The notes beneath the pieces were generated by a model, which was not told the origin of the DNA, ran no database searches, and worked only from the letters and a program-made list of their open reading frames with translations. From a virus (lineage: Duplodnaviria > Caudoviricetes): a DNA stretch of 62,902 nucleotides. Where the stretch lies: positions 1 through 62,902 of the IMG/VR virus record IMGVR_UViG_3300034190_001790; one strand, given 5' to 3'. The position numbers were made by a program, and so were the translations under genes. How positions within the stretch are numbered: position 1 is the stretch's first letter; every line of letters begins with the position of its first letter. Positions 1-62,902 of this stretch are shown here, piece after piece.

Positions 1-12
1 GAAGACAGATAC

Positions 13-321
13 ATGAGTACATACGGATTCGTAAAAATAAACGGATTAGAGGAATTAGCTAATTGGGTGCTAGGAGACGGAACAGAAGATAGCTGGGAAG
101 CGGAGGATGACTCAAATCAAATACAGCAGCTTTGTGATGCAGTAAAAAAAGGTAAGTATATTGTTAGTGTACTTGAAGCTAATATAGAAAATGATATTGA
201 CGTTAGAATAGATGACGGATACTATACTATTAGAGACATTAGCAGAGCAATAGATGACTTTGAGTATGGTAGTTTATCTCCATATGAAATGGTAAAAAAA
301 ATAAAACAAATAATAAGTTAA
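13..321 (+). CDS. hypothetical acidic early protein (may be 5'-truncated)
   Basis: 102-aa ORF; the frame is also open from base 1 (EDRY-M), so the true start may lie outside the window. Confidence 0.7.
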   Translation: MSTYGFVKINGLEELANWVLGDGTEDSWEAEDDSNQIQQLCDAVKKGKYIVSVLEANIENDIDVRIDDGYYTIRDISRAIDDFEYGSLSPYEMVKKIKQIIS

Positions 322-326
322 CTTTG
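319..326 (+). promoter_or_regulatory. Bacteroidota sigmaA-type -7 box (TAACTTTG)
   Basis: matches TAnnTTTG, ending 11 nt upstream of ATG 338. Confidence 0.55.
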
Positions 327-337
327 TAAAAAAACTT

Positions 338-1219
338 ATGAAACAATTTGTTATATCCTCTGAAGTAAGTAGCAAAAATTTTTCAAACAATATCAGCTTA
401 GAAAAAAACTGTGTTCAAGGAAAAAACAGTGATAAATCTTTTGCTGATTTTGTTAGTTATATTCAAGATGACTTAAATGACTATGTATTTCCTATAGTTA
501 ACATAAATACAAATTCTCTTGTACAAATAAAACCTATTGATTGGGTGGAATCAGAGGAATATATAAATCATGTGTTTTCTAGAGTTAGAACGGAGTATGT
601 TGGATACCTAATACATTATGATAATTGTTCTGTAGCATGGTACAAAGAGCATGGCGAAATATATAGACTATGCGTTAAGATTGTCGAATTAAAAAATGAT
701 GAATGCGTTTTAGTATCTCAATTAAACACAAACGATGTACACATGCTAAACAAAGAAGTGTCCATGAAGTTTCTAGACAATTTGTGGTTGGTTACTCAGT
801 TGTATGAAAAAGAAATTATAGACAAATACTATTACAATAATGAAAAAGAAAAAGAATTTCATTACACTAACTTGTGGAGGAATCATTACGAGAGAGAGTG
901 TGAGCATGTAGATAATTATTATGTTTATAATCAAACAACAAGAGGAGATATAAAGGCACTACAAAATGCTACAAGAATAAATAGAACAAAGTACACTAGA
1001 CTAGCAAAAAAACTACACAGCTTTAATGAAAAGCAATGTCCAGTAAATTATTTCTTTTCACAAGAAAAACTAGACTACAATGATTACGACATGAATACTG
1101 GAGAAGTGATTGAGTATACAAATAAAGATTATGCAGAGGGAAAGCATAAAGAAGACGCATTATTGGTTACAATTCTTAGAAGTGAGGATGATCTTTTTCC
1201 ATTGTTTGAAATTATTTAA
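338..1219 (+). CDS. hypothetical protein
   Basis: 293-aa ORF on the early strand, no motif recognised. Confidence 0.8.
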   Translation: MKQFVISSEVSSKNFSNNISLEKNCVQGKNSDKSFADFVSYIQDDLNDYVFPIVNINTNSLVQIKPIDWVESEEYINHVFSRVRTEYVGYLIHYDNCSVAWYKEHGEIYRLCVKIVELKNDECVLVSQLNTNDVHMLNKEVSMKFLDNLWLVTQLYEKEIIDKYYYNNEKEKEFHYTNLWRNHYERECEHVDNYYVYNQTTRGDIKALQNATRINRTKYTRLAKKLHSFNEKQCPVNYFFSQEKLDYNDYDMNTGEVIEYTNKDYAEGKHKEDALLVTILRSEDDLFPLFEII

Positions 1220-1283
1220 AAAAAATTAGGTTATAATCAAAATTTATTGTAATATTACACACAAATTGAACTAAATATAATAT

Positions 1284-1432
1284 AGGTAAGTATTTATGGT
1301 TAAATCTGGAACATAAACTAAGTAATTCCAGAACGAAAGGATAAACAAAGCTTACCTTAATACAAGAGTTGATGTTAGGCGAAATCAACAACGTAATTAG
1401 AAACTGTATGGCGTGTTTCTTCCTCTTTTTTT
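1284..1432 (+). ncRNA. candidate structured intergenic RNA (two multi-stem elements)
   Basis: AGGTAAG/CTTACCT encloses TCTGGAA/TTCCAGA; then AAGAG/CTCTT encloses TTGAT/ATCAA and AGAAAC/GTTTCT, followed by a T-run. Confidence 0.35.
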
Positions 1433-1452
1433 ATTAACTTAAATAAAGAATT

Positions 1453-1632
1453 ATGGATAAAGAATATGGTAAGTTTTTTAAAAGTAACTACAAGTACCCA
1501 GTATTAGATTACAACAGTTGGAGTGAGTATGTAAAGCATGAGTATAAAAAGATGAGGGAAAAAAACCTAAAAACTAGACAGAAGAAAGAGAGAGAACAGC
1601 TTAAAAATACTCCTTTAAATTTTAACTGGTAA
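1453..1632 (+). CDS. small hypothetical protein (59 aa, not in ORF track)
   Basis: ATG 1453 to TAA 1632 (MDKEYGKFFKSNYKYPVLDY...), TAATG-coupled to next ORF. Confidence 0.6.
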   Translation: MDKEYGKFFKSNYKYPVLDYNSWSEYVKHEYKKMREKNLKTRQKKEREQLKNTPLNFNW

Positions 1633-1763
1633 TGAAAGAAGTACATGAATTAATTCTTAAAGAAAAACTTAAAGAAAAGCCAAACATCAGGTACATACAA
1701 TGGTTGCAAAAATTAAACGAGGACATTCTCAAGCAAATCATTGTGAACAATTACAAGAAGTAA
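1632..1763 (+). CDS. small hypothetical protein (43 aa, not in ORF track)
   Basis: MKEVHELILKEKLKEKPNIRYIQWLQ...; start overlaps the previous stop. Confidence 0.6.
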   Translation: MKEVHELILKEKLKEKPNIRYIQWLQKLNEDILKQIIVNNYKK

Positions 1764-1792
1764 AGACGAGGAATAATCCTCAATAATTTTAT

Positions 1793-1893
1793 AGGTGTAA
1801 GATACCTTGATATTAAATGTTTTGTCTTTACACTAAGGGAGTGGTTATAAAGGCATAAGCCAACAATACGTTAATACTGTTAGCTGCTCCCTT
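1793..1893 (+). ncRNA. candidate structured intergenic RNA
   Basis: hairpin GGTGTAA-GATA/TGTC-T-TTACACT, then 13-bp stem AAGGGAGTGGTTA/TAGCTGCTCCCTT (G-U pairs) enclosing GGC-ATAA-GCC and AAC-AATAC-GTT. Confidence 0.4.
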
Positions 1894-1914
1894 TAAAAAT
1901 TAAATTAAATAAAA

Positions 1915-2160
1915 ATGAAAAGATTATCTGAATACTTAGTTAACAAACTAAAAGAAGAACAGCATTTAAGGAATTATAATAAAGCAAATAGATTAGACAC
2001 TATCGATCTAAATAAATACTTTAAAGAAACAGATAAAATAGAAATAAAAGGTAGATTTGTATCTGCGTGTAAATACGCATTACCTATACCTGAAAGGGTA
2101 ATAATCAAAAATGATATGAGTAAATATAAATTAATTAAAAGATATGAGTCAAGAAATTGA
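1915..2160 (+). CDS. hypothetical protein
   Basis: 81-aa ORF with A-rich leader (TAAATTAAATAAAAATG). Confidence 0.75.
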   Translation: MKRLSEYLVNKLKEEQHLRNYNKANRLDTIDLNKYFKETDKIEIKGRFVSACKYALPIPERVIIKNDMSKYKLIKRYESRN

Positions 2161-2389
2161 AGTTCCAAAATATTATGTAGGAGACACCTACAGAGAAGGG
2201 TATTACCAAGCAAGGTACGTTGTAGAAGATTTTAATTGCACTTGGAACGTAGGCAATGTTGTTACTTATTGTTTACGAAGTTCTAAAAAACATGAGAGTC
2301 CAATAGAATGCTTGAAAAAATCCATTAACCATCTAAAATTTGAAATAGAAAGGTTAGAAAAATTAGAAAAGAAAAATAAAATTAAATGA
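2144..2389 (+). CDS. DUF3310-like protein (T7 gp1.7-related putative nucleotide kinase)
   Basis: PKYY ... WNVGNVVTYCLRSSKKH ... ECLKKSINHLKFEI resembles the family pattern P.HY..GN..KY..R...K...EDL.KA..YL. Confidence 0.6.
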   Translation: MSQEIEVPKYYVGDTYREGYYQARYVVEDFNCTWNVGNVVTYCLRSSKKHESPIECLKKSINHLKFEIERLEKLEKKNKIK

Positions 2390-2679
2390 AAAGAGAGATA
2401 TTTGATAAGTACGCCACAGCAATAGCCGACAGGTTTCATCTAACTTTAGATGAGATGTTTGCTAAAACAAAAAAAAGAGAAGCAGTAGATGCTAGACAGA
2501 TGTTGTATTTTTTGTCTCGAGAACGTCCAATAAGAATCTCTTATATACAAAAATTTATGGAGGACAATGGGCATATTGTTTCTCATTCAACAATTATTCA
2601 TGGGTACAACATAGCAAAAGAGCATGTCGATAACGATAAAGATTATGCAGAGGTTGTAAGTCAGCTTAAAAATGTATAA
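2386..2679 (+). CDS. stand-alone DnaA domain IV (C-terminal HTH)-like DNA-binding protein
   Basis: KTKKREAVDARQMLYFLSRE ... SHSTIIHG parallels DnaA's R....V.ARQIAMYL.R ... DHTTV.HA. Confidence 0.65.
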   Translation: MKREIFDKYATAIADRFHLTLDEMFAKTKKREAVDARQMLYFLSRERPIRISYIQKFMEDNGHIVSHSTIIHGYNIAKEHVDNDKDYAEVVSQLKNV

Positions 2680-3100
2680 ATTAGAGGACATATATAATCA
2701 GGCATCAAAAGATAGTTCTATGAAAATAGAAAGAAATAATAATGTCAGTTATATAAATGTAGGAGTAAAAATAAGTAAGTATCCAAGTAAAACAGAAATT
2801 TTAAACTGTTCAAAAAACGGAGACTACTTTCAGGAAATAACATCAGACGAGTATAATATGTTTTATAATCGTGGGTGGTATGAAGGCTGCATAATTTTAG
2901 CTATCTCAAACTGCGTTAGAAAGTTAAAGATGATTAAGGTAAAAATGCAGGAAGAAGTAAATCAAAGAAAAAACGATAAGTTTATTAAAAATTTAAAAAC
3001 AAAACGGGAGTTTGTTATGAATAAATATTCTTATTATAGTCAAAAACTAATTAAACTAAATAAAAATGACAAAATTAAAAACAGTAAATATAAAGGGTAA
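2672..3100 (+). CDS. hypothetical protein
   Basis: 142-aa ORF overlapping its neighbours in the operon. Confidence 0.75.
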   Translation: MYKLEDIYNQASKDSSMKIERNNNVSYINVGVKISKYPSKTEILNCSKNGDYFQEITSDEYNMFYNRGWYEGCIILAISNCVRKLKMIKVKMQEEVNQRKNDKFIKNLKTKREFVMNKYSYYSQKLIKLNKNDKIKNSKYKG

Positions 3101-3602
3101 AGAGTATGTTGAAGTACACACAAGATTAAAATACTTTAGATCTAAATACCCACAGTACACCATTGATACCGATACAATAGAAAAAACAGAAGACACTGTA
3201 ATGTTTAAGGCGGTAATTAAAAACGAAGAAGGTAGAATTATAGCTTCAGGACATGCAGAAGAGAGAAGAGGCTCATCATTTATTAATAAGACATCATATG
3301 TAGAAAACTGTGAGACATCAGCATGGGGTAGGGCTCTAGGAAACTTTGGAATAGGTTTAGAGACAGCAGTGTCATCGTATGACGAAGTGGCTAATGCTAT
3401 TAAGAATCAAGAGCCTAAAGTAAAGCCACCAACTAAAACAACTAAATTACAATTAGTTATAGATGATAATAACTGGGATAAGGTTTTGAAGTACATGGCT
3501 CAAAACAAAGCATTAGGGCTAGACAAGTTAGTTAAAAACTTAGAGCAAAAATATTCTATCAAGTCTTCAGTAAAGAAGGAACTTTCAAAACACATTAAAT
3601 AA
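3066..3602 (+). CDS. putative single-strand annealing recombinase (Rad52/Sak-like fold)
   Basis: KGKEYVEVHTRL ... ASGHAEE ... VENCETSAWGRAL..FGIG pattern; sits next to an exonuclease and an SSB-like gene. Confidence 0.6.
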   Translation: MTKLKTVNIKGKEYVEVHTRLKYFRSKYPQYTIDTDTIEKTEDTVMFKAVIKNEEGRIIASGHAEERRGSSFINKTSYVENCETSAWGRALGNFGIGLETAVSSYDEVANAIKNQEPKVKPPTKTTKLQLVIDDNNWDKVLKYMAQNKALGLDKLVKNLEQKYSIKSSVKKELSKHIK

Positions 3603-4366
3603 TGAAAATTCCTTTTAATTACACCGACAAAGTTGTCTCTGAAATTGCAGAAAAACTTAAAGACGACTCTTCATATTATGGGGAGTACGGTAAGCAGTGG
3701 CTATCTAATTCAGATATTAAATTATTATTAGACAACCCAAGAATGTTTGGTAAACCTCAGGAGGAAACAAAAGCCATGTTAGAGGGGAGGTATTTTCATA
3801 CGGCTATATTAGAAAAAGAAAAACTTAAAGACTTTGACATTGTGGAGGTTTCTAGTCGAAATACCAAAGCATATAAAGAACACATAGCACATAATGACAA
3901 TAAAATGTCTCTTCTTAGTCATGAGGCTGAAGCAATAAATGATGTAGTTGACGCAATGCTATGTAATTTAGAAATGTATGATGAAATTTACAAAGACGGA
4001 AACCAATATGAAGTTCCAATGGTTAAAATGATTATGGGATTAAACTGGAAAGGAAAGGCAGACATAGTTTGTAATGATAAGTTGATTGATTTAAAAACTA
4101 CATCAGACATTAACAAGTTTAGATCAAGTGCGTACAGATACAATTATGATAGTCAAGCCTTTATATATCAAGAGTTGTTTGGTTTGCCTTTAGAATTTTA
4201 TGTAGTGGACAAGTCTACTTATCAATTAGCTATATTCAAACCAACAGATGAGTTTGTTCAACATGGAAAAGAAAAAGTTGAAAACGCTATTTTTATTTAC
4301 AACACATATTTCAGTGAAGATTCAGAAGAAAACATAAATCAATTCGTATTGCATGAAACATTATAG
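3602..4366 (+). CDS. PD-(D/E)XK exonuclease (RecE/ExoVIII, DUF3799-like)
   Basis: LSNSDIK, GRYFHTAILE, KGKADIV...IDLKTT, YNYDSQAFIY motifs. Confidence 0.8.
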   Translation: MKIPFNYTDKVVSEIAEKLKDDSSYYGEYGKQWLSNSDIKLLLDNPRMFGKPQEETKAMLEGRYFHTAILEKEKLKDFDIVEVSSRNTKAYKEHIAHNDNKMSLLSHEAEAINDVVDAMLCNLEMYDEIYKDGNQYEVPMVKMIMGLNWKGKADIVCNDKLIDLKTTSDINKFRSSAYRYNYDSQAFIYQELFGLPLEFYVVDKSTYQLAIFKPTDEFVQHGKEKVENAIFIYNTYFSEDSEENINQFVLHETL

Positions 4367-4565
4367 AAATATAATATGGCATAGAAAAATAATTTTTGTT
4401 TTAAAAGTAGTTTATAAGGTAATAAAATATTATCTTTCAAGGCTATCTTGGAAAAGAGAAATATTTATAGTAGAAGTTCCAACTACTATGGAAAACGAAC
4501 AGCAAAAGCAAAAGCTAATGACTGAAGTTTTAGAAATTTTGGAGCAACAAATTAAATTAAAATAA
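4353..4565 (+). CDS. hypothetical protein
   Basis: 70-aa ORF in operon context. Confidence 0.6.
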   Translation: MKHYRNIIWHRKIIFVLKVVYKVIKYYLSRLSWKREIFIVEVPTTMENEQQKQKLMTEVLEILEQQIKLK

Positions 4566-4566
4566 A

Positions 4567-4818
4567 ATGGAAGATAAAATTTATGTGGGCGGTGGTACCG
4601 AAAAGTTTGATGGTAACCTCATTTCTTGTAGTTTATGTTTAAGCGACCTTCCTTCTGAGCATATCTTTGAATATAGCGGAAAGAAATATATTAAACTTAA
4701 TGTGCAAAAGAAAAAGCAAGCTGATGAGTATGGCAAGACTCATTATGTTGCTGTTGACACTTGGAAACCTGAACCCAAGAAAGAAGAAGTTCAAGAAGAA
4801 AAAGACTTGCCTTTCTAA
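4567..4818 (+). CDS. small putative ssDNA-binding protein
   Basis: beta-rich 83 aa ending in the acidic SSB-type tail EEKDLPF; follows the recombination genes. Confidence 0.6.
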   Translation: MEDKIYVGGGTEKFDGNLISCSLCLSDLPSEHIFEYSGKKYIKLNVQKKKQADEYGKTHYVAVDTWKPEPKKEEVQEEKDLPF

Positions 4819-4829
4819 TAATTGTGAAG

Positions 4830-4856
4830 AGGAGGTCGAAAGACCTCCTTTTTTTT
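4830..4856 (+). terminator. intrinsic terminator
   Basis: AGGAGGTC-GAAA-GACCTCCT followed by a T-run. Confidence 0.85.
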
Positions 4857-4867
4857 AATATAATATA

Positions 4868-7255
4868 ATGGAGATAACGATATTTAAAGACATAAAGAAT
4901 ACCTCACAACCTTTTTACAGAAAAGTAGAATTAGTTTTGCACAGAATAGAGCAAGGAAATTCAAAAGACATAGTAAAAAAAATAAGAGCAGAAAAAGATA
5001 AAGAAAAAAGAAATGAATTAAAAAAACTTTTACCAGCAATTTGTTTTAGCGGAAAGTTTACTAAACGTAACGACTCATCACTTATCAAACATAGCGGCTT
5101 AATTTGTTTAGATTTTGATGGCTACAAATCCAACAAAGAGTTATTAGAAGAAAAAGAAAAGTTAGCTAAGAATAAATTTATATTTGCAGTGTTTATCTCA
5201 CCAAGTGGAAAAGGATTAAAAGCTTTAGTTAAGATACCTGAAAACGTAGACAATCATAAAAACTATTTTAATTCTTTAAACAAATACTTTAACTCTCCAT
5301 ATTTTGACACAACATCTAAAAATGTTTCAAGAGTATGTTATGAGAGTTATGATCCATTAATTTTTATAAACCTAACATCAAGTGTATGGGACACTATTGA
5401 CGCACCTGAGTTTGTAGAGTTTAATAAATACAAAGACAAACCAACTATTCCAGTAACAGATGAAAATAAAATTGTAGAGATTTTGTTGAAGTGGTGGGAA
5501 AATAAATATGGATTAGTAGATGGAGAGAGGAATAATAATGTTTACATACTTGCGGCTGCGTTTAACGATTTTGGGGTACCAAAAAATTTAGCTGAATATG
5601 TAATGGGTAATTTTGATAGTAAAGACTTTAGTATCCACGAGATTAAAAGAACAATAGACTCTGCATATGCACAAGTACAAAACTTTGGAACTAAATACTA
5701 CGAAGACGAAGATAAAGTAAATAAAGTAAAGCAACAACTCAGAAGAGGGGTGTCAAAAAAAGAAATCCGATGTCAATTAGAAGACGAAAAAATTGATGTC
5801 GGAGATATTGAAAATGTAATAGTTCGTCTTGAAGAAGAGCAGTCTAATTATAAGTTTTGGACAAAGAATGATAAGGGTGTTATAAAAATAGTCCATATAC
5901 TATTTAAAAATTTTTTAGAGGACAACGGTTTCTATAAGTTTAATCCTGAGGGAAGTAAAAGCTATGTTTTTGTTAGAGTGATAAACAACCTTATCGATCA
6001 CACAACTGAAAAGGAAATTAAAGATTTTGTTTTAAACTATCTTTTATCTGTTGATGATTTGTCTGTGTATAATTACTTTGCTGAACACACTAGATATTTT
6101 AGAGAAGAATTTTTAACCTTATTATCCTCCATAAATGTGTTTTTTATAGCTGACACAAAAGATACAGCTTATTTGTATTACACAAATTGTGCTGTTAAAA
6201 TTACAAAGAATGATATTGTACTTATAGATTACTTAGATTTAGGTGGTTATGTATGGAGAGACCATGTTATTGATAGGTCTTTTACTCTTTGTAAGGTAGG
6301 AGAATGTGATTATAAAACCTTTATATCTAACATTTGTGGTGAAGATAAAAGCAGAATAAACTCCATGGAGTCTACTATTGGTTATTTATTACATGGTTGG
6401 AAAAATTTATCTTATTGTCCAGCAGTAATATTAAATGATGAAGTAATATCTGTAAATCCTGAAGGTGGAACTGGAAAGGGATTGTTTATGAATGGCTTGT
6501 CGCAAATGAAAAAGAATGTCACAATAGACGGAAAAAGTTTTACGTTTGAAAGGTCTTTTGCGTATCAATTAGTTTCTGCGGACACACAAATACTTTGTTT
6601 TGATGACGTAAAAAAATCATTTGATTTTGAAAGACTGTTTAGTGTTATTACTGAGGGATTAACTCTTGAAAAGAAAAATAAAGACGCAATAAAAATACCT
6701 TTTTCAAAGTCTCCTAAAGTAGCTTTGACTACAAACTATGCTATTAAAGGAGAGGGGTCTTCTTTTGAAAGAAGAAAGTGGGAGTTGGAGTTGGCTCAAT
6801 ATTACACTAAAGATTTTACACCACTTGTTGAGTTTGGAAGACTTATGTTTGGAGAGTGGGACGATAATGAGTGGTGTCAGTTTGATAACTACATGATTCA
6901 AAATTTACAAATGTATTTAGAGCATGGAATGTTAAAAAGTGAATTTGTTAATTTAAAGATGAAAAATTTAATAAGAAGCACCGACCATGTGTTTATAGAG
7001 TGGTGCGGAATATTAGGTGGTGGTAAAATTAATGACAAACTAAAGCCTAACAGTAGGATATATAAACCTGACTTATATAAAGACTTTGTTGATGACAACC
7101 CTGACTTTGCACCAAGATCTAAAGATAGTGTTTCAAGAATAAAATTTTATCAGTGGGTAAAAAAATTCTGTTCGTATCATTATAATGTTGAGGCTGAAGA
7201 AGGTAGAGACTTAGGCGGAAGATATTTTGTTTTTAATACAGAAGATGAAGTTTAG
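4868..7255 (+). CDS. primase-helicase (BT4734/VirE N-terminal primase-like domain + SF3/D5-like helicase)
   Basis: KKLLPAICFSG, SGLICLDFD, FISPSGKGLK, GERNN; Walker A GGTGKG, Walker B LCFDD, motif C LTTN. Confidence 0.85.
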   Translation: MEITIFKDIKNTSQPFYRKVELVLHRIEQGNSKDIVKKIRAEKDKEKRNELKKLLPAICFSGKFTKRNDSSLIKHSGLICLDFDGYKSNKELLEEKEKLAKNKFIFAVFISPSGKGLKALVKIPENVDNHKNYFNSLNKYFNSPYFDTTSKNVSRVCYESYDPLIFINLTSSVWDTIDAPEFVEFNKYKDKPTIPVTDENKIVEILLKWWENKYGLVDGERNNNVYILAAAFNDFGVPKNLAEYVMGNFDSKDFSIHEIKRTIDSAYAQVQNFGTKYYEDEDKVNKVKQQLRRGVSKKEIRCQLEDEKIDVGDIENVIVRLEEEQSNYKFWTKNDKGVIKIVHILFKNFLEDNGFYKFNPEGSKSYVFVRVINNLIDHTTEKEIKDFVLNYLLSVDDLSVYNYFAEHTRYFREEFLTLLSSINVFFIADTKDTAYLYYTNCAVKITKNDIVLIDYLDLGGYVWRDHVIDRSFTLCKVGECDYKTFISNICGEDKSRINSMESTIGYLLHGWKNLSYCPAVILNDEVISVNPEGGTGKGLFMNGLSQMKKNVTIDGKSFTFERSFAYQLVSADTQILCFDDVKKSFDFERLFSVITEGLTLEKKNKDAIKIPFSKSPKVALTTNYAIKGEGSSFERRKWELELAQYYTKDFTPLVEFGRLMFGEWDDNEWCQFDNYMIQNLQMYLEHGMLKSEFVNLKMKNLIRSTDHVFIEWCGILGGGKINDKLKPNSRIYKPDLYKDFVDDNPDFAPRSKDSVSRIKFYQWVKKFCSYHYNVEAEEGRDLGGRYFVFNTEDEV

Positions 7256-8474
7256 AGACTATCAGGTAAGTATAATCAACAAAGGTGTTGACGTTTTGTC
7301 CAGAGATAAGTTTTTGTACTTAGCTATGGAGGTAAGAACTGGCAAAACTTTAACCAGTTTAGGTATTGCACAGAGAATGAGTTGCACAGACGTTTTGTTT
7401 TTAACTAAGAAGAAAGCTATATCAAGCATTGAACAGGATTATAAACTATTAAATCCTCATTATAATATTACAGTAATAAATTATGAATCTTTGCACAAGG
7501 TAAAACAAACTGGTTGGAGCCTAGTTGTTTGTGATGAAGCTCATACGTTGGGTGCCTTTCCTAAGCCAAATAAAAGAGCTAAACAAGTAAAAGAAATTTT
7601 AGTTAGATCTAAACCTTATGTTATATTATTAAGCGGAACACCAACTCCTGAATCATACAGTCAAATGTATCACCAGCTGTACGGTATTCCGACAAGTCCT
7701 TTCAGTAAATTTAAAAACTTTTATGCGTTTGCAAAAAAATATGTTTTAGTAAAACAAAGAAAAATAAATGGTATGTTTATTAATGATTACTCAAAAGGAT
7801 TGAAGTCTATATTAGATGATATATCTCCATTTAAAATAAACTACACGCAAAAATCCGCAGGATTCAAAACAGAAACCAACGAAAAAATACTTTATGTAGA
7901 ATTAAGTAGAATTACCAAAGGGTTAATAACTCGTATAAAAAAAGACAGAGTTATAGAGGGTGATGGTGAACTATTACTGGCAGACACTCCAGCAAAGTTA
8001 ATGACTAAAGTGCACCAGCTTTGCTCGGGAACAGTGAAATTTGAAAGCGGAAATGCAATGACAATAGATTTTACTAAAGCAAAATTTATAAAAAAATATT
8101 TTAAAAATAAAAAAATAGCAATATTTTATAAGTTCACTCAAGAGTACAAGGCACTTAAAGAAATATATAAAGATCAGATTACTAACGATTTAGAAGAATT
8201 TAAATATACAGATAAATGTATAGCCTTGCAAATTGTTTCTGGAAGAGAAGGTATAAGTTTGAAGGAGGCATCGTGTTTAGTTTATTACAATATAGATTTT
8301 AGTGCAACATCTTACTGGCAGAGTAGAGATAGAATGACAACAAAAAACAGAACACACAATAATATATTTTGGATTTTTAGTAAAGACGGTATTGAAAACG
8401 ATATATATAAAGCTGTTGTTAAAAAGAAAGATTATACCCTTTCACACTTTAAAAGAGATTTATTAGATTTGTAA
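7245..8474 (+). CDS. SNF2-like superfamily 2 helicase
   Basis: RDYQ Q-motif, EVRTGKT, VCDEAH, LSGTP, GREGISL, QSRDR; start moved to ATG 7245. Confidence 0.85.
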   Translation: MKFRDYQVSIINKGVDVLSRDKFLYLAMEVRTGKTLTSLGIAQRMSCTDVLFLTKKKAISSIEQDYKLLNPHYNITVINYESLHKVKQTGWSLVVCDEAHTLGAFPKPNKRAKQVKEILVRSKPYVILLSGTPTPESYSQMYHQLYGIPTSPFSKFKNFYAFAKKYVLVKQRKINGMFINDYSKGLKSILDDISPFKINYTQKSAGFKTETNEKILYVELSRITKGLITRIKKDRVIEGDGELLLADTPAKLMTKVHQLCSGTVKFESGNAMTIDFTKAKFIKKYFKNKKIAIFYKFTQEYKALKEIYKDQITNDLEEFKYTDKCIALQIVSGREGISLKEASCLVYYNIDFSATSYWQSRDRMTTKNRTHNNIFWIFSKDGIENDIYKAVVKKKDYTLSHFKRDLLDL

Positions 8475-8475
8475 T

Positions 8476-8715
8476 ATGACTGAGCAACAGATACAAAAAA
8501 AACGTATAGCTCAATTAGAAAGCGAGGGCTACTATGTAATAAAGCTTACGGTCACAAACAAAAACGGCATACCTGATCTTATTGCTATTCCCAAAGGATC
8601 AGACGTTTTGTTTTCAGAAGTAAAAAAACCAAAAGGTAAGTTATCTGAGCTGCAAAAATTTAGAATAAAAGAACTTAAAGAACATGGAATTCAGACAGAG
8701 ATATATAGAGGCTAA
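8476..8715 (+). CDS. VRR-NUC domain nuclease (putative Holliday junction resolvase)
   Basis: TEQQIQ ... GIPDLI ... FSEVK ... GKLSELQ. Confidence 0.85.
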   Translation: MTEQQIQKKRIAQLESEGYYVIKLTVTNKNGIPDLIAIPKGSDVLFSEVKKPKGKLSELQKFRIKELKEHGIQTEIYRG

Positions 8716-9010
8716 GGGTTATGATGTAGAAGATTATTTCATGGATAATCTTTCTGAAATGAATTTATATGTAGCATTAAAAATAGCAACTTTTATAGAA
8801 AAAAATTTACAATCTATTGAGGAAACTAAATTATGCTCTAAAGTTTTAGGTGGTTGTGTTGTTAATACTATTGGTGAGCCAATAACTTTTGCTATAGAAA
8901 TGGTTCGTAAAAAAAATTGTTACACTACCTTAACAGACATAACTTTAATAGATATGGACGAGTATTTAGATCTTATGTTATTAGATTGTTATATAAAACC
9001 TGTCAAATAA
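8684..9010 (+). CDS. hypothetical protein
   Basis: 108-aa ORF in operon. Confidence 0.65.
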   Translation: MEFRQRYIEAKGYDVEDYFMDNLSEMNLYVALKIATFIEKNLQSIEETKLCSKVLGGCVVNTIGEPITFAIEMVRKKNCYTTLTDITLIDMDEYLDLMLLDCYIKPVK

Positions 9011-9033
9011 TTAGGAGAATTCAATTATTTTTT

Positions 9034-9041
9034 TATATTTG
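9034..9041 (+). promoter_or_regulatory. Bacteroidota -7 box (TATATTTG)
   Basis: intergenic TAnnTTTG ending 16 nt upstream of ATG 9058. Confidence 0.6.
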
Positions 9042-9057
9042 ATTAAATCAAGTATAA

Positions 9058-9249
9058 ATGCCACGAGTAGCCCCAGAAGATATTTCAACCATATCACATA
9101 TTAAGTATGTAAGCGAAAGTATTCATGACTTTGGAGACTGCTTGTATGAGGATTTAATGGAGAGAGATCATGAAGAGGCTAAAAAAAATGCTCAAAAGCT
9201 AATAAAAGTATTGGCTGATCTAATTCAATCCCTATCCGATGAAATCTAA
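9058..9249 (+). CDS. hypothetical protein
   Basis: 63-aa helical ORF downstream of a promoter box. Confidence 0.7.
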   Translation: MPRVAPEDISTISHIKYVSESIHDFGDCLYEDLMERDHEEAKKNAQKLIKVLADLIQSLSDEI

Positions 9250-10342
9250 TAAAGAGTACGGCAAAAGACTAAGGTTATCTCCTGAAGAAGTTGACTATAT
9301 ATTACAAAAAAGAGCAACTAATCTAGACAATATAAATAACAATACCGCTTTAGATATGCATTGCGAAGAGCGAGGTATAGATAAAAAAGATATAGTTAGT
9401 GTTAAGCATTGGCAAAGCGGGAGCGGAGAGTATAGGTTTTCTATTGTAACTAAGGAAAATTTAGGATTAGATGAAAAACAATTGTTTGGAAAAGTAAATG
9501 ACTTTATATCTAATTACTCTCCAGATTATGTTCCTCTTAAAAACTACAGAGAACGTAAGGATGGTCACTTACTGGTTATAAATCCAGCTGATATACATAT
9601 AGGAAAGTATGCTAATGAAAGGGAAACCAATCAAGAGTATAATAATGACATAGCCGTAGCAAGAGTTATGGAAGGTGTTAAGGGACTTATAGATAAGGCA
9701 AAGGGTTTTGATATAGACAGGGTGTTGTTTTGTATTGGAAATGATGTACTTCATATAGACAATGTATATTCAACTACTACTAAAGGCACTTATCAGGATA
9801 CAGATGGAAAGTGGTGGGAGCATTACGAAATAGCCTTAATGTTATACGTAAAGTGCGTAGAGATGTTAAGAAGAATTGCTCCAGTAGATGTTCTTCATAG
9901 TATGAGTAACCATGATTATCAGTCTGGCTATCATTTAGCACATACATTAAAAAGTTGGTTTAGAAAAGCATCTGACGTTACTTTTGATATCAGTGTATCA
10001 CATCGTAAATACTACCAGTATGGAAGTAATTTAATAGGACTAGAGCATGGTGATGGTGCAAAAATGGTTAATTTACCTTTGTTAATGGCACAGGAGAAAC
10101 CTTTACTCTGGTCGGCAACTACACACAGGTATTTTTATTTACATCACATACATCACAAAGTAAAACATAAGTGGTTAGACGCTAAAGATTACATTGGTGT
10201 TACCGTTGAATACATGAGAAGTCCATCATCATCTGATAGTTGGCACTCACGCAAAGGATTTACTGGAGCTCCATTAGCATGCGAAGGTTTTATCCATAGT
10301 AAATTATCAGGGCAAGTAGCCCGTTTAACACATTATTTTTAA
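9239..10342 (+). CDS. calcineurin-like metallophosphoesterase
   Basis: DIHIG, GND, SNHD, HGD and HHIH metal-binding motifs in the canonical order. Confidence 0.85.
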   Translation: MKSNKEYGKRLRLSPEEVDYILQKRATNLDNINNNTALDMHCEERGIDKKDIVSVKHWQSGSGEYRFSIVTKENLGLDEKQLFGKVNDFISNYSPDYVPLKNYRERKDGHLLVINPADIHIGKYANERETNQEYNNDIAVARVMEGVKGLIDKAKGFDIDRVLFCIGNDVLHIDNVYSTTTKGTYQDTDGKWWEHYEIALMLYVKCVEMLRRIAPVDVLHSMSNHDYQSGYHLAHTLKSWFRKASDVTFDISVSHRKYYQYGSNLIGLEHGDGAKMVNLPLLMAQEKPLLWSATTHRYFYLHHIHHKVKHKWLDAKDYIGVTVEYMRSPSSSDSWHSRKGFTGAPLACEGFIHSKLSGQVARLTHYF

Positions 10343-10365
10343 TGATAACTATTTGGCCAAGTTAA

Positions 10366-10515
10366 ATGAAAACGTATTTTATATTATATACATTAAGAGA
10401 TGGTAAAAAAGAGAGCGTTACTATAGATACTTATAGTCTATTTGACTCTTTGTTTCAGTATGAAAGAAACAGAGACATTGTAAGTTGGGATCTAATACGT
10501 TTAATTCAAGAATAA
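10366..10515 (+). CDS. small hypothetical protein (49 aa, not in ORF track)
   Basis: MKTYFILYTLRDGKKESVTIDT...; last + strand gene, overlapping the convergent ORF by 15 nt. Confidence 0.5.
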   Translation: MKTYFILYTLRDGKKESVTIDTYSLFDSLFQYERNRDIVSWDLIRLIQE

Positions 10516-10749
10516 AACCTCAGTATTTTTCTGCATAGCTACAAGCTCTTGACATTTTTCATACTCCTCAGTATATATAAAATGATCTATTAAAATTTCA
10601 TATACAGGATGGTTATTGTTTAGTATAGGCTCATCAGGATTATGTACAAAGTAAACATCTTCATCTGTATTAAAAAAGTCTTCTAACTTTTTTTTCCCAG
10701 TTAACAAAAGGTATGAGTTGTTCATGCACTTGTCCTCGTCAAACGTCAT
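10501..10749 (-). CDS. hypothetical protein
   Basis: 82 aa, overlaps the stop of the giant gene; C-terminal EEYEKCQEL helix. Confidence 0.7.
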   Translation of the reverse strand: MTFDEDKCMNNSYLLLTGKKKLEDFFNTDEDVYFVHNPDEPILNNNHPVYEILIDHFIYTEEYEKCQELVAMQKNTEVLFLN

Positions 10750-13700
10750 CTTTTCGGTTTTTTAGGCATAGTTGGTTTTCTTTTCCCAGGATTTGCATCT
10801 CTCCATCCTCTTTTATCACGAAGATACATCTTGTATTTTTCTAAAGCTTTTTCATATCTTAATAGCTTTTTATCATACATAACCTGTTTATACTCTCTGT
10901 AGTTTGTTTTTTTAAGTTCCTCTAACTCCTCTCTACTATATGTTTTTTCTTTTTTCTTTTTTAAGTCTTTATAAATATCAGCTAACAAAACTTTTCTAAC
11001 ATCTCTGTATAGTGGAATAAACCCAGTGTTTCCTAAAAACTCTACAGGTATTCTTTCTTCTCTCTCTCTTATTTGTCTTCTTCTGGCTTCTGAAGTTTTT
11101 CTATCAGGCTCAGTAAGTTTTCTTAAAGCAAAAGCTACTGACTTTACTGGTGGTGAGTAAGGCCCCAAAAAGTTTGGTGCAATTTTACCAGCATCCATTC
11201 CTTTACCAGACTTATAGTCTTGACCTGTTCTTACTAATGGTATAATATTATACTGGATTGCATCCCTATACTGATCATATTCTCCGTCACGAAGTGCGTC
11301 ACCATACTCTGCGTTTAACATTTCTATGTTATAATTTTGTATAGTTTTAAATGCATTACCAAAGTTTCTTCCTACTATCAATGAAGTAAAAGTTGTTGCT
11401 AAAGCTTGACTAACCTGCTGATCAAAATCTTTTTCTTCGTCTTCGCTTTCTACACCAAATGCCTCTAACATTAATTCTCCTGCCACTTTTATTCCTAAAG
11501 AGTATGCTGTCATTCTTAAAGTTACGGCAGCCATTAACTTAGCACCTTCAGCTCTAGATATACTACTGTCTCCATAGCCAAATGTGTTTTGCATAACTCC
11601 TGCTAGACCAATTACAGATGTGTCATACTCCTGCTTTAAGAATGTAGTCATAAAATTATTAAAGTTTACCCAAAGCTCTTCCATTCCTTTAGCGTCTTTA
11701 CCTTGTAGTCTTGACATAAAAGGATTGTCTGTGGCACCAATTAAAGTAACAAACTCATCCGCCTCTTTCATAGCAGCATCTAAGGCTTCTTTGTTTTCTG
11801 TTATGTATGCCTCATCATTAGCGGCAATTTTATTATAGTCTATATCCTTTCCAGTTATTTCTTTGAATGTATCAGACAATTTTCCTAATAAAAAAGGTTT
11901 CATCACCATCTTATCAGGACTACTTATTAGGGTATCAGCTATTAGAGCTGTAAAGTTTTGTATTTTTTTACCTGTAGCATCCCACACTCCCATTACTTTT
12001 TCTTTAGCTGCACTAACAAATCTTTCTCCTTTGTATGATTTTTTATTTAATAATTCTAGGTCTACCTTTGAAGACATTAAGTTAGTTCCCGTTACCCTTG
12101 TAATTGTTTTACTACCTAAATTAGTTAGCACATTAATTAATTCTTCTGTAGAAAGTTTGTTTCTTTTAGCAAGTCCAGACGCAAAAGTTTTTGGATGCAC
12201 TGCTGCAAACATCATGTTTGATAAATATTCTACACCAGCTCTGTATGAACTAACTAACATTGTTCTATAACCAAGTTTTTGTAATGAAGATTGAACCATT
12301 TGCATAAAACTGTTTTCTACAAAATTACTTCCCAATACATTTTGTACTGATTGTCCGATTGCTTTGTCGATAGACTCTAAAAACATTTGTACTTCTGCTG
12401 GTGGACTTCCTTTGTAGTCTTCTATAAGTTTATCTTTTAATGCTTTAAATGTTTGCTTTGCCTTTCTAACAGGTGTAGTCATATAGTAATCTAAATTTGT
12501 AAACTTAGATCCTCTTTCTGATGCGTTAATTGCACTGGTATAAATTGGACTTACCAACCCTGTTCTTTCAATACCAGACTTAGACTTGGTAGATGGCCTT
12601 CTGTTTGCATCTGTACTATTTATAAAGTCGTTAATGACATCTTTATTTATATCAACTCGTTCTCTACTTTTTGGTCTTACAGATATATGTGTGTAGTTTT
12701 GTCTTGCTATAAATGCAGCGTCTCTTTGTTGAGCTGCGTAAACTGCTTTTGCTGTGTTGTCAATATCTATTTGTTGTAATATTTTTAAAGCTTCTTTTTC
12801 TTGTTTATTAAATTTATTATAGATACTACTAACACTAACATCTTTTTTATCATAGTCCTTTCTAATCTTTTTTAATACCTCCACCTCTCTTTTACTTTGC
12901 GGATCGTACATTTGATTAGCCTCTAAATATTGAATTGTAGCATCTAACCATTCTATAGCTGGTTTTACTTTTTTATCTGTAAGTTTATTGGTGTCATACT
13001 CAAGTTGAATTCTATAAAACATAAGTCTAGCGTCTGCTTCAGCAACTTTATTCAATGAGACAACACCTAATTTTGTGTATGCTTTTTCTAATAACTTTCT
13101 AGCTTTATCTCTTAGCTTATCTTCTTTTTTATTATTAACTTCCATTTGCTGTTGATTTACAGCCATGTCATTAAAGAAGGCGTTAAACATTTTCTTTGTA
13201 TTAAAGTCTCCAAACAATCTATCTATATTATAAAGCTGACCTCTTTCCATAGCATTATAAAATTTTGATTGCTTATTAAAAGGATTGAAAGTTTTGAGTT
13301 TAGAATACATTCCTTCTATTGTAGGTAGCTTAATTTTTTTACTTTTTACATCACTTACAATAGGAGCTGCATCTCTTTGAGCTTTTATTTTAGATATTAT
13401 TCTTGACATTATACCAGGAGCATAACCATTATTAATAGTATTAGCAAGTCTAATAATATTACTTAAGTCTTCATTAGGTAAACCTTCCAAAGCTTTCTTA
13501 TCTTTAATTAATTTAGTAAACTCTCTTACATCTTCTCTTGTTTTTCTAAATGGGAAAGACAAAGGCGATACTTGATCTGTTCTTTCCTTGCTGATCTTAA
13601 TTTTACCTATTCCTTCTAATAGTTTTTTCTTTTCTTCCGCCTTTTGTTTTTCAGTCTTTACTTTTTTAATTCTTGGATTGATAGTATCTCTATACGCTCT

Positions 13701-16700
13701 CATGATTTTTACATCATTTTCTGTTATAAGATCATTATCTAATAAAAAATCTATTGTCTTTTTATAAGCTACTGTTCCATTAGGACTGATAAGAGCATTA
13801 TCAAGGAATAAAGCTATGAGCTGTGGTATTCTAGAATAAATATCGTTCATTGATTCTAAGACTTCACGAGCTTTTATAGCTACTAAACCTGCATCTTCAG
13901 CATTATCTAATATTACAAGTCTATCACCTAACCCATCAATAATATCTTTATACGCTTGATAAGTTTTTTCTGGCACTACAGACGGGTCTATTGTTACTAC
14001 TTCTCTAAGTAAACTTTCAAGAGTTATGTCTTTACCAGAAATAGCATCTCCAATAATTCTACCTATGCTTCTTTTTAAATTTGTAGCAGCTCTTTTTGCT
14101 TTAACTCTTAACTTACTGTATTCCGCATTTCTGTCTGCGTCAATAAATATTTTTTTAATTTTTTCTACAGTTTCATTTCTTGCTTCTTTATTTGCAAAAG
14201 CATCTTCCTCAACTACAAGTTCTAATATTTTACCTAATTCTTTATTACCAAGTCTACCATCGTTTTTTAAAGTTTTTAAATATTCTCTTATTGTTCCTAA
14301 ACCTTTTTTGAATCCTTGATTTAATCCTTTTAATATATTTGTTTCTACCTCTGCAACTAACTGAGGGTCTTGAGATATAAATAAGTAAGTTTGGTTTTCA
14401 TCTTTTGTTTGAGCTTCTTCTGTGGGTTTTTTCTTACCTATTATTTTTTTCTTATCTATTTTTTCTTGTGATATATCTATAGTTGCATCTTCAGACTGTA
14501 CATCTTTAGGAACATTAGATATATACTGACCACCCATAGCTGATCGAGCTGCGGTAGTCTTTTCTCTTTCTCCTAAAGGTGTTTGATTCATTTTAGGATT
14601 GGCAGGTTTTGCTTTAGGGTATATTTTTCTTACGTCTATACCATTGTTAAACACCATAATAGGTTTCCCTGGTAAAGAAAAAGGATAGGCTGGGTGATAT
14701 CCAGGGTCATTTTCATTTAACCTTACCACCGTACCATCTTTGTCAAATTGAATTGCTGATACTACGTCACCGTAGTCAATATTTTTTAATGCTGGATCAT
14801 TAACAATGCTTTCTATGTTACCATCAATAGTTTTAAGTGGAGCAAAAGGATATATTCCAAACTTTTCAAAAGACTCTTTACTTAAAAAAGTTTTTGCAAA
14901 CTCACCTCTTACTTCGAAGTTTGTTGTTTTAAATAAATCTTGCAGTTCTTGATAGTCTTTAATTTGTGTTGGCAAACCTTTCTTTTGTAATCCTTGTGCA
15001 ACCTTTGTAAGTTTTAGTTTCTGATTAATAAAGTCAACCATTTCTTTAGGTGAGGCTCCTTTTTCTATTGCGTTTGCTATCTCTGCATTTAAAAAGTCAT
15101 AAAACTGTAAGTTACCTGATACTCCTGCTGGAGCTTGAGACATAACTAAACCAACTCCATCGCTTGATGTTACTTTTTGTAAAACTTTTTTTGCAGCTGT
15201 CTCGTTTGAAAACACCCATGCAGAATTACTACCTTGTGATTGTGAACCGTATGGATACATAAACCCACCATTAAACATAAATCTAGTTCCTGATGGACTC
15301 TCAATCATACCGTAAGTAGCTTGATCAGCCGCAAAAACAAAAGCATTTGCTCCTTCTAACTCATTTATATCACCTCTCTTTATAGTGTTTACGTCTATAC
15401 CCCCTCTATCTATTTGCTCTGCATTGACTTCTATAGAAGGCCCATCATTATTTATATTACTCGGTATTGGCCCGTCAGCTCCTTCAACTGGTCTACCCAT
15501 ATCTGAAACATCAAAGGCACTAAAGTCTACGCTTTCAACTTCTGTTCCTTGAGTTATATCTTCAGCTAGAGCTGTTAAAAGTTCTTTTAAATTTTGATCA
15601 GTAGCTACAAAATCTCTTGTAACTTCTTTTATTTCAGGTGTAGAAGGAGCAAAAAAGTCTACTACTTTTTCTACCCATGTCTTAACTGTTTTTATTTCAG
15701 GTGCCTTTAAGGTGTCAAAACTTTGTGCCATTTTACCTATAAACTTCGTAAGAACTTCTTCATTACGCTGTCTTGGTTTATACTCCGATATAAAAAGATC
15801 AATTTCTTTAAGAAGCTTTGGATCTTTAATTTGTCTTTTTAAAGTCTCCGCCATATTTCTAGTAACATTAGTTAGTTTAGAAAACTGGTTTGCTAATATA
15901 GCATGAAAAACTTCGTGAGCAATAGTCTGTTCAGTTGCATATGGCATATTAATATGAATGTCATTTGAAGACGAACTGTAGTGACCTCTTGAAGAAGGTT
16001 TACTTCCAAACCCATAACCTCTTTGATAACTCTTTTGTGTTTTGTGCAGTACGATATTGGTTCCTGGCAAAAGTTTAGCCATTGCTATAGCAGCCTTTTC
16101 CGCTCTTGTAATTAATGCTTTTTCATTAGCCTCTCTGTCATTAAGATTACCATCTTTATCTTTTGTTCTTGCGTCAAATCCTTTTGCATATATTTCTGAA
16201 TAAGCTTCATCAGGCCTTCCTTTACTTTCCTGGTCTTCTACAATATATACTCTATCGCTGACTTTACTTTGAACTCCTTTTAAAGATTTTTTTCCTTTAC
16301 GTTCTGAATTTTGTTTTTCTTTAATTCTTTGTGGAAACTTTTTGTTTCTAGTAGTATTCGATCCTTCTCTATCAACTGTGTTTAAAATTATAGTACCGTC
16401 ATCATTTAAAACTACTGTACCGCTACCAGCTCTTCTTCCATCCCCTTCAAGACCTTCAACTAATGGGGCCGCAACCTCATCAGTAACTGTTTCATCATCC
16501 GTTATACCACTTATCTTTGATATCTCTTCTTTTATTTCTTTTAATCTTTTTTTACCAGCCTCTGTGTCGTTACCTATAAAATTGTTTTTTTCTATTTCTA
16601 ATTCAATTATCTTATCAATATTGTTTTGATTAGTAATGCCAGCTGCTTCTAGTTTTTGTCTTATATTCTCTCCTGTAATGATACGCATCTTTCTATCATC

Positions 16701-18275
16701 GTATCTTTTTTTCAATTCAGGATCATTAGAGATTTTATAATTTAATCCCATAAATGTTACATCGTCTGTATTGTCAATAGTTTCTATAACATCTTCTTTA
16801 GTTTGAGCAACACTCTCACCTTGTGCATCAATTAACTTATACGTTGGTGGAAATAAAAAGCTTTCTGCTTTATTTAACATTGCTTTTTTTACTGGAGTAG
16901 TTACTGGATCTGTTACTTTATTTATGGCATAACTTATTGGTGCCTTACCAGCACCCCCAATAGTTTCAAACCCTATCTCTCTTACATCTTGCTCTTGTCC
17001 TACTAATGCTCTGGCAGCTGACTCACCTACACCACCACCAATCATTTCGGAAGCTAAGGTTGTTCCTATAGCAGCCTTACCAGTTAATTTTTTTGCCTTT
17101 ATAATTCGTCCACCTACTCCTAATGACAACCTGTCTATTATACCTATTGCAGCTCCTCTACCTACAGACTTTCTCCATATTCTATTAAAAGCATCTTCAT
17201 TTCTTAAAATAGACTTTATACCATCTTCATTAAATTCTAAGTCATCTCTTTTATCTATTTCTTCTTTTATAAATTCAGCAAATGATAAACTAGATTCTAA
17301 TGCACCTGAAGCCATAGCAAATGCTGTTCTTAATGTTCCTGGATTAAATGCTCCTACCAATGCTCCAGGGACTGCTCCTACTCCTCCAGCTATCGCTCCT
17401 GTACCAGCACCAACTGCACCACCAGCAGCTATAGTGGCACCACCAGCAGCTAAGGACGCAGGGTTTAATAATTGAGTGATTGTTTGTGCTCCTATCTGTA
17501 GAATAGCTGATGGATTTTTAGCCAAACCTTCTAAAAACCCAGCAAACTTATTATCAGCTTGATCATAAATTCTATTAAAATTCATCATCTCATCTGTAGT
17601 TCCTTGATTTTGTAATGCTTCTTGGGATTGTAAAAAGGCTTCTACCTGCTCATCAGTAGCGTCACTACCACTAATCATTAAAGCGGCTGCCTCATCAGCT
17701 GTATTCCCCTGCATAAGTCCTTGTTTACCAGCACGATATATATCTCCAATAAGATCTGTTACAGAATTTTTACCTACTAACTGTTCTAAGTATGTATCTT
17801 TTTCTTGAGAACCTTCTATAAAAAATTCTCCTCTGTTGTATAGCTCTTTAGTTTGGTCTCTTTGTTCAGGATTTACACTGGTAATTCCAGTATCTTCCAC
17901 TTCAATATCATCAATGGTAAGATCCTCTTCTATTGCCTGATTGTCATCATCTTTAAATGGAAGCCCTGTTGTTGGGTCTATTGGAGCTGTTGGTTCGTTT
18001 GAAGACTCCGATGAAAAAGGATCCTGACTTGGTTGTGAAGGAGACTCCATAGGCTCCTGATCCCCAGTAGGTTCGGAAACGTCTTTTTTTTTTAAGCCAT
18101 AGGCTTGCTCAAAAAATTCATAACTTTCAACCTCAAAGTTTGGCTCAATTACTTGCTCGTAAAATAACTTACGTTTTCTATCATCTTGAAGATAGGCGGT
18201 AAATTCCTCTATACTGCCTAATTCATAATCAGCAGCTAAAGCTTCGTATAATAATTTTATTGCTTTGTTGTTCAT
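10746..18275 (-). CDS. giant internal virion (ejection) protein with zincin-like HExxH motif
   Basis: 2509 aa, last of three genes after the tail block; Gly/Ala hydrophobic stretch near aa 270-310; TIAHEVFHAIL with HEVFH at 15903-15917. Confidence 0.7.
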   Translation of the reverse strand: MNNKAIKLLYEALAADYELGSIEEFTAYLQDDRKRKLFYEQVIEPNFEVESYEFFEQAYGLKKKDVSEPTGDQEPMESPSQPSQDPFSSESSNEPTAPIDPTTGLPFKDDDNQAIEEDLTIDDIEVEDTGITSVNPEQRDQTKELYNRGEFFIEGSQEKDTYLEQLVGKNSVTDLIGDIYRAGKQGLMQGNTADEAAALMISGSDATDEQVEAFLQSQEALQNQGTTDEMMNFNRIYDQADNKFAGFLEGLAKNPSAILQIGAQTITQLLNPASLAAGGATIAAGGAVGAGTGAIAGGVGAVPGALVGAFNPGTLRTAFAMASGALESSLSFAEFIKEEIDKRDDLEFNEDGIKSILRNEDAFNRIWRKSVGRGAAIGIIDRLSLGVGGRIIKAKKLTGKAAIGTTLASEMIGGGVGESAARALVGQEQDVREIGFETIGGAGKAPISYAINKVTDPVTTPVKKAMLNKAESFLFPPTYKLIDAQGESVAQTKEDVIETIDNTDDVTFMGLNYKISNDPELKKRYDDRKMRIITGENIRQKLEAAGITNQNNIDKIIELEIEKNNFIGNDTEAGKKRLKEIKEEISKISGITDDETVTDEVAAPLVEGLEGDGRRAGSGTVVLNDDGTIILNTVDREGSNTTRNKKFPQRIKEKQNSERKGKKSLKGVQSKVSDRVYIVEDQESKGRPDEAYSEIYAKGFDARTKDKDGNLNDREANEKALITRAEKAAIAMAKLLPGTNIVLHKTQKSYQRGYGFGSKPSSRGHYSSSSNDIHINMPYATEQTIAHEVFHAILANQFSKLTNVTRNMAETLKRQIKDPKLLKEIDLFISEYKPRQRNEEVLTKFIGKMAQSFDTLKAPEIKTVKTWVEKVVDFFAPSTPEIKEVTRDFVATDQNLKELLTALAEDITQGTEVESVDFSAFDVSDMGRPVEGADGPIPSNINNDGPSIEVNAEQIDRGGIDVNTIKRGDINELEGANAFVFAADQATYGMIESPSGTRFMFNGGFMYPYGSQSQGSNSAWVFSNETAAKKVLQKVTSSDGVGLVMSQAPAGVSGNLQFYDFLNAEIANAIEKGASPKEMVDFINQKLKLTKVAQGLQKKGLPTQIKDYQELQDLFKTTNFEVRGEFAKTFLSKESFEKFGIYPFAPLKTIDGNIESIVNDPALKNIDYGDVVSAIQFDKDGTVVRLNENDPGYHPAYPFSLPGKPIMVFNNGIDVRKIYPKAKPANPKMNQTPLGEREKTTAARSAMGGQYISNVPKDVQSEDATIDISQEKIDKKKIIGKKKPTEEAQTKDENQTYLFISQDPQLVAEVETNILKGLNQGFKKGLGTIREYLKTLKNDGRLGNKELGKILELVVEEDAFANKEARNETVEKIKKIFIDADRNAEYSKLRVKAKRAATNLKRSIGRIIGDAISGKDITLESLLREVVTIDPSVVPEKTYQAYKDIIDGLGDRLVILDNAEDAGLVAIKAREVLESMNDIYSRIPQLIALFLDNALISPNGTVAYKKTIDFLLDNDLITENDVKIMRAYRDTINPRIKKVKTEKQKAEEKKKLLEGIGKIKISKERTDQVSPLSFPFRKTREDVREFTKLIKDKKALEGLPNEDLSNIIRLANTINNGYAPGIMSRIISKIKAQRDAAPIVSDVKSKKIKLPTIEGMYSKLKTFNPFNKQSKFYNAMERGQLYNIDRLFGDFNTKKMFNAFFNDMAVNQQQMEVNNKKEDKLRDKARKLLEKAYTKLGVVSLNKVAEADARLMFYRIQLEYDTNKLTDKKVKPAIEWLDATIQYLEANQMYDPQSKREVEVLKKIRKDYDKKDVSVSSIYNKFNKQEKEALKILQQIDIDNTAKAVYAAQQRDAAFIARQNYTHISVRPKSRERVDINKDVINDFINSTDANRRPSTKSKSGIERTGLVSPIYTSAINASERGSKFTNLDYYMTTPVRKAKQTFKALKDKLIEDYKGSPPAEVQMFLESIDKAIGQSVQNVLGSNFVENSFMQMVQSSLQKLGYRTMLVSSYRAGVEYLSNMMFAAVHPKTFASGLAKRNKLSTEELINVLTNLGSKTITRVTGTNLMSSKVDLELLNKKSYKGERFVSAAKEKVMGVWDATGKKIQNFTALIADTLISSPDKMVMKPFLLGKLSDTFKEITGKDIDYNKIAANDEAYITENKEALDAAMKEADEFVTLIGATDNPFMSRLQGKDAKGMEELWVNFNNFMTTFLKQEYDTSVIGLAGVMQNTFGYGDSSISRAEGAKLMAAVTLRMTAYSLGIKVAGELMLEAFGVESEDEEKDFDQQVSQALATTFTSLIVGRNFGNAFKTIQNYNIEMLNAEYGDALRDGEYDQYRDAIQYNIIPLVRTGQDYKSGKGMDAGKIAPNFLGPYSPPVKSVAFALRKLTEPDRKTSEARRRQIREREERIPVEFLGNTGFIPLYRDVRKVLLADIYKDLKKKKEKTYSREELEELKKTNYREYKQVMYDKKLLRYEKALEKYKMYLRDKRGWRDANPGKRKPTMPKKPKR

Positions 18276-18281
18276 ATATTA

Positions 18282-20192
18282 TTATTCTGGTGGAACAGGT
18301 AATTTTCTTTTTCTCCTTTTAGCCTTTGTATCATACTTTTCTTTCTGTAATTTTCTTAAGTCTTTATCTACAGGGTCAATTAAGTTTCTTCTTACATAAT
18401 CAAACATCTGTGATGTCTTATCATAAAAATCTTCATTAGCACCCATACCTTTTTTATCATAATTATTTAGACCCTTTTTTAAGGTATCTATAAATCCATC
18501 TCCATCAGTATCGACTCCAAAATATCCAGCTGGTATTGTACCGAACTGTAATGACTCTTTATCTTTTTGAGTAACTGGATCATTTTTATCATCGTTAGAT
18601 AATAATTTAATCTTGCTCAATTGTTGAAACCTTGTTGGTGCAGTAGGATCTATGTTAAATTGCTTTAAATCCGCTTCTCTTCTTGGTAAGCTACTTTTTA
18701 GTGGTGGGTAGGTTATATTTTTATCACCCATCTCTACAACTAATCTGTCAGAACCATCATCTAGATACTTAAGATCAAAAGGCTTTTGTCCTGGATACTC
18801 TCCCCTTTCTAAATCAGTAAACATATTTGGATCTAACACTCCCTGAATAACATTACGAAAGACATCTCTAACCTGTGTGTCTGGATCATAAAGCATAGTT
18901 TTAGTAATATTCTCATCTAGCTTACTATCAATATAATCAGATGCACTCTTACCGTTCATGACTTGATTCTTAGATTTATCTCTTCCATATACAGCTGGTG
19001 AGTATTTAATTAACTCAAACTCCTCATCTATTGCTTGATTTACATCCTCATCATTTTGATCAAGCTGTCTTCTCTTTAAATCTAAAAGTTGTTTTTGATA
19101 ATCCGTAAGAGTTTCACCTGGTTTAATTGATTCTACGTCATCTAGCATTACAAGCATTCTGTTTTTAACAGCTTCCTGAGCAACTATTTGTTGAGCCTCC
19201 CAATTTGGTGCGTCATCAACTGGCACTGGCATTCCTGTACTCTCATCATACCTTACAAGAACTTTAGAAGGATCTTTTTTTGCTTCAGCAAGACTGGTTG
19301 TTGGCTCATATTTATTACCATTTTCATCGGTTCCTACAATGTCTCCTAGTACACTAAATATTTTGTAGTCATTAGACAAAAATCCATTTACAGTTCCATT
19401 AATATAGTCTTTAATTTCTTTTGTTTCCATTGCCTGTTTTTGTCCTTCAACAGTCAACACTCCACCATCTGGTCTTCTATCATCTCCCTCACCCGTCATA
19501 GTTAAAGATGCAACAACTAATTTTCCTAACTGATCAACTGATCCTCTAAGGTCTGTATCTATACTATTATCTTTAGATACGTTTTGTATTTGTGTATTAA
19601 ACCTATTAGATAACTGATTTAAACTAACATGACGAGATGGGTCATTAGACACTGCCCCATTCTTATCTCTTCTAAGTAAAGAAAGCGTTCCTGTTTGTGG
19701 ATTTACAAAACCAGTGACTCCTTTTAAATTTCCAAACTCGGCATTTTGTTTATTAAACCAAACTTCAAAAGACGATGCGTCTCCATCATCAGCTCTTTTT
19801 ACCATTTCAGCATAGTCTGCCTCCCATCTTTTACTTATGTTTCCAAACTGCTGCCAGTCTCCTAAAACTCTTTGTTTGTTTTGTGCAAGTTCAGTTTGAG
19901 AAATAAGTCCCCTGTTAAATAAATCTTGCTGTACTCTTAAAAATTCTGCTGAATCACCTGACATTCCTAGTGCTAAATTTTGTAAAGTCTGGCTTGTATA
20001 CTCTTCCATTTCGCTTACCTTATCGGTAGCGTCAATAGTATCCTGAGCAATTTTTTCTCTTTCAGCCGCTCTCTCTTCTCTTATTCTTAATAGGTCTCCA
20101 GTTAATTTATTAGCTACAGTCCCCCAATCTACTGTAGTTTTTTGTAAATCTCTTTCAACGTATGTATTAAAATTTATATCTTTTCTAGCCAT
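18282..20192 (-). CDS. internal virion (ejection) protein
   Basis: 636 aa, helical N-terminus, positioned between the small and giant core proteins as in podoviruses. Confidence 0.6.
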   Translation of the reverse strand: MARKDINFNTYVERDLQKTTVDWGTVANKLTGDLLRIREERAAEREKIAQDTIDATDKVSEMEEYTSQTLQNLALGMSGDSAEFLRVQQDLFNRGLISQTELAQNKQRVLGDWQQFGNISKRWEADYAEMVKRADDGDASSFEVWFNKQNAEFGNLKGVTGFVNPQTGTLSLLRRDKNGAVSNDPSRHVSLNQLSNRFNTQIQNVSKDNSIDTDLRGSVDQLGKLVVASLTMTGEGDDRRPDGGVLTVEGQKQAMETKEIKDYINGTVNGFLSNDYKIFSVLGDIVGTDENGNKYEPTTSLAEAKKDPSKVLVRYDESTGMPVPVDDAPNWEAQQIVAQEAVKNRMLVMLDDVESIKPGETLTDYQKQLLDLKRRQLDQNDEDVNQAIDEEFELIKYSPAVYGRDKSKNQVMNGKSASDYIDSKLDENITKTMLYDPDTQVRDVFRNVIQGVLDPNMFTDLERGEYPGQKPFDLKYLDDGSDRLVVEMGDKNITYPPLKSSLPRREADLKQFNIDPTAPTRFQQLSKIKLLSNDDKNDPVTQKDKESLQFGTIPAGYFGVDTDGDGFIDTLKKGLNNYDKKGMGANEDFYDKTSQMFDYVRRNLIDPVDKDLRKLQKEKYDTKAKRRKRKLPVPPE

Positions 20193-21067
20193 TATGATGG
20201 TCTTAATGAGTTCAACCTATCTTGAAAACCAAATGCATAATCTACCTTTGGTTCAAAATTGTATCTGTACGTATTACTCAAATCCATTTGAGTGTCAAAT
20301 GCTGTAGGATCGTCTTCGACATTTTTTACCAATATAGGCTTAGATTCAGCTACTGCTGGCTTAACTTTTACAGCAGGTTTTATAATAGTTAGTTTTCCAT
20401 TATCTATTTTATAATTACTTGGGTTTTGTAAAAATACATTTCTATCTATGCCTTGAGCTTTAAATAAAGCTTCATTATCTTTATAAGTTTTAGATAGTGC
20501 TTTGTCGGCTTCACTCATGGTGTTTAGTTCTTGAGCCGATGCAGCGGCAGTGATTCCTCCTATAACAGAATTTACAGCTCCTGCCTGCAACATACCTACC
20601 TGCTCATCAGCTTGTGCCGCTCTTTTAGCTTGATCTTGTGCCTGAGCTACATCCATTGCTGCTAATTGCTGTGTCATGTTTTCTTCACCTTCTGCCTTTA
20701 ATTTGTCTAATTCAAACATTTGTTGAGCTTGTTGTGCTCTAATTTGTTGTGTATTTTCATTAGACGCAGCAGCTACTCTTCCTACACCTGCGGCTAAAGT
20801 TCTTGAGTCCGCCTGCTGTAATGCTTCAATATTGTCTCTTTGTACTTGTGCGTTTGCTTCGTATGCTTGGTCATATGCTTCAGTAGGAATTTTTAATCCT
20901 TCATAATAGTTTTTTTGTATTTTAGCTTTTGCATCATTCATTAGTCTTGCCGCAGCTCTATCTGCCGTCTTTTGTGCATCTCTTGCTTTTCCAGCTTGAA
21001 CTAAATTCATACCTGCTCCTACAGCTGCCCCACCTAAAGCTATTATTGTTGCTGTTGTTAATGCCAT
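20192..21067 (-). CDS. internal virion (ejection/pilot) protein
   Basis: hydrophobic Gly/Ala N-terminus (IIALGGAAVGAG) followed by an Ala/Gln-rich coiled coil, like T7 gp14/P22 gp7-type proteins. Confidence 0.65.
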   Translation of the reverse strand: MALTTATIIALGGAAVGAGMNLVQAGKARDAQKTADRAAARLMNDAKAKIQKNYYEGLKIPTEAYDQAYEANAQVQRDNIEALQQADSRTLAAGVGRVAAASNENTQQIRAQQAQQMFELDKLKAEGEENMTQQLAAMDVAQAQDQAKRAAQADEQVGMLQAGAVNSVIGGITAAASAQELNTMSEADKALSKTYKDNEALFKAQGIDRNVFLQNPSNYKIDNGKLTIIKPAVKVKPAVAESKPILVKNVEDDPTAFDTQMDLSNTYRYNFEPKVDYAFGFQDRLNSLRPS

Positions 21068-21469
21068 TTATAATATTTTAATCATTTCTTGCGTATTACT
21101 ATCACCCTTCATGTAACCTAACTCTTGGTATATCTCAATTAAAGACTTGCTTTTTAAAAGTGAATATACATATTTTTTTTCTAATGTTGTTGCTAAACTT
21201 GTTATCGTCTGCACCAACATTAATAGTGCTTCTTTTCTAATCTTTCTGTCTTTAAATTTAAAACTAGATATAATCCACTCTAACAAAACTACATTAGAGT
21301 TAGTTATATACATATACCCAGCACAAATTGGTTCATCATTATAATAAACCATATACCCCATGTCTGGTAAAAAATCTTTTTTAGGGGCAGTCCATTTCCA
21401 GTCTTTCCACCAGCCGCATAATATATCATCATAATCGTTATCACTTAGTGGTTTGATATTTAAAGCCAT
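21068..21469 (-). CDS. GNAT-fold acetyltransferase-like virion assembly protein
   Basis: 133 aa with alternating beta/alpha pattern and LIEIYQELGY C-terminal GNAT motif; typical position before the ejection genes. Confidence 0.65.
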   Translation of the reverse strand: MALNIKPLSDNDYDDILCGWWKDWKWTAPKKDFLPDMGYMVYYNDEPICAGYMYITNSNVVLLEWIISSFKFKDRKIRKEALLMLVQTITSLATTLEKKYVYSLLKSKSLIEIYQELGYMKGDSNTQEMIKIL

Positions 21470-21474
21470 CTATG

Positions 21475-21482
21475 CAAAGATA
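21475..21482 (-). promoter_or_regulatory. Bacteroidota -7 box (TATCTTTG)
   Basis: CAAAGATA on +, only 5 nt upstream of ATG 21469. Confidence 0.55.
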
Positions 21483-21489
21483 ATAAAAT

Positions 21490-22242
21490 CTATGGATAAC
21501 TTTTCATCACGCTACTACCTACAGAAAACAGTTCAACTGGAGTCGTGTCTGAGTTTTCTAGCTTAAATCTCATAAAATATCCACGGGCTCCATGCGACTC
21601 TGCAACAGGATCTTTGTAATAAAAAGCAAACTGATTTGGTGATGGATTATTTAATACTACTGCAATAGTAACAGTGTTAGTTGCTTGGTTAATAGCTGTA
21701 ATAACTCCTGTAGGACGAGAAGATGTTGGAGTTACTTGATGGTATAGTGTGTCACCAACACTAATTATATTTCCTAAACTTACATTAAAGACCACATCTA
21801 TTCCAACAAAAGCAATATTAACTGCCGCAATATCTCCTATACCGTTAGCAGATCTTAGCTTAAAGTTTACAGTTGTGCTTTTGTTTCTAATAAAAGAAAA
21901 CCACTCGCCTTCTTTTTGTTCAAAATATGTACTGAGCATATTTCCGTTACCTAAATCCGTTTCTAAAGTTTCTACACCCCATGCAGCGTCACTCTCTAAA
22001 GACATTGTTTTAAAAAGTTTTATTGTTTGTGGTTCAACATTAAACACTCCTGTAATATTCGACTTATACTGTACACCATAATAATTGTTTCTAGTTTCAT
22101 TTGTGTTGTGCCTATACAACTGGCCTTGATGAAATGAGTAGAAAAAACTATTCATTCCAATTAAATAATCAGGTATGAATGAATAAAAAGATGGCCATCC
22201 TTTTACTCCGTCACTATAAGATAATGTTTCTTTTATTGCCAT
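21490..22242 (-). CDS. tail protein resembling the C-terminal part of a muzzle/stabilisation protein
   Basis: TLSYSDGVKGWPSFYSFIPD ... KLFKTMSLES ... QKEGEWFS ... GARGYFM. Confidence 0.55.
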   Translation of the reverse strand: MAIKETLSYSDGVKGWPSFYSFIPDYLIGMNSFFYSFHQGQLYRHNTNETRNNYYGVQYKSNITGVFNVEPQTIKLFKTMSLESDAAWGVETLETDLGNGNMLSTYFEQKEGEWFSFIRNKSTTVNFKLRSANGIGDIAAVNIAFVGIDVVFNVSLGNIISVGDTLYHQVTPTSSRPTGVITAINQATNTVTIAVVLNNPSPNQFAFYYKDPVAESHGARGYFMRFKLENSDTTPVELFSVGSSVMKSYP

Positions 22243-22243
22243 A

Positions 22244-22411
22244 TTAACAGTTTGCGTAAGGTTCTAGTTTTCCATTTAATTGTTGTCTAACTACTCCACC
22301 AAATGAATACCACCCATCAGCTGCTGGTACAGTTAGTTTTTGATCGTCATATACTGCATATGCAAAAGCAAAGTTGCTTCCGTCATGCCATTTATTTACT
22401 GTTGTTGCCAT
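22244..22411 (-). CDS. small tail-associated protein (55 aa, not in ORF track)
   Basis: MATTVNKWHDGSNFAFAYAVYDDQKLTVPAADGWYSFGG...; fills the gap between two tail genes almost exactly. Confidence 0.65.
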   Translation of the reverse strand: MATTVNKWHDGSNFAFAYAVYDDQKLTVPAADGWYSFGGVVRQQLNGKLEPYANC

Positions 22412-22422
22412 ATTTTAATTTA

Positions 22423-25400
22423 TTAAGGACATGATAATATACTTGTAACATCAGATGTTAATGATTGTATATACATCACATCACCATTTGCTAAATAATA
22501 ATAACCAGGATCAGCTATAACTCCCTGATTACAAGGTATTGAAGGGTTTGGCCCTGAAGTTTTCCAAACCTTGTCTCCAACTACAGGAAAAGTTCCTGTT
22601 CCATTATGGAAATAATTAGTTGGTCTCATTGGAATACCTGCTCCTCCGTTACAAGCATCTACAAATAATCCTTGAACATCAGATGCAGAAAACTCAGTAC
22701 AGTTTGAAGTTGGATTACACCCTATACAAGCATCGGTTGCGTCTATTGTAGAGTAACACATATCTTCATTTCTTCTATCTCTAAAATCCCAAACTAAATA
22801 CAATGTTTGAGTGCTTGCCCCTATAGTAATTGCTGAAGAAGTAGCAGTATATATTTGATCTACATTGTTAGAATCAGGATTTGAACCTACAATCGGCCCT
22901 AAAGGAGTGTTAAGTAAAGCTAAATTAAATGTAGCTCCTGAGCTAGCTGGTAAATTATTATCAGGTATAACATAAAATCTATTCTCAGTATCACTAAAGA
23001 CAAATGAATCAGGTGGTATACTATTTGAACGCATTGTTACTGTTGATCCGTCTGCTGGATACATACCAATAGAAGACTGTCCTGTGTTTATTTGATATGC
23101 ACTAACATTTTCTGTAGGACTAAAAGATACTGGTTCTGACTCTAACGAGCTAGTTATTTGTCCGTTACTCCAACTATATTCATAATGAATAGTTTGAGGA
23201 GTATTACCACTTAACCCGCTTATAGGAGATCCTAAGACAACTTTGACAACATTAAGTGTTTGAGTTGCTACGCATTTTGCAAATAAATTATAAGAAGACT
23301 CTGCGTTAGGAGTTACTGTTATTGTGGCTGTTTTTGGAAAAGACTTATTCTTGTTTATTGTAATAACTGTATTGCTTGTTAAGTTATTATTAGTTGTGGT
23401 ATTACCATCCCATACAACAACAACATTTACATCCATAGACCCTCCACTAGGATTTATTACAACATCAAAGTTTCCTGTTGCACTTGTTACGTCTACTGTT
23501 ATTGAAAAAGGTACCGTTGTATTTCTTTTTTGTATTCTAGCACCGCACTCTATAGTTTCAGTAGTCATTGGTATAGGAGTGTTGTTAGTAGAAAAAACAT
23601 ACTCGTCCATATAAGGATCGTATCCTCCTAATTTTTGTGTAGTCAACTGATCTCCAAATTTATTTCTAAAATATGATCTCATACCATAAGTAGAAACAAC
23701 TTCTAGTGTGTCGTTTTTTAATTCTGCTCCTGTTAATTTTATTATAGCACCTCTTTTTGTATCACTAAAATACATATCTCTACCCCAGCTTGTAAAACTT
23801 TCAGGATTAAAACTAATTCCATACTCCTCTATTCTAGCTATTTGTTGTCCTAATATTTCTGGAACAGAAACAATAGCACCTCCACCCGTAGAATCACTTA
23901 TTAAGTTTTTGTTTGCCAATACATAAGTTATTCTATCTTCTTGTAATACTAATATATCTGTTTGCCTAGCGTGTAATTTCATAATAGGCCCAAATATTAA
24001 TTCACAGTCTTTGAAGTTAACTAACCCCAAGTTAAACTCATTTAAATTATTTACATTAGAAGAGCCGCTAAATACACCGCTATATGTTAGTCCAGCAAAC
24101 CTATCAGCTTCTTCAAATAATGTGTTGCTTACGGCAGAAACTCTTTCTCCTATTACAAAAAAGTTAGAAGTAGAAAGATCTTTATATCTAAAACTTTCAA
24201 TTCCATTACCAAAAGTATAACAGTCTGCAAAAGGTAAAGTAATTATAGCAGGAGTATTAGTAGAAATAACTTGATTTTGTGAACCTGTTTTATCATTTGA
24301 ATAGTGAGCCAAATCTCCATTAATATCTGGTTTTATAGAATAAGATTCAGAAGACTCATAAAATAAATCTGCATCTGCTACAGCAGGCTTGGTTTCAAAA
24401 GCCATAAAATTATTATTTCTATTTACAGTAATTTGTACCTCCGTATTTACAGGTCTTAAGTCAAGTCTAAGAGGCCCCGTTACTGGACTAACTACTGTTC
24501 TTACGTTTAAAAACAGCTCACTTGTAGCCGATGAATAGTTGTCAGATGTAAACCAAAACTGTACTTTAGGTTCAGGGCCAGCAGGAGGCCCTCCTCCTAT
24601 TGCATATGCAGTAGGATAATAAATAGCTTCAGCGTCTAAACATCCTGTGTTTTCCATAAAGTTTTCAGGGTTTAATCCCTCTTGATCAAAAAAGTCTTTG
24701 AAGTTTGTTGCATCGCTAGATGCTGTTACTTCAAATCTAAAAGGAACTGTTTCAAAATTTAAATCACACTTAGCAAAGTAGGCATACCCTCTCCAAGACC
24801 TAAAAGTCATTTGAACATCTGAACCTTCAGGTATATCAAAAACATTCACAACTCCACTATCGTCTGTAGTAAAACATGGGTATGATACAGTTCCATACCC
24901 ACTATCTACCTTTTTAGTTTCATATCCGTTATCTATAAGTGCATTGGCAGATGTTTGTGCACGAAATCCTTGAGGGCGTATCAGCATATATAAACCAGCA
25001 GGAGCTCCCGAAGGTAAATTATTATCTTGCCCTGTACCTGTCCCTCCTCTAGACTTTGCCTCTACTTCTAAAACTGTTGTAGTTATCAGTCTTGGAACAG
25101 TTTGACCATCTGATTGTATTTTTACTGTTAATATGTCGTTTTTGTTTACTATGGCTGTAGCATCTCCCTCTAATCTTACCCATGCTAAACCTTGATCAAA
25201 TTGATCGGTAAAGATTGCATCACTATAAATTATATTATAAGCACCTAATGAAGGTTTAACAAAAAACTTATAACGACTAGCCCAAAAAGGCGGTTTATTG
25301 TTTACAGTTGCTACTATGGTATTTATACTGGTTGATTCGGAAGCAGGAAAAAATACTGTGTTATTAGGTGAAACAAGAACAGTAGTTGACCTACCAAAAT

Positions 25401-27360
25401 CGTCCATATACATAATACCAGTTTCAAAATTTCTATTACTGTGTAAACTTTTTGAATTTGATACATTTGAAAAAGAGATAGTACAATCAGTAGATGTTCC
25501 AACAGGTGGAGGCCCTGCAAGTGTAATGGATGTAAAAGAAAAAGCAAAATACTCATAAACATTAACAATCGTACCCACTCCATCATCATACTGATACTGA
25601 ACCGATGGTTGTTGTATCCTTACTCCTGTTTGAAAAGACTCTACTTTATACCCCTCTTGAGCTGGTATAGGAGCTCCTGTACCTGGATCCCACAAACCTG
25701 CCGTTTTAAAAACGTAATCTGCTGGATATGCAGGAGTAGTAGGTGGTTGTATTAATGCGTAAAATTGATCTGACAAAGAAAAGCCATAAGATGCACCAGG
25801 TGCAATAGGTGTTATAGTTGAGCCTGATGACCCTGGCACTCCAACGCCAAATGCTTCTTGAAACTCTAATGAATTAGTAAAATCAAAAAATGATGCGTAA
25901 GTATTTCTAGCTACTATTCTTACAGTAATTTCTGGCTGATTAGATAAAGTGTTTGTTTGAAAACCAGTGGGAAATAAAGGGCTTGCTGTATCTCCACCTA
26001 AGGCCACATATCCTGAAGATCCAGGAGCATAAGCGGCTGTTGATGTTATTTTTACAGATACAAAAAACTCTGAATTATTTAATATAGGCAGAGGTATATT
26101 AGAGTTTTGCAAAACCCATCTTCCGTATGAAAAGGGAACAGAAACAGGATTAGTTGAGTCTATTTGATTTATTGTGCCAGACGCCAGTAAATCAAAAGAA
26201 ACTGTCTCGCTTTCAATAGCTACTGAAGACCCTTCTGTTGTAAAGTCTATAGGAATTTGTTGTCCGTCAGCCGTAACTATATCATACTGATCTATATAAT
26301 TACCATATATCAATCTATTACCCATTATGGTTTGTGCTTTAGCAAACCTTGGTACATTATCATATAATCTTAACAGCTCATCACTTCCTAATACAGTATA
26401 TATTTTTGAGTTTGTAAAACGAAATGTTTGCTGGTCGTTATCTGACCATCCTAAGTCAGACTTATCAAATCTTTCTATTACATTTATTGAGTTAGTTGCT
26501 GACTCTTTAAAAAGTAATTCTATTGCAATAACAAGAGGGCCACCTGTGTTAAATGTAATGTCAACACTATTGAAAAGGTTTTCCATTCCTTCATTATTTT
26601 GATTTGCCTTATCATATTTAAATTGACCTGGCTCAAAAGCTGGAGTAGTAAACAAAGAAGTAGCACTATATTCATTTTCTCTATATTGATATCTATATGC
26701 AAAACATATAAATTTATCTTTTATATAGTTTTCGTCACCTTCTACATTAGATAAACTTAATATAGGAGTAGGGAGCTCTTCTTCTACAACACCTAAACTA
26801 TTTGTAAATGAAGTAAATCCAGGTGGCTTAACTATTACATTTAATTCTTCGGCTGTTATTTGGTCTCCTGCAACATTAGGTTCAGGATAATTTCTAGTAA
26901 CATTTATTTTTCTAGGAGGATTAAAATCGTCAGTAAAAAATAACAAATCTTCAATTAAATCTATTCCCGTTATTAAATATTGTGGATTAAAATTTAAAAC
27001 AGATTCACTTATTACATGATATGTTGTTGCCTGACTATTGGTGTTGTATGATAATATCATATCAACTTTATTAGTTGCCGACACAGCATTTGTTGGGTCG
27101 TGAACAAACCAATAAATATTTTCTTTTACCCCATCTTCAAACGCACCTATACATTTGGTGTTAGCCGATAAAGTAACGCCTTCGTGTGATATATCAGTTA
27201 GTATTGTGTTTCCTTTAGAGTTTTCAACTGCACCTATTTCTGTGTTTTCAGTTGAACCAAGCCTTACGTTTAATGCATCTATGTATTGTCCTTTAGGTAT
27301 TAAGCGTTCATCAACGCTTTTATTCATTTTACCCGCTATAAAATTAGTGTTAATATCCAT
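22423..27360 (-). CDS. tail muzzle/stabilisation protein (P22 gp10/crAss-like)
   Basis: N-terminus NFIAGKMNKSVDERLIPKGQYIDALNVR, LFFTDDFNPPRKIN, EYGISFNPESF, DTKRG; position after the ring proteins. Confidence 0.75.
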   Translation of the reverse strand: MDINTNFIAGKMNKSVDERLIPKGQYIDALNVRLGSTENTEIGAVENSKGNTILTDISHEGVTLSANTKCIGAFEDGVKENIYWFVHDPTNAVSATNKVDMILSYNTNSQATTYHVISESVLNFNPQYLITGIDLIEDLLFFTDDFNPPRKINVTRNYPEPNVAGDQITAEELNVIVKPPGFTSFTNSLGVVEEELPTPILSLSNVEGDENYIKDKFICFAYRYQYRENEYSATSLFTTPAFEPGQFKYDKANQNNEGMENLFNSVDITFNTGGPLVIAIELLFKESATNSINVIERFDKSDLGWSDNDQQTFRFTNSKIYTVLGSDELLRLYDNVPRFAKAQTIMGNRLIYGNYIDQYDIVTADGQQIPIDFTTEGSSVAIESETVSFDLLASGTINQIDSTNPVSVPFSYGRWVLQNSNIPLPILNNSEFFVSVKITSTAAYAPGSSGYVALGGDTASPLFPTGFQTNTLSNQPEITVRIVARNTYASFFDFTNSLEFQEAFGVGVPGSSGSTITPIAPGASYGFSLSDQFYALIQPPTTPAYPADYVFKTAGLWDPGTGAPIPAQEGYKVESFQTGVRIQQPSVQYQYDDGVGTIVNVYEYFAFSFTSITLAGPPPVGTSTDCTISFSNVSNSKSLHSNRNFETGIMYMDDFGRSTTVLVSPNNTVFFPASESTSINTIVATVNNKPPFWASRYKFFVKPSLGAYNIIYSDAIFTDQFDQGLAWVRLEGDATAIVNKNDILTVKIQSDGQTVPRLITTTVLEVEAKSRGGTGTGQDNNLPSGAPAGLYMLIRPQGFRAQTSANALIDNGYETKKVDSGYGTVSYPCFTTDDSGVVNVFDIPEGSDVQMTFRSWRGYAYFAKCDLNFETVPFRFEVTASSDATNFKDFFDQEGLNPENFMENTGCLDAEAIYYPTAYAIGGGPPAGPEPKVQFWFTSDNYSSATSELFLNVRTVVSPVTGPLRLDLRPVNTEVQITVNRNNNFMAFETKPAVADADLFYESSESYSIKPDINGDLAHYSNDKTGSQNQVISTNTPAIITLPFADCYTFGNGIESFRYKDLSTSNFFVIGERVSAVSNTLFEEADRFAGLTYSGVFSGSSNVNNLNEFNLGLVNFKDCELIFGPIMKLHARQTDILVLQEDRITYVLANKNLISDSTGGGAIVSVPEILGQQIARIEEYGISFNPESFTSWGRDMYFSDTKRGAIIKLTGAELKNDTLEVVSTYGMRSYFRNKFGDQLTTQKLGGYDPYMDEYVFSTNNTPIPMTTETIECGARIQKRNTTVPFSITVDVTSATGNFDVVINPSGGSMDVNVVVVWDGNTTTNNNLTSNTVITINKNKSFPKTATITVTPNAESSYNLFAKCVATQTLNVVKVVLGSPISGLSGNTPQTIHYEYSWSNGQITSSLESEPVSFSPTENVSAYQINTGQSSIGMYPADGSTVTMRSNSIPPDSFVFSDTENRFYVIPDNNLPASSGATFNLALLNTPLGPIVGSNPDSNNVDQIYTATSSAITIGASTQTLYLVWDFRDRRNEDMCYSTIDATDACIGCNPTSNCTEFSASDVQGLFVDACNGGAGIPMRPTNYFHNGTGTFPVVGDKVWKTSGPNPSIPCNQGVIADPGYYYLANGDVMYIQSLTSDVTSILSCP

Positions 27361-27361
27361 G

Positions 27362-28282
27362 CTATTTTATCCATTTATCCTGACCTCTCATGTTCATCAG
27401 CAATCTGCCTGGATGCATATTACTTAACCTTATCTTTGCATTTCTTAACAATGCTGACTTTTCTTTTCTTGCCCTATTAACTATGTATTCTTGTACGCCA
27501 AACTTACTGTTTAACAAAGAATATCTTATGTATGCATATATAAACTCTTCAAATAATTTATTTACATTTATTTCAGAATCATTACCGTTATTCATTCCGT
27601 CAGAAACATACTCTAAAACAACTGATTTACCACTCATATCAGAGCTAAAATATATAGCTCCTTCTTGTTTATTTATTGTAAATACAGGATTTACATTTGC
27701 TGTTTCAGTATTTAATCCAAATCTATCTCCTATGCGTCTTTCAAAATACCAACAACCATCTATACAATACCCCATACAGTTGTTAAATGGCCCTTCACCT
27801 AAATATAGTTTTGCCATACCACCCCCTTGTCTTGATAAATCTACTTGAGAGTTTTCGGGTTTAAGCACATTACCATTTATATCAAACAATATTTTAGCAT
27901 TGTTATCTTGTAGATAAGCACTACTCCACATTGTCTGAATGTTTTCAGTCATCGGATATAAAACGCCATCTCTATAATAAGATATTCTTACATAGTTAAC
28001 ATAATCTTGTGGTAATACAAATCTTATTTGTGAATCTACGGTTAGCTGAAGAATTTTTATTTCTTTCATTGCATCGTAGTTTAATTCCTGTATTCCTCTT
28101 TTTGCATGGAACAATACCTGATATCTTTCTACGTTGTTCAGTATCTCATTATTACCATTATATATTAGCATAAAGTTTTGAACTATATCTTCTAAACTTA
28201 CATACTGATATGAACCCCAGTTTTTTTCTAAGGGAGATACACCGTTGTTTTCATAATATTGATAGTCAGTAATATATGCCAT
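27362..28282 (-). CDS. tail ring/tubular protein
   Basis: LPQDYVNYVRIS, VVLEYVSDG; synteny between capsid and muzzle genes. Confidence 0.65.
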   Translation of the reverse strand: MAYITDYQYYENNGVSPLEKNWGSYQYVSLEDIVQNFMLIYNGNNEILNNVERYQVLFHAKRGIQELNYDAMKEIKILQLTVDSQIRFVLPQDYVNYVRISYYRDGVLYPMTENIQTMWSSAYLQDNNAKILFDINGNVLKPENSQVDLSRQGGGMAKLYLGEGPFNNCMGYCIDGCWYFERRIGDRFGLNTETANVNPVFTINKQEGAIYFSSDMSGKSVVLEYVSDGMNNGNDSEINVNKLFEEFIYAYIRYSLLNSKFGVQEYIVNRARKEKSALLRNAKIRLSNMHPGRLLMNMRGQDKWIK

Positions 28283-28285
28283 ATG

Positions 28286-29269
28286 TTATACTTGTATTTG
28301 GTTTTCTTGAACCTCTTCTGTAGATCCAAAATTATAAACGTCTGCCTCTCTTATTTCAATTCCAACATACTGACAAATCTTTGCAATTAACCCTGGCTCA
28401 TCAGACAGTGGTAACTCAAAATCTTGAAAGTCAGCTGCGGTTGCATCAAACAAAGGTTCGCCTAAAGTAATGGTTGCGTAAGTCCATTTTGGAGCTTTAG
28501 GATATCTAACGTATTGTGATTTAATTGCACCAGCAGCCTGTATGCTACTTGGATAAACTGTTACAGTGTTTCCATCTAATACATACGCAGGAAATAATGT
28601 GGTAGGTGCTGTTAATGTAGAGCTTGTTAAATAAAACAATTTATTTTGACTTACTCTTTCTACTTCAACTATTGTGTTAGCGTCAAATATACTGTAATTT
28701 TCATTTGGCGGTATAACCGCTGATTGAAAAATATCTGTAGCTAAATTTAATGTAGTAGAACTTACAACATTATTTACAAAAGACTCTGTTAATGTGTCTG
28801 TATTAACCACCAAACTTCCTGTTGCTGGAAAAACTGTAAATCCTGTTACACCTGTGTCAAAACGAGGTGGTGATGTTTGTCCTATTAACGCTGCATTTAT
28901 AAGTTGATTAGGGCTTGTTGATGTAGTAGTTCCAGATGTTAATAGTCTAGGGTAGTGGAATATTTTATTTATTAAATAATAATCAGATGGTAGAGTCCAT
29001 GTATTTGCACCACTAGAAGTTAAAAATGTTTGTACAGAGAAAGAATCAATTACTTCTTCTAAGCCTTTTACTATATCTGCATAACCAGTTCCCGACTGCC
29101 TTAAGTTTTCTCTATTTATATATTGATTGTATTGGTAAAAATAATCTTCAAATAAATCCATCTGTGCCTGTTGAGCATACAGATTGAAGTCTTGAGGAGA
29201 TAAGTATCCGTAATTATTTTTATTTATAATCGCCAATACTGTATTCCTTACGTTATTAATCATAGCCAT
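28286..29269 (-). CDS. tail ring / head-tail adaptor protein
   Basis: INKNNYGYLSPQDFN ... LPSDY ... YVRYPKAPKW ... QDFELP; synteny. Confidence 0.65.
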   Translation of the reverse strand: MAMINNVRNTVLAIINKNNYGYLSPQDFNLYAQQAQMDLFEDYFYQYNQYINRENLRQSGTGYADIVKGLEEVIDSFSVQTFLTSSGANTWTLPSDYYLINKIFHYPRLLTSGTTTSTSPNQLINAALIGQTSPPRFDTGVTGFTVFPATGSLVVNTDTLTESFVNNVVSSTTLNLATDIFQSAVIPPNENYSIFDANTIVEVERVSQNKLFYLTSSTLTAPTTLFPAYVLDGNTVTVYPSSIQAAGAIKSQYVRYPKAPKWTYATITLGEPLFDATAADFQDFELPLSDEPGLIAKICQYVGIEIREADVYNFGSTEEVQENQIQV

Positions 29270-29292
29270 AGAAAATACATTTTAAATATTTA

Positions 29293-29300
29293 CAAATATA
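29293..29300 (-). promoter_or_regulatory. Bacteroidota -7 box (TATATTTG)
   Basis: immediately downstream of the terminator, 23 nt upstream of ATG 29269. Confidence 0.6.
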
Positions 29301-29302
29301 AC

Positions 29303-29335
29303 AAAAAAAAAGAGGTCACTTTTTTTGTGACCTCT
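29303..29335 (-). terminator. intrinsic terminator ending the capsid block
   Basis: AGAGGTCAC/GTGACCTCT stem with an A-run on + (U-tract on -). Confidence 0.85.
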
Positions 29336-29357
29336 CTTAAATACTTAAGATTTATTG

Positions 29358-29681
29358 TTAAGCTATTGCAATTCCTGTAATTGTTGGAACAGCACCTGCT
29401 GCATCCTCAAGACCTGCTAAACTTAGTCTAAACTTCGGAGAAGTCCATCCTGTTTGTAAAGCTGTTATCATTGCATCTTGAACTGCATCTCTAACACTAA
29501 CATCATTTGCAGCCATAGCCGCTCCTAATGTTAATGTAACTATGTCTTGTGCAGCTGCACCACCATAAGTTAAAGTAACTGTAGTTGTGCTTGCTTGCTC
29601 AACAATAATTACTCCATTAATTGCTACTAATTGAAAAGTCTCCCCTGTAGCTGTAATAGGGATTTCTAGATATTTAATCAT
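29358..29681 (-). CDS. small virion protein (possible capsid decoration protein)
   Basis: 107 aa, Ala/Thr-rich, has its own -7 box (29723-29730), lies in the head module. Confidence 0.5.
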   Translation of the reverse strand: MIKYLEIPITATGETFQLVAINGVIIVEQASTTTVTLTYGGAAAQDIVTLTLGAAMAANDVSVRDAVQDAMITALQTGWTSPKFRLSLAGLEDAAGAVPTITGIAIA

Positions 29682-29736
29682 TTTGAAAAATTTTAAGTTA
29701 AAAAAAAATATTACTTGTAGTGCAAATATACCTAAT

Positions 29737-30486
29737 CTATTTGTCTTTCTTCAAGGATCTTTTTAATAGCTTATATGTTTCAATACCTTCATCAGATTGC
29801 ATATAAGATGCTACAATATAATACGGCTCTTCTCCAAAAGGAATTGTTAACATTTTACTTTTGTTTTTAGGTAAATTAAAATACACATCTTTATTATTAT
29901 TCCTATAAGTTAACAATTGAGCTTCAAAAAACTGTGCTACATTATCAGTCATCTCTAGCATTGGATCGTCTAGTATTTCTAAAAACTCATAAGGATAGTG
30001 TTTAGCATACATCAACACATCTCTTTTAAGTTCAGGGATAGACATTTTATCTACCGATCCACCTAAAAACACTCTACATACAGTAATAAGTTTTTCAGTT
30101 TCTAGTCCTCTAGCTAAAATTTGTGCGTCTAACTCTGCTTCTACATTTTCTAATTCTTCTTTAGCTTCTTTCTTTTTATTTATTTCGTAAAAGATCGTTC
30201 CATTACCAGGGTGTAAATGTAAAAACTTTTGTAGAACTTGATTTTGTTTATTAACAACCAGCATTCCTTCTTCAAATACTATTGGTTCTAATATTGCATT
30301 ACCATCTTGCTCATCTTCAAACGGGCTTTTTTGATTTCTTGCATAACGAAGAGGTCTGTTAACTCCTGTTTCTTCATCAAAATATAATAATGGGGATCTT
30401 TTATTGTGGCGTGAGGCTAACATAAAAGCTAAGGGTCTTTTATTACTCACAAGTCTATAGACTTTATTTTCAAATATTGGTTTCAT
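29737..30486 (-). CDS. conserved head-module protein downstream of the MCP
   Basis: 249 aa; LRYARNQKSPFEDEQ; position equivalent to the post-MCP gene of crAss-like phages. Confidence 0.55.
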   Translation of the reverse strand: MKPIFENKVYRLVSNKRPLAFMLASRHNKRSPLLYFDEETGVNRPLRYARNQKSPFEDEQDGNAILEPIVFEEGMLVVNKQNQVLQKFLHLHPGNGTIFYEINKKKEAKEELENVEAELDAQILARGLETEKLITVCRVFLGGSVDKMSIPELKRDVLMYAKHYPYEFLEILDDPMLEMTDNVAQFFEAQLLTYRNNNKDVYFNLPKNKSKMLTIPFGEEPYYIVASYMQSDEGIETYKLLKRSLKKDK

Positions 30487-30509
30487 TTTATTTAATTTTA
30501 ATTTAAGTT

Positions 30510-30537
30510 AAAAGAAAGGGGGGAGGTTGTCCCCCCT
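30510..30537 (-). terminator. intrinsic terminator after the major capsid gene
   Basis: AGGGGGGA-(5 nt)-TCCCCCCT followed on - by TTCTTTT. Confidence 0.75.
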
Positions 30538-30561
30538 ATTCTAAGTAATTATACTACCTGC

Positions 30562-32031
30562 TTATTGCTGGAATATAAAGAAGTTATTCGCTCCTAAAGT
30601 ACATACAGCTCTTTCAGATAAGAAGTTTACTGTCATAGCATCAGTCGTGTTTGTTCTTGCACCACCAGCAGAACCAGTAATCCAAGTTTTATAACGTCTG
30701 TCTTCTGTTTCTGAAGCTCTATATCTTACATGAAGGAATGGTCTCTTTGCATTCTTTCCTAAGATTTGGTCATATACAGTAGTTGAACCAGCTGGAACCA
30801 TAAGTCCATTAACTCGCCCACCTTCTATATCACCTCTCATTGTAGGATCATTTAGGTATTTCCAGTCAGACTTGTAGAAGTCATATCCTCTACGGAATCC
30901 TGTGAATCCTAAATTTAAAGCCATCTCTTTGTCATTATCAAAAAGACCATATGAAGTACCACCTGCTCCGTAAGAGTTTTGTGCTGCTAACATATCATCA
31001 ATATCAAATGAGAAATTTCTGTTTACAAAAAGAACATTTTCTTCGATAGAACCTTGTCTGTCTAATCTCTGAATTACAGAATCAAAACCTGCTAAAGTAA
31101 CTGGGTTACCACCACTCCATACGTTTCCTCTGTTTTCAACTGCCCAGAAAATACCATCAGATCCAGATTGGTTTGCTACTGAAAGACCAAGACCTACATT
31201 TTGAATGAAATCTCCTGCTCCAGAAGCTGCATCCGCTGGTACAGTTTCTACCATTGCAGTTTCTAGGTAATCTTCGAAACGTAATCTAGTTTCATGCTCT
31301 GATTTTAAATACCATAAGTATCCGTTTGCTCCATTTTCAGTTGTAACTTCAATCCAACCGATCTGAGCCATATCAGAACCATTAACTGTATACTGATCTT
31401 TAATAATAATAGGCTTGTTGTCAAATATTAAATCTTGAGATTCGTTAGAACCAACCATTCCAGGTGTTCCTTTTGCGAATTCAGATCCATAAATAAACAT
31501 AGAAGCTGTTGTTCCTGCTCCAGCCCACGCTTGTCCAGTAGCCTCATAGTATCCAACTGTGAATACGTTTGGTGCTGCTGCTGTAGGTGCTACAGTAACT
31601 ACTGCTTTATTATATAAAGTCGTTCCATTTGTTTCAAGTGAAATCATAACTGTCTGACCTTGTCTTATTGCTGCAAAACCATTTGCTGGTGCAGATGACG
31701 ATGGTGGAGACGGTGGATTTACTTGTGCTAAAGGAATAGTCCATGTTGCATTAACAGCTCCTGCTGCTGCTGGAGTTGTCATTGCTGTATACTTACTATG
31801 TAATCTTCCTTGTTCTGCCCACTTAATCAAATCTGAATTAGTTGGCATTTCAGCTCCTACCATTCTTAAGAATGATGCAACTGATCTATTTCCATAACGC
31901 TCAAATTCTTTCTCATAAGTATCTGGTAGATACTGACTTAGAAAGTCAAAGTTTGTTATGTAGTTTGTTCTCGTGGCTACTTGCTGTGCACTTGGCTGCA
32001 AGTCAAAGCCAGGGACTGCTTGTACTGACAT
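30562..32031 (-). CDS. major capsid protein
   Basis: 489 aa after portal and scaffold, followed by a terminator; QYLPDTYEKEFERYGNR, KWAEQGRLH, ALNLGFTGFRRGYDFYK. Confidence 0.85.
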   Translation of the reverse strand: MSVQAVPGFDLQPSAQQVATRTNYITNFDFLSQYLPDTYEKEFERYGNRSVASFLRMVGAEMPTNSDLIKWAEQGRLHSKYTAMTTPAAAGAVNATWTIPLAQVNPPSPPSSSAPANGFAAIRQGQTVMISLETNGTTLYNKAVVTVAPTAAAPNVFTVGYYEATGQAWAGAGTTASMFIYGSEFAKGTPGMVGSNESQDLIFDNKPIIIKDQYTVNGSDMAQIGWIEVTTENGANGYLWYLKSEHETRLRFEDYLETAMVETVPADAASGAGDFIQNVGLGLSVANQSGSDGIFWAVENRGNVWSGGNPVTLAGFDSVIQRLDRQGSIEENVLFVNRNFSFDIDDMLAAQNSYGAGGTSYGLFDNDKEMALNLGFTGFRRGYDFYKSDWKYLNDPTMRGDIEGGRVNGLMVPAGSTTVYDQILGKNAKRPFLHVRYRASETEDRRYKTWITGSAGGARTNTTDAMTVNFLSERAVCTLGANNFFIFQQ

Positions 32032-32050
32032 AATTAATTTTTTTTAAAAT

Positions 32051-33184
32051 TTATACTCGTTTTATACTTCTAATTTTGAGTCCTCTTCCACTATCATTAG
32101 ATTTTACTGCTCGTATGGTTCTTCCGTCTTTTGTTACGCTTTGTTGTGCTTGTCTAATATCCATATTAATGTTTTTTGATTTTTTTGAAACATTATCTAC
32201 AGTGTCAGACACACCTTGGTCGTAAAAAAACTTTGCATACTTTTCTGGATTCATTGCCATAGATAAAGCTCTATGGTAACCTGCTGCGTCTTTCATCAAA
32301 CCATCGCTGTCCATATATTTATTTAAAAATGTATTAACATCTGATTGCTTGTTTTTTAATTCAGCCGCATCTCCAGGTTTAAAAGTAAAACTCTTTTCCC
32401 CTACATTGAACTCAAAACCTTTGAACTCATTGCTGAAAACCTCGTCAGTTTTCTTGAGAAAATAATCGTATCTTCTAGCATTAGCCTCTTTTGCAGTATT
32501 AGATTTCTCTATGTAACTTTTATAAGCATTTAAACTTTCTTTGTCTGTGTCAGATAATCCACTCCCACTTGACTCAAGAGGAATTTTATACTTATCTTTC
32601 TGTTCATTGAAATATTTTTTTGCTTTCGCAAGTTCTCTTTTTTTAGCTAAACTTAATTTTTTAATAGTTTTTGGTTCATCTATCTCATCATCATAACCAA
32701 AGTTATCATCAATTAAATCTTGAATATCAACAGCATCTAAACCTTCTTCAGTTGCACTATAATATTCTGCTAATAGTTGATCAGAGTCCATGGCATCAAA
32801 GTCTTTTTGTAATTTATAAAAGTCTTCTATACCACGCCCTGTTTCTTTTTTATACTCCATATATGCAGAAACATCTTCTGGTAATTCTAGGTTTGCATCT
32901 TTTTGTGCAAACAATTCATCAACAGATGATATCTCTTTATCATACCTGTTTTTAATATATTTAAGAACGTCTTCGTCACTTAACTCTGACGATGGAGTTA
33001 TTTTTTCTTCAACAACCTTATCTTCAGTTGCTTGTGGTTCCTCGTTTACAGGAACTTCTACTTTTTCCGTTTCATCAACTTTTTGAACCTCTTCAAACTT
33101 TTCTTCATGCTTTGCTAAAAGCTCTTGTTCAATCTGCTGTCTTGATTTTTCTTCTTTTGTAACTTCTTTTACTTTTATTTCCAT
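32051..33184 (-). CDS. putative capsid scaffolding protein
   Basis: acidic, helical 377 aa between portal and MCP; own -7 box TAACTTTG at 33205-33212. Confidence 0.65.
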   Translation of the reverse strand: MEIKVKEVTKEEKSRQQIEQELLAKHEEKFEEVQKVDETEKVEVPVNEEPQATEDKVVEEKITPSSELSDEDVLKYIKNRYDKEISSVDELFAQKDANLELPEDVSAYMEYKKETGRGIEDFYKLQKDFDAMDSDQLLAEYYSATEEGLDAVDIQDLIDDNFGYDDEIDEPKTIKKLSLAKKRELAKAKKYFNEQKDKYKIPLESSGSGLSDTDKESLNAYKSYIEKSNTAKEANARRYDYFLKKTDEVFSNEFKGFEFNVGEKSFTFKPGDAAELKNKQSDVNTFLNKYMDSDGLMKDAAGYHRALSMAMNPEKYAKFFYDQGVSDTVDNVSKKSKNINMDIRQAQQSVTKDGRTIRAVKSNDSGRGLKIRSIKRV

Positions 33185-33238
33185 TTTATTTAATTTAATT
33201 TATACAAAGTTAATAATAATTATACACCTTTTTTAAGG

Positions 33239-35677
33239 CTATCTTGGGTCAAACTCAGCCATGTCAAAACCATCTAAACTATCCTCATTTGATTCAAAAG
33301 TTATAGGAGGTAAATTGTTTTTTCTCTGAGTAATCATTTGTGATTGTTGAGTAGACTGTTGAGTAATTCTTTTATCTTTAGCCTTTTCTCTATTTTGTTC
33401 TCTAGCGTTAATTGCCATCTCTTCTCTTCCTTTTATTTGCATTTGGAATTGGAATTCAGTCAACATTAATTGTTCTTTTAATGCAGCTTCATTTTTAAGT
33501 TTTTCTATTTCGAAACCAATCTCTGCTTGTTTAACTTGCATTTTAGATTGAGTTTCCATTTGTATTTTTTGCATTTGAATTTGTGCAGCTGCCTGTTGAG
33601 ATTGCATATTGTTTTGTTGTTGCATTTGCATCTCTGTTGCTTTTTGCTGTTGTTCTTGTTGCTGTCTTTGTTTACGTTTTACTTTTAAAAGTTGATTAGC
33701 CATTTTGATATTTTTTATTTCTCTAATATCAATAGCGTCTTCTAAATCAATTCCGCCTTTTGACAAAGCCATTTGTATGTTTTGCTCTAACATTGCCTTT
33801 TGTTCTGCATCTGGAGACATTTCGATAAATATACCAAAGTCGTATAGATATAAATTTTTAATATCATCTAAAAGACCTAAATTATATTTACCAATTTGCA
33901 TTGCAAACTCGTCTGCGAAATCAGAATATTCTAAAACATCAGCCGCCCTGATTGATAAAGCTTCAGCAAGCGTTTGAGTTAAAAACAAACTTCCTTCTAA
34001 AATATGTCGTGTTGCAGTATTAGAATTTAGAGCAGCTAACTTTTGTACACCAACTAATGAATATGCATCTGGAGTTGAGCCATCCCTAGCTTCATTTAGT
34101 CCTGTAACTTGTCTAATCATATCTAAATAATGATTATAATTTCCTATTAACATTTGCATTTTTTGTGAACCACTAGAAGACGTTAATTGTGTAATCGGAA
34201 CTCTTGCCTGATTAAAATCTCCGTCTTGTGTATAGCTTCTTCCAACAACACTACCAGTTTGAAAATATAGTCGCAAAGCGTCAGATGGATCATATGCATT
34301 ACCCGTTCCCAAATCTACCTCGTTCATTCCGTCAGCGTCTATAAATACTCCATCTGGAACAACTTTAGATATTACTTGTTGTAGTTTTAAATGAGTTAAC
34401 TGTATTAAATCAGCAAAAGGAATCATTCTTCTAACTAAAGACTCTATATTTCCTTTATACATTCTTGGTGCAGTAGCAACATAATTAGGCATTGCGTATT
34501 GACTTGCCGATTGTGGTCTTACCATATTCTTAGCAAGCTCCCATTTAAGTATAATGTTTGTTCCCATAACCATAACACCTTCATACCAAACGTCAATTCT
34601 TTTTTCTACTCTTTCAAATTTACCTTCCTCCATCATTTCTTTTGGTGGGTTGAACTGATCGTCTTTAGGAACCGTTGTGTAATTTCCTTCTGAAGTTTGT
34701 TTTTTCTTGTACACAAAACTTTCTGTTGATTTGTAGTTAAAATATAAAAGAGTACAAGTGTCTCTATAGAACATGCTGTTTTCATACATTTGAGCTACAT
34801 TGTAATAGTCATACCATGATTGACTATACTTAGAAATTTCCCTCATATCTTCCTGAGTTAAATCAGGATTTATTTTTAAAACCTCTGTAATAGGAATTGT
34901 TTTAATTTCTCCCCAGTAAAAACAATCTTTAAAATACGGATCTTCTGTGTAACTATAAACGACATTGGCTGGGTCTACATATTTTACTTTTATACCATCG
35001 CCTAACTGAAACTCATGCTTTACCATTGAAATACCTAAAGTCATTAAATCCATATCACATCTTTTACGAGTTTGATCGTAGTGATTTTCTTCAAGCAATG
35101 TGTTTATTGCAATTTCATTAGCCATTTCAACAGCTGGCTTGTAATTCATTTGCATGTAAAGCTCCATTTCCAAATCACTTTCAGGAAGCTCATCAGGGTT
35201 TACCTGAAAAACATCCATTCCAAAGTCTTGTTCTATTTGTTTAAATAATGGTTTTGCAATTACATTCGTTTCAACCATTTGCTGAAACTTACCTCTTTTT
35301 TCTGATGACATTGCATCTTGTGCATATGCCTTCACAGTAAACAGTCTGTCACTCATCCCATTTACAACTATGTCTACAAACTTTGGAATTATCGGAACAG
35401 GTGTCCAGTCTAAGTTTAAATAAGATAAATCGCCATCTACAGCTAATTCATTTTTATATTTTGCAATCGACTGCTCTCCCCTGGCATATAATCTTAATCT
35501 GTTAAACTCTAACCACTGACTGTAAAACCTGCATTGATTAACTCCCTCTTTTCTAAACCATTCATATTGAATAGCCTGCCCTACTTGTAGTCCAAACTCT
35601 TTAGTTTTTTTTTCTGAATCAGGTGCGAATTGATCGGGAAATGATGCTGATTTTATATCAATAGTTACGTTATCCAT
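33239..35677 (-). CDS. portal protein
   Basis: 812 aa directly after TerL; PIIPKFVDIVVNGM, TGLNEARDGS, Gln-rich coiled-coil barrel at the C-terminus. Confidence 0.85.
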   Translation of the reverse strand: MDNVTIDIKSASFPDQFAPDSEKKTKEFGLQVGQAIQYEWFRKEGVNQCRFYSQWLEFNRLRLYARGEQSIAKYKNELAVDGDLSYLNLDWTPVPIIPKFVDIVVNGMSDRLFTVKAYAQDAMSSEKRGKFQQMVETNVIAKPLFKQIEQDFGMDVFQVNPDELPESDLEMELYMQMNYKPAVEMANEIAINTLLEENHYDQTRKRCDMDLMTLGISMVKHEFQLGDGIKVKYVDPANVVYSYTEDPYFKDCFYWGEIKTIPITEVLKINPDLTQEDMREISKYSQSWYDYYNVAQMYENSMFYRDTCTLLYFNYKSTESFVYKKKQTSEGNYTTVPKDDQFNPPKEMMEEGKFERVEKRIDVWYEGVMVMGTNIILKWELAKNMVRPQSASQYAMPNYVATAPRMYKGNIESLVRRMIPFADLIQLTHLKLQQVISKVVPDGVFIDADGMNEVDLGTGNAYDPSDALRLYFQTGSVVGRSYTQDGDFNQARVPITQLTSSSGSQKMQMLIGNYNHYLDMIRQVTGLNEARDGSTPDAYSLVGVQKLAALNSNTATRHILEGSLFLTQTLAEALSIRAADVLEYSDFADEFAMQIGKYNLGLLDDIKNLYLYDFGIFIEMSPDAEQKAMLEQNIQMALSKGGIDLEDAIDIREIKNIKMANQLLKVKRKQRQQQEQQQKATEMQMQQQNNMQSQQAAAQIQMQKIQMETQSKMQVKQAEIGFEIEKLKNEAALKEQLMLTEFQFQMQIKGREEMAINAREQNREKAKDKRITQQSTQQSQMITQRKNNLPPITFESNEDSLDGFDMAEFDPR

Positions 35678-37923
35678 TATCTTATTATTTGACTCAAGGA
35701 ATTCTTGTTGTTATATCGTGCAAAGTTAATACTTATTTTTGATTTTTGTTTAGATGGTGTGTATAAGTGCTTCTGATTAGCCATGATAGCTAAACCTGAG
35801 CTAATAGCAGCATCAAACTTAGTTCTTTTGGTAATATCAAATTTTGCCCAGTCTATTAAAGTTTTCTGAAAAGGCATGTCACCAATAGTTTCTGGGTCTC
35901 TATAATGACCTTCAAAATCAAATCCTATATACTTTTCTATGTAAGATTCAATTGCAGCGGCATGAGATTGTTTTACATCTTCTGAAGTGTTAGGTATACC
36001 ACCTAACTCTCTTTCTGTTTTTGATAATTTGTTAAATCTTTTGTCTGGTCTATTCATACTATAACCTCTATACCCTCTATTTTTAAAATGATACAATAAT
36101 CTAGGTTTGTTATTTTCACACAATATAGGCATTCCATAAAAAACACAAGCCATTAAAACTTCTTCAAAAAATATTTCAGCCGTCTGTGGTCTGGCTATGT
36201 ATTCTAAAAAAAATGTATTAGAAGGAGCGTCGTCCATATTAAACTTTGTTAATCCATGTAAAGCCCCATTAGAACCTTTACCAACAACTACTCCAGAAAT
36301 ATCATAAGAGTCACAACCAAAAGACCCTAGATGTTCGTTAGCAGGATACTTAATTCCATTACGAACAATTACTCTATTTTGTAAACCGACTCCTGGAGTC
36401 CAAGATACTAAAAATCTACCACTTTTATTTGGGCTAAAAATTACCTTAGTATCCTTTACACCATCCTGCCAAGAAAAAGATCCTCGAGTTATATGCTGCC
36501 CTAACATCAACGAGTCATTATAATCAATTTGTTGGTAAATTTTTGTTAAATTAAACAATGACTGTTTAGACTCATCCCTAAAAGCATGAGACTCTGTTCG
36601 TGGAAATTGTCTGTAAAATTCATTTAATGCATCAGGGTCGTTAGCTAAAGAAGAAACTTCGTTTTCCCAATAATCAATAGCACCAGTTGTTATGTCTTCT
36701 CCGTCAATTCCAATAACAGGAGTTTCAGGAGTATGTAAAACAGGCATACCATATTTATCTATATACCCCTCAAAATTCCATTCCATTGGAATAAATAAAT
36801 TATATAATCCTGATTTTGTTTGTCCGTTTTGATTTCTTTTACCTCCATCAGAATCTTCAAAAAGTTTTTTAAAATTTTCTCCACCCTTATCTAATGCGTT
36901 AGACGTCGATCCCATCATACATTTACCAATAATTTTGCTACCAAGTCTTAAACAAGTTTTCGTTACCCTCCAGTTGTTTAATATATTTTCTGGCCTTTCC
37001 CACTTACCACTTTCATCATGTAACAAATATTGTAACTTCTCTCCATCATAAGAGTTATCTGAAGTATTTTTCCAATCTATAGTTGTATCTAATCCGTCAA
37101 GCTCCTCAACACCAACGTCATACATATTTTTTTTAGTAATCTTAGATGCAGGAACTCGATAAGCTAATTCTGTTTTTGGCTTATCCATACCATCTTGGAT
37201 GGGTTTGAAAAAAAATGGATAATTGTTTGAGATAGGAACTACTTTATCAGTAAACATTTTTTTAGCATCAGCTCCTGTTTTAGACAATATACCTATACGA
37301 GCATCTCTTGTTATTGTAGCTTGATTTACTCCCTCAGAAGAACTCATAAATGAAAACCCTGAACGTCTTATTTTTAAGTAACACATTCCAAAGCTTCTTT
37401 TATCAGCTTTACATGCCTCCCAGAATAAATAAAAAATTCTATTTGCTTCTCTAAAATCTGGATTACCTACATCTATCTTAGTCCACTGTAAATACATATA
37501 ATGCGTTCCTGTAATGTAAGTAGGAACTCCGTTGTTTTTAAACCAATGCCCTTGCTCTCTTTTATCAAATTCGCTTTCTATATAATCAACCCATTCTGAT
37601 TTGAAATGCGGTGGAGCTTCATGCCATTGAAAAATAGTCTGTATTCTTTTTAATATTTTAGGTATTGGAGTTACCTCCCAAGTTTGATCTTCTTTTTTTT
37701 CTTTATCATTAATAAATTTTACAGGAGCCTTAGGTAATCCTATTTTAATATTACTTACTTCATAAACCTCACCAAGAGTTCCATCTTTCGAAATAATAAT
37801 TACATCGTATTTTTCATTATATCCATACAACCATGTTTTTGCTCTATTTTTATTAGCAAGAACAGATTTAGGAATATAGTTTTTTAATACCCTATAAATA
37901 CTATTTTGATCTTGATTCTGCAA
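35677..37923 (-). CDS. terL: terminase large subunit
   Basis: Walker A variant LKIRRSGFS, Walker B LLHDESGK, coupling motif GST, nuclease FGCDSYD, CENN, FDAAIS. Confidence 0.9.
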   Translation of the reverse strand: MQNQDQNSIYRVLKNYIPKSVLANKNRAKTWLYGYNEKYDVIIISKDGTLGEVYEVSNIKIGLPKAPVKFINDKEKKEDQTWEVTPIPKILKRIQTIFQWHEAPPHFKSEWVDYIESEFDKREQGHWFKNNGVPTYITGTHYMYLQWTKIDVGNPDFREANRIFYLFWEACKADKRSFGMCYLKIRRSGFSFMSSSEGVNQATITRDARIGILSKTGADAKKMFTDKVVPISNNYPFFFKPIQDGMDKPKTELAYRVPASKITKKNMYDVGVEELDGLDTTIDWKNTSDNSYDGEKLQYLLHDESGKWERPENILNNWRVTKTCLRLGSKIIGKCMMGSTSNALDKGGENFKKLFEDSDGGKRNQNGQTKSGLYNLFIPMEWNFEGYIDKYGMPVLHTPETPVIGIDGEDITTGAIDYWENEVSSLANDPDALNEFYRQFPRTESHAFRDESKQSLFNLTKIYQQIDYNDSLMLGQHITRGSFSWQDGVKDTKVIFSPNKSGRFLVSWTPGVGLQNRVIVRNGIKYPANEHLGSFGCDSYDISGVVVGKGSNGALHGLTKFNMDDAPSNTFFLEYIARPQTAEIFFEEVLMACVFYGMPILCENNKPRLLYHFKNRGYRGYSMNRPDKRFNKLSKTERELGGIPNTSEDVKQSHAAAIESYIEKYIGFDFEGHYRDPETIGDMPFQKTLIDWAKFDITKRTKFDAAISSGLAIMANQKHLYTPSKQKSKISINFARYNNKNSLSQIIR

Positions 37924-38176
37924 ATCCTTTAGGTGTTGTGTTTTTTGTTTCTGTTGTTATTCCTTCCAGTAAGTTTCTTTCTTCTTCAATTTTTTTAACT
38001 ATTTCAAATGCATCCATAATACAAAGTTTTTTAGTAGCAGCTGCATTTTTTAATCTATCAGCAGCTAATTCGTCCTCTGCATCAAACTTAATAATATCTT
38101 CTTTAGCCACCTTAACTAATTGTTTTACAGCTTTTTCTCCAGCTTCTATTATTTGCCACTTTAATTCTTTATTCAT
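37901..38176 (-). CDS. putative terminase small subunit
   Basis: 91-aa all-helical protein overlapping the TerL start; positional inference only. Confidence 0.45.
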   Translation of the reverse strand: MNKELKWQIIEAGEKAVKQLVKVAKEDIIKFDAEDELAADRLKNAAATKKLCIMDAFEIVKKIEEERNLLEGITTETKNTTPKGFAESRSK

Positions 38177-38738
38177 TTAATATAGTTGTTAAATTATTAG
38201 TAAACATTCGATAAAGTAATTCGCCGTCTACAGTAAATTCATATTCGCTTTCAGGCTGATATATAACAACATCTCCAACTGAAAAACCTAAAGATATTAA
38301 TTCTTCGTTAATATATTTTATCGTTCCTTGCAGCCTTTCATATTTAGCACCTTTTTCTAAAAATGCTTTTTTTGCTAATAAAGGTTTTACAAAACAATAC
38401 TTGCCATGAGCCTTCCAACCATCTTTATTTTTAAATAAAAAAAACTGATCATGCTCTACAAAAAACAAATTGTCTTTAAAAAAACTTCTTCCGCTTTTAC
38501 GTCTACCATACATATCATTATAAAACTTAAATACATTGTGATGAACCAAAAGTATATCTCCTATTTGTACCTCACCCTTATAATTTAATGGTAATTGTTT
38601 TACTATTCCAAATCGATTAGATGCTTTATGGTCTTCTTCAGACACGCTTGTTATAAACTGTGTGTCACCAATTTCTTTTATATTATCATATCTCCTGTTG
38701 TTAACAGGCTCTACAATAAACGAGCCGACAGACCTCAT
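38169..38738 (-). CDS. tandem (two-domain) GroES-like co-chaperonin-fold protein
   Basis: two repeats of the GroES pattern: FIVEP...GIV...VQIGDILLV and CFVKP...GTI...FSVGDVVIY...FTVDGELLYRM. Confidence 0.6.
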   Translation of the reverse strand: MRSVGSFIVEPVNNRRYDNIKEIGDTQFITSVSEEDHKASNRFGIVKQLPLNYKGEVQIGDILLVHHNVFKFYNDMYGRRKSGRSFFKDNLFFVEHDQFFLFKNKDGWKAHGKYCFVKPLLAKKAFLEKGAKYERLQGTIKYINEELISLGFSVGDVVIYQPESEYEFTVDGELLYRMFTNNLTTILNE

Positions 38739-38962
38739 TAAAAGTTTATGTTATATTCTAAAGTTATAGGTAAGGTATACAAAAACTCTTTCCATATTAA
38801 AACCTCTTCATCTTTTATAACCCAAAGTTTATATGACTGTGTTTCTTCGCTAGCTTGTATTAAGTGTATTTTATAGTCACCACCTAATACTGGTTGGTTT
38901 ACTATATAGTGCATGGATCCTGATTTGTAATCAGAACCAACTGAAATTTTTCTGATATCCAT
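38738..38962 (-). CDS. hypothetical protein
   Basis: 74 aa, TAATG-coupled to the GroES-like gene. Confidence 0.75.
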   Translation of the reverse strand: MDIRKISVGSDYKSGSMHYIVNQPVLGGDYKIHLIQASEETQSYKLWVIKDEEVLIWKEFLYTLPITLEYNINF

Positions 38963-38968
38963 TTTATT

Positions 38969-39103
38969 TTATTTTTTATCTTCTACTAAACCTTTATTAA
39001 TCTCGGCTGTTATCTGTTCAACAATAGCTAGAGTGCTTATTGGAAGTGATTGTAATAGTCGGTTAATATTTTTAATAGATTCGTCATTTAATTCTACTCT
39101 CAT
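38969..39103 (-). CDS. small hypothetical protein (44 aa, not in ORF track; possible fibre chaperone)
   Basis: MRVELNDESIKNINRLLQSLPISTLAIVEQITAEINKGLVEDKK fills the gap downstream of the fibre gene. Confidence 0.6.
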   Translation of the reverse strand: MRVELNDESIKNINRLLQSLPISTLAIVEQITAEINKGLVEDKK

Positions 39104-39112
39104 TTAATTTAA

Positions 39113-42100
39113 TTAGGTTGCTAATAATATATTATAGTCTACGCCATTAATTCTTACTGGCCATTTGTGAGTTGATGCAGTTGCAACTGATGATGCAACA
39201 ACTCCTAAGTTTTGTGTATTTGATCCAAAAGCTATTGTGTTTGCAGAAGTAGTTGCCGCACTTGTTCCTATTGCGACTGAGTTGGCAAATGTTGCTTGAG
39301 CCCCAAACCCTATTGCTATTGCGTTATCAACACCTGCTCCTGAAGATGCGTCTGAATTTTTACCAATAGCTATTGAGTTTTCTCCCTGTGCTATTGCTGA
39401 TGTTCCTATTGCTATTGTACCTCCTTCTATTACAGAACCATTTGTTCCTGCTGCTAAAACTCCAATAGCAATATTACCTTCTCCAGATCTAGTAATACTT
39501 GAATAATCCGCACCAGAACCCTCTGATTCATATCCTATTGCTATTCCTTTAGTTGATGTGTTGTATGTTTCTGTTTCAACAGTCTGGCTACCTACAGATG
39601 CAGCATATCCTATAGCTACTTGACCTTCTCTTGCACTAGCTCCCCCATTACCCATTGAATTATATCCTATACAAACATGATATGCACTATTACCACTTGA
39701 TCTGAAATTACCATAACCTTTAGCCGCTAATGGGCCTATGTAGACACCATTTCCTTCATTTGATCCAGTTGCAGTTGAAGCCTTAAGAGATTTAGCTCTA
39801 TCACCTATAATAACGTCACCTAAATTGTGCTCGTGCTTATGAGTAGCGTCTCCTACCATTGCAAAACTACCTATTACAACTCTAAGTTGGCTAGTGCTGT
39901 TAGTAGGAAGTCCTGTGTTATTACTTGCATACCTACCTGCGTTACTACCAATAAAAATATCTCCAACTGGTATTGCATCTTTTGCTGCTAAACCACCTAT
40001 AATTATATTACCAGTACCTCCAGCAGAAGTAGAAAGAGTGTCTTTACCAATAGCTATATTATTATTCCCTGTATCGTTTGATAAATTCGCATTTTCACCT
40101 ATCGCTATATTATGCTCTCCTGTAGTTAGTGACTGATTAGTAGCACCACCTATTCCTATGTTATTAAGACAAGCAGCGTTAGAATAATCCCAACCAGACC
40201 CATATGCACCTATTTTTATATTTGTATCATTTGCCCTTGTAATTAATCCTAAATCCTCTGCTGTATTATCTAAAAGTGTTATTCCATTAATAGGTGTTAT
40301 TGCTAAAGCACTTGTGCCTACTGAAAGAAAAGATCCAGTAAAAGTGCTTGAAGCTCCTGTTGAAACTACCTCGTTTATAGTGCTAGAATACATTGTTAGC
40401 TCATCCTCAAAACGTCCAATGCTTTTTATTTCATAATTAGTAGATGAGCTTACATCTGTTCCTGATAACCCTCTCCATGTAGTAGTTGTTACTGTTCCTG
40501 TAGCTCCGACTGAAGCAACAGTACATTGAGCTGTAGTAGCACCAAAGTTTACTCCAAAAATATCACCTATAGTCCAATCTTTTCCACCTCCATAAATTTG
40601 TACTCCAGTAATTCCTCCTGTACCATTTACTGATGTTACCCTTACAACCACACCAGTAGCGGTTCCAATAACAGAAGAGATTTTAGTTGTTGGATAATAA
40701 GTATTAGCAACATATCCTGTACCAGCCGCAGTTATACTTGCGGTTAATACTGCTTTAGTACCAACTGTTGAATTTGCATTACCATCTAATGTGATGTTAC
40801 CAGCAAATGAATTTACTTGAAGAACACCTGTATTACCAATAGTTATTGTTCTAGTTCCAGGAGTGCTTACTGTGCTAATTCCACTTCCTCCAGCTATTGT
40901 TACTGTTTCTCCGTCTGATACTGTACCTGCACCTCCAGTATCTCCATTAATATTCCAAGATGTCATGTTACCTCCTGCTGCTTGATTAACCCACTCCATA
41001 TATCCTCCGTTAGCACTATTAAAAGCAAGAACCTGTCCTGCTGTAGCAACTGAAGGAGATGCTGTTGTTCCAAGTACAAAAGAATTATTTGTTGTTCCGT
41101 TTGAGTTTTGTATAGTTAGAGCTTTATCTAATAATGTACCGCCTTTTGTAGCTACTACCTGAATAGTTGGCGTTTCTGTTGATAAAGTTATTGTTGTTCC
41201 GCTTACAGCCGATGTTGTTCTTAAATATGTACCATTGGCCGCTTGTTCAGCAAAAGTAAATGTACCAGAAGAAGTAATCGCTGTACCTGCCGAACCTGTT
41301 GAATCGGTTAAGCTAATACTTTGTACTGTACCCGTACCTGAACCAGTAAAACTTAATTCAATATTATTGCTACCTGCATTAGAAAACACAGCTCCTCCGC
41401 TTCCTTGTAAGGTAAATGAGCTAGAACGAGCACCATCTGAATTAGTTACAGTAATAAGATTTCCTACATTAGATACGGCTAAATCCCAGTCATTACCAGA
41501 AGGTGATGAAAACTTACCCGTCTGGTCATAATATGTTCCGCTAGCTATAGTATCAACTTCTATAATTAAATTATTATCTGATCCTGTTTGATTTACCCTA
41601 AACTTATCTCCTGACGCATATCCTGATCCTCCAGAAACAAATGATAAATCAGATAAAACAACATTACCTCCTGATGTTGAATTTATAGTTACTATAATAC
41701 CCGAACCACTTCCTACAGTTGCTGTTGTGGTTAGACCCTGCTGAACAGTATAATTTGTTCCCGTAATATCATCATCATAAAACGCTTGTGTTAATCCTCC
41801 TGGGCCTGTGGCTACAGAACCTGTGGTAATTAAAGCTGCATTTACTGATGGTGTAGATGGTGTAGAATTGTCAACTGACATATCTACATATGTAGTATCT
41901 GTAACATTAACTTGAGTTACTGTTCCTGTACCTGCGGCAGCCCATGTAGGCGGCCCTGATGGCCCTCCTGAAACTAATACTTGCCCTAAAGTTCCTTTAT
42001 CAGAGTTTAGTTCTATAAAAGATGTAGATGCTATTTGTAAACTTCCTTGTGCAATACTTACATTACCTGTTAATACAATATTTTGTGTTGCCGAGTTACC

Positions 42101-43099
42101 ATTATTTAATACTTGTTGTAAAGTAGCACTTGATCCAGTAACAGTTTGCCATGTTGGAGTTAAATAAGCTCCGTTAGATGTTAACACTTGTCCTGCTGTT
42201 CCAGGGTTTCCAGATAATAATATAGGAGTATTTGCTCCTGTTAAAGTAAGAGATCCTTGTGATAAAATAATTCTTCCTTGTGTAGCATAAGACGCTGCCG
42301 TACCATTTCCATTAAAATTAATTACACCCTGACCTGTTATTGTGTTAGTACCAGTTAAACTTATTCCACCAGTACCAGTTAATACAATACTACTATTTAA
42401 TAATGTATTCCCTGCGGTTACAACTTGTTGTAAGGTAGGATTTGTAAGTGTTGTAGCACTTGACCATTCTAAACCAGTTGCAGTTCTTCTTAAAAATTGT
42501 CCTGTAGTTCCGTAAAAATATACACCTGTACCATCATCTATACCTATTCTTGATGTTGGGCTTATGTCTAAATCTACCGCATCACTTAAAACTGCTTCTC
42601 CTAAAAATGTTGCAACTCCATAGGCCGTAAGATATGATGTTCCTTCAATTACTAATCCTCCACCAGTTGCTATTGTAAATACACCAGTTAAGTTTGGATT
42701 TGCTGTAGCAACTGGACTTACAGCTAATGTATCGTTCCATGATTGATTTGTTCCTGGTGCAGCAATCCAAGCTAATCCAGTTCCTGTAGAACTTAATACT
42801 TGTCCTGCGGTTCCATGAGAACCTAAGCCACCAGCAGATATTGTTTGAGGAAATATATCGTTTGCACTTATACTTGATCCTCCTGCGTCTGCATTACCAT
42901 TTAATTCTATATTAAGGTTAGATGTGTTACCTACCCCTAATACAGAATTAAGATCTTGGTTAACGGCTGCACCGCCCCCTATTGAGCTAACTGTAAATGT
43001 TACTGTCTTTTTGTTATCGCTAACATCTGTTCCAATAATTAAATCATTTGCAGCAGGTGTTACCGTTGGGTAAGCAGTAGTATTTTTTATTTTAGCCAT
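39113..43099 (-). CDS. tail fibre/spike with YadA-head-like repeats
   Basis: 1328 aa, G/T/S-rich; repeats TLQQV..GN and GTAGQVL, C-terminal (N/S)xAIG beta-roll repeats. Confidence 0.8.
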   Translation of the reverse strand: MAKIKNTTAYPTVTPAANDLIIGTDVSDNKKTVTFTVSSIGGGAAVNQDLNSVLGVGNTSNLNIELNGNADAGGSSISANDIFPQTISAGGLGSHGTAGQVLSSTGTGLAWIAAPGTNQSWNDTLAVSPVATANPNLTGVFTIATGGGLVIEGTSYLTAYGVATFLGEAVLSDAVDLDISPTSRIGIDDGTGVYFYGTTGQFLRRTATGLEWSSATTLTNPTLQQVVTAGNTLLNSSIVLTGTGGISLTGTNTITGQGVINFNGNGTAASYATQGRIILSQGSLTLTGANTPILLSGNPGTAGQVLTSNGAYLTPTWQTVTGSSATLQQVLNNGNSATQNIVLTGNVSIAQGSLQIASTSFIELNSDKGTLGQVLVSGGPSGPPTWAAAGTGTVTQVNVTDTTYVDMSVDNSTPSTPSVNAALITTGSVATGPGGLTQAFYDDDITGTNYTVQQGLTTTATVGSGSGIIVTINSTSGGNVVLSDLSFVSGGSGYASGDKFRVNQTGSDNNLIIEVDTIASGTYYDQTGKFSSPSGNDWDLAVSNVGNLITVTNSDGARSSSFTLQGSGGAVFSNAGSNNIELSFTGSGTGTVQSISLTDSTGSAGTAITSSGTFTFAEQAANGTYLRTTSAVSGTTITLSTETPTIQVVATKGGTLLDKALTIQNSNGTTNNSFVLGTTASPSVATAGQVLAFNSANGGYMEWVNQAAGGNMTSWNINGDTGGAGTVSDGETVTIAGGSGISTVSTPGTRTITIGNTGVLQVNSFAGNITLDGNANSTVGTKAVLTASITAAGTGYVANTYYPTTKISSVIGTATGVVVRVTSVNGTGGITGVQIYGGGKDWTIGDIFGVNFGATTAQCTVASVGATGTVTTTTWRGLSGTDVSSSTNYEIKSIGRFEDELTMYSSTINEVVSTGASSTFTGSFLSVGTSALAITPINGITLLDNTAEDLGLITRANDTNIKIGAYGSGWDYSNAACLNNIGIGGATNQSLTTGEHNIAIGENANLSNDTGNNNIAIGKDTLSTSAGGTGNIIIGGLAAKDAIPVGDIFIGSNAGRYASNNTGLPTNSTSQLRVVIGSFAMVGDATHKHEHNLGDVIIGDRAKSLKASTATGSNEGNGVYIGPLAAKGYGNFRSSGNSAYHVCIGYNSMGNGGASAREGQVAIGYAASVGSQTVETETYNTSTKGIAIGYESEGSGADYSSITRSGEGNIAIGVLAAGTNGSVIEGGTIAIGTSAIAQGENSIAIGKNSDASSGAGVDNAIAIGFGAQATFANSVAIGTSAATTSANTIAFGSNTQNLGVVASSVATASTHKWPVRINGVDYNILLAT

Positions 43100-43111
43100 A
43101 GGGTTGCATTT

Positions 43112-43384
43112 TTATTTTTCTACTTTCAAGTCAGCAGCCTCTTCTTTTGGAGCATCAGTAACTTCTCCTGTTTCTAAATTAATTGTAGCGTTCTTACCAT
43201 ATTTTTCCATTAAATTAATTTCTTCTTTTTGAAACCTTTCTTTAACTTCAGCAATCTTTTCCATTGTTTGATTTTGCTGTAATATAGTGTCGCCCAAAGT
43301 CATTTTTAAAGTATTAAACTCTGCTTGTAACTCTTGAAGTAATGTTAATTCTTCTTCCGTAAGTTTTTTCATATTTTCTTCCAT
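43112..43384 (-). CDS. coiled-coil hypothetical protein (possible fibre chaperone)
   Basis: 90 aa, EKYGKNATINLETGEV C-terminus; own -7 box at 43416-43423. Confidence 0.65.
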   Translation of the reverse strand: MEENMKKLTEEELTLLQELQAEFNTLKMTLGDTILQQNQTMEKIAEVKERFQKEEINLMEKYGKNATINLETGEVTDAPKEEAADLKVEK

Positions 43385-43453
43385 TTGATTATATTTATTT
43401 TAGTTATTAATTTAACAAAGATACAAATAATTATTTATGTAATTATTATATAA

Positions 43454-44350
43454 TTATGGTGGAGTATTGGTACTCCAGGTTGGTGAATTAACTCCTGAAC
43501 CAGTAAATGAATTAGTTGAACTATCAGCGTAAGAAGTTCCTGTTCCTTCATTAAATCTCCACCATGCTAATAAGTTTGCAGACTGATTATAATTACCCGA
43601 ATTTGAACTTAAATCAATAGGCGTGCCTGAATTATAAATAGCTGCTATATTTGTGGCGTTAAGTGCTGTAGAAAATACTGCTAAATTATTTAACTCGCCA
43701 TCAAAAAAGTTTACATTACTTGCTCTTCTCCAAACCCCTAAACTTGAATTACCATTGTATGCTAAAGTAACTGTTTGAAGTCCAGATCTTGTATAAGTTC
43801 CGCTATATGCAGAACCGTTAATATATATTATCCATTCGTCTCTATCTTGCGTAGAGCCCATACTTCCTGAAGGTAAAACAACTGCTAAGTGATACCATTG
43901 GCCAGTTGAAATAGTTGAATTAGCTGTTCTTATAGTATTTCTGTTATTACTACCAGCCCCAGCAAAACCTTGATTTAATCCCATAACATGAAAAACTAAA
44001 GCTCCATTTCCATTAACCACCATTTTTAATCCATAGTAATTATTAGTACAACAATTTCCTAAATCATAAATAAAATCTCCACCACCCGTACCAATAGTAT
44101 CTATGTATACCCAAGCTGTTAAAGTCAGTCCGCTAGTATTAATTGAAGATTGAGATGGATTTAAAGCAGAAGAGGTTTGATTTCCTAAATCAACATATTG
44201 CGAACTACCATTTAAGTCTACAGAATAATCTGTAGTAAATCCTGATGGAACAGCAATAGTATTAATTTCTTCTATAGTAGATAACGAAATGGTATCAACT
44301 TTGTTAATACCAGTCATCGATACAGTATTTAGTTTATCTATAGTAGCCAT
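43454..44350 (-). CDS. LamG/concanavalin A-like lectin domain virion protein
   Basis: SVDLNGSSQYV, TLTAWVY, GQWYHLAVV, FFDGELNNLAVF, LLAWWRFNEG. Confidence 0.8.
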   Translation of the reverse strand: MATIDKLNTVSMTGINKVDTISLSTIEEINTIAVPSGFTTDYSVDLNGSSQYVDLGNQTSSALNPSQSSINTSGLTLTAWVYIDTIGTGGGDFIYDLGNCCTNNYYGLKMVVNGNGALVFHVMGLNQGFAGAGSNNRNTIRTANSTISTGQWYHLAVVLPSGSMGSTQDRDEWIIYINGSAYSGTYTRSGLQTVTLAYNGNSSLGVWRRASNVNFFDGELNNLAVFSTALNATNIAAIYNSGTPIDLSSNSGNYNQSANLLAWWRFNEGTGTSYADSSTNSFTGSGVNSPTWSTNTPP

Positions 44351-44351
44351 A

Positions 44352-46559
44352 TTATGATAGCTCTATAAATGTATTGTCTGGGTGAAAAAATATTTGACCA
44401 TTAGTTGAGTCTATTTGTGTGCCTATTATTCTAACAAAAGCACCAGTTCCTGAAGGCGGCTCGTGAGTTACTGTACCCGCACTTGAGCTACTTAAATATA
44501 ACGGACTACCTGTTGTTGATCCTGTTGAGGTGTAACTTAAAGTATACATACCTCTGGTTAACATTCCTGCTGAAACAGTAGTTCCTAATGCTATAGCTAA
44601 TAATCCAGCTGATTTACCAGCCGAAGTAGCTAGAGTAGCGTCCCATATACCATCAGTTGTGGTAAAAACATATAATTTACCTTGAGTTAAAGAACCTGTT
44701 GCTGTACCAAAGTATACTATCTCTCCTTGATAAGAGTGATCTATATTATCAGTTTTATCTATTTGAGTATTAGCGTTCCATGTTCCTGTTGTAACTCCTC
44801 CACCAACACCAGTTGAAGTTTCTGTAGTAATCAAGTTTGGTAAATCCTCAACAGCTAATCTGTTAAAATTTACAGTTGGATTAACGGTTGTAGACCCTGA
44901 AATAGTTAAAGGGTTATTTGCTGTTGCTCCAGTAGTTGGGTTTGCTGCTGAAACAGATGTTACTGTACCATTATTTAAAGCTGTCACAGTAATATTTCCA
45001 GAAGATGTTATAGGCGAATTAGAAACACTTATTCCTGTACCTGCCGTTATTCCTACTGAAGTAACTGTTCCTTGAGGAGCTAAAGAAGTTATTTCTTGTA
45101 TTTCATATGCTCTTGTTTCTCCTGAACTACTAGAATCTAGCCCAATCATTATAAGATCATTTTCATCTGGTGAGCCTGTACCTCCTGGACAGTCTGCAAT
45201 TAATCCTGTTGCAGTATAATCTACAGATATTGTGCCTGATGTATTTATAGTACCTCCTGTTAAACCATCTCCTGCGGTTACTCCTGTAACTGTTCCAGCT
45301 GCAAATGGTAACTGATTAATAGTAGCTTTTTTTATAGTAGTATCAGTTGCGTCAGAAAACCATATGGTATCTGTTCCAACTGGTGCTTCTGAAGTTGCTA
45401 CTAAAATTGCATTATCAGCACCTGCATAATCAATATTTACAGTTGGGGTAACTGAGGCACTTCCTGAAACTGATATTCCTGTTCCTCCTGAAACTGAAGT
45501 AACTGTACCTACTGTAAGGGTAGCTAAAGATAAATCTCCTAATATTACTTGAGAAGATGTTCCAGCTCCAGCAATATTTATAGTTCCTGAAGTGGTTATT
45601 GGCGAGTTAGTAATTGTTAAAGCACTACCAGTTTCTGTAATAGCAACTGAACTTACTGTTCCGTAATTTTGTCCTTGTACCCACGCAGTAGAAGCTGCAA
45701 AAGTTGTATTATCTGATAACCCTCGTGTACCTACATCAGGAACTGTACCAAATGTTTTTGTTCCGTTTATTGTTTGTGCTCCTGAAGTTACAACTACTGT
45801 ATTATCAACGTCAATAGTTAAATTATATCCACTATTAGATGTAGTAATTCCTGTTCCTCCTATTAAGTCTATTGTGTTTCCGTCTGATATTGTTTGAGAA
45901 GAACCTGCACCAGAATCAGTTTCTATAATCCATGAAGACATTGTCCCTGGACTAAATGTAGCTAAAGACCCATCTCCTCTAATATACTGACTTGTTGTTC
46001 CTGCTCCAGTTACAGCTATAGTACCGCTAGTAGTTACTGGAGAGCTTGATACTGTAAAGGCAGAAGGCATAGTTAAACCAACACTTGTTACAGTCCCATT
46101 TCCTGTTCCCGCTCCAATATCAGATCTTACCTCCGCACCTGTTCTAAATCCTACTAATCCTCCATTGCTAACTAAAAATTTATCTGTATCTGAATTTGGA
46201 TTATTTATTGTGCTTATAGTAGCACTACCTGTTACAGTAACACCTACCGATGTTGTTTCAAATTTAACCGAGCTATTTGCATATAATTTTACTACGCTAT
46301 TACCTGAACTTGTTTCTACAAAATCTGCAAGATTATCGTTTTGACCTATAAAGTTTATTTCATTAGCCAATATCTTTATCGGCTTTGGCGTAGGGCCAGC
46401 TCCTCCTGCGTTTCTTATAGCACTTATAATGTTTGAAGTAGAGACAGAACTTGGGGCGTTATGAAATATAGTAAAATCGGCTTCTCCGTTTGTGTGCTCA
46501 CCAAACTGCAACTTTACGTTGTCGTCAAAGTGTAGTGTGTTAAATACATTAGCAGCCAT
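44352..46559 (-). CDS. tail fibre protein
   Basis: 735 aa with GTVTSV and PITTSGTI repeats; -7 box at 46575-46582. Confidence 0.75.
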   Translation of the reverse strand: MAANVFNTLHFDDNVKLQFGEHTNGEADFTIFHNAPSSVSTSNIISAIRNAGGAGPTPKPIKILANEINFIGQNDNLADFVETSSGNSVVKLYANSSVKFETTSVGVTVTGSATISTINNPNSDTDKFLVSNGGLVGFRTGAEVRSDIGAGTGNGTVTSVGLTMPSAFTVSSSPVTTSGTIAVTGAGTTSQYIRGDGSLATFSPGTMSSWIIETDSGAGSSQTISDGNTIDLIGGTGITTSNSGYNLTIDVDNTVVVTSGAQTINGTKTFGTVPDVGTRGLSDNTTFAASTAWVQGQNYGTVSSVAITETGSALTITNSPITTSGTINIAGAGTSSQVILGDLSLATLTVGTVTSVSGGTGISVSGSASVTPTVNIDYAGADNAILVATSEAPVGTDTIWFSDATDTTIKKATINQLPFAAGTVTGVTAGDGLTGGTINTSGTISVDYTATGLIADCPGGTGSPDENDLIMIGLDSSSSGETRAYEIQEITSLAPQGTVTSVGITAGTGISVSNSPITSSGNITVTALNNGTVTSVSAANPTTGATANNPLTISGSTTVNPTVNFNRLAVEDLPNLITTETSTGVGGGVTTGTWNANTQIDKTDNIDHSYQGEIVYFGTATGSLTQGKLYVFTTTDGIWDATLATSAGKSAGLLAIALGTTVSAGMLTRGMYTLSYTSTGSTTGSPLYLSSSSAGTVTHEPPSGTGAFVRIIGTQIDSTNGQIFFHPDNTFIELS

Positions 46560-46636
46560 AAAAATAGATTTTTACAAATATACGAATTTAATTAAAAGCG
46601 TTTCGCTAATAATCAAACTCGTATATGTGATTTGGA

Positions 46637-49288
46637 TTAAAGTATTTCGGTAATTAATACTCTTGCTTCATTAGTGTCTAAAGCTTCTACTGTACTAAGA
46701 GTTACTTGACTTGTAGAGTTTCTTTCAACACTCACCATAATTGTATCATAAGGAGCTTCATTTCTATATACTTGTACCATAACATCTCTTGTGCCTAAAT
46801 TGTGAGTTACTGTGTATGTTGTTGCTGAGTTATTTCCAATGTTGGCAACAGCATTATGATTGTTTCCAATACAAGTTGTAACTGCTTGACAAAAGTCTGT
46901 TATTTGTGAAGATGGTATTGCAATAGTATTTTCAGACATTGCGGTAACAAATCCTTTTGCATCAACTGTTGCACTTAAAGATTTAGTTACGCCACCATAA
47001 GATGCAGCTGTAACACCAGAGTTATCTATAGTAACAAATCCGTTTGCTGTAACACTAAAGTTTGCTGAATCAAATCCTGCAACCCCTTTTGCCGTAGCAC
47101 CATCAGTTGCTCCTGCTCCTGCAATGTTTTCGTCAGCTATAACTACTGTATAGTCAGATTTTGATGGAGATGAACTTGCTGTAATATCTGAGTTAGCAAA
47201 TAATAAATCTCCTGGCTCTAATTGCGTACTAAAGAACGCTGAACCTGCTACAGTAACTACAAAAAAGTCACCTTGATTTAATGCTACGTTGGCTGCACCA
47301 GATAATGCTGGTGAGTTTGTACTTGCATTATATCCTCCTTGGAATGCTCCTACTCCACCAACCTGTGCTAATACGTAAGCTTTAGATGCAGCATCTGTTG
47401 AAGCAGATGGTGTTGTTGGTACAGTTACTTGACCAGCAAACGCTGATTGACCTGTGCTTGTTACATTTAATGCTCCTGTTGATTCTATTCCTCCTGACCC
47501 TACTGTTAAGCTTGACGTAATAGTTACATCACTTGGTAAACCAATAGTAATGTCTCCTCCATTTCCTGTTGATGGAGTTGTAATTTCAATTTCGCCAGTT
47601 GTTCCTGAGAACTTAGCTGTTGTTGTAGAACCACCCGAAGAACCAACTAAAGATAATGTAGATTCGTTAGATGACACAGCACCTACACTTAATGCATAAT
47701 TTGCGTCAGTATTAGTTACTGTATTAGTAACTGTTACAGCTCCAGTTGCACCACTTACACTTATTCCAGTTCCAGCTACTATAGATGTTACACCTGTGTT
47801 AGATATTGTTACGTTTCCTGTTGCCCCACTTACTCCAATACCTGTTCCAGCAATGTTGCTTAAAACACCTGAGTTAGTAATCGTCATTCCAGTTGCTGTA
47901 GTTGCTGTAGATATACCTGATCCTCCAGCCAAATCAGCAACGGCAGTGCTTGTAACATTTAGGTTAGTACCCGAATCACCTTGTAAAGTCCAGTATTGAT
48001 AATTATCACTTGTTGGAACAGTAGGCATTGTAACAGTTTTTGTATTAACTGCTGTAACATGGCCTGTTGTATTTGTAGTGACAGAATCAATAGCAGTAAA
48101 TGTTCCTCCCGATCCAGGAGAGCCTGAGCTTGTAGTATCACTTCTTGATGTTGAATCGTGAGCAAGCGTTACTGTTCTTGTTCCTCCAATAGAACCACTT
48201 ATATAAGTACCCCCTACAACATCTACAACTTGCCCATTACTTACAGTTTGATTAGAACCAGTAGTTGAACCTATAGTCCAAGAAGACATTGAACCAGATG
48301 AACCACTGCTTGCTGCTGTAATACGTCCTTGCTGGTCAACTGTAATACTTGCTAAAGTATAAGAACCTGGAGTTACTGCTGTATCATCAAGAGTAATTGT
48401 TAAATCATCAGTTGCACTTGCTACTGTTGAAAGACCTGTTCCCCCTACAAATGTTGCAGTGTTTCCATTAGTTATACTTTGTGAACCACTGTCTCCAGCT
48501 AAAGTCCAAGAATCCATAGAACCAGTTCCTCCTGTGTACGCAATAGTAACCGCTCCAGTAGAACTTGATACACTTATGTTTGAACCTGCAACCGCTGAAG
48601 TAACACCAGTGTTTGTTATTGTTAAAAGGTTAGGTGTTCCTGAAGCAACAGATGTGCTAATTCCAGTTCCTCCTGTAAAGTCTACTCTTTCACCATCTGA
48701 AATGTCTTGTGCAGTTCCTGAATCAGCTTCTAAACTCCACGAAGTATATGCTCCAGCTGGTGTAGCCCAAACATTATCTCCTCTAAGGAATGTAGTTGCA
48801 CCAGGAGTTCCAGTTGCTGATAAATCAATAGTTCCCATTGTAACTGCTCCAGTAGCACTTGAGTTGGCTGTAGAGGCTGAAACGAAAGTTCCATTTGTAT
48901 TAGTAAAAGATGTTACTCCTAATGTAGCTGTTCCACTTGAAGCCGCTGTTACAATACCCTGTGCGTTAACAGTTACAGTTGCATGTGTATATGTATTTGC
49001 AGTTACACCAGAATTAGGCATATTAACCGATATTGTCCCACTACTTGTTATTGGAGAACTACCAATAGTTAAATAGTTACTTGATATTCCAACAGAGGTA
49101 ACTGTACCTGCATTTGAATCTAAAGTTACCCAACTTCCTCCGTTGTAAAATTTAAGAACATTTTGGTCTGATCTATATATTAACTGACCTTCACCAGTTA
49201 CGGAAGGATCAGCGGTTACGTTCTGTACTTTAAAGTTTTGTAGCTCGGTGTTATTGAGCGAGACATTTTGTAAAAAATTAATTGCCAT
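46637..49288 (-). CDS. tail fibre protein
   Basis: 883 aa with SWTL.GDSG, VTVD..GRITAASSG and VTSIVAGTGISVS repeats; C-terminal VTHNLGT domain. Confidence 0.75.
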   Translation of the reverse strand: MAINFLQNVSLNNTELQNFKVQNVTADPSVTGEGQLIYRSDQNVLKFYNGGSWVTLDSNAGTVTSVGISSNYLTIGSSPITSSGTISVNMPNSGVTANTYTHATVTVNAQGIVTAASSGTATLGVTSFTNTNGTFVSASTANSSATGAVTMGTIDLSATGTPGATTFLRGDNVWATPAGAYTSWSLEADSGTAQDISDGERVDFTGGTGISTSVASGTPNLLTITNTGVTSAVAGSNISVSSSTGAVTIAYTGGTGSMDSWTLAGDSGSQSITNGNTATFVGGTGLSTVASATDDLTITLDDTAVTPGSYTLASITVDQQGRITAASSGSSGSMSSWTIGSTTGSNQTVSNGQVVDVVGGTYISGSIGGTRTVTLAHDSTSRSDTTSSGSPGSGGTFTAIDSVTTNTTGHVTAVNTKTVTMPTVPTSDNYQYWTLQGDSGTNLNVTSTAVADLAGGSGISTATTATGMTITNSGVLSNIAGTGIGVSGATGNVTISNTGVTSIVAGTGISVSGATGAVTVTNTVTNTDANYALSVGAVSSNESTLSLVGSSGGSTTTAKFSGTTGEIEITTPSTGNGGDITIGLPSDVTITSSLTVGSGGIESTGALNVTSTGQSAFAGQVTVPTTPSASTDAASKAYVLAQVGGVGAFQGGYNASTNSPALSGAANVALNQGDFFVVTVAGSAFFSTQLEPGDLLFANSDITASSSPSKSDYTVVIADENIAGAGATDGATAKGVAGFDSANFSVTANGFVTIDNSGVTAASYGGVTKSLSATVDAKGFVTAMSENTIAIPSSQITDFCQAVTTCIGNNHNAVANIGNNSATTYTVTHNLGTRDVMVQVYRNEAPYDTIMVSVERNSTSQVTLSTVEALDTNEARVLITEIL

Positions 49289-49308
49289 GTTATCTGTGTT
49301 TTATATTG

Positions 49309-49701
49309 TTAAAATTTATAGGTTAAACTTAATTTAAGTTCTCCTTCACTGTCTTCTGATTCCATATCTAATAAATAAGACGGCTCAATGTAAAGATTAT
49401 CCCATACATTTAATGCATACCCTACGCCTAAAGAAATCTCTTCTTCTTCAGTCATTAATCCATATGCATATATTTTTTCGCCAAAAGAGTATCTAGCTAC
49501 TAAATTATAATCATCTCCATTCATCATTATTCCTGCACTTATTTTATCCATAGAGTATAATACTCCAATGTTGTCAGTTAAGTTATCTAAACTTATTTCT
49601 TCTCCATCGGCTGGTGAACTAACCATGCTAGTTACCATAAATTGTGCAGAAGCAAAAATTGTCATTAAACTTAATACTGATGTTAAAAATATTTTTTTCA
49701 T
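49309..49701 (-). CDS. small outer-membrane beta-barrel-like protein
   Basis: Sec signal peptide (MKKIFLTSVLSLMTIFASA-Q), amphipathic strands (LGVGYAL, LYIEPSY), C-terminal LKLSLTYKF beta-signal. Confidence 0.7.
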   Translation of the reverse strand: MKKIFLTSVLSLMTIFASAQFMVTSMVSSPADGEEISLDNLTDNIGVLYSMDKISAGIMMNGDDYNLVARYSFGEKIYAYGLMTEEEEISLGVGYALNVWDNLYIEPSYLLDMESEDSEGELKLSLTYKF

Positions 49702-49715
49702 GTTTTGTTTTTTAG

Positions 49716-50438
49716 TTAGTTAAAAAAGGCCTTTCCTGTTTGTGGCCCGTTAAAAGTTATTGTCACTTGATTTAAACTATCATACTCTACATCTCCATAT
49801 ACTGTTTCTAACGCTGAGTTAGTAACAGAAACAGACGGATACTTATTTAATCCATGATTTACTACCCAAGGATTAGCTGATACGTTTTGAGAAAACACAT
49901 AATTTTTGTCTCCCGAAACCGCTCCGCCATACGTTAGCAAAGATATGAAATAATCTTTATCGTTTTGAAGGTTACCTGCTCCCGCCTTAAATGTCACACC
50001 TATGTCAAAAAAATCAGGTTCAGCCCCATCTTGTACTGCTGAATTCCAATCATATACACCAAAGTTTGAAGGGTTATCTGTTTGTGAAATTAGAACTACT
50101 GAAGATATCAGTGGTACTGAATAGTACGAAGAAACGTCTATGTTTGATTTTAACATAAACTTGCTTAACATAAATGTTGTTAAAGATGAAAAGGCAGGAG
50201 TTCCAGCTCCTGAGTTTGAGAAAGAAATTGTACCAGATCTTCTTACCTCACCAGTATTCCAGTTTTGATACTGATATCTTAATGCATTGCTTTCTATTTT
50301 ATTGTTTGTGTTAAGAAAGATAGCAATGTCATCAAAAGTAAAATTCTTTGTTGCCATAGCATTTATAGCGTCACTACCTATAACCTTATCAGTTCCTACT
50401 ATTACAGACTGTATTGGATACGATGCTATTTTTGCCAT
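49716..50438 (-). CDS. tail/virion structural protein
   Basis: N-terminus resembles that of the 39113-43099 fibre; C-terminal WVVNHGLNKYPSVSV resembles the VTHNLG domain of 46637-49288. Confidence 0.65.
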   Translation of the reverse strand: MAKIASYPIQSVIVGTDKVIGSDAINAMATKNFTFDDIAIFLNTNNKIESNALRYQYQNWNTGEVRRSGTISFSNSGAGTPAFSSLTTFMLSKFMLKSNIDVSSYYSVPLISSVVLISQTDNPSNFGVYDWNSAVQDGAEPDFFDIGVTFKAGAGNLQNDKDYFISLLTYGGAVSGDKNYVFSQNVSANPWVVNHGLNKYPSVSVTNSALETVYGDVEYDSLNQVTITFNGPQTGKAFFN

Positions 50439-50842
50439 TACTTGTTTTTGATTTTAGTTCCTTTTTCATATGAGCGTCCTCCAAAGTATGCAGCAACAAC
50501 AGTAACTAGCAAAACTTTTAAAAGATCTTTCCACTCATTATCAACTACAAAGGTAATAAATCCTGAATCAATAAAAATAAGCAAGATTGTACTAAAAATC
50601 AAAAAAATTAAAACAGCTGGTCTAACTGATTTTGAGAGCTTGTTATCTGAAGTCATATCGCTTTTCCAGCGTTCTGTAACATTCTTTTGTTCTTCATTAG
50701 CAGCGTTATTAAGTATCTCTAACATTTCTTTTTTAAATGCTACTTTTTCATCAGGAGTTTGAACAAACTTGTCAACCACGCTACTAACCTTGTCTGCCAC
50801 TTCCATTCCTGCTGAACCAAATATTTTACTCCATATACTCAT
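50438..50842 (-). CDS. holin (GTA 3TM-holin-like)
   Basis: RWKSDM...SKSVRP + two TM helices + AYFGGRSYEK; adjacent to the endolysin. Confidence 0.75.
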   Translation of the reverse strand: MSIWSKIFGSAGMEVADKVSSVVDKFVQTPDEKVAFKKEMLEILNNAANEEQKNVTERWKSDMTSDNKLSKSVRPAVLIFLIFSTILLIFIDSGFITFVVDNEWKDLLKVLLVTVVAAYFGGRSYEKGTKIKNK

Positions 50843-51252
50843 AAGTCTTTGTATTCTTTTTTTGCATCAAAACTTGGACAATCTTTACTTGAAAAATCTC
50901 TATGCCCATAGACCACTGCCTCTGGGTGAAATTTTTTTAATGTTTTAAGAAGTAAAATTAAAGATTCTTTTTGTTGATCTGTTCGGGTATCTTCCCAAGT
51001 CTTCATTTCTTTATCCATACCACCGATATAGCATATTCCCAAACTATCATAGTTATGTCCCTTAACATGGGCACCATACTTGTCAACCATTCTGCCATAT
51101 TCTATTTTTCCGTCTAGTCTTACAACAAAGTGATAACCTATATCGTCCCAGCCGTTTCCTTTTACATGCCAGTCTCTAATATCTTCTGCTGAAAAATCTT
51201 TATTTCGAGGTGTAGCAGAACAATGAACAATAATTTTTTTTATTGCTCTCAT
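50839..51252 (-). CDS. endolysin, N-acetylmuramoyl-L-alanine amidase (T7 lysozyme/Amidase_2)
   Basis: IIVHCSAT, GWDDIGYH, GAHVKGHN, GICYIGG, GHRD, KDCPSF. Confidence 0.92.
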   Translation of the reverse strand: MRAIKKIIVHCSATPRNKDFSAEDIRDWHVKGNGWDDIGYHFVVRLDGKIEYGRMVDKYGAHVKGHNYDSLGICYIGGMDKEMKTWEDTRTDQQKESLILLLKTLKKFHPEAVVYGHRDFSSKDCPSFDAKKEYKDL

Positions 51253-51255
51253 TCA

Positions 51256-51522
51256 TTATTTTCTTAATTGATAAATTCTCTCGTCTAACCTATTAAGAGT
51301 TTCTTTCATTTCTAACATTTCTGTTTTAATAAAGACCAACTCTTTTTGTATTTCTATCATTTGCTCTGTAGGAAGTTGACTTGGCTTTGGTAATTCTTTA
51401 GCTTCTTCTATCTGAGCCTGTAAGGAATAATACATTCCCACCATACTTCCTATTAACACAATTATAGTGAAAAAGTTTTTAGGGCTTAAACTAAACTTTG
51501 TGTTTTCAGAAATAACTGTCAT
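51256..51522 (-). CDS. membrane-anchored coiled-coil protein (lysis-associated?)
   Basis: single TM helix followed by heptad repeats, directly upstream of the endolysin. Confidence 0.55.
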   Translation of the reverse strand: MTVISENTKFSLSPKNFFTIIVLIGSMVGMYYSLQAQIEEAKELPKPSQLPTEQMIEIQKELVFIKTEMLEMKETLNRLDERIYQLRK

Positions 51523-51523
51523 A

Positions 51524-52303
51524 TTACCAAATAGCTAAACAAGAGGTTCTAGCAGAAACTGAAGTCCCTGTTTCGAAAAGCTGTTTTACTTGAACAGGTA
51601 GGTATTCTCCAACTTTAAAGTTTTTAAATATCACCTCATTATCTCCGCAAGTTAAAACTCTTATGTCTACATATTGAGTAGCAAGTGTCATATCGGCATT
51701 AGCTGTGTTTGTACCAACATATAATAAACAACAATCAGCAGATTTCATTACAGTTGCACCGCCTTTTCCTCCAGCAACGTAAATTATATATGAATCATTA
51801 TAAGATGTTGTTGTTCCAAAAATATCAGTATCTAAAGATAACAAGCTTCCATTTACAAATTGAACTATAGCTTGAGCATTTGTTACAGTATTATAAACTA
51901 TGTCCCCACTGCTAACACCTAAAGTTTGAAAGTTTTGACTTGTATCAACTAAAACGCTTGATCTTAAAATTAAATAGTTTTCACCACCAGCAACGGCATT
52001 AAATATATTACTATTCATTGTAACAGAAGTTGCTACTGCACTTACAGCTACTGAATTTCCAGGATTACTTAAATTATAGACTAAATCTCCTGCTACAACT
52101 GGAAAAGGAGCTGTAGTGCTTACAAAGTTTGCAGAAGTATCAATTAATGTGTTTGTGTTTGCAGAAGTTGTTGTTCCGCTTGCAACGGGATCACCCGTTC
52201 CTGTTACTATTGAAACATTTGGTAAATTAGGTATGTGGTTAGTGTCACTAGCAAGAACGCCTGCTGATAACCCTGTGTTTACTACTATTTTTTGATATGC
52301 CAT
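51524..52303 (-). CDS. virion structural protein with internal beta repeats
   Basis: repeats LIDTSANF...VVAGDLVYN and LVDTSQNF...VSSGDIVYN; C-terminal GEYLPVQVKQ. Confidence 0.55.
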   Translation of the reverse strand: MAYQKIVVNTGLSAGVLASDTNHIPNLPNVSIVTGTGDPVASGTTTSANTNTLIDTSANFVSTTAPFPVVAGDLVYNLSNPGNSVAVSAVATSVTMNSNIFNAVAGGENYLILRSSVLVDTSQNFQTLGVSSGDIVYNTVTNAQAIVQFVNGSLLSLDTDIFGTTTSYNDSYIIYVAGGKGGATVMKSADCCLLYVGTNTANADMTLATQYVDIRVLTCGDNEVIFKNFKVGEYLPVQVKQLFETGTSVSARTSCLAIW

Positions 52304-52305
52304 TT

Positions 52306-52482
52306 TTATTTTCTTTTATAAGGAAACACTCTATTTAAAGTATCTCGTCTTTGTCCGCAACCACAATCTTCCATTCCAGCTGCTTTTGCCATTTTATCTG
52401 CAACCCTATCTAATCCAGTTGCCTTAGTTACTTTTGCTATTGTGTCGCCTAATCCTTTAGACGGTCTGTTTACATTTTGCAT
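52306..52482 (-). CDS. small hypothetical protein with DCGC motif
   Basis: SKGLGDTIAKVTKATG...EDCGCGQRRDTLN; ATG 52482 preferred over TTG 52488. Confidence 0.7.
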   Translation of the reverse strand: MQNVNRPSKGLGDTIAKVTKATGLDRVADKMAKAAGMEDCGCGQRRDTLNRVFPYKRK

Positions 52483-52589
52483 GAACAAGTTTTGTTTGGA
52501 CAGTTGTCGACGTTAAAAGATAAAACTTTCATTAAGCCATTCCAACTGCATAGCAAATAGTAATACAAAGATATTAATTTTTCTTTCAT
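52470..52589 (-). CDS. small Cys-rich hypothetical protein (39 aa, not in ORF track)
   Basis: MKEKLISLYYYLLCSWNGLMKVLSFNVDNCPNKTCSCKM; A-rich leader. Confidence 0.45.
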   Translation of the reverse strand: MKEKLISLYYYLLCSWNGLMKVLSFNVDNCPNKTCSCKM

Positions 52590-52597
52590 TTATTTAG

Positions 52598-52816
52598 TTA
52601 TCTATTTCGATCTCTTGAGTTAACTGGTGTCGCAGGACGAGCAGTTACATATTGCACATGAGAATCTGGTTTTACCTCTTTAGGAGGCTCTACTTTTTTT
52701 GTTTTTCCAGGAACACCTGAAGTTTTTAAGGCAACCTTTTCTTCATATGTCATGTTTTTAGGAGCCTTTGGTTCTTTCTTTAATAAATTCTTTTTTGTAG
52801 TTTTTTTCTTTGCCAT
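52598..52816 (-). CDS. small basic protein
   Basis: 72 aa, Lys/Pro-rich. Confidence 0.7.
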   Translation of the reverse strand: MAKKKTTKKNLLKKEPKAPKNMTYEEKVALKTSGVPGKTKKVEPPKEVKPDSHVQYVTARPATPVNSRDRNR

Positions 52817-52831
52817 TATAATAAATTTTAA

Positions 52832-53032
52832 TTAAGACTTCATACTGCATCCAAAATTTTTAGCATAGTTTGCCATTTTTACTACAGACTCTGGATGTTT
52901 TTTTGTGTTTTTCATTACCGCATTTGCAGCACTACACGCATCGCTATAGCCATTACGTTTAGCCCAAGCCGTAAATTTACCTTCATTCCCTTTTTTTATT
53001 TCAGGAAATTTTTTCTTTGTTCTTCCAGCCAT
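52832..53032 (-). CDS. small basic protein
   Basis: 66 aa; IKKGNEGKFTAWAKR...KMANYAKNF. Confidence 0.75.
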   Translation of the reverse strand: MAGRTKKKFPEIKKGNEGKFTAWAKRNGYSDACSAANAVMKNTKKHPESVVKMANYAKNFGCSMKS

Positions 53033-53034
53033 TT

Positions 53035-53226
53035 TTATTTTAAATGATCGTGTCTTTTCCAGCTAGACGTATGTCTGTATGACATAGACTTGTCTGCTCC
53101 ATATGAATGACCATACATTTTTTTTGACATAGCTTTAGACTCATCTCTTCTGTCTTTATAAGACTGAGATTTTTTTCCATTACGAGCTCCTAATGACTCG
53201 TCTAATCGTGAATTATATCCTTGCAT
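53035..53226 (-). CDS. small basic protein
   Basis: 63 aa; QGYNSRLDESLG...KDRRDESKAM. Confidence 0.75.
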   Translation of the reverse strand: MQGYNSRLDESLGARNGKKSQSYKDRRDESKAMSKKMYGHSYGADKSMSYRHTSSWKRHDHLK

Positions 53227-53245
53227 TTTTTTTTGTTTTTTATAA

Positions 53246-53419
53246 TTAATACATTTTTCTACCCATCTTCACTTCACTGTGATATCCTGGGTTTCCTTTC
53301 TTGCTCCCTCCGCTTTCCTTTGCAAATTGTCCAGCTTGTGCTTTTCCAACTGCGTTGTAAGGAAATTGTTTTTTCATCGTTTTACCCGTATCTGGGCATT
53401 TATATTTTACTGTTGGCAT
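53246..53419 (-). CDS. small basic protein (57 aa, not in ORF track)
   Basis: MPTVKYKCPDTGKTMKKQFPYNAVGKAQA...; fills the gap on the coding strand. Confidence 0.7.
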   Translation of the reverse strand: MPTVKYKCPDTGKTMKKQFPYNAVGKAQAGQFAKESGGSKKGNPGYHSEVKMGRKMY

Positions 53420-53420
53420 A

Positions 53421-53738
53421 TTAATGATTCTTTTTTAAATTACCTTTACTATCATAATCTTTTGGTCTGTACTTTCTTCTTACCTTATCTACTTTTTTTC
53501 TATACTTTTCACGGTCTAATTTCTTCTTATACTTGTATTCGTCTATAAAAAACTTACCTACCGCTTTATTTCTTCTTATAACCTCTTTTACTACTGCTTT
53601 AGCTTTTTTAGGAACATCTTTAACTTTAGTGTTTCCTATTTTTTTTCCAATACCTTTTATTCTATCAATATCTTTATTGCTAAAACCTATAGCATTATAT
53701 ATGCTTTTTTTACTTTTTTTCTTTTTAGGATCTGGCAT
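53421..53738 (-). CDS. Lys/Arg-rich small protein
   Basis: 105 aa, TAATG-coupled to the upstream gene. Confidence 0.7.
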   Translation of the reverse strand: MPDPKKKKSKKSIYNAIGFSNKDIDRIKGIGKKIGNTKVKDVPKKAKAVVKEVIRRNKAVGKFFIDEYKYKKKLDREKYRKKVDKVRRKYRPKDYDSKGNLKKNH

Positions 53739-54298
53739 TATAATCTTTTTCTATTAGGATTCTTTTTCCTATTTCTCATTTTATTCTTCAGCGTTCTTAC
53801 TTTTGATTTTATACCTCTTACTACACTTCCACCTACAGCACCTGCCATTGCTCCTGCTGCTGCTAACGCTCCTGTTTTTGCAGCAGCACCTACAAGTAGT
53901 GGGTTTGCTGCTACTGCCATTCCAGCTCCTGCCAGTTTCGCTGCACCTTTAACTGCTTTACCTACAGCTTTTTTTCTTTTTCTATTTCTTTCTTTACGAG
54001 TGGTTGTCGTTGTTTCTTTTAGTTTCTTACCAAATAAAGTCTTTTTAAATTTTTCTTTAGTAATGGTAGCACCCTTTACTCCCTTTTTATATTCTTTGGT
54101 TTTTTTAAGGCCGCTTTTTTTGATCTTAGTAGTTTTGTATGCTTTTTTCTTTCCAGCCTTAAACTCTTTAACTTTTTTTACAGAACCGTCTCTTCTTTTT
54201 TTAACAATTGTTCTAGTTCCGTCAGAACTTGTAGTATATGTTTTTTTTACAGATCCGTCTTTTCTTTTTTTTGTAGCTCTGATTTTTACTTCTGGCAT
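53738..54298 (-). CDS. extremely Lys-rich protein with a Gly/Ala hydrophobic segment
   Basis: 186 aa; repeat KKR(K/R)DGSVKK; -7 box at 54317-54324. Confidence 0.7.
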   Translation of the reverse strand: MPEVKIRATKKRKDGSVKKTYTTSSDGTRTIVKKRRDGSVKKVKEFKAGKKKAYKTTKIKKSGLKKTKEYKKGVKGATITKEKFKKTLFGKKLKETTTTTRKERNRKRKKAVGKAVKGAAKLAGAGMAVAANPLLVGAAAKTGALAAAGAMAGAVGGSVVRGIKSKVRTLKNKMRNRKKNPNRKRL

Positions 54299-54352
54299 AA
54301 TTTTTTTTTTATTTTACAAATATAATAATTAATTTATTAGCGTCTCCAGCTG

Positions 54353-54607
54353 TTATCGTCTTGATTTCTTACCTACACACTTCCATCTTTTACGAGATAA
54401 GTTGTTAGGTGAATTAGGATCATTTCTTTTTCCTATAGGTAATCCCATTTTTATTCCATAGCTTCTAGCACAATATGAATCACCTTTAGATGTGCCAGGT
54501 CTTACTCTTGGGCCTCCGCCTTTCGCCTTACCAGCTTGCCCATAACTAACCTTCTTACCACTTGCGGTGATTTTTACTTTTGCTTTTCCTTTTCTTGGTT
54601 TTGCCAT
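54353..54607 (-). CDS. conserved-looking basic phage protein
   Basis: GKKVSYGQAG...DSYCARS...NSPNNLSRKRWKC. Confidence 0.75.
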   Translation of the reverse strand: MAKPRKGKAKVKITASGKKVSYGQAGKAKGGGPRVRPGTSKGDSYCARSYGIKMGLPIGKRNDPNSPNNLSRKRWKCVGKKSRR

Positions 54608-54846
54608 TATGATCTTACTTTTGCTGCTTTTGTATTACTAACCACTGTCTTTCCTTTTGCTCCTTCTTTTTTCTTTTTACGAGCAGTAGATGCTAATTGC
54701 CTTTTAGACAATCTCTCTGCCTTTGCCCTAGGTAAACATCTGTCTGGATTCTTTTTATCTTTAGAAGTACCGCACTTGCCCTTGATCTTACCATCAGAAC
54801 CAATACGAACCCAGTCTTGTTTTACCCAATTTTTAAGTGCACCCAT
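54607..54846 (-). CDS. conserved-looking basic phage protein
   Basis: LKNWVKQDWVRI...KCG...RCLP. Confidence 0.75.
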   Translation of the reverse strand: MGALKNWVKQDWVRIGSDGKIKGKCGTSKDKKNPDRCLPRAKAERLSKRQLASTARKKKKEGAKGKTVVSNTKAAKVRS

Positions 54847-55010
54847 TATTTCTTTTTTGAACCTTTGGCGTAGTTAGGGTCTTTGCAATATTTACTTGCA
54901 GCCATGTTTGCATAAGCACTTGGATAAGTATCAAATGTTCTTTTTGCCCAAGCTATACCTGCTGCACAAATTTTATTGCCCTTACTTTTTGTTCTACCTT
55001 TTTTGGCCAT
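54846..55010 (-). CDS. small basic protein (54 aa, not in ORF track)
   Basis: MAKKGRTKSKGNKICAAGIAWAKRTFDTYPSAYANMAASKYCK...; TAATG-coupled to the next gene. Confidence 0.75.
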   Translation of the reverse strand: MAKKGRTKSKGNKICAAGIAWAKRTFDTYPSAYANMAASKYCKDPNYAKGSKKK

Positions 55011-55014
55011 GGTC

Positions 55015-55431
55015 TTACCTTGTTCTTCTTATTGTTCTTTTTACCTGCTTTAATCTTGGTTTCGTTTTGTTTAATTTTCTTCGCTCTAGCATCCTTCTTT
55101 GATACTCAGTCATTTCACCCCTTGGTGTTTTTTTTCTTTTAGCTATAAAATCTTCTTCCATCTTACTCATTTTATCTTTCATTCTTCGTTTAGCCAAACG
55201 ATTTGCTGCTTCTGCTGCTTTAGATGGTTTAGCATTTTTACGATTTGCCTGTGCTGTAGGATTAGCGTTGATTTTCTTTTGAGTTTTTTTATACTTAGCT
55301 TCTTGAATCTTAGTTCTTATTTTTCTTAAAGGAACCGTTTTTTTTGTTTTAAGTTTTTTAATTTTTTGTTCAGTCTTGCTTCTTTTAGTAACAAGTTTTT
55401 TTAATTTTTCTGCGGAAGTTTTTTTTGCCAT
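55015..55431 (-). CDS. Lys/Arg-rich helical protein
   Basis: 138 aa; -7 box TATCTTTG at 55452-55459. Confidence 0.7.
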   Translation of the reverse strand: MAKKTSAEKLKKLVTKRSKTEQKIKKLKTKKTVPLRKIRTKIQEAKYKKTQKKINANPTAQANRKNAKPSKAAEAANRLAKRRMKDKMSKMEEDFIAKRKKTPRGEMTEYQRRMLERRKLNKTKPRLKQVKRTIRRTR

Positions 55432-55460
55432 AATTAATTTTTTTATTTAAACAAAGATAA

Positions 55461-55886
55461 TTATAATTTTATATTATTTTGCAGCCACTTAAACGCCTTA
55501 CTAACTAAAGTGTTTTCTTTTTTCTTTTGTATTGCCCTACAGTTTACACACAGAGAGTCGCTAATAGTAATCCTTACACTGTCTACTATTTCCTTTACAA
55601 CTATCTTGTAATCAAACACTAAGCTATCTTCGCTTATAAGTTTTAGGTTGTTTAACTCATAAATACTATCTGTATATTTTTTTTCTATTTCTTTTATGTC
55701 TCTTTTTTTACGCCAAAGATCTTGTTCGAGCAAAACTTTTTGTTTCTTCTGTTTGTTAACTTGTTGTATGGTAGCGTCAGCTAGACTATCTATATTAATA
55801 GTAGACTCTTCAACCTCTATAATTTGTTTATCTGGTTGCGTACAAGACATAAGTCCAACTAAAACTATAATTAAAAGCCTATTCAT
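55461..55886 (-). CDS. lipoprotein (possible outer-membrane spanin)
   Basis: start ATG 55886 gives MNRLLIIVLVGLMS-C, a lipobox signal, followed by a coiled coil. Confidence 0.6.
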   Translation of the reverse strand: MNRLLIIVLVGLMSCTQPDKQIIEVEESTINIDSLADATIQQVNKQKKQKVLLEQDLWRKKRDIKEIEKKYTDSIYELNNLKLISEDSLVFDYKIVVKEIVDSVRITISDSLCVNCRAIQKKKENTLVSKAFKWLQNNIKL

Positions 55887-56094
55887 TGATTTCTTGTAGG
55901 GTTTGTATAAATTTATCGTTAAGTTTCTTGTAATCACTGCGTAAAATTATAACTTCCTCTTGTAATGCTTTGATTTGATTAGTAAGTGTAGTTTTATTGT
56001 CTATATATAGGTAGCCTATTGCTATTAAACAAAAAAATAGCACACCAACAATAGGATTCGCTGCAAAATCTTTAAAGTCTATGGGAGATTTCAT
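55879..56094 (-). CDS. TM + coiled-coil protein (possible inner-membrane spanin)
   Basis: single TM (IVGVLFFCLIAIGYLYI) followed by heptads; overlaps the lipoprotein gene. Confidence 0.55.
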   Translation of the reverse strand: MKSPIDFKDFAANPIVGVLFFCLIAIGYLYIDNKTTLTNQIKALQEEVIILRSDYKKLNDKFIQTLQEINE

Positions 56095-56294
56095 TCTATT
56101 ATTAAAGTATCTCCGTTTTCTTGCATACTTTCTCCTACTTGCTCGTCTGTAAACACATATGAAGTGTCACTATCTACCATGTCTACAAACAAGTCTTCTT
56201 CTAAAGTAAATATTTGATACTCATCCTCACCATTAGGTATCATATACCTTCTTACATAGTCATAATACTCTTTAGATCCTTTTACTATTTCCAT
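56091..56294 (-). CDS. small acidic hypothetical protein
   Basis: 67 aa; -7 box at 56309-56316. Confidence 0.65.
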   Translation of the reverse strand: MEIVKGSKEYYDYVRRYMIPNGEDEYQIFTLEEDLFVDMVDSDTSYVFTDEQVGESMQENGDTLIIE

Positions 56295-56329
56295 TTTTTG
56301 TATTTTTACAAAGATATAAATTTAATTAA

Positions 56330-56770
56330 ATGCTAAATACAGATAATAACTACCTTAAATACTGGAGGGTAGTGAGATTTTGGGTAAAAGCCAAACACAA
56401 TCTAAGTACGCCTGAGCTAGAAATGCTGCTATTTTTATATAGTGAAGAGTATTTTAATAAAACAAAGTTTCGTGAGTTTGAAGAGTTGATGTCTTGGGAT
56501 GTTAACAGGTTTGATAGCCTATTAAAAAATGGGTGGATTAAGGTGTGGAGAAAAAAATCAGGCAAGTATGCTACTCTATACGAGCTTTCCTACAAAGGGA
56601 AGCGAGTCGTTGCAACAATTTACAAAAAGTTAAGTGGTGAAGAGATAGCTGAGTCAGCAAATGTCAATCCTTTATTTAGGTTTGATGCTACATATATGCA
56701 AAAAATTTATCGTAACTCTATAAAGAAAATGAACGACTTTATAAAACAACAACGACATCTCTCTCAGTAA
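56330..56770 (+). CDS. MarR-like winged-helix DNA-binding protein
   Basis: LSTPELEMLLFLY ... LLKNGWIKVWR ... LYELSYKGK wing pattern; lone + strand gene in the - arm. Confidence 0.65.
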   Translation: MLNTDNNYLKYWRVVRFWVKAKHNLSTPELEMLLFLYSEEYFNKTKFREFEELMSWDVNRFDSLLKNGWIKVWRKKSGKYATLYELSYKGKRVVATIYKKLSGEEIAESANVNPLFRFDATYMQKIYRNSIKKMNDFIKQQRHLSQ

Positions 56771-56996
56771 TAACAGTATAAGTAACATCATTGAGAAGCA
56801 GGCTAAAGCCAGCAGACTTATCATAATAGATGATGTCTTGTTCTGAGATTTCATTTACATTTGTTCCAGGCTTTACAACCTTTCCTTTTTTATATCTAAA
56901 CTCATTAGCATCAGTTGCTGTTAGTAAAAGTCCAGACTTTGTTTTTAATTGTTCTTCAATTGCTTGTATAATAATATACTTTCCTATTGGTTTCAT
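56739..56996 (-). CDS. groES: co-chaperonin GroES (Cpn10)
   Basis: MKPIGKYIII ... KTKSGLLLT mobile loop ... GKVVKPG ... VITERDVVVVL. Confidence 0.85.
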   Translation of the reverse strand: MKPIGKYIIIQAIEEQLKTKSGLLLTATDANEFRYKKGKVVKPGTNVNEISEQDIIYYDKSAGFSLLLNDVTYTVITERDVVVVL

Positions 56997-57250
56997 TTAA
57001 ATGTTTTTATAAATAAAGGTGTTTTATCTCCTATGTAACAACCTACAGTATTGTAATAAAAATACTCTACAGCGTCTTCCTGACTCATCTTATCGTTATC
57101 CATTAAAGATTTAATACAAAGCTCGGTGTCGTAAACAGCTACAGGATTAGGCCCATCAGATATACCTATCAATGCACTTTCATATCCATCAGCTAAAAGA
57201 CAATCATTGCTTGCTAGCTCTTCCATTAATATTTCTTTATCTAAATACAT
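56993..57250 (-). CDS. conserved-looking phage hypothetical protein
   Basis: ADGYESALIG...AVYD...EDAVEYFYYN..G.YIGDKTP. Confidence 0.75.
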   Translation of the reverse strand: MYLDKEILMEELASNDCLLADGYESALIGISDGPNPVAVYDTELCIKSLMDNDKMSQEDAVEYFYYNTVGCYIGDKTPLFIKTFK

Positions 57251-57420
57251 TAGCCTTTAAATATAGCAAAAATTTTTGCTTTTTTAGAATGAGAGTTTAT
57301 TTTTCCTTTAATAGTTCTAGTGGGCACCTCACAAATTAATTCTTTACGAACCGTCTCTTCTTTCACCTGAGCCGAAGGCTCAAATTTTGGATTTTTAGAT
57401 CCTAGCTTTCTTTTCTTCAT
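57250..57420 (-). CDS. small basic protein (56 aa, not in ORF track)
   Basis: MKKRKLGSKNPKFEPSAQVKEETVRKELICEVPT...; TAATG-coupled. Confidence 0.6.
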   Translation of the reverse strand: MKKRKLGSKNPKFEPSAQVKEETVRKELICEVPTRTIKGKINSHSKKAKIFAIFKG

Positions 57421-57485
57421 ACTTTTTTAAATTATCTATTAAATTGTTATTTTCTTTTTTTATTCCTAAAAGAATTAAAATATAC

Positions 57486-59102
57486 TTAATCATCACTTTG
57501 TCCTTGTCTTTTGTGGGTGATAATAGCATTGGTACTTAATATTGTTGTGGCTACACTTACAGCATTAAGCAAAGCGTTTTTGGTAACCTTTAATGGATCA
57601 ATAATTCCCAACTTAAACATATCGCCATACTTTTCGTTCTTTACATCAAACCCATAATTATATTTATTAGTATACACATGCTCCATAATCCATGCTACAT
57701 CAATGTCAGCATTTTTACATATTTGATTTATTGGAGCTTGTAAGGCTGAAGCTAATATGAGTCTAGCAATATTTGCATTCTCCTTGTTGTCCATAGTCGA
57801 TTTGTTTAACAAGGCTATTGACTCTCTAAGTAATGACAGTCCTCCACCAGCAATTATTCCTTCATCAAGTGCTGACCTTACTGCACACACAGAGTCATCT
57901 ACTCTATCATACAATTCTTTTTGTTCTACATCAGAATTACCTCCTACATATATACAACCTATTGCTCCTGCTAAACTAGCTATACGCTCATTAATAAAAT
58001 CACGCTCATGCTTTATTGTTGTATTCTCTTGTTGTATCTTTAACTCATCAATACGTTTTTGTGTTTCTTCTGGTTTTTCGTCAGTCTTAAATATTATTGT
58101 ACTTTCATTATTACTAACAATTTTGTCAGCATAGCCTAAGTCTTCCATTCTAATTAAACTAAGATCATCACCAGTTTTCTCACTAAAGAACTTTGCGTTA
58201 ACGGCAAATGCTATATCGCTCATAAGCTCAGTTGACTTGTATCCAAAATTAGGTGGTATTATATTACAGAACTTTAATCCATTACGAACAACATTAGCAG
58301 CTAAAGTATTTATAACATTGCCATGACATGGGCCTATAATTAAAAGCTTGTCATTATTTTGTATAATAGGTTTTAATACATTCTCTATTTGCAACACACT
58401 ACTTATCTCTGCATCACAAACTAATATCTTAACTCCTTCTAAAACACACTCGTCTTTCTTTTGGTTATTAATAAACATATTGGAAGTGTATCCCCTAGCT
58501 ACTTTAATACCGTTTGTAACCTCAGCGTATGTTTCTGATGTCATAGAGTTCTCCACTGTAACAATACCGTTAACGCCTACTTGAGTATAGGCGTCAGCTA
58601 TTATCTTTCCAATTTCCTTATCATTGTTTGCAGATATACAAGCAACATCTAATAGTCTAGACTCATTTACCTTTTTAGACTTAACTGTTAAGTTATGTAT
58701 TATTTTTTCTATACACTTATTTATACATCTTATTATTTCAGCTACATTACTTCCCTTCTCAATATACTCTTGTCCTGCCTTTACTATAGCTTCAGTTAAA
58801 ACAATAGCAGTTGTTGTACCATCACCAGCTGTGTTAGCTGTACGACCAGCTGCATCCTTCATCATTTGTATGGCTAAGTTTTCTATAGGGTCATCTAAGA
58901 ATACAGACTGTGCTACAGTAACTCCGTCTTTAGTTATAGTAATCCCTTGTAAATGATCGGCAGATTCTATAAGCACAGTTTTACCTAAAGGGCCTAATGT
59001 GCTCTTTACGGCTTTTGAAATTTTTGTTATTCCTTGAATTAATTTGTGGCGAGCTTCATCGTCAAACGACAAGTCCTTTGGTATGTATCCCTGAGATTTC
59101 AT
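57486..59102 (-). CDS. groEL: chaperonin GroEL (Cpn60)
   Basis: STLGPLG, ITKDGVTVA, AGDGTTTA, IIAGGG, GIIDPLKVTK; no GGM tail; -7 box at 59129-59136. Confidence 0.95.
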   Translation of the reverse strand: MKSQGYIPKDLSFDDEARHKLIQGITKISKAVKSTLGPLGKTVLIESADHLQGITITKDGVTVAQSVFLDDPIENLAIQMMKDAAGRTANTAGDGTTTAIVLTEAIVKAGQEYIEKGSNVAEIIRCINKCIEKIIHNLTVKSKKVNESRLLDVACISANNDKEIGKIIADAYTQVGVNGIVTVENSMTSETYAEVTNGIKVARGYTSNMFINNQKKDECVLEGVKILVCDAEISSVLQIENVLKPIIQNNDKLLIIGPCHGNVINTLAANVVRNGLKFCNIIPPNFGYKSTELMSDIAFAVNAKFFSEKTGDDLSLIRMEDLGYADKIVSNNESTIIFKTDEKPEETQKRIDELKIQQENTTIKHERDFINERIASLAGAIGCIYVGGNSDVEQKELYDRVDDSVCAVRSALDEGIIAGGGLSLLRESIALLNKSTMDNKENANIARLILASALQAPINQICKNADIDVAWIMEHVYTNKYNYGFDVKNEKYGDMFKLGIIDPLKVTKNALLNAVSVATTILSTNAIITHKRQGQSDD

Positions 59103-59125
59103 AAAAGTAAATTTAATTTAATTAA

Positions 59126-59369
59126 TGACAAATATAACAATAATTATTATATGACAAGTGGCAGAGTTAAATTTAGTTTTTAGGCTTTTATAACAATTTT
59201 ATTTTTTCTTTTTTTTATTTTATTTTATTTTGACTACTAAAAGTCTGTCATAAAAATATAATATAAATATAAATAGCTGATAATAAATAAGTTATAGTAA
59301 ATTATATAAACAAAAAGGTCTGGCAAAAGTCTGTCATAAGTCTGTCATTAACTGTCATTTACTTGTCAT
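59126..59369. repeat. iteron-like TGTCA(T) array around an AT-rich core (candidate replication origin)
   Basis: TG(T/G)CA at 59321, 59332, 59343, 59353, 59364 (10-11 bp spacing) and 59246; inverted TGACA at 59126 and 59152; IHF-consensus match at 59270-59282. Confidence 0.6.
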
Positions 59370-59373
59370 ATAC

Positions 59374-59404
59374 AAAAAAAAAGAGAAAACTATATGTCTT
59401 CTCT
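59374..59404 (-). terminator. intrinsic terminator
   Basis: on -: AGAGAAGAC-ATATA-GTTTTCTCT followed by a T-run. Confidence 0.7.
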
Positions 59405-59437
59405 CTTTCACTACTAATCAAACTAAACGGGATCTCT

Positions 59438-59653
59438 TTAATACTCGTATATATCTCTGTCATTATTCATTCGCATCTTAGCTCTCTCAATACCATCAGC
59501 TATACAATCTATTTTGTATTGCTTTTTCATTTGCTTTCTATACATTGATGCTTGCTCAATTCCTGTAACGCCGTCAGGGCGTCCATTAATTAACCTTCCG
59601 TCCTTAACGTATAGGCCATTTACATAATCTGAAGTGTTACTGTTGTATTCCAT
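59438..59653 (-). CDS. hypothetical protein, first gene of the - arm
   Basis: ATG 59653 (MEYNSNTSDYVNGLYVKDGRLING...); TATCTTTA -7 variant upstream, terminator downstream. Confidence 0.65.
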   Translation of the reverse strand: MEYNSNTSDYVNGLYVKDGRLINGRPDGVTGIEQASMYRKQMKKQYKIDCIADGIERAKMRMNNDRDIYEY

Positions 59654-59699
59654 GACTTTTTTTTGTAAAGATAATAAAAATATATTACACATTTAGAGG

Positions 59700-60065
59700 T
59701 TGAGGATAATACTACACTACACGGCAAACTCGCAAAATTTTAAAACGCTTTTTTTTACTAGGGGGGGTACTAGATTTGGCTGACGCACTCGGATTTTTTT
59801 GGCTTTTTGTTTTCATCTGGCTGCGTCCAGTGTCGTACTGGCGGCGTCCAGCATCGCCCACGCTCCACGCTCCGAATCGCTGCGGATTCAGGTGGATTCT
59901 CCCCTCCATTACCCCACATTCCGCTAGATATGAGAGCATAAGAAACAATGATCATCGTTTTTAAGGACAAAGAACTGCGTCTTTATACCCCTCCGAACTG
60001 CACAAATAGTAAACAAAACGCAGTGAAACACGCCGCTGTAAGTGATTGATACTCAGCATATTAAA
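59700..60065. other. GC-rich non-coding divergence region (candidate genome end/packaging region)
   Basis: visibly GC-rich, G7 tract at 59761-59767, short repeats and hairpins, IHF-consensus match at 60039-60051, lies between the two divergent arms. Confidence 0.5.
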
Positions 60066-60082
60066 AAATAGTTGTGTATTTA

Positions 60083-60115
60083 TTTGTTTTATAATAATTT
60101 ATTTATATATATTTG
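60083..60115 (+). promoter_or_regulatory. early promoter, Bacteroidota -33 TTTG / -7 TATATTTG
   Basis: TTTG at 60083-60086, 21-nt spacer, TATATTTG at 60108-60115, upstream of the first early gene. Confidence 0.75.
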
Positions 60116-60145
60116 CACATAAATCAAACAAAAATTAAACAAATT

Positions 60146-60325
60146 ATGACTAGAGAAATCACTACCGAATGGACGTTAAACGAGTTAACAACACTAAGAA
60201 TGATTATCGCAGATAGAATTAGAGAAATGAGAGACAATAATATTGACTACGATACTCCTGAAATGAGAGGACTACAAACCAAGATAACCTTGATGCACGA
60301 AGATATGGTTTTTGATAACATCTAA
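60146..60325 (+). CDS. early hypothetical protein
   Basis: ATG 60146 after an AATTAAACAAATT leader (the track's TTG 60113 lies inside the promoter box). Confidence 0.7.
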   Translation: MTREITTEWTLNELTTLRMIIADRIREMRDNNIDYDTPEMRGLQTKITLMHEDMVFDNI

Positions 60326-60333
60326 CCTTATCC

Positions 60334-60392
60334 TACTCCTAGTGGCTCATAGTTAATCGCTATGGGCTTTTCTAGGTAGAGGAATAATCCTC
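60334..60392 (+). ncRNA. conserved intergenic stem-loop motif, copy 1
   Basis: TACTCCTAG-TG-GCTCATAGT-(TAATC)-GCTATGGGC-TTTT-CTAGG-TAGA plus hairpin GAGGA-ATAA-TCCTC. Confidence 0.7.
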
Positions 60393-60415
60393 GACTAATT
60401 AAACAAACAAACATT

Positions 60416-60703
60416 ATGAATATAACAAAAGTTGATATCCTCACTAGAGTAGACCAAAAATTAGGTACAGAATTACTAGATAAGTTTTACTCAGTAAACA
60501 TGAGTTCAGGAATAGAATGCAGAATACAAGGAAAATTCTCTCCTGATTTAGTATTAGAATTGAATGAAAAACTAGGTATAGACCCATACAATGATAACCC
60601 ATGGGAAGTTGACGAGGGTGGCTTTGTTAATCTATCATTCGTTCTTATATCTGCTATATCAGGATGTAATGACAAGGTTAATCTAGAGATTACTCTTGCA
60701 TAA
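60416..60703 (+). CDS. early hypothetical protein
   Basis: 95 aa, leader AATTAAACAAACAAACATT. Confidence 0.75.
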   Translation: MNITKVDILTRVDQKLGTELLDKFYSVNMSSGIECRIQGKFSPDLVLELNEKLGIDPYNDNPWEVDEGGFVNLSFVLISAISGCNDKVNLEITLA

Positions 60704-60711
60704 ACCTAGCA

Positions 60712-60771
60712 TACTCCTAGTGCCTCAATGCTCATCGCATTGGGGTTTTCTAGGTAGAAGACAATAGTGTC
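60712..60771 (+). ncRNA. conserved intergenic stem-loop motif, copy 2
   Basis: TACTCCTAG-TG-CCTCAATGC-(TCATC)-GCATTGGGG-TTTT-CTAGG-TAGA plus hairpin GACA-ATAG-TGTC; compensatory changes relative to copy 1. Confidence 0.7.
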
Positions 60772-60791
60772 ATAATTAAACAAACAAACAA

Positions 60792-61082
60792 ATGAGTACA
60801 TATAAAGTTAGAGATACACAATTCGGTAAAGACTTTGATAAGCCGATGAACATCAACGGCAGAGATGCCAACAAAGGATGGTACAATCTTGTACTATCTA
60901 TTGCCGAATTAAAGATGTATATCAGAGGATTAAAACCACATAGAAACTACACTCTCAAAGGTGTGAAAGCATACTTTGGATTAGATATGTTTAAGTACAA
61001 CAAGCATGAGTTGTTAAACTGCCTAGAATCGTTCAAGAGACAGCTTGAGGATTATAATGGCATGGACACTCAAAGCGAATAG
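60792..61082 (+). CDS. early hypothetical protein
   Basis: 96 aa, same A/C-rich leader; its TAG stop overlaps the ribozyme start. Confidence 0.8.
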   Translation: MSTYKVRDTQFGKDFDKPMNINGRDANKGWYNLVLSIAELKMYIRGLKPHRNYTLKGVKAYFGLDMFKYNKHELLNCLESFKRQLEDYNGMDTQSE

Positions 61083-61135
61083 ATACTCTGATGAGGACTC
61101 AATGTCCGAAACGAGCAGCAATGCTCGTCAGTATC
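61082..61135 (+). ncRNA. type I hammerhead ribozyme
   Basis: stem I GATACT/AGTATC; core CTGATGA at 61088-61094; stem II GGAC-TCAAT-GTCC; GAAA at 61108-61111; stem III CGAGCA-GCAA-TGCTCG; GTC cleavage triplet ending at 61129. Confidence 0.95.
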
Positions 61136-61161
61136 ATAAGATACCAATTAAAACAAACAAA

Positions 61162-61395
61162 ATGAAAAAATCAAATTATGCATCAGTATTATATACTTGC
61201 TACGAGTTAAGTAAGAACAATGTTCTTGGAGTAACTTATGAAGAATCTAAGTGTCCTGAATCATTAGACAGAAGTACACCTGAATCACACAGCATTGAGA
61301 TACTTAAGCTAACCTTAAACAATGATGATGTGACAGAAAAGTTAGAGGGAATATGGGAGGAGATTATAGAACACATTGCTAACGAAAACAATTAG
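61162..61395 (+). CDS. early hypothetical protein
   Basis: ATG 61162 (MKKSNYASV...) with the typical leader; the track's longer start runs through the ribozyme. Confidence 0.7.
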   Translation: MKKSNYASVLYTCYELSKNNVLGVTYEESKCPESLDRSTPESHSIEILKLTLNNDDVTEKLEGIWEEIIEHIANENN

Positions 61396-61399
61396 AATC

Positions 61400-61876
61400 A
61401 TGAGAAAAAAATATATAGTTATCGATACATGGAACGGAGATGGATATTCTTCAGAAAATGGAGTAGATACAAAACAATTCGCATACAAAAAATCAGCATT
61501 CAAATGGGCTTATAAAAGAGCATTGAGCAATGCTGATGGAGATGCAAAATATGTAACAAGATACTCTGATGAGTATGCACAAATAGACAAGGGAGCAGAG
61601 GGAGACGGATATTTTTTTGATAGTTATGACGATAATTGTGGTAGCTATCAAGTATGGGAGTTAAAAGATGCATATGCGTTTGTGATTCTATGTAATGTAA
61701 ATGATTGTGCAATGCTCACAAAGGAACAATTTGAAGAGCAAACAAAATCGTTAGATGATGAATACGGAGAGGATTTAGAAGAGAATTCACATACAGAAGA
61801 GAATGGAGATAAATTTTATAATTCTCTTGTTGATGACTACGATTATCAATTTAGACTAATTAGTAACTTAAAATAA
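61400..61876 (+). CDS. acidic early hypothetical protein
   Basis: ATG 61400 (MRKKYIVIDTWNGDGYS...), Asp/Glu-rich C-terminal half. Confidence 0.75.
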   Translation: MRKKYIVIDTWNGDGYSSENGVDTKQFAYKKSAFKWAYKRALSNADGDAKYVTRYSDEYAQIDKGAEGDGYFFDSYDDNCGSYQVWELKDAYAFVILCNVNDCAMLTKEQFEEQTKSLDDEYGEDLEENSHTEENGDKFYNSLVDDYDYQFRLISNLK

Positions 61877-61881
61877 ATAAA

Positions 61882-62094
61882 ATGGCATACAATGAATTCG
61901 ATGAATTAGAAAAAAATATTCAGCATTGGTACTACACATATCAAACCATACACAAAAAGATCTCGAGTAGTGTTTTTAAATCTTGCTCTAAAGATGAGTA
62001 CAACCAGTATGAAAATGCGATTGCTAAATTAAAAGAAGTAAAGAAGAAGTACGGAACTATAGATATTACAGATATAAAAGATTTACATCGTTAA
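61882..62094 (+). CDS. early hypothetical protein
   Basis: 70-aa helical ORF. Confidence 0.7.
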   Translation: MAYNEFDELEKNIQHWYYTYQTIHKKISSSVFKSCSKDEYNQYENAIAKLKEVKKKYGTIDITDIKDLHR

Positions 62095-62110
62095 TTTGTG
62101 TTTGTTTGTT

Positions 62111-62155
62111 CTGCGAGATGCCTCACTATGAAAGTAGTGGGGATTTCGTGGTACA
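62111..62155 (+). ncRNA. conserved intergenic stem-loop motif, copy 3 (divergent)
   Basis: CTGCGAGA-TG-CCTCACTAT-(GAAA)-GTAGTGGGG-A-TTTCGTGG-TACA. Confidence 0.6.
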
Positions 62156-62183
62156 AGACAAATATTAATTAAAATTAAATAAA

Positions 62184-62387
62184 ATGAAAGCAAATCAATT
62201 ATTAAAATTTCTGCAAGATGTAGAACAACAAGTAAATTCTTATGGAAGAACTTTGGAAGATGTTGAAGTAAACTTTAGGAGAAGTGATGATTCTGACATT
62301 GAACAAACAGATTTCGTAGGGGTGGATTTATTTGATGAAGAATCAAATAAAATAGTAGAGAGTATAGTAATAATGGGTAAATATTAA
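62184..62387 (+). CDS. acidic early hypothetical protein
   Basis: 67 aa with A-rich leader. Confidence 0.75.
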   Translation: MKANQLLKFLQDVEQQVNSYGRTLEDVEVNFRRSDDSDIEQTDFVGVDLFDEESNKIVESIVIMGKY

Positions 62388-62397
62388 ATTAAATAAA

Positions 62398-62902
62398 ATG
62401 GGATACAATACAGATTGGAACGGACAATTAAAAACTAATAGAGCATTCACTACACAAGAATTAATAGAATGGGAAGTAATAGTTGAAGAGAGACATGATG
62501 ATGAATTTAAATACGGAGACGAAAGAAGAGAGTTTCCATCAATATGGTGTGGATTTGAGATTAAAAACATTACTGATGATTCAGGAACTTATGGAGTATT
62601 TAGATGGATGGGTCATGAGAAGACATATCAGGGCAAAGAATGGACAATATTCTTTTTGCAAAAATGTATGGAATGGAGCCATAATGAAGAAATATATGCA
62701 GAGGGTGTTTTGGAATGGAGAGGAGATGAAGAGGATGATATGGGGGCTCTTGTAATTGAAAAAGCAAGTGACTTAGATGACGAGGGAGCCATGATGATGA
62801 TGCATATAGAAAAGGTGGAATTTTCCTACAAAAGAGAGAAGACTGCATATATATATGATGCAAAAAAAAGAGGATATAAAGTTCTTAAATCAAATGTGCG
62901 TT
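62398..62902 (+). CDS. acidic early hypothetical protein running off the window end (not in ORF track)
   Basis: ATG 62398 (MGYNTDWNGQLKTNRAFT...) stays open for 168 codons to the last base. Confidence 0.8.
   Translation, partial: MGYNTDWNGQLKTNRAFTTQELIEWEVIVEERHDDEFKYGDERREFPSIWCGFEIKNITDDSGTYGVFRWMGHEKTYQGKEWTIFFLQKCMEWSHNEEIYAEGVLEWRGDEEDDMGALVIEKASDLDDEGAMMMMHIEKVEFSYKREKTAYIYDAKKRGYKVLKSNVR

Follow-up and report, generated by a model that had tools for sequence, protein, structure and literature searches.

The early RNase III sites of bacteriophage T7 are irregular hairpins with internal loops and a double-stranded region of some two helical turns, located between the early cistrons of one host-polymerase transcript, and RNase III processing does not require a sequence-conserved 3' tail. 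In prophages, clustered hammerheads cleave polycistronic transcripts of ~2 kb in vitro, and Perreault et al. 2011 proposed that they process long phage transcripts (PMC3088659). A review (PMC6765202) still calls the biological role of hammerheads in bacteria and phages largely elusive. The PeSL (promoter-early stem-loop) elements of T4-type phages, each a stem-loop with an early promoter, are small conserved intergenic cassettes repeated among the small genes of early/hyperplastic regions (PMC4122927). The phage locus described here carries a hammerhead and three copies of a second hairpin motif in the same kind of position between early genes, an arrangement suggestive of an early message that is cut or terminated one gene at a time.

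The window, the whole stretch of DNA analyzed, is an entire viral contig of 62.9 kb (62,902 nt), and its source is a marine phage of the Flavobacteria type. From position 60146, small ORFan genes on the + strand make up a rightward arm, downstream of a promoter at 60083-60115 composed of a -33 TTTG (60083-60086), a 21-nt spacer and a -7 TATATTTG (60108-60115). We take TTTG-N21-TATATTTG to be the Bacteroidetes-type promoter pattern; in its strict form the whole window has three of them on the + strand and none on the - strand. The g1 start codon lies 31 nt past the -7 element. A related contig (L028) has the promoter conserved at the corresponding position and another (L062) has a similar one, in agreement with the initial annotation, which had placed a host-type promoter before g1. 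A scan with an E. coli-type model makes no call at 60083-60115. The only intergenic promoter motifs of the arm before 9034 are this one and another at 59771, and a motif search finds TAnnTTTG in none of the four long spacers.

The first seven genes of the arm are ORFans, all on the + strand: g1 (60146-60325, 59 aa), g2 (60416-60703, 95 aa), g3 (60792-61082, 96 aa), g4 (61162-61395, 77 aa), g5 (61400-61876, 158 aa), g6 (61882-62094, 70 aa) and g7 (62184-62387, 67 aa). The eighth, g8 (62398-62902, + strand, at least 168 aa), is open at the contig end and shares 69% aa identity with its homologue in the closest relative, L004, and 52% with that in L017. The L004 counterparts of g1 and g2 have 81% and 36% aa identity, respectively. 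Pfam matches none of g1-g8 at the cut-off, and the PHROG matches among them are to two families of unknown function only. Pfam also recognizes no RNase gene among 36 window proteins (33 of the 51 listed ORFs lay outside the scan). The unit had been described at first as eight genes on a "first-injected" transcript. The + strand arm instead leaves the contig end and resumes at 1-10342 with the replication genes, and gene order across this junction is identical in L004; the data hold no support for the "first-injected" label.

The spacers from g1 to g8 measure 90, 88, 79, 4, 5, 89 and 10 nt. As had been noted from the letters alone, the long spacers hold a hairpin or hammerhead and the short ones nothing: structure is present in all four long spacers and absent from the three short ones. 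Each element of a long spacer lies after a stop codon and before the short A-rich leader of the gene that follows. A 61-nt repeat (79% identity) is common to the 90- and 88-nt spacers, which contain, on the + strand, the hairpins BH1 (60338-60392; fold -25.8 kcal/mol, z = -4.56) and BH2 (60716-60771; -25.2 kcal/mol, z = -4.33). The 89-nt spacer holds BH3 (62098-62165, + strand), a long interrupted helix (-33.1 kcal/mol, z = -7.42) that is a sequence variant of the motif rather than a plain repeat. The 79-nt spacer contains a complete hammerhead.

Judged by its sequence features, this element (61082-61135, + strand) is a genuine canonical type I hammerhead. It matches the descriptor, and the MFE fold of 61075-61140 is a three-way junction. 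Stem I (61082-61087 with 61130-61135) starts on the last base of the g3 stop codon. It is followed by the core CUGAUGA (C3-U4-G5-A6-N7-G8-A9, 61088-61094), stem II and its loop (61095-61107), GAAA (G12-A13-A14 plus A15.1, 61108-61111), stem III with a GCAA loop (61112-61127), and UC (61128-61129), in which U61128 is U16.1, paired with A15.1, and C61129 is H17. Cleavage is predicted between 61129 and 61130. According to the descriptor, the three helices have 6, 4 and 6 contiguous pairs, with standard pairs beside the core; stems II and III are loop-closed and stem I is open. A small hairpin with an AUAA loop (61131-61144, + strand) folds immediately downstream, re-using the 3' strand of stem I, with 1 nt between it and the 5' end that the predicted cut would give the g4 mRNA. 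The descriptor, applied to both strands, has one match in the window. Its strict-core form gives none in 200 Markov simulations, and with N7 free it gives one in 100 simulated windows, a chance of ~0.01 per window. Rfam hammerhead models yield no match at the gathering threshold, nor at E <= 10 on 3.3 kb or 106 nt, and RF00163 has none across the whole record.

The descriptor identifies 56 distinct relatives in related IMG/VR contigs. All three stems covary, with 25 different 5' strands in stem I, 15 in stem II and 42 in stem III, in a set whose members have at least 3-4 pairs per stem by construction. The core is intact across these diverged copies, while N7 is U, A, C or G and H17 is C or A. 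Stem I is 6 bp in 42 copies and stem II is 4 bp in 44, and these tightly kept lengths may reflect a contact between stem I and loop II; inspection by eye of the window's element reveals neither such a tertiary contact nor a pseudoknot partner for loop II. The small downstream hairpin recurs in 3/56 (the window, L028 and L017). Every one of the 56 lies on the early strand, with 9-33 nt between the cleavage site and the first ATG, and a stop codon falls -4 to +10 nt from the core in 40 of the 42 for which an upstream ORF was found (none was found for the other 14). In a set of 49 loci selected on the phage GroEL gene alone, 17 contain hammerheads, and all 24 copies are on the early strand. Single operons in relatives carry up to five (L027) or four (L019). 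In RNA-library run X19, available as assembled contigs only, two contigs of a relative span the cleavage site (61079-61165), which means that the library contains either unprocessed RNA or carried-over DNA.

The three window hairpins form one family, which we call the bipartite hairpin (BH). It consists of a GC stem of 9-10 bp, UUUU, a GGUGG-type arm (CUAGG or CGUGG in the window) and UA; a small tetraloop hairpin often comes next. In BH1, the 5' arm (60338-60342) and inner hairpin (60344-60367) precede UUUU (60368-60371), the 3' arm CUAGG (60372-60376), UA, and a small hairpin with an AUAA loop (60379-60392). BH2 has the same parts (5' arm 60716-60720, inner hairpin 60722-60745, UUUU 60746-60749, 3' arm CUAGG 60750-60754, UA, and a small hairpin with an AUAG loop at 60760-60771). 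The core of BH3 comprises a 5' arm (62111-62119), an inner hairpin with a GAAA loop (62121-62142), AUUU (62143-62146), the arm CGUGG (62147-62151) and UA (62152-62153). The MFE helices reach ~21 bp in BH1, ~17 bp in BH2 and ~30 bp in BH3, and all are bulged at the U-run. CM R1 scores BH1 at 14.3 bits (E = 0.09) and BH2 at 12.8 bits (E = 0.28); BH1 is also placed by its repeat with BH2 and by family alignments A1 and A2. BH3 scores 54.9 bits, but is itself a training member of R1.

We collected 98 distinct BH copies from viral contigs, using patterns and pairing filters that determine the conservation figures in part by construction. The inner hairpin is 21-24 nt in 77/98, and an ATG follows 0-42 nt downstream in 93/98. 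The third pair is a conserved U.G wobble in 69/98, and at least one G.U occurs in 87/98, which argues for conservation as sense-strand RNA rather than duplex DNA. Double changes are found at five of the nine inner pairs. The outer arm covaries as well (CCUAG/CUAGG, CUGUG/CGCAG, CUGCG/CGUGG and CCACC/GGUGG): five contiguous pairs are present in 19 of 28 copies versus 13.0 for permuted flanks (P = 0.0025), but the pooled set shows no more than a slight excess (5.79 versus 5.13 for shuffled flanks). The small tetraloop hairpin follows 18/28 copies, versus 25% of random 23-mers, and one of the same kind follows the window's hammerhead. Genes downstream of BH are diverse, the largest cluster having six members.

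BH and hammerheads have contigs, strand and slot in common. In front of one gene family stands a hammerhead in L029, a BH in L043, and a plain GC hairpin lacking any U-run in L040, L044, L045 and L064. The relatives thus bear out the swap of hammerhead and hairpin, and the shared slot, that had been read from the window. Two sets of loci selected independently of each other both show the two elements together on one strand; in the set selected by BH, hammerheads appear in 9/58 loci, and all 13 in those loci lie on the BH strand.

Our preferred reading, which we regard as about evenly poised between right and wrong, is that hammerhead and BH act as RNA-level punctuation giving each cistron its own mRNA ends. 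Host RNA polymerase, starting from the promoter at 60083-60115, would transcribe the arm from 60146 to the contig end, continued at 1-10342, as an early/replication unit, with each long-spacer element filling the gap from a stop codon to the next A-rich leader. The hammerhead would cut itself between 61129 and 61130, leaving a g3 message whose end is the stem III hairpin bearing a cyclic phosphate and a g4-g6 message that starts with a 5'-OH, one free base and the small hairpin, with its AUG 32 nt on. BH, itself non-catalytic, would serve the same purpose: mRNA ends would form where an endoribonuclease of the cell or the phage cuts at or close to the UUUU/arm junction, and/or because BH blocks 3' exonucleases, and the small hairpin behind it would protect the new 5' end. 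The resulting unit mRNAs (g1; g2; g3; g4-g6; g7 onward) would be uncoupled in stability and translation, and the conserved cassettes may double as homology patches for swapping early genes. Counting against this reading are the X19 contigs across the cleavage site, the missing Rfam score of the hammerhead, the terminator-like look of BH, the small excess of outer pairing in the pooled set and the result that no RNase gene was recognized among the 36 scanned window proteins. A bolder version makes BH a dedicated RNA-cutting module, either a new class of self-cleaving ribozyme or the target of an unrecognized phage or host endoribonuclease, which marine Flavobacteriia-type phages swap freely with hammerheads so that each early cistron has its own mRNA; this we consider speculative and rather improbable.

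A different account, possible although we lean against it, is that BH copies are leaky intrinsic terminators (attenuators) at which host RNA polymerase partly stops, producing a gradient g1 > g2 > g3 or a switch that depends on antitermination. The hammerhead would then be a separate insulator, and the tail behind the U-run would be kept by descent with the cassette. The base of the BH stem is indeed GC-rich (C-G, C-G, U.G, C-G) and the U-run directly abuts it in 96/98 copies; a GAAA tetraloop caps 24 of the 37 with a 9-bp stem and 4-nt loop; and every copy is on the sense strand, right after a stop codon. The same arm has a textbook eight-T terminator in a similar slot (4826-4853). A terminator scan requiring at least 5 T in 8 calls that element, however, and none of the three BH copies of the window, whose U-run is fixed, not variable, at just four U's (or AUUU). 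The 3' arm beyond it, unneeded for termination, is nearly invariant and covaries with the 5' arm, and the U-run itself is base-paired in BH3, L063 and L031b. Sister phages fill the equivalent slots with hammerheads or with hairpins that have no U-run. A more specific form of the BH motif occurs in just three stretches across 185,579 bacterial species genomes, a near-absence that argues against a generic host terminator. Moreover, since no host-type promoter motif appears until 9034, three efficient terminators would starve the replication genes.

The cassettes could also act mainly at the DNA level, as PeSL-like homology patches for early-gene shuffling with little RNA function. The recombination remark of the initial annotation fits the comparison with L004, in which the spacers are 90-91% identical while g2 and g3 share 57% and 74% nt identity; the divergent g2 is flanked by spacers of 91% identity, and the presence or absence of g7 breaks exactly behind BH3, which is directly followed by the g8 homologue in L004. 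The same hammerhead cassette lies after g3 in the window but, in L017, after the g8 homologue; it also stands behind unrelated upstream sequence in a relative's RNA-library contig, and PeSL offer a precedent (PMC4122927). Recombination use and RNA function are nevertheless compatible, and the G.U wobbles, compensatory changes, strict strand bias and unbroken core of 56 diverged hammerheads point to selection on RNA, making a mainly DNA-level role unlikely. That BH is a new small self-cleaving RNA, the slot always holding some ribozyme class, is less plausible still, and we think it very unlikely. Slot, strand and contigs are those of hammerheads, ~15 nearly invariant nucleotides surround the helix junction, the motif is phage-specific with no Rfam family, and new ribozyme classes came from such neighborhoods (PMC6765202). 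Yet the fold is a simple interrupted hairpin with freely varying loops, no pseudoknot or conserved unpaired core is seen besides UUUU and UA, and other phages fill the slot with plain GC hairpins. Barely credible, finally, are N4-style hairpin promoters for an injected virion RNA polymerase, with one transcript per spacer. The phage has a homologue of the crAss-type muzzle protein and a 2508-aa protein of unknown function, and early genes of the crAss-like Cellulophaga phage phi14:2 are transcribed by a virion polymerase (bioRxiv 10.1101/2020.03.07.982082). The D[FY]DxD motif, however, is present in none of the seven largest proteins, the 2508-aa protein gives neither a PDB sequence match nor a polymerase Pfam match, a start codon 1 nt after the motif in L140 leaves no room for a start site, the G.U pairs favor RNA over template-DNA hairpins, and a host-type promoter precedes g1.

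This phage group offers a natural comparison, in which the same slot in front of early genes, related or not, is occupied by a hammerhead, the phage-only BH or a plain hairpin. If BH is cleaved, its function would define the purpose of the ribozyme as end formation and cistron uncoupling, and BH would be a new abundant RNA element of marine phages. It is a ready candidate for the strategy of looking next to known ribozymes that lies behind recent self-cleaving classes. If BH is a terminator, ribozymes and attenuators would be alternative means of partitioning a phage early operon.

Compared with Rho-independent terminators, BH has the GC-rich stem followed at once by U's, but differs in its fixed run of four, in a conserved downstream arm that pairs back across this run, and in being almost absent from bacterial genomes. 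Like the T7 RNase III sites, BH copies are predicted to be irregular internal-loop hairpins between early cistrons, and a putative cut on their 3' side would leave behind a hairpin that protects the 3' end; the helices of BH1 and BH2 are shorter (~15-21 bp), and the 3' tail (UUUU, GGUGG-type arm and UA) is conserved in sequence. With PeSL (PMC4122927), the cassettes share small size, conservation, repetition among small early genes and a location at the borders of indels or gene replacements between close relatives (g2, g7), whereas the BH and hammerhead spacers lack a host-type promoter motif. The "undescribed system" of the initial annotation holds in part: BH matches no Rfam family and appears undescribed, while the hammerhead part is not, because Perreault et al. 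2011 already proposed processing by clustered hammerheads (PMC3088659). The present hammerheads resemble those in their canonical core, their intergenic position among co-directional phage genes, their number (several per operon in relatives) and their proposed role of turning long phage transcripts into gene-length mRNAs. They differ in being type I, with a ~6-bp stem I that starts from the stop codon and an end 9-33 nt before the AUG; in belonging to marine ~60-kb podophages of the Flavobacteriia type, with no score from Rfam; and in alternating with a non-hammerhead motif in one slot.

The virus record corresponds to the complete window of 62,902 bp; IMG/VR lists it as a linear sequence with about 98% completeness. 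The + strand is coding from 60146 to the right end and from 13 to 10342, and the genes at 10501-59692 all lie on the - strand with one exception (56330-56770, +). The + arm encodes a DnaA-type HTH protein, a PDDEXK nuclease, a primase and an SNF2-type helicase, and we therefore regard it as the early/replication arm. The - arm encodes a P22-like portal, a crAss-type muzzle homolog, tail proteins and a phage GroEL. Among cultured viruses, the portal protein is nearest to those of podophages of Flavobacterium, Cellulophaga, Maribacter and Tenacibaculum (47-48% identity), and that of an uncultured freshwater record is closer (68%). By portal and GroEL, MW202828 and Flavobacterium phage elemoB are the closest entries in GenBank; the 25 kb around GroEL in both contain neither a hammerhead nor a true bipartite hairpin (BH, the repeated spacer element described below). 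Megablast of 58000-62902 against cultured phages gave no match, and blastn of the hammerhead and BH3 spacers returned only noise (E ≥ 0.2). At least 95% of the sampled window words are present in 14 of the searched runs, labeled marine, seawater, estuary, sediment or plain metagenome.

In the closest relative, a single contig represented by loci L004 and L028, homologs of the window's first two genes follow about 1.3 kb after the homolog of the last gene, so both window ends belong to one arm. When the contig ends are joined, the last base (62902) and bases 1-2 form a TGA in the frame of that last gene, and the next ATG is at 13. The 1.3 kb of L004 at the 62902/1 junction holds two ORFs, so part of the arm may be missing from the window or deleted in it.

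The arm that starts at 60146 is preceded by TTTG (60083-60086), 21 nt and TATATTTG (60108-60115), which we take to be the Bacteroidetes primary-sigma pattern. The window has three strict matches to this pattern on its + strand and none on its - strand; the present copy is kept at the same position in L028, and a similar one is found in the related locus L062. Eight ORFs (g1-g8) follow, for which the only PHROG matches are two families of unknown function and a Pfam scan gave none at cut-off. The spacers from g1 to g8 measure 90, 88, 79, 4, 5, 89 and 10 nt. The four long ones are predicted to fold far more stably than shuffled versions (z from -3.6 to -7.4), and a 61-nt repeat of 79% identity is common to the 90- and 88-nt spacers. 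The promoter and structured long spacers described in the initial annotation are thus confirmed, with two corrections. Its three hairpin copies do belong to one family, but the third is a variant and not a copy; and the unit is not limited to eight genes, as the + arm runs on past g8. The anatomy of this punctuated arm is real and conserved.

Every defining feature of a hammerhead is present at 61082-61135, between g3 and g4. The CUGAUGA core is joined by a 4-bp stem II with a G-C pair adjoining the core and GAAA after it, a 7-bp stem III (counting A15.1-U16.1) with a GNRA loop, a UC cleavage site and an open-ended 6-bp stem I; the predicted fold has the type I layout. A descriptor with these features finds this one site only in the window, and simulated windows gave chance matches in 0 of 200 cases with the strict core and 1 of 100 with position 7 free. 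Rfam gave no hits on the whole window at gathering thresholds and only chance snoRNA and miRNA-like matches in E-value searches, and RF00163 found none on the whole record. Rfam models do not recover the site as a hammerhead at any of the thresholds tried, for which the short, 45-position type I model is a candidate explanation. An exact 14-nt copy of the hammerhead 5' part (stem I strand plus core) lies in g5 as in-frame coding sequence (61560-61573). A 14-nt repeat within 3 kb has a roughly estimated chance of 0.015, and the copy could be a cassette remnant or could offer the cleaved 5' end a second strand to pair with.

Relatives carry the element in abundance. The stem II sequence occurs in 24 IMG/VR stretches, many of them on ~60-kb contigs that encode the phage GroEL as well. 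When loci were chosen only by GroEL (49 loci), 17 of them contained hammerheads, 24 in total, every one opposite to the GroEL strand and hence on the early arm. Over all oriented loci we count 56 distinct hammerheads, with 25, 15 and 42 different strands for stems I, II and III; any of the four bases occurs at position 7, and C or A at position 17. Most of the 56 have a stem I of 6 bp (42) and a stem II of 4 bp (44). Where an upstream ORF was detected, its stop codon lies -4 to +10 nt from the core in 40 of 42 cases (none was detected for the other 14), and the first ATG follows the cleavage site by 9-33 nt in 56/56 (median 24.5). The elements also form arrays, with four in L019, five in L027 and two to three elsewhere.

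The hairpins BH1 (60338-60392, after g1), BH2 (60716-60771, after g2) and BH3 (62098-62165, after g6) are one family. Read 5' to 3', the family pattern is a short arm and 1-8 free bases, then an inner hairpin (21-24 nt) with base pairs C-G, C-G, U.G and C-G, a UUUU or AUUU directly adjoining the stem, a 5-nt arm and UA. The 3' arm reads GGUGG in 73 copies, CGUGG in 16, CUAGG in 4 and CGCAG in 2. The 5' arm varies to complement it: CCUAG/CUAGG in BH1, BH2 and their L004 counterparts, CUGUG/CGCAG in L029 and L059, and CUGCG/CGUGG in BH3, where a G-to-A change in the L004 counterpart converts U.G to U-A. Five contiguous outer pairs are found in 19 of the 28 first-set copies, versus 6.1 with random flanks and 13.0 with permuted flanks (P = 0.0025). 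The gain is small in the pool of 98 copies (5.79 versus 5.13 in composition-matched shuffles), so the argument for the outer helix rests on the compensatory arm variants instead. Within the inner helix, double changes occur at 5 of 9 pairs (37 same-length copies). The third-pair wobble is present in 69 of 98 copies and at least one G.U in 87 of 98, which argues that it is the sense RNA that folds. In 18 of 28 copies, versus 25% of random 23-mers, a small hairpin whose loop is AUAA, AUAG or AUAU lies within a few bases 3' of BH, and its stems covary. The 14-nt example behind BH1 (60379-60392) recurs exactly at 1768-1781, just 3' of a stop codon, within a 151-nt structured spacer of the same arm (1764-1914) that has no BH in front. 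We trained a covariance model on GGUGG/CGUGG-type copies that have a 9-bp stem and a 4-nt loop, BH3 included. Over the whole window it places BH1 third (14.3 bits) and BH2 fourth (12.8 bits), both weakly scored, and finds no further credible BH copy there.

All 28 first-set copies lie on the early strand. A scan of IMG/VR with the 3' motif matches at least 120 stretches, and the inner hairpin is present in 73 of 98 distinct ones among the matches listed. A more specific pattern retrieves only 3 stretches from 185,579 bacterial and archaeal species (one genome each), which argues that BH is a phage element and not a common host terminator type; all three lie in MAG contigs with two copies or a phage-like context. 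An ATG stands 0-42 nt 3' of BH in 93 of 98 copies. The proteins downstream are diverse, the largest cluster having 6 members, and on this diversity we reject a gene-specific operator. As far as Rfam and the searched literature show, the motif is undescribed.

Hammerhead and BH occupy one slot with changing contents. Most spacers in 31 related early arms are shorter than 35 nt, and the long ones carry hammerheads, BH, other stable hairpins or a host-type promoter motif. In front of a gene family of 121-130 aa stands a hammerhead in L029, BH in L043 and a plain GC hairpin without U-run in L040, L044, L045 and L064; three more gene clusters have both hammerhead and BH neighbors. Among 58 loci selected for BH only, 9 have hammerheads, 13 of 13 on the BH strand. 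Identity of the window to L004 is 90-91% in three spacers, versus 87%, 57% and 74% in g1, g2 and g3; g7 is absent in L004 exactly behind BH3, and the same hammerhead cassette stands behind the g8 homolog in L017. The remark in the initial annotation that such cassettes could serve as recombination points fits these conserved spacers beside diverged genes, the g7 gap and the moved cassette. The early arms of the sister phages L044, L045, L064 and L040, and that of L051, have their own repeated slot hairpins, with no U-run in either type. One has a 7-bp GC stem, a GNRA-like loop and conserved flanks and occurs 4-5 times per arm; that of L051 is a short GC hairpin with a conserved GUCAGUUACAAA tail, present 6-7 times. 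The L065 early arm has a tRNA-like sequence, recognized by eye only, in the spacer before the ORF at 16169 (oriented locus). The + arm of the window contains two further long spacers, 1219-1452 (233 nt) and 2680-3065 (386 nt); both are predicted to be strongly structured (the first at -35 kcal/mol) and match nothing in Rfam.

We propose that the slot would hold elements that form RNA ends. Activity of the hammerhead here is inferred from the chemistry known for its family. A small AUAA-loop hairpin (61131-61144), similar to those behind BH, also employs the 3' strand of stem I in the window's lineage; after cleavage this hairpin would lie one base from the new 5' end. A hairpin at the 5' terminus is a classical mRNA stabilizer. 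For BH, the function may be processing or attenuation, and the readings compete. A processing or protection element agrees with the pairing of the conserved arm back over the U-run, the constant length of the hairpin, the small hairpin that follows, the non-terminator hairpins and ribozymes that fill the slot in sister phages, and the near-absence from host genomes. RNase III, the enzyme suggested in the initial annotation, could possibly cut the modeled BH helices, which have 17-30 bp and a bulge. Attenuation by a leaky terminator also fits, as the stem base is GC-rich with U's directly adjoining in 96 of 98 copies and a textbook terminator with eight T's occupies a like slot at 4826-4853; yet a terminator scan did not call BH, and efficient stops at all three BH would deprive the replication genes of message, because no other intergenic host-type promoter motif precedes 9034. 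Promoters of another type may exist on the + arm. The 4826-4853 terminator itself (12-bp stem, GAAA loop) lies 15 nt before the primase gene, which needs read-through or another promoter type since no host-type motif lies behind it.

BH may also be a new self-cleaving RNA, as new ribozyme classes were found through such neighborhoods, though its simple interrupted hairpin with free loops speaks against this. Hairpin promoters for an injected virion polymerase were rejected: no D[FY]DxD motif occurs in the seven largest proteins, the 2508-aa protein matches no polymerase in PDB or Pfam, and one BH stands just 1 nt from a start codon.

RNA-library sequences bear on cleavage to a limited extent. 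One search found 4 RNA runs with small shares of the window, and oligo-dT RNA libraries contain sequence of this phage and of a relative at 90-95%. These are assembled contigs from which transcript starts and ends are not readable and whose uncovered parts are no evidence. Two contigs of the 90-95% relative span the hammerhead site, which weakly counts against complete cleavage or reflects DNA in the library. The deepest of three contigs (266 nt) covers exactly 59712-59977 in two oligo-dT RNA libraries from one sample. It falls within 59700-59990, a G+C-rich, non-coding stretch between the divergent arms that has a near-tandem 19-nt repeat (59817-59835 and 59838-59856) and a TAGATTTG motif at 59771 on the + strand. 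This stretch is 86% identical in L004, and its conservation in L029 and L059 is no more than partial; candidate roles are a non-coding RNA, an origin and a packaging site.

The hammerhead adds a new member to a kind that is already published. The searched literature names no hammerhead or BH motif in Cellulophaga or Flavobacterium phages, and the supplementary alignments of Perreault et al. (2011) might include relatives. That paper (PMC3088659) reports in vitro cleavage of polycistronic prophage transcripts, proposes processing into gene-length mRNAs and already describes clustered phage hammerheads in an arrangement like that of the window's group. A 2019 review (PMC6765202) still calls the role of hammerheads unresolved. 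The interesting part of our finding is the alternation of BH with hammerheads. The PeSL cassettes of T4-type phages (PMC4122927) are a parallel to the window's spacer cassettes, which differ from them in being free of a promoter motif.

Follow-up and report, generated by a model that had tools for sequence, protein, structure and literature searches.

Positions 61082-61135 (+ strand) of a 62.9-kb virus record hold an intact type I hammerhead motif that is almost certainly a ribozyme kept by selection. Judged from its sequence, the element is a member of a large, uniform class of type I hammerheads carried by phage contigs. The record was analysed whole (62,902 nt), is estimated to be 98% complete, and is referred to below as the window. 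The element is probably a genuine, selected hammerhead that cuts the transcript of a block of small genes, making the flanking genes separate mRNAs.

Motif structure and tests against chance

The motif was read directly in the sequence (Table 1). It is exactly as the first-pass annotation had described it: the core elements CUGAUGA, GAAA and UH and three perfectly paired stems are all there, G61090 is position G5, and the comparative evidence agrees. The conserved core is complete (C3 U4 G5 A6 N7 G8 A9, G12 A13 A14, A15.1-U16.1, and H17, which is not G). The core consensus is established knowledge, and agrees with the text of PMC3088659. Sequence and fold both give type I topology, with stem I open and stems II and III closed by loops, and 61070-61150 folds at minimum energy into the three-way junction (-20.2 kcal/mol, z -3.1). 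The two positional claims were likewise read in the sequence. The TAG stop of the upstream ORF lies at 61080-61082, stem I begins with the G of this codon, and the predicted cut falls 32 nt before the ATG at 61162.

A tertiary contact between loop II and stem I is required for fast hammerhead cleavage at low Mg2+. No internal loop or pseudoknot for such a contact was found in the motif. Features of the class that hint at a contact are a stem I of 6 bp (7 bp in a few members), a fixed A on its 5′ side and a 5-nt loop II; A61081 may take part in it.

Table 1. Coordinates of the ribozyme, its flanking ORFs and the competing hairpin in the window.
Feature	Position	Strand	Description	Basis
Unpaired A directly 5′ of stem I	61081	+	Invariant in the class	
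Stem I, 5′ strand	61082-61087	+	Pairs with 61130-61135, 6 Watson-Crick pairs	Direct reading, fold, class covariation
Catalytic core CUGAUGA (C3 to A9)	61088-61094	+		Direct reading
Stem II hairpin	61095-61107	+	4 bp (61095-61098 with 61104-61107), 5-nt loop	Direct reading, fold
Core GAAA (G12, A13, A14, A15.1)	61108-61111	+		Direct reading
Stem III hairpin and U16.1 (61128)	61112-61128	+	6 bp (61112-61117 with 61122-61127), GCAA loop 61118-61121; seventh pair A61111-U61128	Direct reading, fold
Predicted scissile bond after C17 (61129)	61129-61130	+		Located from hammerhead consensus
Stem I, 3′ strand	61130-61135	+	5′ end of the downstream RNA after the predicted cut	
Alternative 5-bp hairpin	61131-61145	+	61131-61135 with 61141-61145, loop AUAA	Fold prediction
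Downstream leader after predicted cut	61130-61161	+	32 nt; A-rich, unstructured past the hairpin	
Upstream ORF	60792-61082	+	96 aa; TAG overlaps the ribozyme; homologue in L002 (85% identity)	
Downstream ORF	61162-61395	+	77 aa; homologues in L003, L004 and L005	

A loose type I descriptor (at least 4, 3 and 3 pairs in stems I, II and III, G-U pairs allowed) was run on both strands of the window. The site was the sole match, and two matches were obtained in 300 dinucleotide shuffles of the window. A covariance model, R1, was built from 69 relatives, with the window copy among the seed. With filters off, R1 gave one match in the window (61080-61137, 71.1 bits), as it must by construction because the window copy is in the seed; the runner-up scored 12.7 bits (E 1.2). 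The window holds a single hammerhead copy.

A search with the Rfam covariance models, proposed in the first-pass annotation, returned no hammerhead in the window (Rfam 15): no family of any kind reached gathering score in the window, and no hammerhead model matched at E≤10 in 60900-61300. RF00163 Hammerhead_1 (45 positions, gathering score 34 bits) represents the same ribozyme class and the type I topology, yet when run alone gave nothing in the window at E≤10. Twelve related loci with many hammerhead copies (99 kb) were also searched at Rfam gathering scores. No hammerhead matched in them either, and the sole Rfam match was a glutamine riboswitch. The miss is a limit of the curated models and not of the ribozyme definition. 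Given this, the case stands on the consensus as read by eye and on comparative evidence rather than on a curated model. A glutamine riboswitch aptamer (RF01739, 50 bits against a gathering score of 35) was recorded on the minus strand of viral contig L122 (1673-1725), where two hammerheads of the class are also present.

The window motif is not a product of chance. A fortuitous resemblance without ribozyme function would fit the lack of any score from the Rfam models, but it is contradicted by the shuffle test, by covariation and by conservation in relatives, and its probability is negligible.

Related hammerheads in phages

Viral contigs were scanned with a pattern in which only the core and three stem II pairs were fixed, and at least 119 contig stretches matched. 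The matches listed (124 pattern rows) were screened by script for a stem I of at least 4 bp and a stem III of at least 3 bp; 105 of the 124 passed and are distinct, full type I hammerheads. The 19 remaining rows were fortuitous matches in coding sequence, incomplete copies, or ones whose stem III is very long. An alignment was made with MAFFT from 69 of the 105 listed members, those with a short stem III.

In this alignment 99.0% of stem cells pair, against 69.5% in shuffles and 27-43% with slid partners. Double-sided changes number 307 (83.4 in shuffles), a count reached in none of 500 shuffles. They occur in 12 of 17 pairs, including five of the seven in stem III; the other five pairs never vary, and four of those were fixed by the pattern. 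The stem II pair that the pattern left free covaries (UA 57, CG 10, AU 1, GC 1 in the 69 members), and covariation in stem II is fuller among the matches to R1. CUGAUGA is invariant apart from N7 in the 69 sequences, partly since the pattern fixed it.

The 105 listed members have 37 different stem I sequences, all of 6 bp apart from a few of 7 bp. The base before stem I is A in every one of them, and in all 136 rows of the model-fitted alignment; directly after stem I, 96 members have A and 9 have U. A 5-nt loop II is present in 99 of the 105, and position 17 is C in 92 and A in 13.

A search with R1 gave 170 matches in 100 sources (839 kb in total). Twelve of its matches lie within 6.3 kb of one contig (L047 2290-8609), on the same strand and before almost every small gene; most of these copies have a common stem I, and the copy at 2624-2677 (35.4 bits) appears degenerate. 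Members outside the seed were found in three cultured marine phages, Flavobacterium phage vB_FspP_elemoB, Methylophilales phage MEP301 and Pelagibacter phage Jormungand, at 47.6-57.5 bits, and are unannotated there. At the cultured-phage loci (L125 1495-1556, which is the minus-strand copy at 17211-17272 of NC_062741.1 from elemoB, a phage of Flavobacterium sp. BAL314; L126 694-749; L127 995-1059) the ends or starts of annotated CDSs overlap the ribozyme. The annotated start of elemoB gp69 lies inside it and so may have been called wrongly.

Most matches to the short pattern in a prokaryote genome collection were not hammerheads. R1 confirmed copies in 8 of the 80 listed pattern-matched loci (21 matches), from assemblies that include Flavobacterium, Bacteroidota, Butyrivibrio and Nitrosopumilus, and short contigs binned as Aliivibrio. 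Two assemblies of the archaeon Nitrosopumilus carry members on their chromosomes, at L139 6748-6801 (57.9 bits) and L213 4442-4493 (52.8 bits); these copies may lie in proviruses.

Three related IMG/VR contigs were reached through the flanking proteins (L002/L003, L004 and L005). In L002/L003 the corresponding junction holds the same ribozyme, except that its stem III loop is GAAA instead of GCAA. In L004 a hammerhead with a 58-nt stem III precedes the homologue of the 77-aa gene, and a second copy lies two genes downstream. L005 has the 77-aa homologue without a hammerhead upstream and holds the further copy only. That copy (L004 1995-2052, L005 3572-3629) overlaps the last seven codons of the gene before it, whose stop codon sits in loop II. 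Between L004 and L005, one pair in its stem I and one in its stem II are changed on both sides. The encoded residues differ as a result (Y to C, D to E) and both helices are kept: the RNA fold is under selection. Close relatives thus carry one or two copies, and MW202828.1, whose primase-helicase is 65% identical, carries none, so the element is dispensable. A DNA similarity search of 60000-62902 against deposited phages gave no match.

Gene context and the competing hairpin

As the first-pass annotation had proposed, the ribozyme occupies the gap from one gene's stop codon to the start codon of the next and has the same orientation as both genes; this was read in the window and is typical of the class. 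An ORF of at least 40 codons begins 19-38 nt past the cut in 74 of 108 class instances, and the median distance from cut to start is 29 nt over the 102 instances with a start within 400 nt. In 58 of the 108, the end of an upstream frame falls within -4 to +17 nt of the base that opens stem I. Eleven of the 108 lie inside a same-strand frame of at least 100 aa, and eight inside one on the opposite strand. A Shine-Dalgarno-like motif precedes 24 of the 77 starts that lie within 60 nt of the cut; none was found in the window leader (61130-61161).

Searches of Pfam and PHROG with the 96-aa and 77-aa ORFs returned no family. Because no stop interrupts the frame of the 77-aa ORF as far back as 61045, an N-terminal extension across the ribozyme was considered. 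It was rejected as coding because L002 has a stop three codons before the ATG and because the region covaries as RNA.

The two genes belong to a + strand block of small unclassified ORFs that begins near 60113 and, past the record ends, goes on to genes for a PDDEXK nuclease, a primase-helicase and an SNF2 helicase. This context fits an early status of the flanking genes and does not prove it. No terminator-like site was found on the + strand of 60113-62902, and a scan of the block gave fewer promoter-like sites than expected from shuffles. Contigs from four of nine listed sequencing runs were compared with this region. Those from RNA libraries cover only 60716-60941, 61356-61615 and 61802-61900, and 61082-61135 lies outside them; one further run, probably of DNA and possibly the source of the window itself, spans the whole region. 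These contigs bear on cleavage in neither direction. Relatives of the primase-helicase that have a named host in the phage collection all belong to phages of Bacteroidota (Flavobacterium, Polaribacter, Cellulophaga, Maribacter, Bacteroides), which makes a flavobacterial host likely.

Three other features were recorded upstream of the block. A GC-rich patch at 59760-60050 (up to 0.59 GC, genome 0.33) lies between divergent gene blocks, holds no plausible ORF and is 85-89% identical in L004 and L002. It has no Rfam match at E≤1; its consensus folds stably on either strand, a few compensatory pairs are seen on the minus strand, and it may be a structured RNA. An AT-rich stretch of 220 nt at 59245-59463 holds five of the ten copies of CTGTCAT in the window, three of them within 28 nt (59331-59358), and resembles operator or iteron repeats in a divergent control region. 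Over the whole window the motif is no more frequent than chance would give (10 copies, against 7.3 on average), and the clustering alone stands out. The third is an ORF at 57486-59102 (minus strand) for a Cpn60/GroEL-type chaperonin of 538 aa (Pfam PF00118, E 2.7e-60).

Fold prediction gave a hairpin just past the cut (Table 1) that is absent from the first-pass account. It dominates the folds of the predicted cut product (-3.9 kcal/mol, 61% of the ensemble, z -4.2), where it caps the 5′ end. In uncut RNA (61082-61175) the minimum-energy fold takes the hairpin in place of stem I (-21.0 against -20.2 kcal/mol), so cleavage may be partial or conditional. A module of stem I, hairpin and leader stands before three unrelated genes in five contigs, with differing stems II and III, and the independent lineage L027 has an equivalent 6-bp hairpin of different sequence. 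A hairpin of at least 5 bp was counted in 15 of 134 class members, drawn from lineages that are not independent (permutation mean 7.4, sd 2.4, maximum 17 in 1000). With this modest enrichment, the 5′ hairpin was rejected as a general feature of the class.

Proposed function and relation to known ribozymes

The hammerhead would be transcribed within the + strand block of small genes from near 60113, as what appears to be a single unit. Self-cleavage is predicted at the bond that joins C61129 to A61130, with no protein needed, and is very likely to take place in vivo. As stem I is the open stem, nearly the whole ribozyme stays on the upstream RNA, which would end in a compact fold with a 2′,3′-cyclic phosphate; the downstream RNA would start with a 5′-OH only 32 nt before the AUG at 61162. 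These ends follow from established hammerhead chemistry. The first 15 nt of the downstream leader can fold as the small hairpin, with the remainder A-rich and open. The flanking genes would then be carried by separate mRNAs whose decay and translation start are independent of each other, and the element would punctuate the polycistronic transcript as a natural ‘insulator’. A role in insulation or processing has about an even chance of being right.

This processing view matches that of Perreault et al. (2011, PMC3088659) and of a 2019 review (PMC6765202). According to the former, hammerheads clustered in prophages, in polycistronic RNAs of about 2 kb, cleave in vitro, and their processing into gene-length mRNAs has been proposed.

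The near equality in energy of the two folds also suits a conditional ribozyme, in which hairpin and stem I exclude each other and the fraction cut depends on what shifts their balance, which could be Mg2+, temperature, or a ribosome or protein bound to the leader. The element would then be a switch and not a constitutive cutter. The retention of the stem I and hairpin module before three unrelated genes, and the 6-bp equivalent in L027, are in line with such a switch. Against this, the hairpin occurs in only 15 of 134 members from non-independent lineages, no ligand- or protein-binding feature was found, and the hairpin could act solely after cleavage, to block re-ligation or cap the 5′ end. 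We regard a switch as unlikely. A similarly low probability is given to a portable cassette of hammerhead and leader that is active, spreads by recombination and brings the phage little or no benefit. Patchy presence in close relatives (0, 1 or 2 copies), the occurrence of one stem I and leader module before unrelated genes, and a copy in L089 that combines the stem I of one type with the stem III of another all speak for it, and Perreault et al. (2011, PMC3088659) describe self-cleaving ribozymes as common in selfish elements. Against it stand the intact core, compensatory changes that persist even when the upstream protein is altered, and the narrow range of distances to stop and start codons; the presence of copies at almost all junctions of some contigs (L047, 12 in 6.3 kb) is hard to square with neutrality.

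Another set of observations concerns stem I. It is identical in 67 of 129 within-locus pairs of copies against 591 of 9051 between-locus pairs, whereas stem II is not enriched in this way (41 of 129 within, 3410 of 9051 between), and a gene between two copies with the same stem I would have complementary ends. The ribozyme, reversed or acting in trans, might then ligate, circularise or pair RNAs with matching stem I halves. This is very unlikely: the window has a single copy and so no second partner, recent duplication or gene conversion could also explain identity within genomes, and the account of the prophage examples in PMC3088659 states that spliced or circular products were sought and none found. 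A related proposal, to which we assign a small chance, is that the window element is one copy of a portable ‘gene punctuation’ module of marine phages in which the stem I sequence itself matters, the ends of excised RNAs pairing or ligating into closed or circular mRNAs that resist exonucleases. If it were true, the copies within a many-copy genome would retain one stem I sequence as their stems II and III diverge, each excised gene-length RNA would have a 5′ end complementary to its own 3′ ribozyme, and the single-copy lineage of the window would protect its end through the local duplicate of the stem I strand (61141-61145), as a 5′ hairpin.

The preferred reading, cleavage that separates the flanking genes, has parallels in known systems. 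In RiboJ-type synthetic insulators, an engineered part derived from the ribozyme of a plant satellite RNA, a hammerhead and then a small hairpin precede the translation start and give a defined 5′ end regardless of upstream sequence. The window element shares the order of hammerhead and hairpin before a start codon. The prophage hammerheads treated in PMC3088659 are, like it, DNA-encoded, found in phage-derived blocks between genes and on the gene strand, with the full consensus core. Those examples come from prophages of cultured bacteria and are described there as mostly type II with a pseudoknot; the window element, from a lytic-type marine phage that is uncultured, is type I: its stem I is fixed at 6 bp with an invariant A beside it, and its stem II has 4 bp and a loop of 5 nt.

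The hammerhead of haloviruses HF1/HF2 (HHphage), as outlined in PMC3088659, lies 13 nt before the start codon of an early helicase, and the 5′ end mapped for a transcript is no more than 3 nt from where it cuts. It resembles the window element in standing shortly upstream of a gene start, in what is or appears to be the early region of a dsDNA tailed virus. It differs in being archaeal, with a two-base core insertion and a proposed salt-dependent activity, whereas the window core is canonical. Type I hammerheads in bacterial and phage DNA are already known, as noted in PMC13725137. The ribozymes of that paper are also type I, have a long stem III and lie a few nucleotides before ORF starts (one cuts 7 nt before ORF2); its title and abstract link them to translation initiation. 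They lack the usual loop-loop contacts and are described in RNA genomes with eukaryotic hosts, in contrast to the bacterial DNA phage of the window.

As gene-flanking phage hammerheads were described in 2011 and type I is known, the window element is not a new kind of ribozyme. Possible novelties are the uniform class as defined here, the rules of its placement, the failure of Rfam to detect it and the finding that cultured marine phages carry it. Some members may already be listed in Dataset S1 of PMC3088659. Among the papers listed from a searchable literature library that excludes supplementary data, none links hammerheads with pelagiphages or Flavobacterium phages.

The class is missed by current Rfam models, and annotation pipelines will therefore overlook it. 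According to the 2019 review (PMC6765202), the purpose of self-cleaving ribozymes in bacteria and phages needs more work. The present finding adds a class, its carriers and quantitative rules of placement, at a stop codon and with the cut about 19-38 nt before the next start. The phage-host pairs in culture that carry the class (elemoB, MEP301, Jormungand) allow direct tests of cleavage and of its effect on expression.
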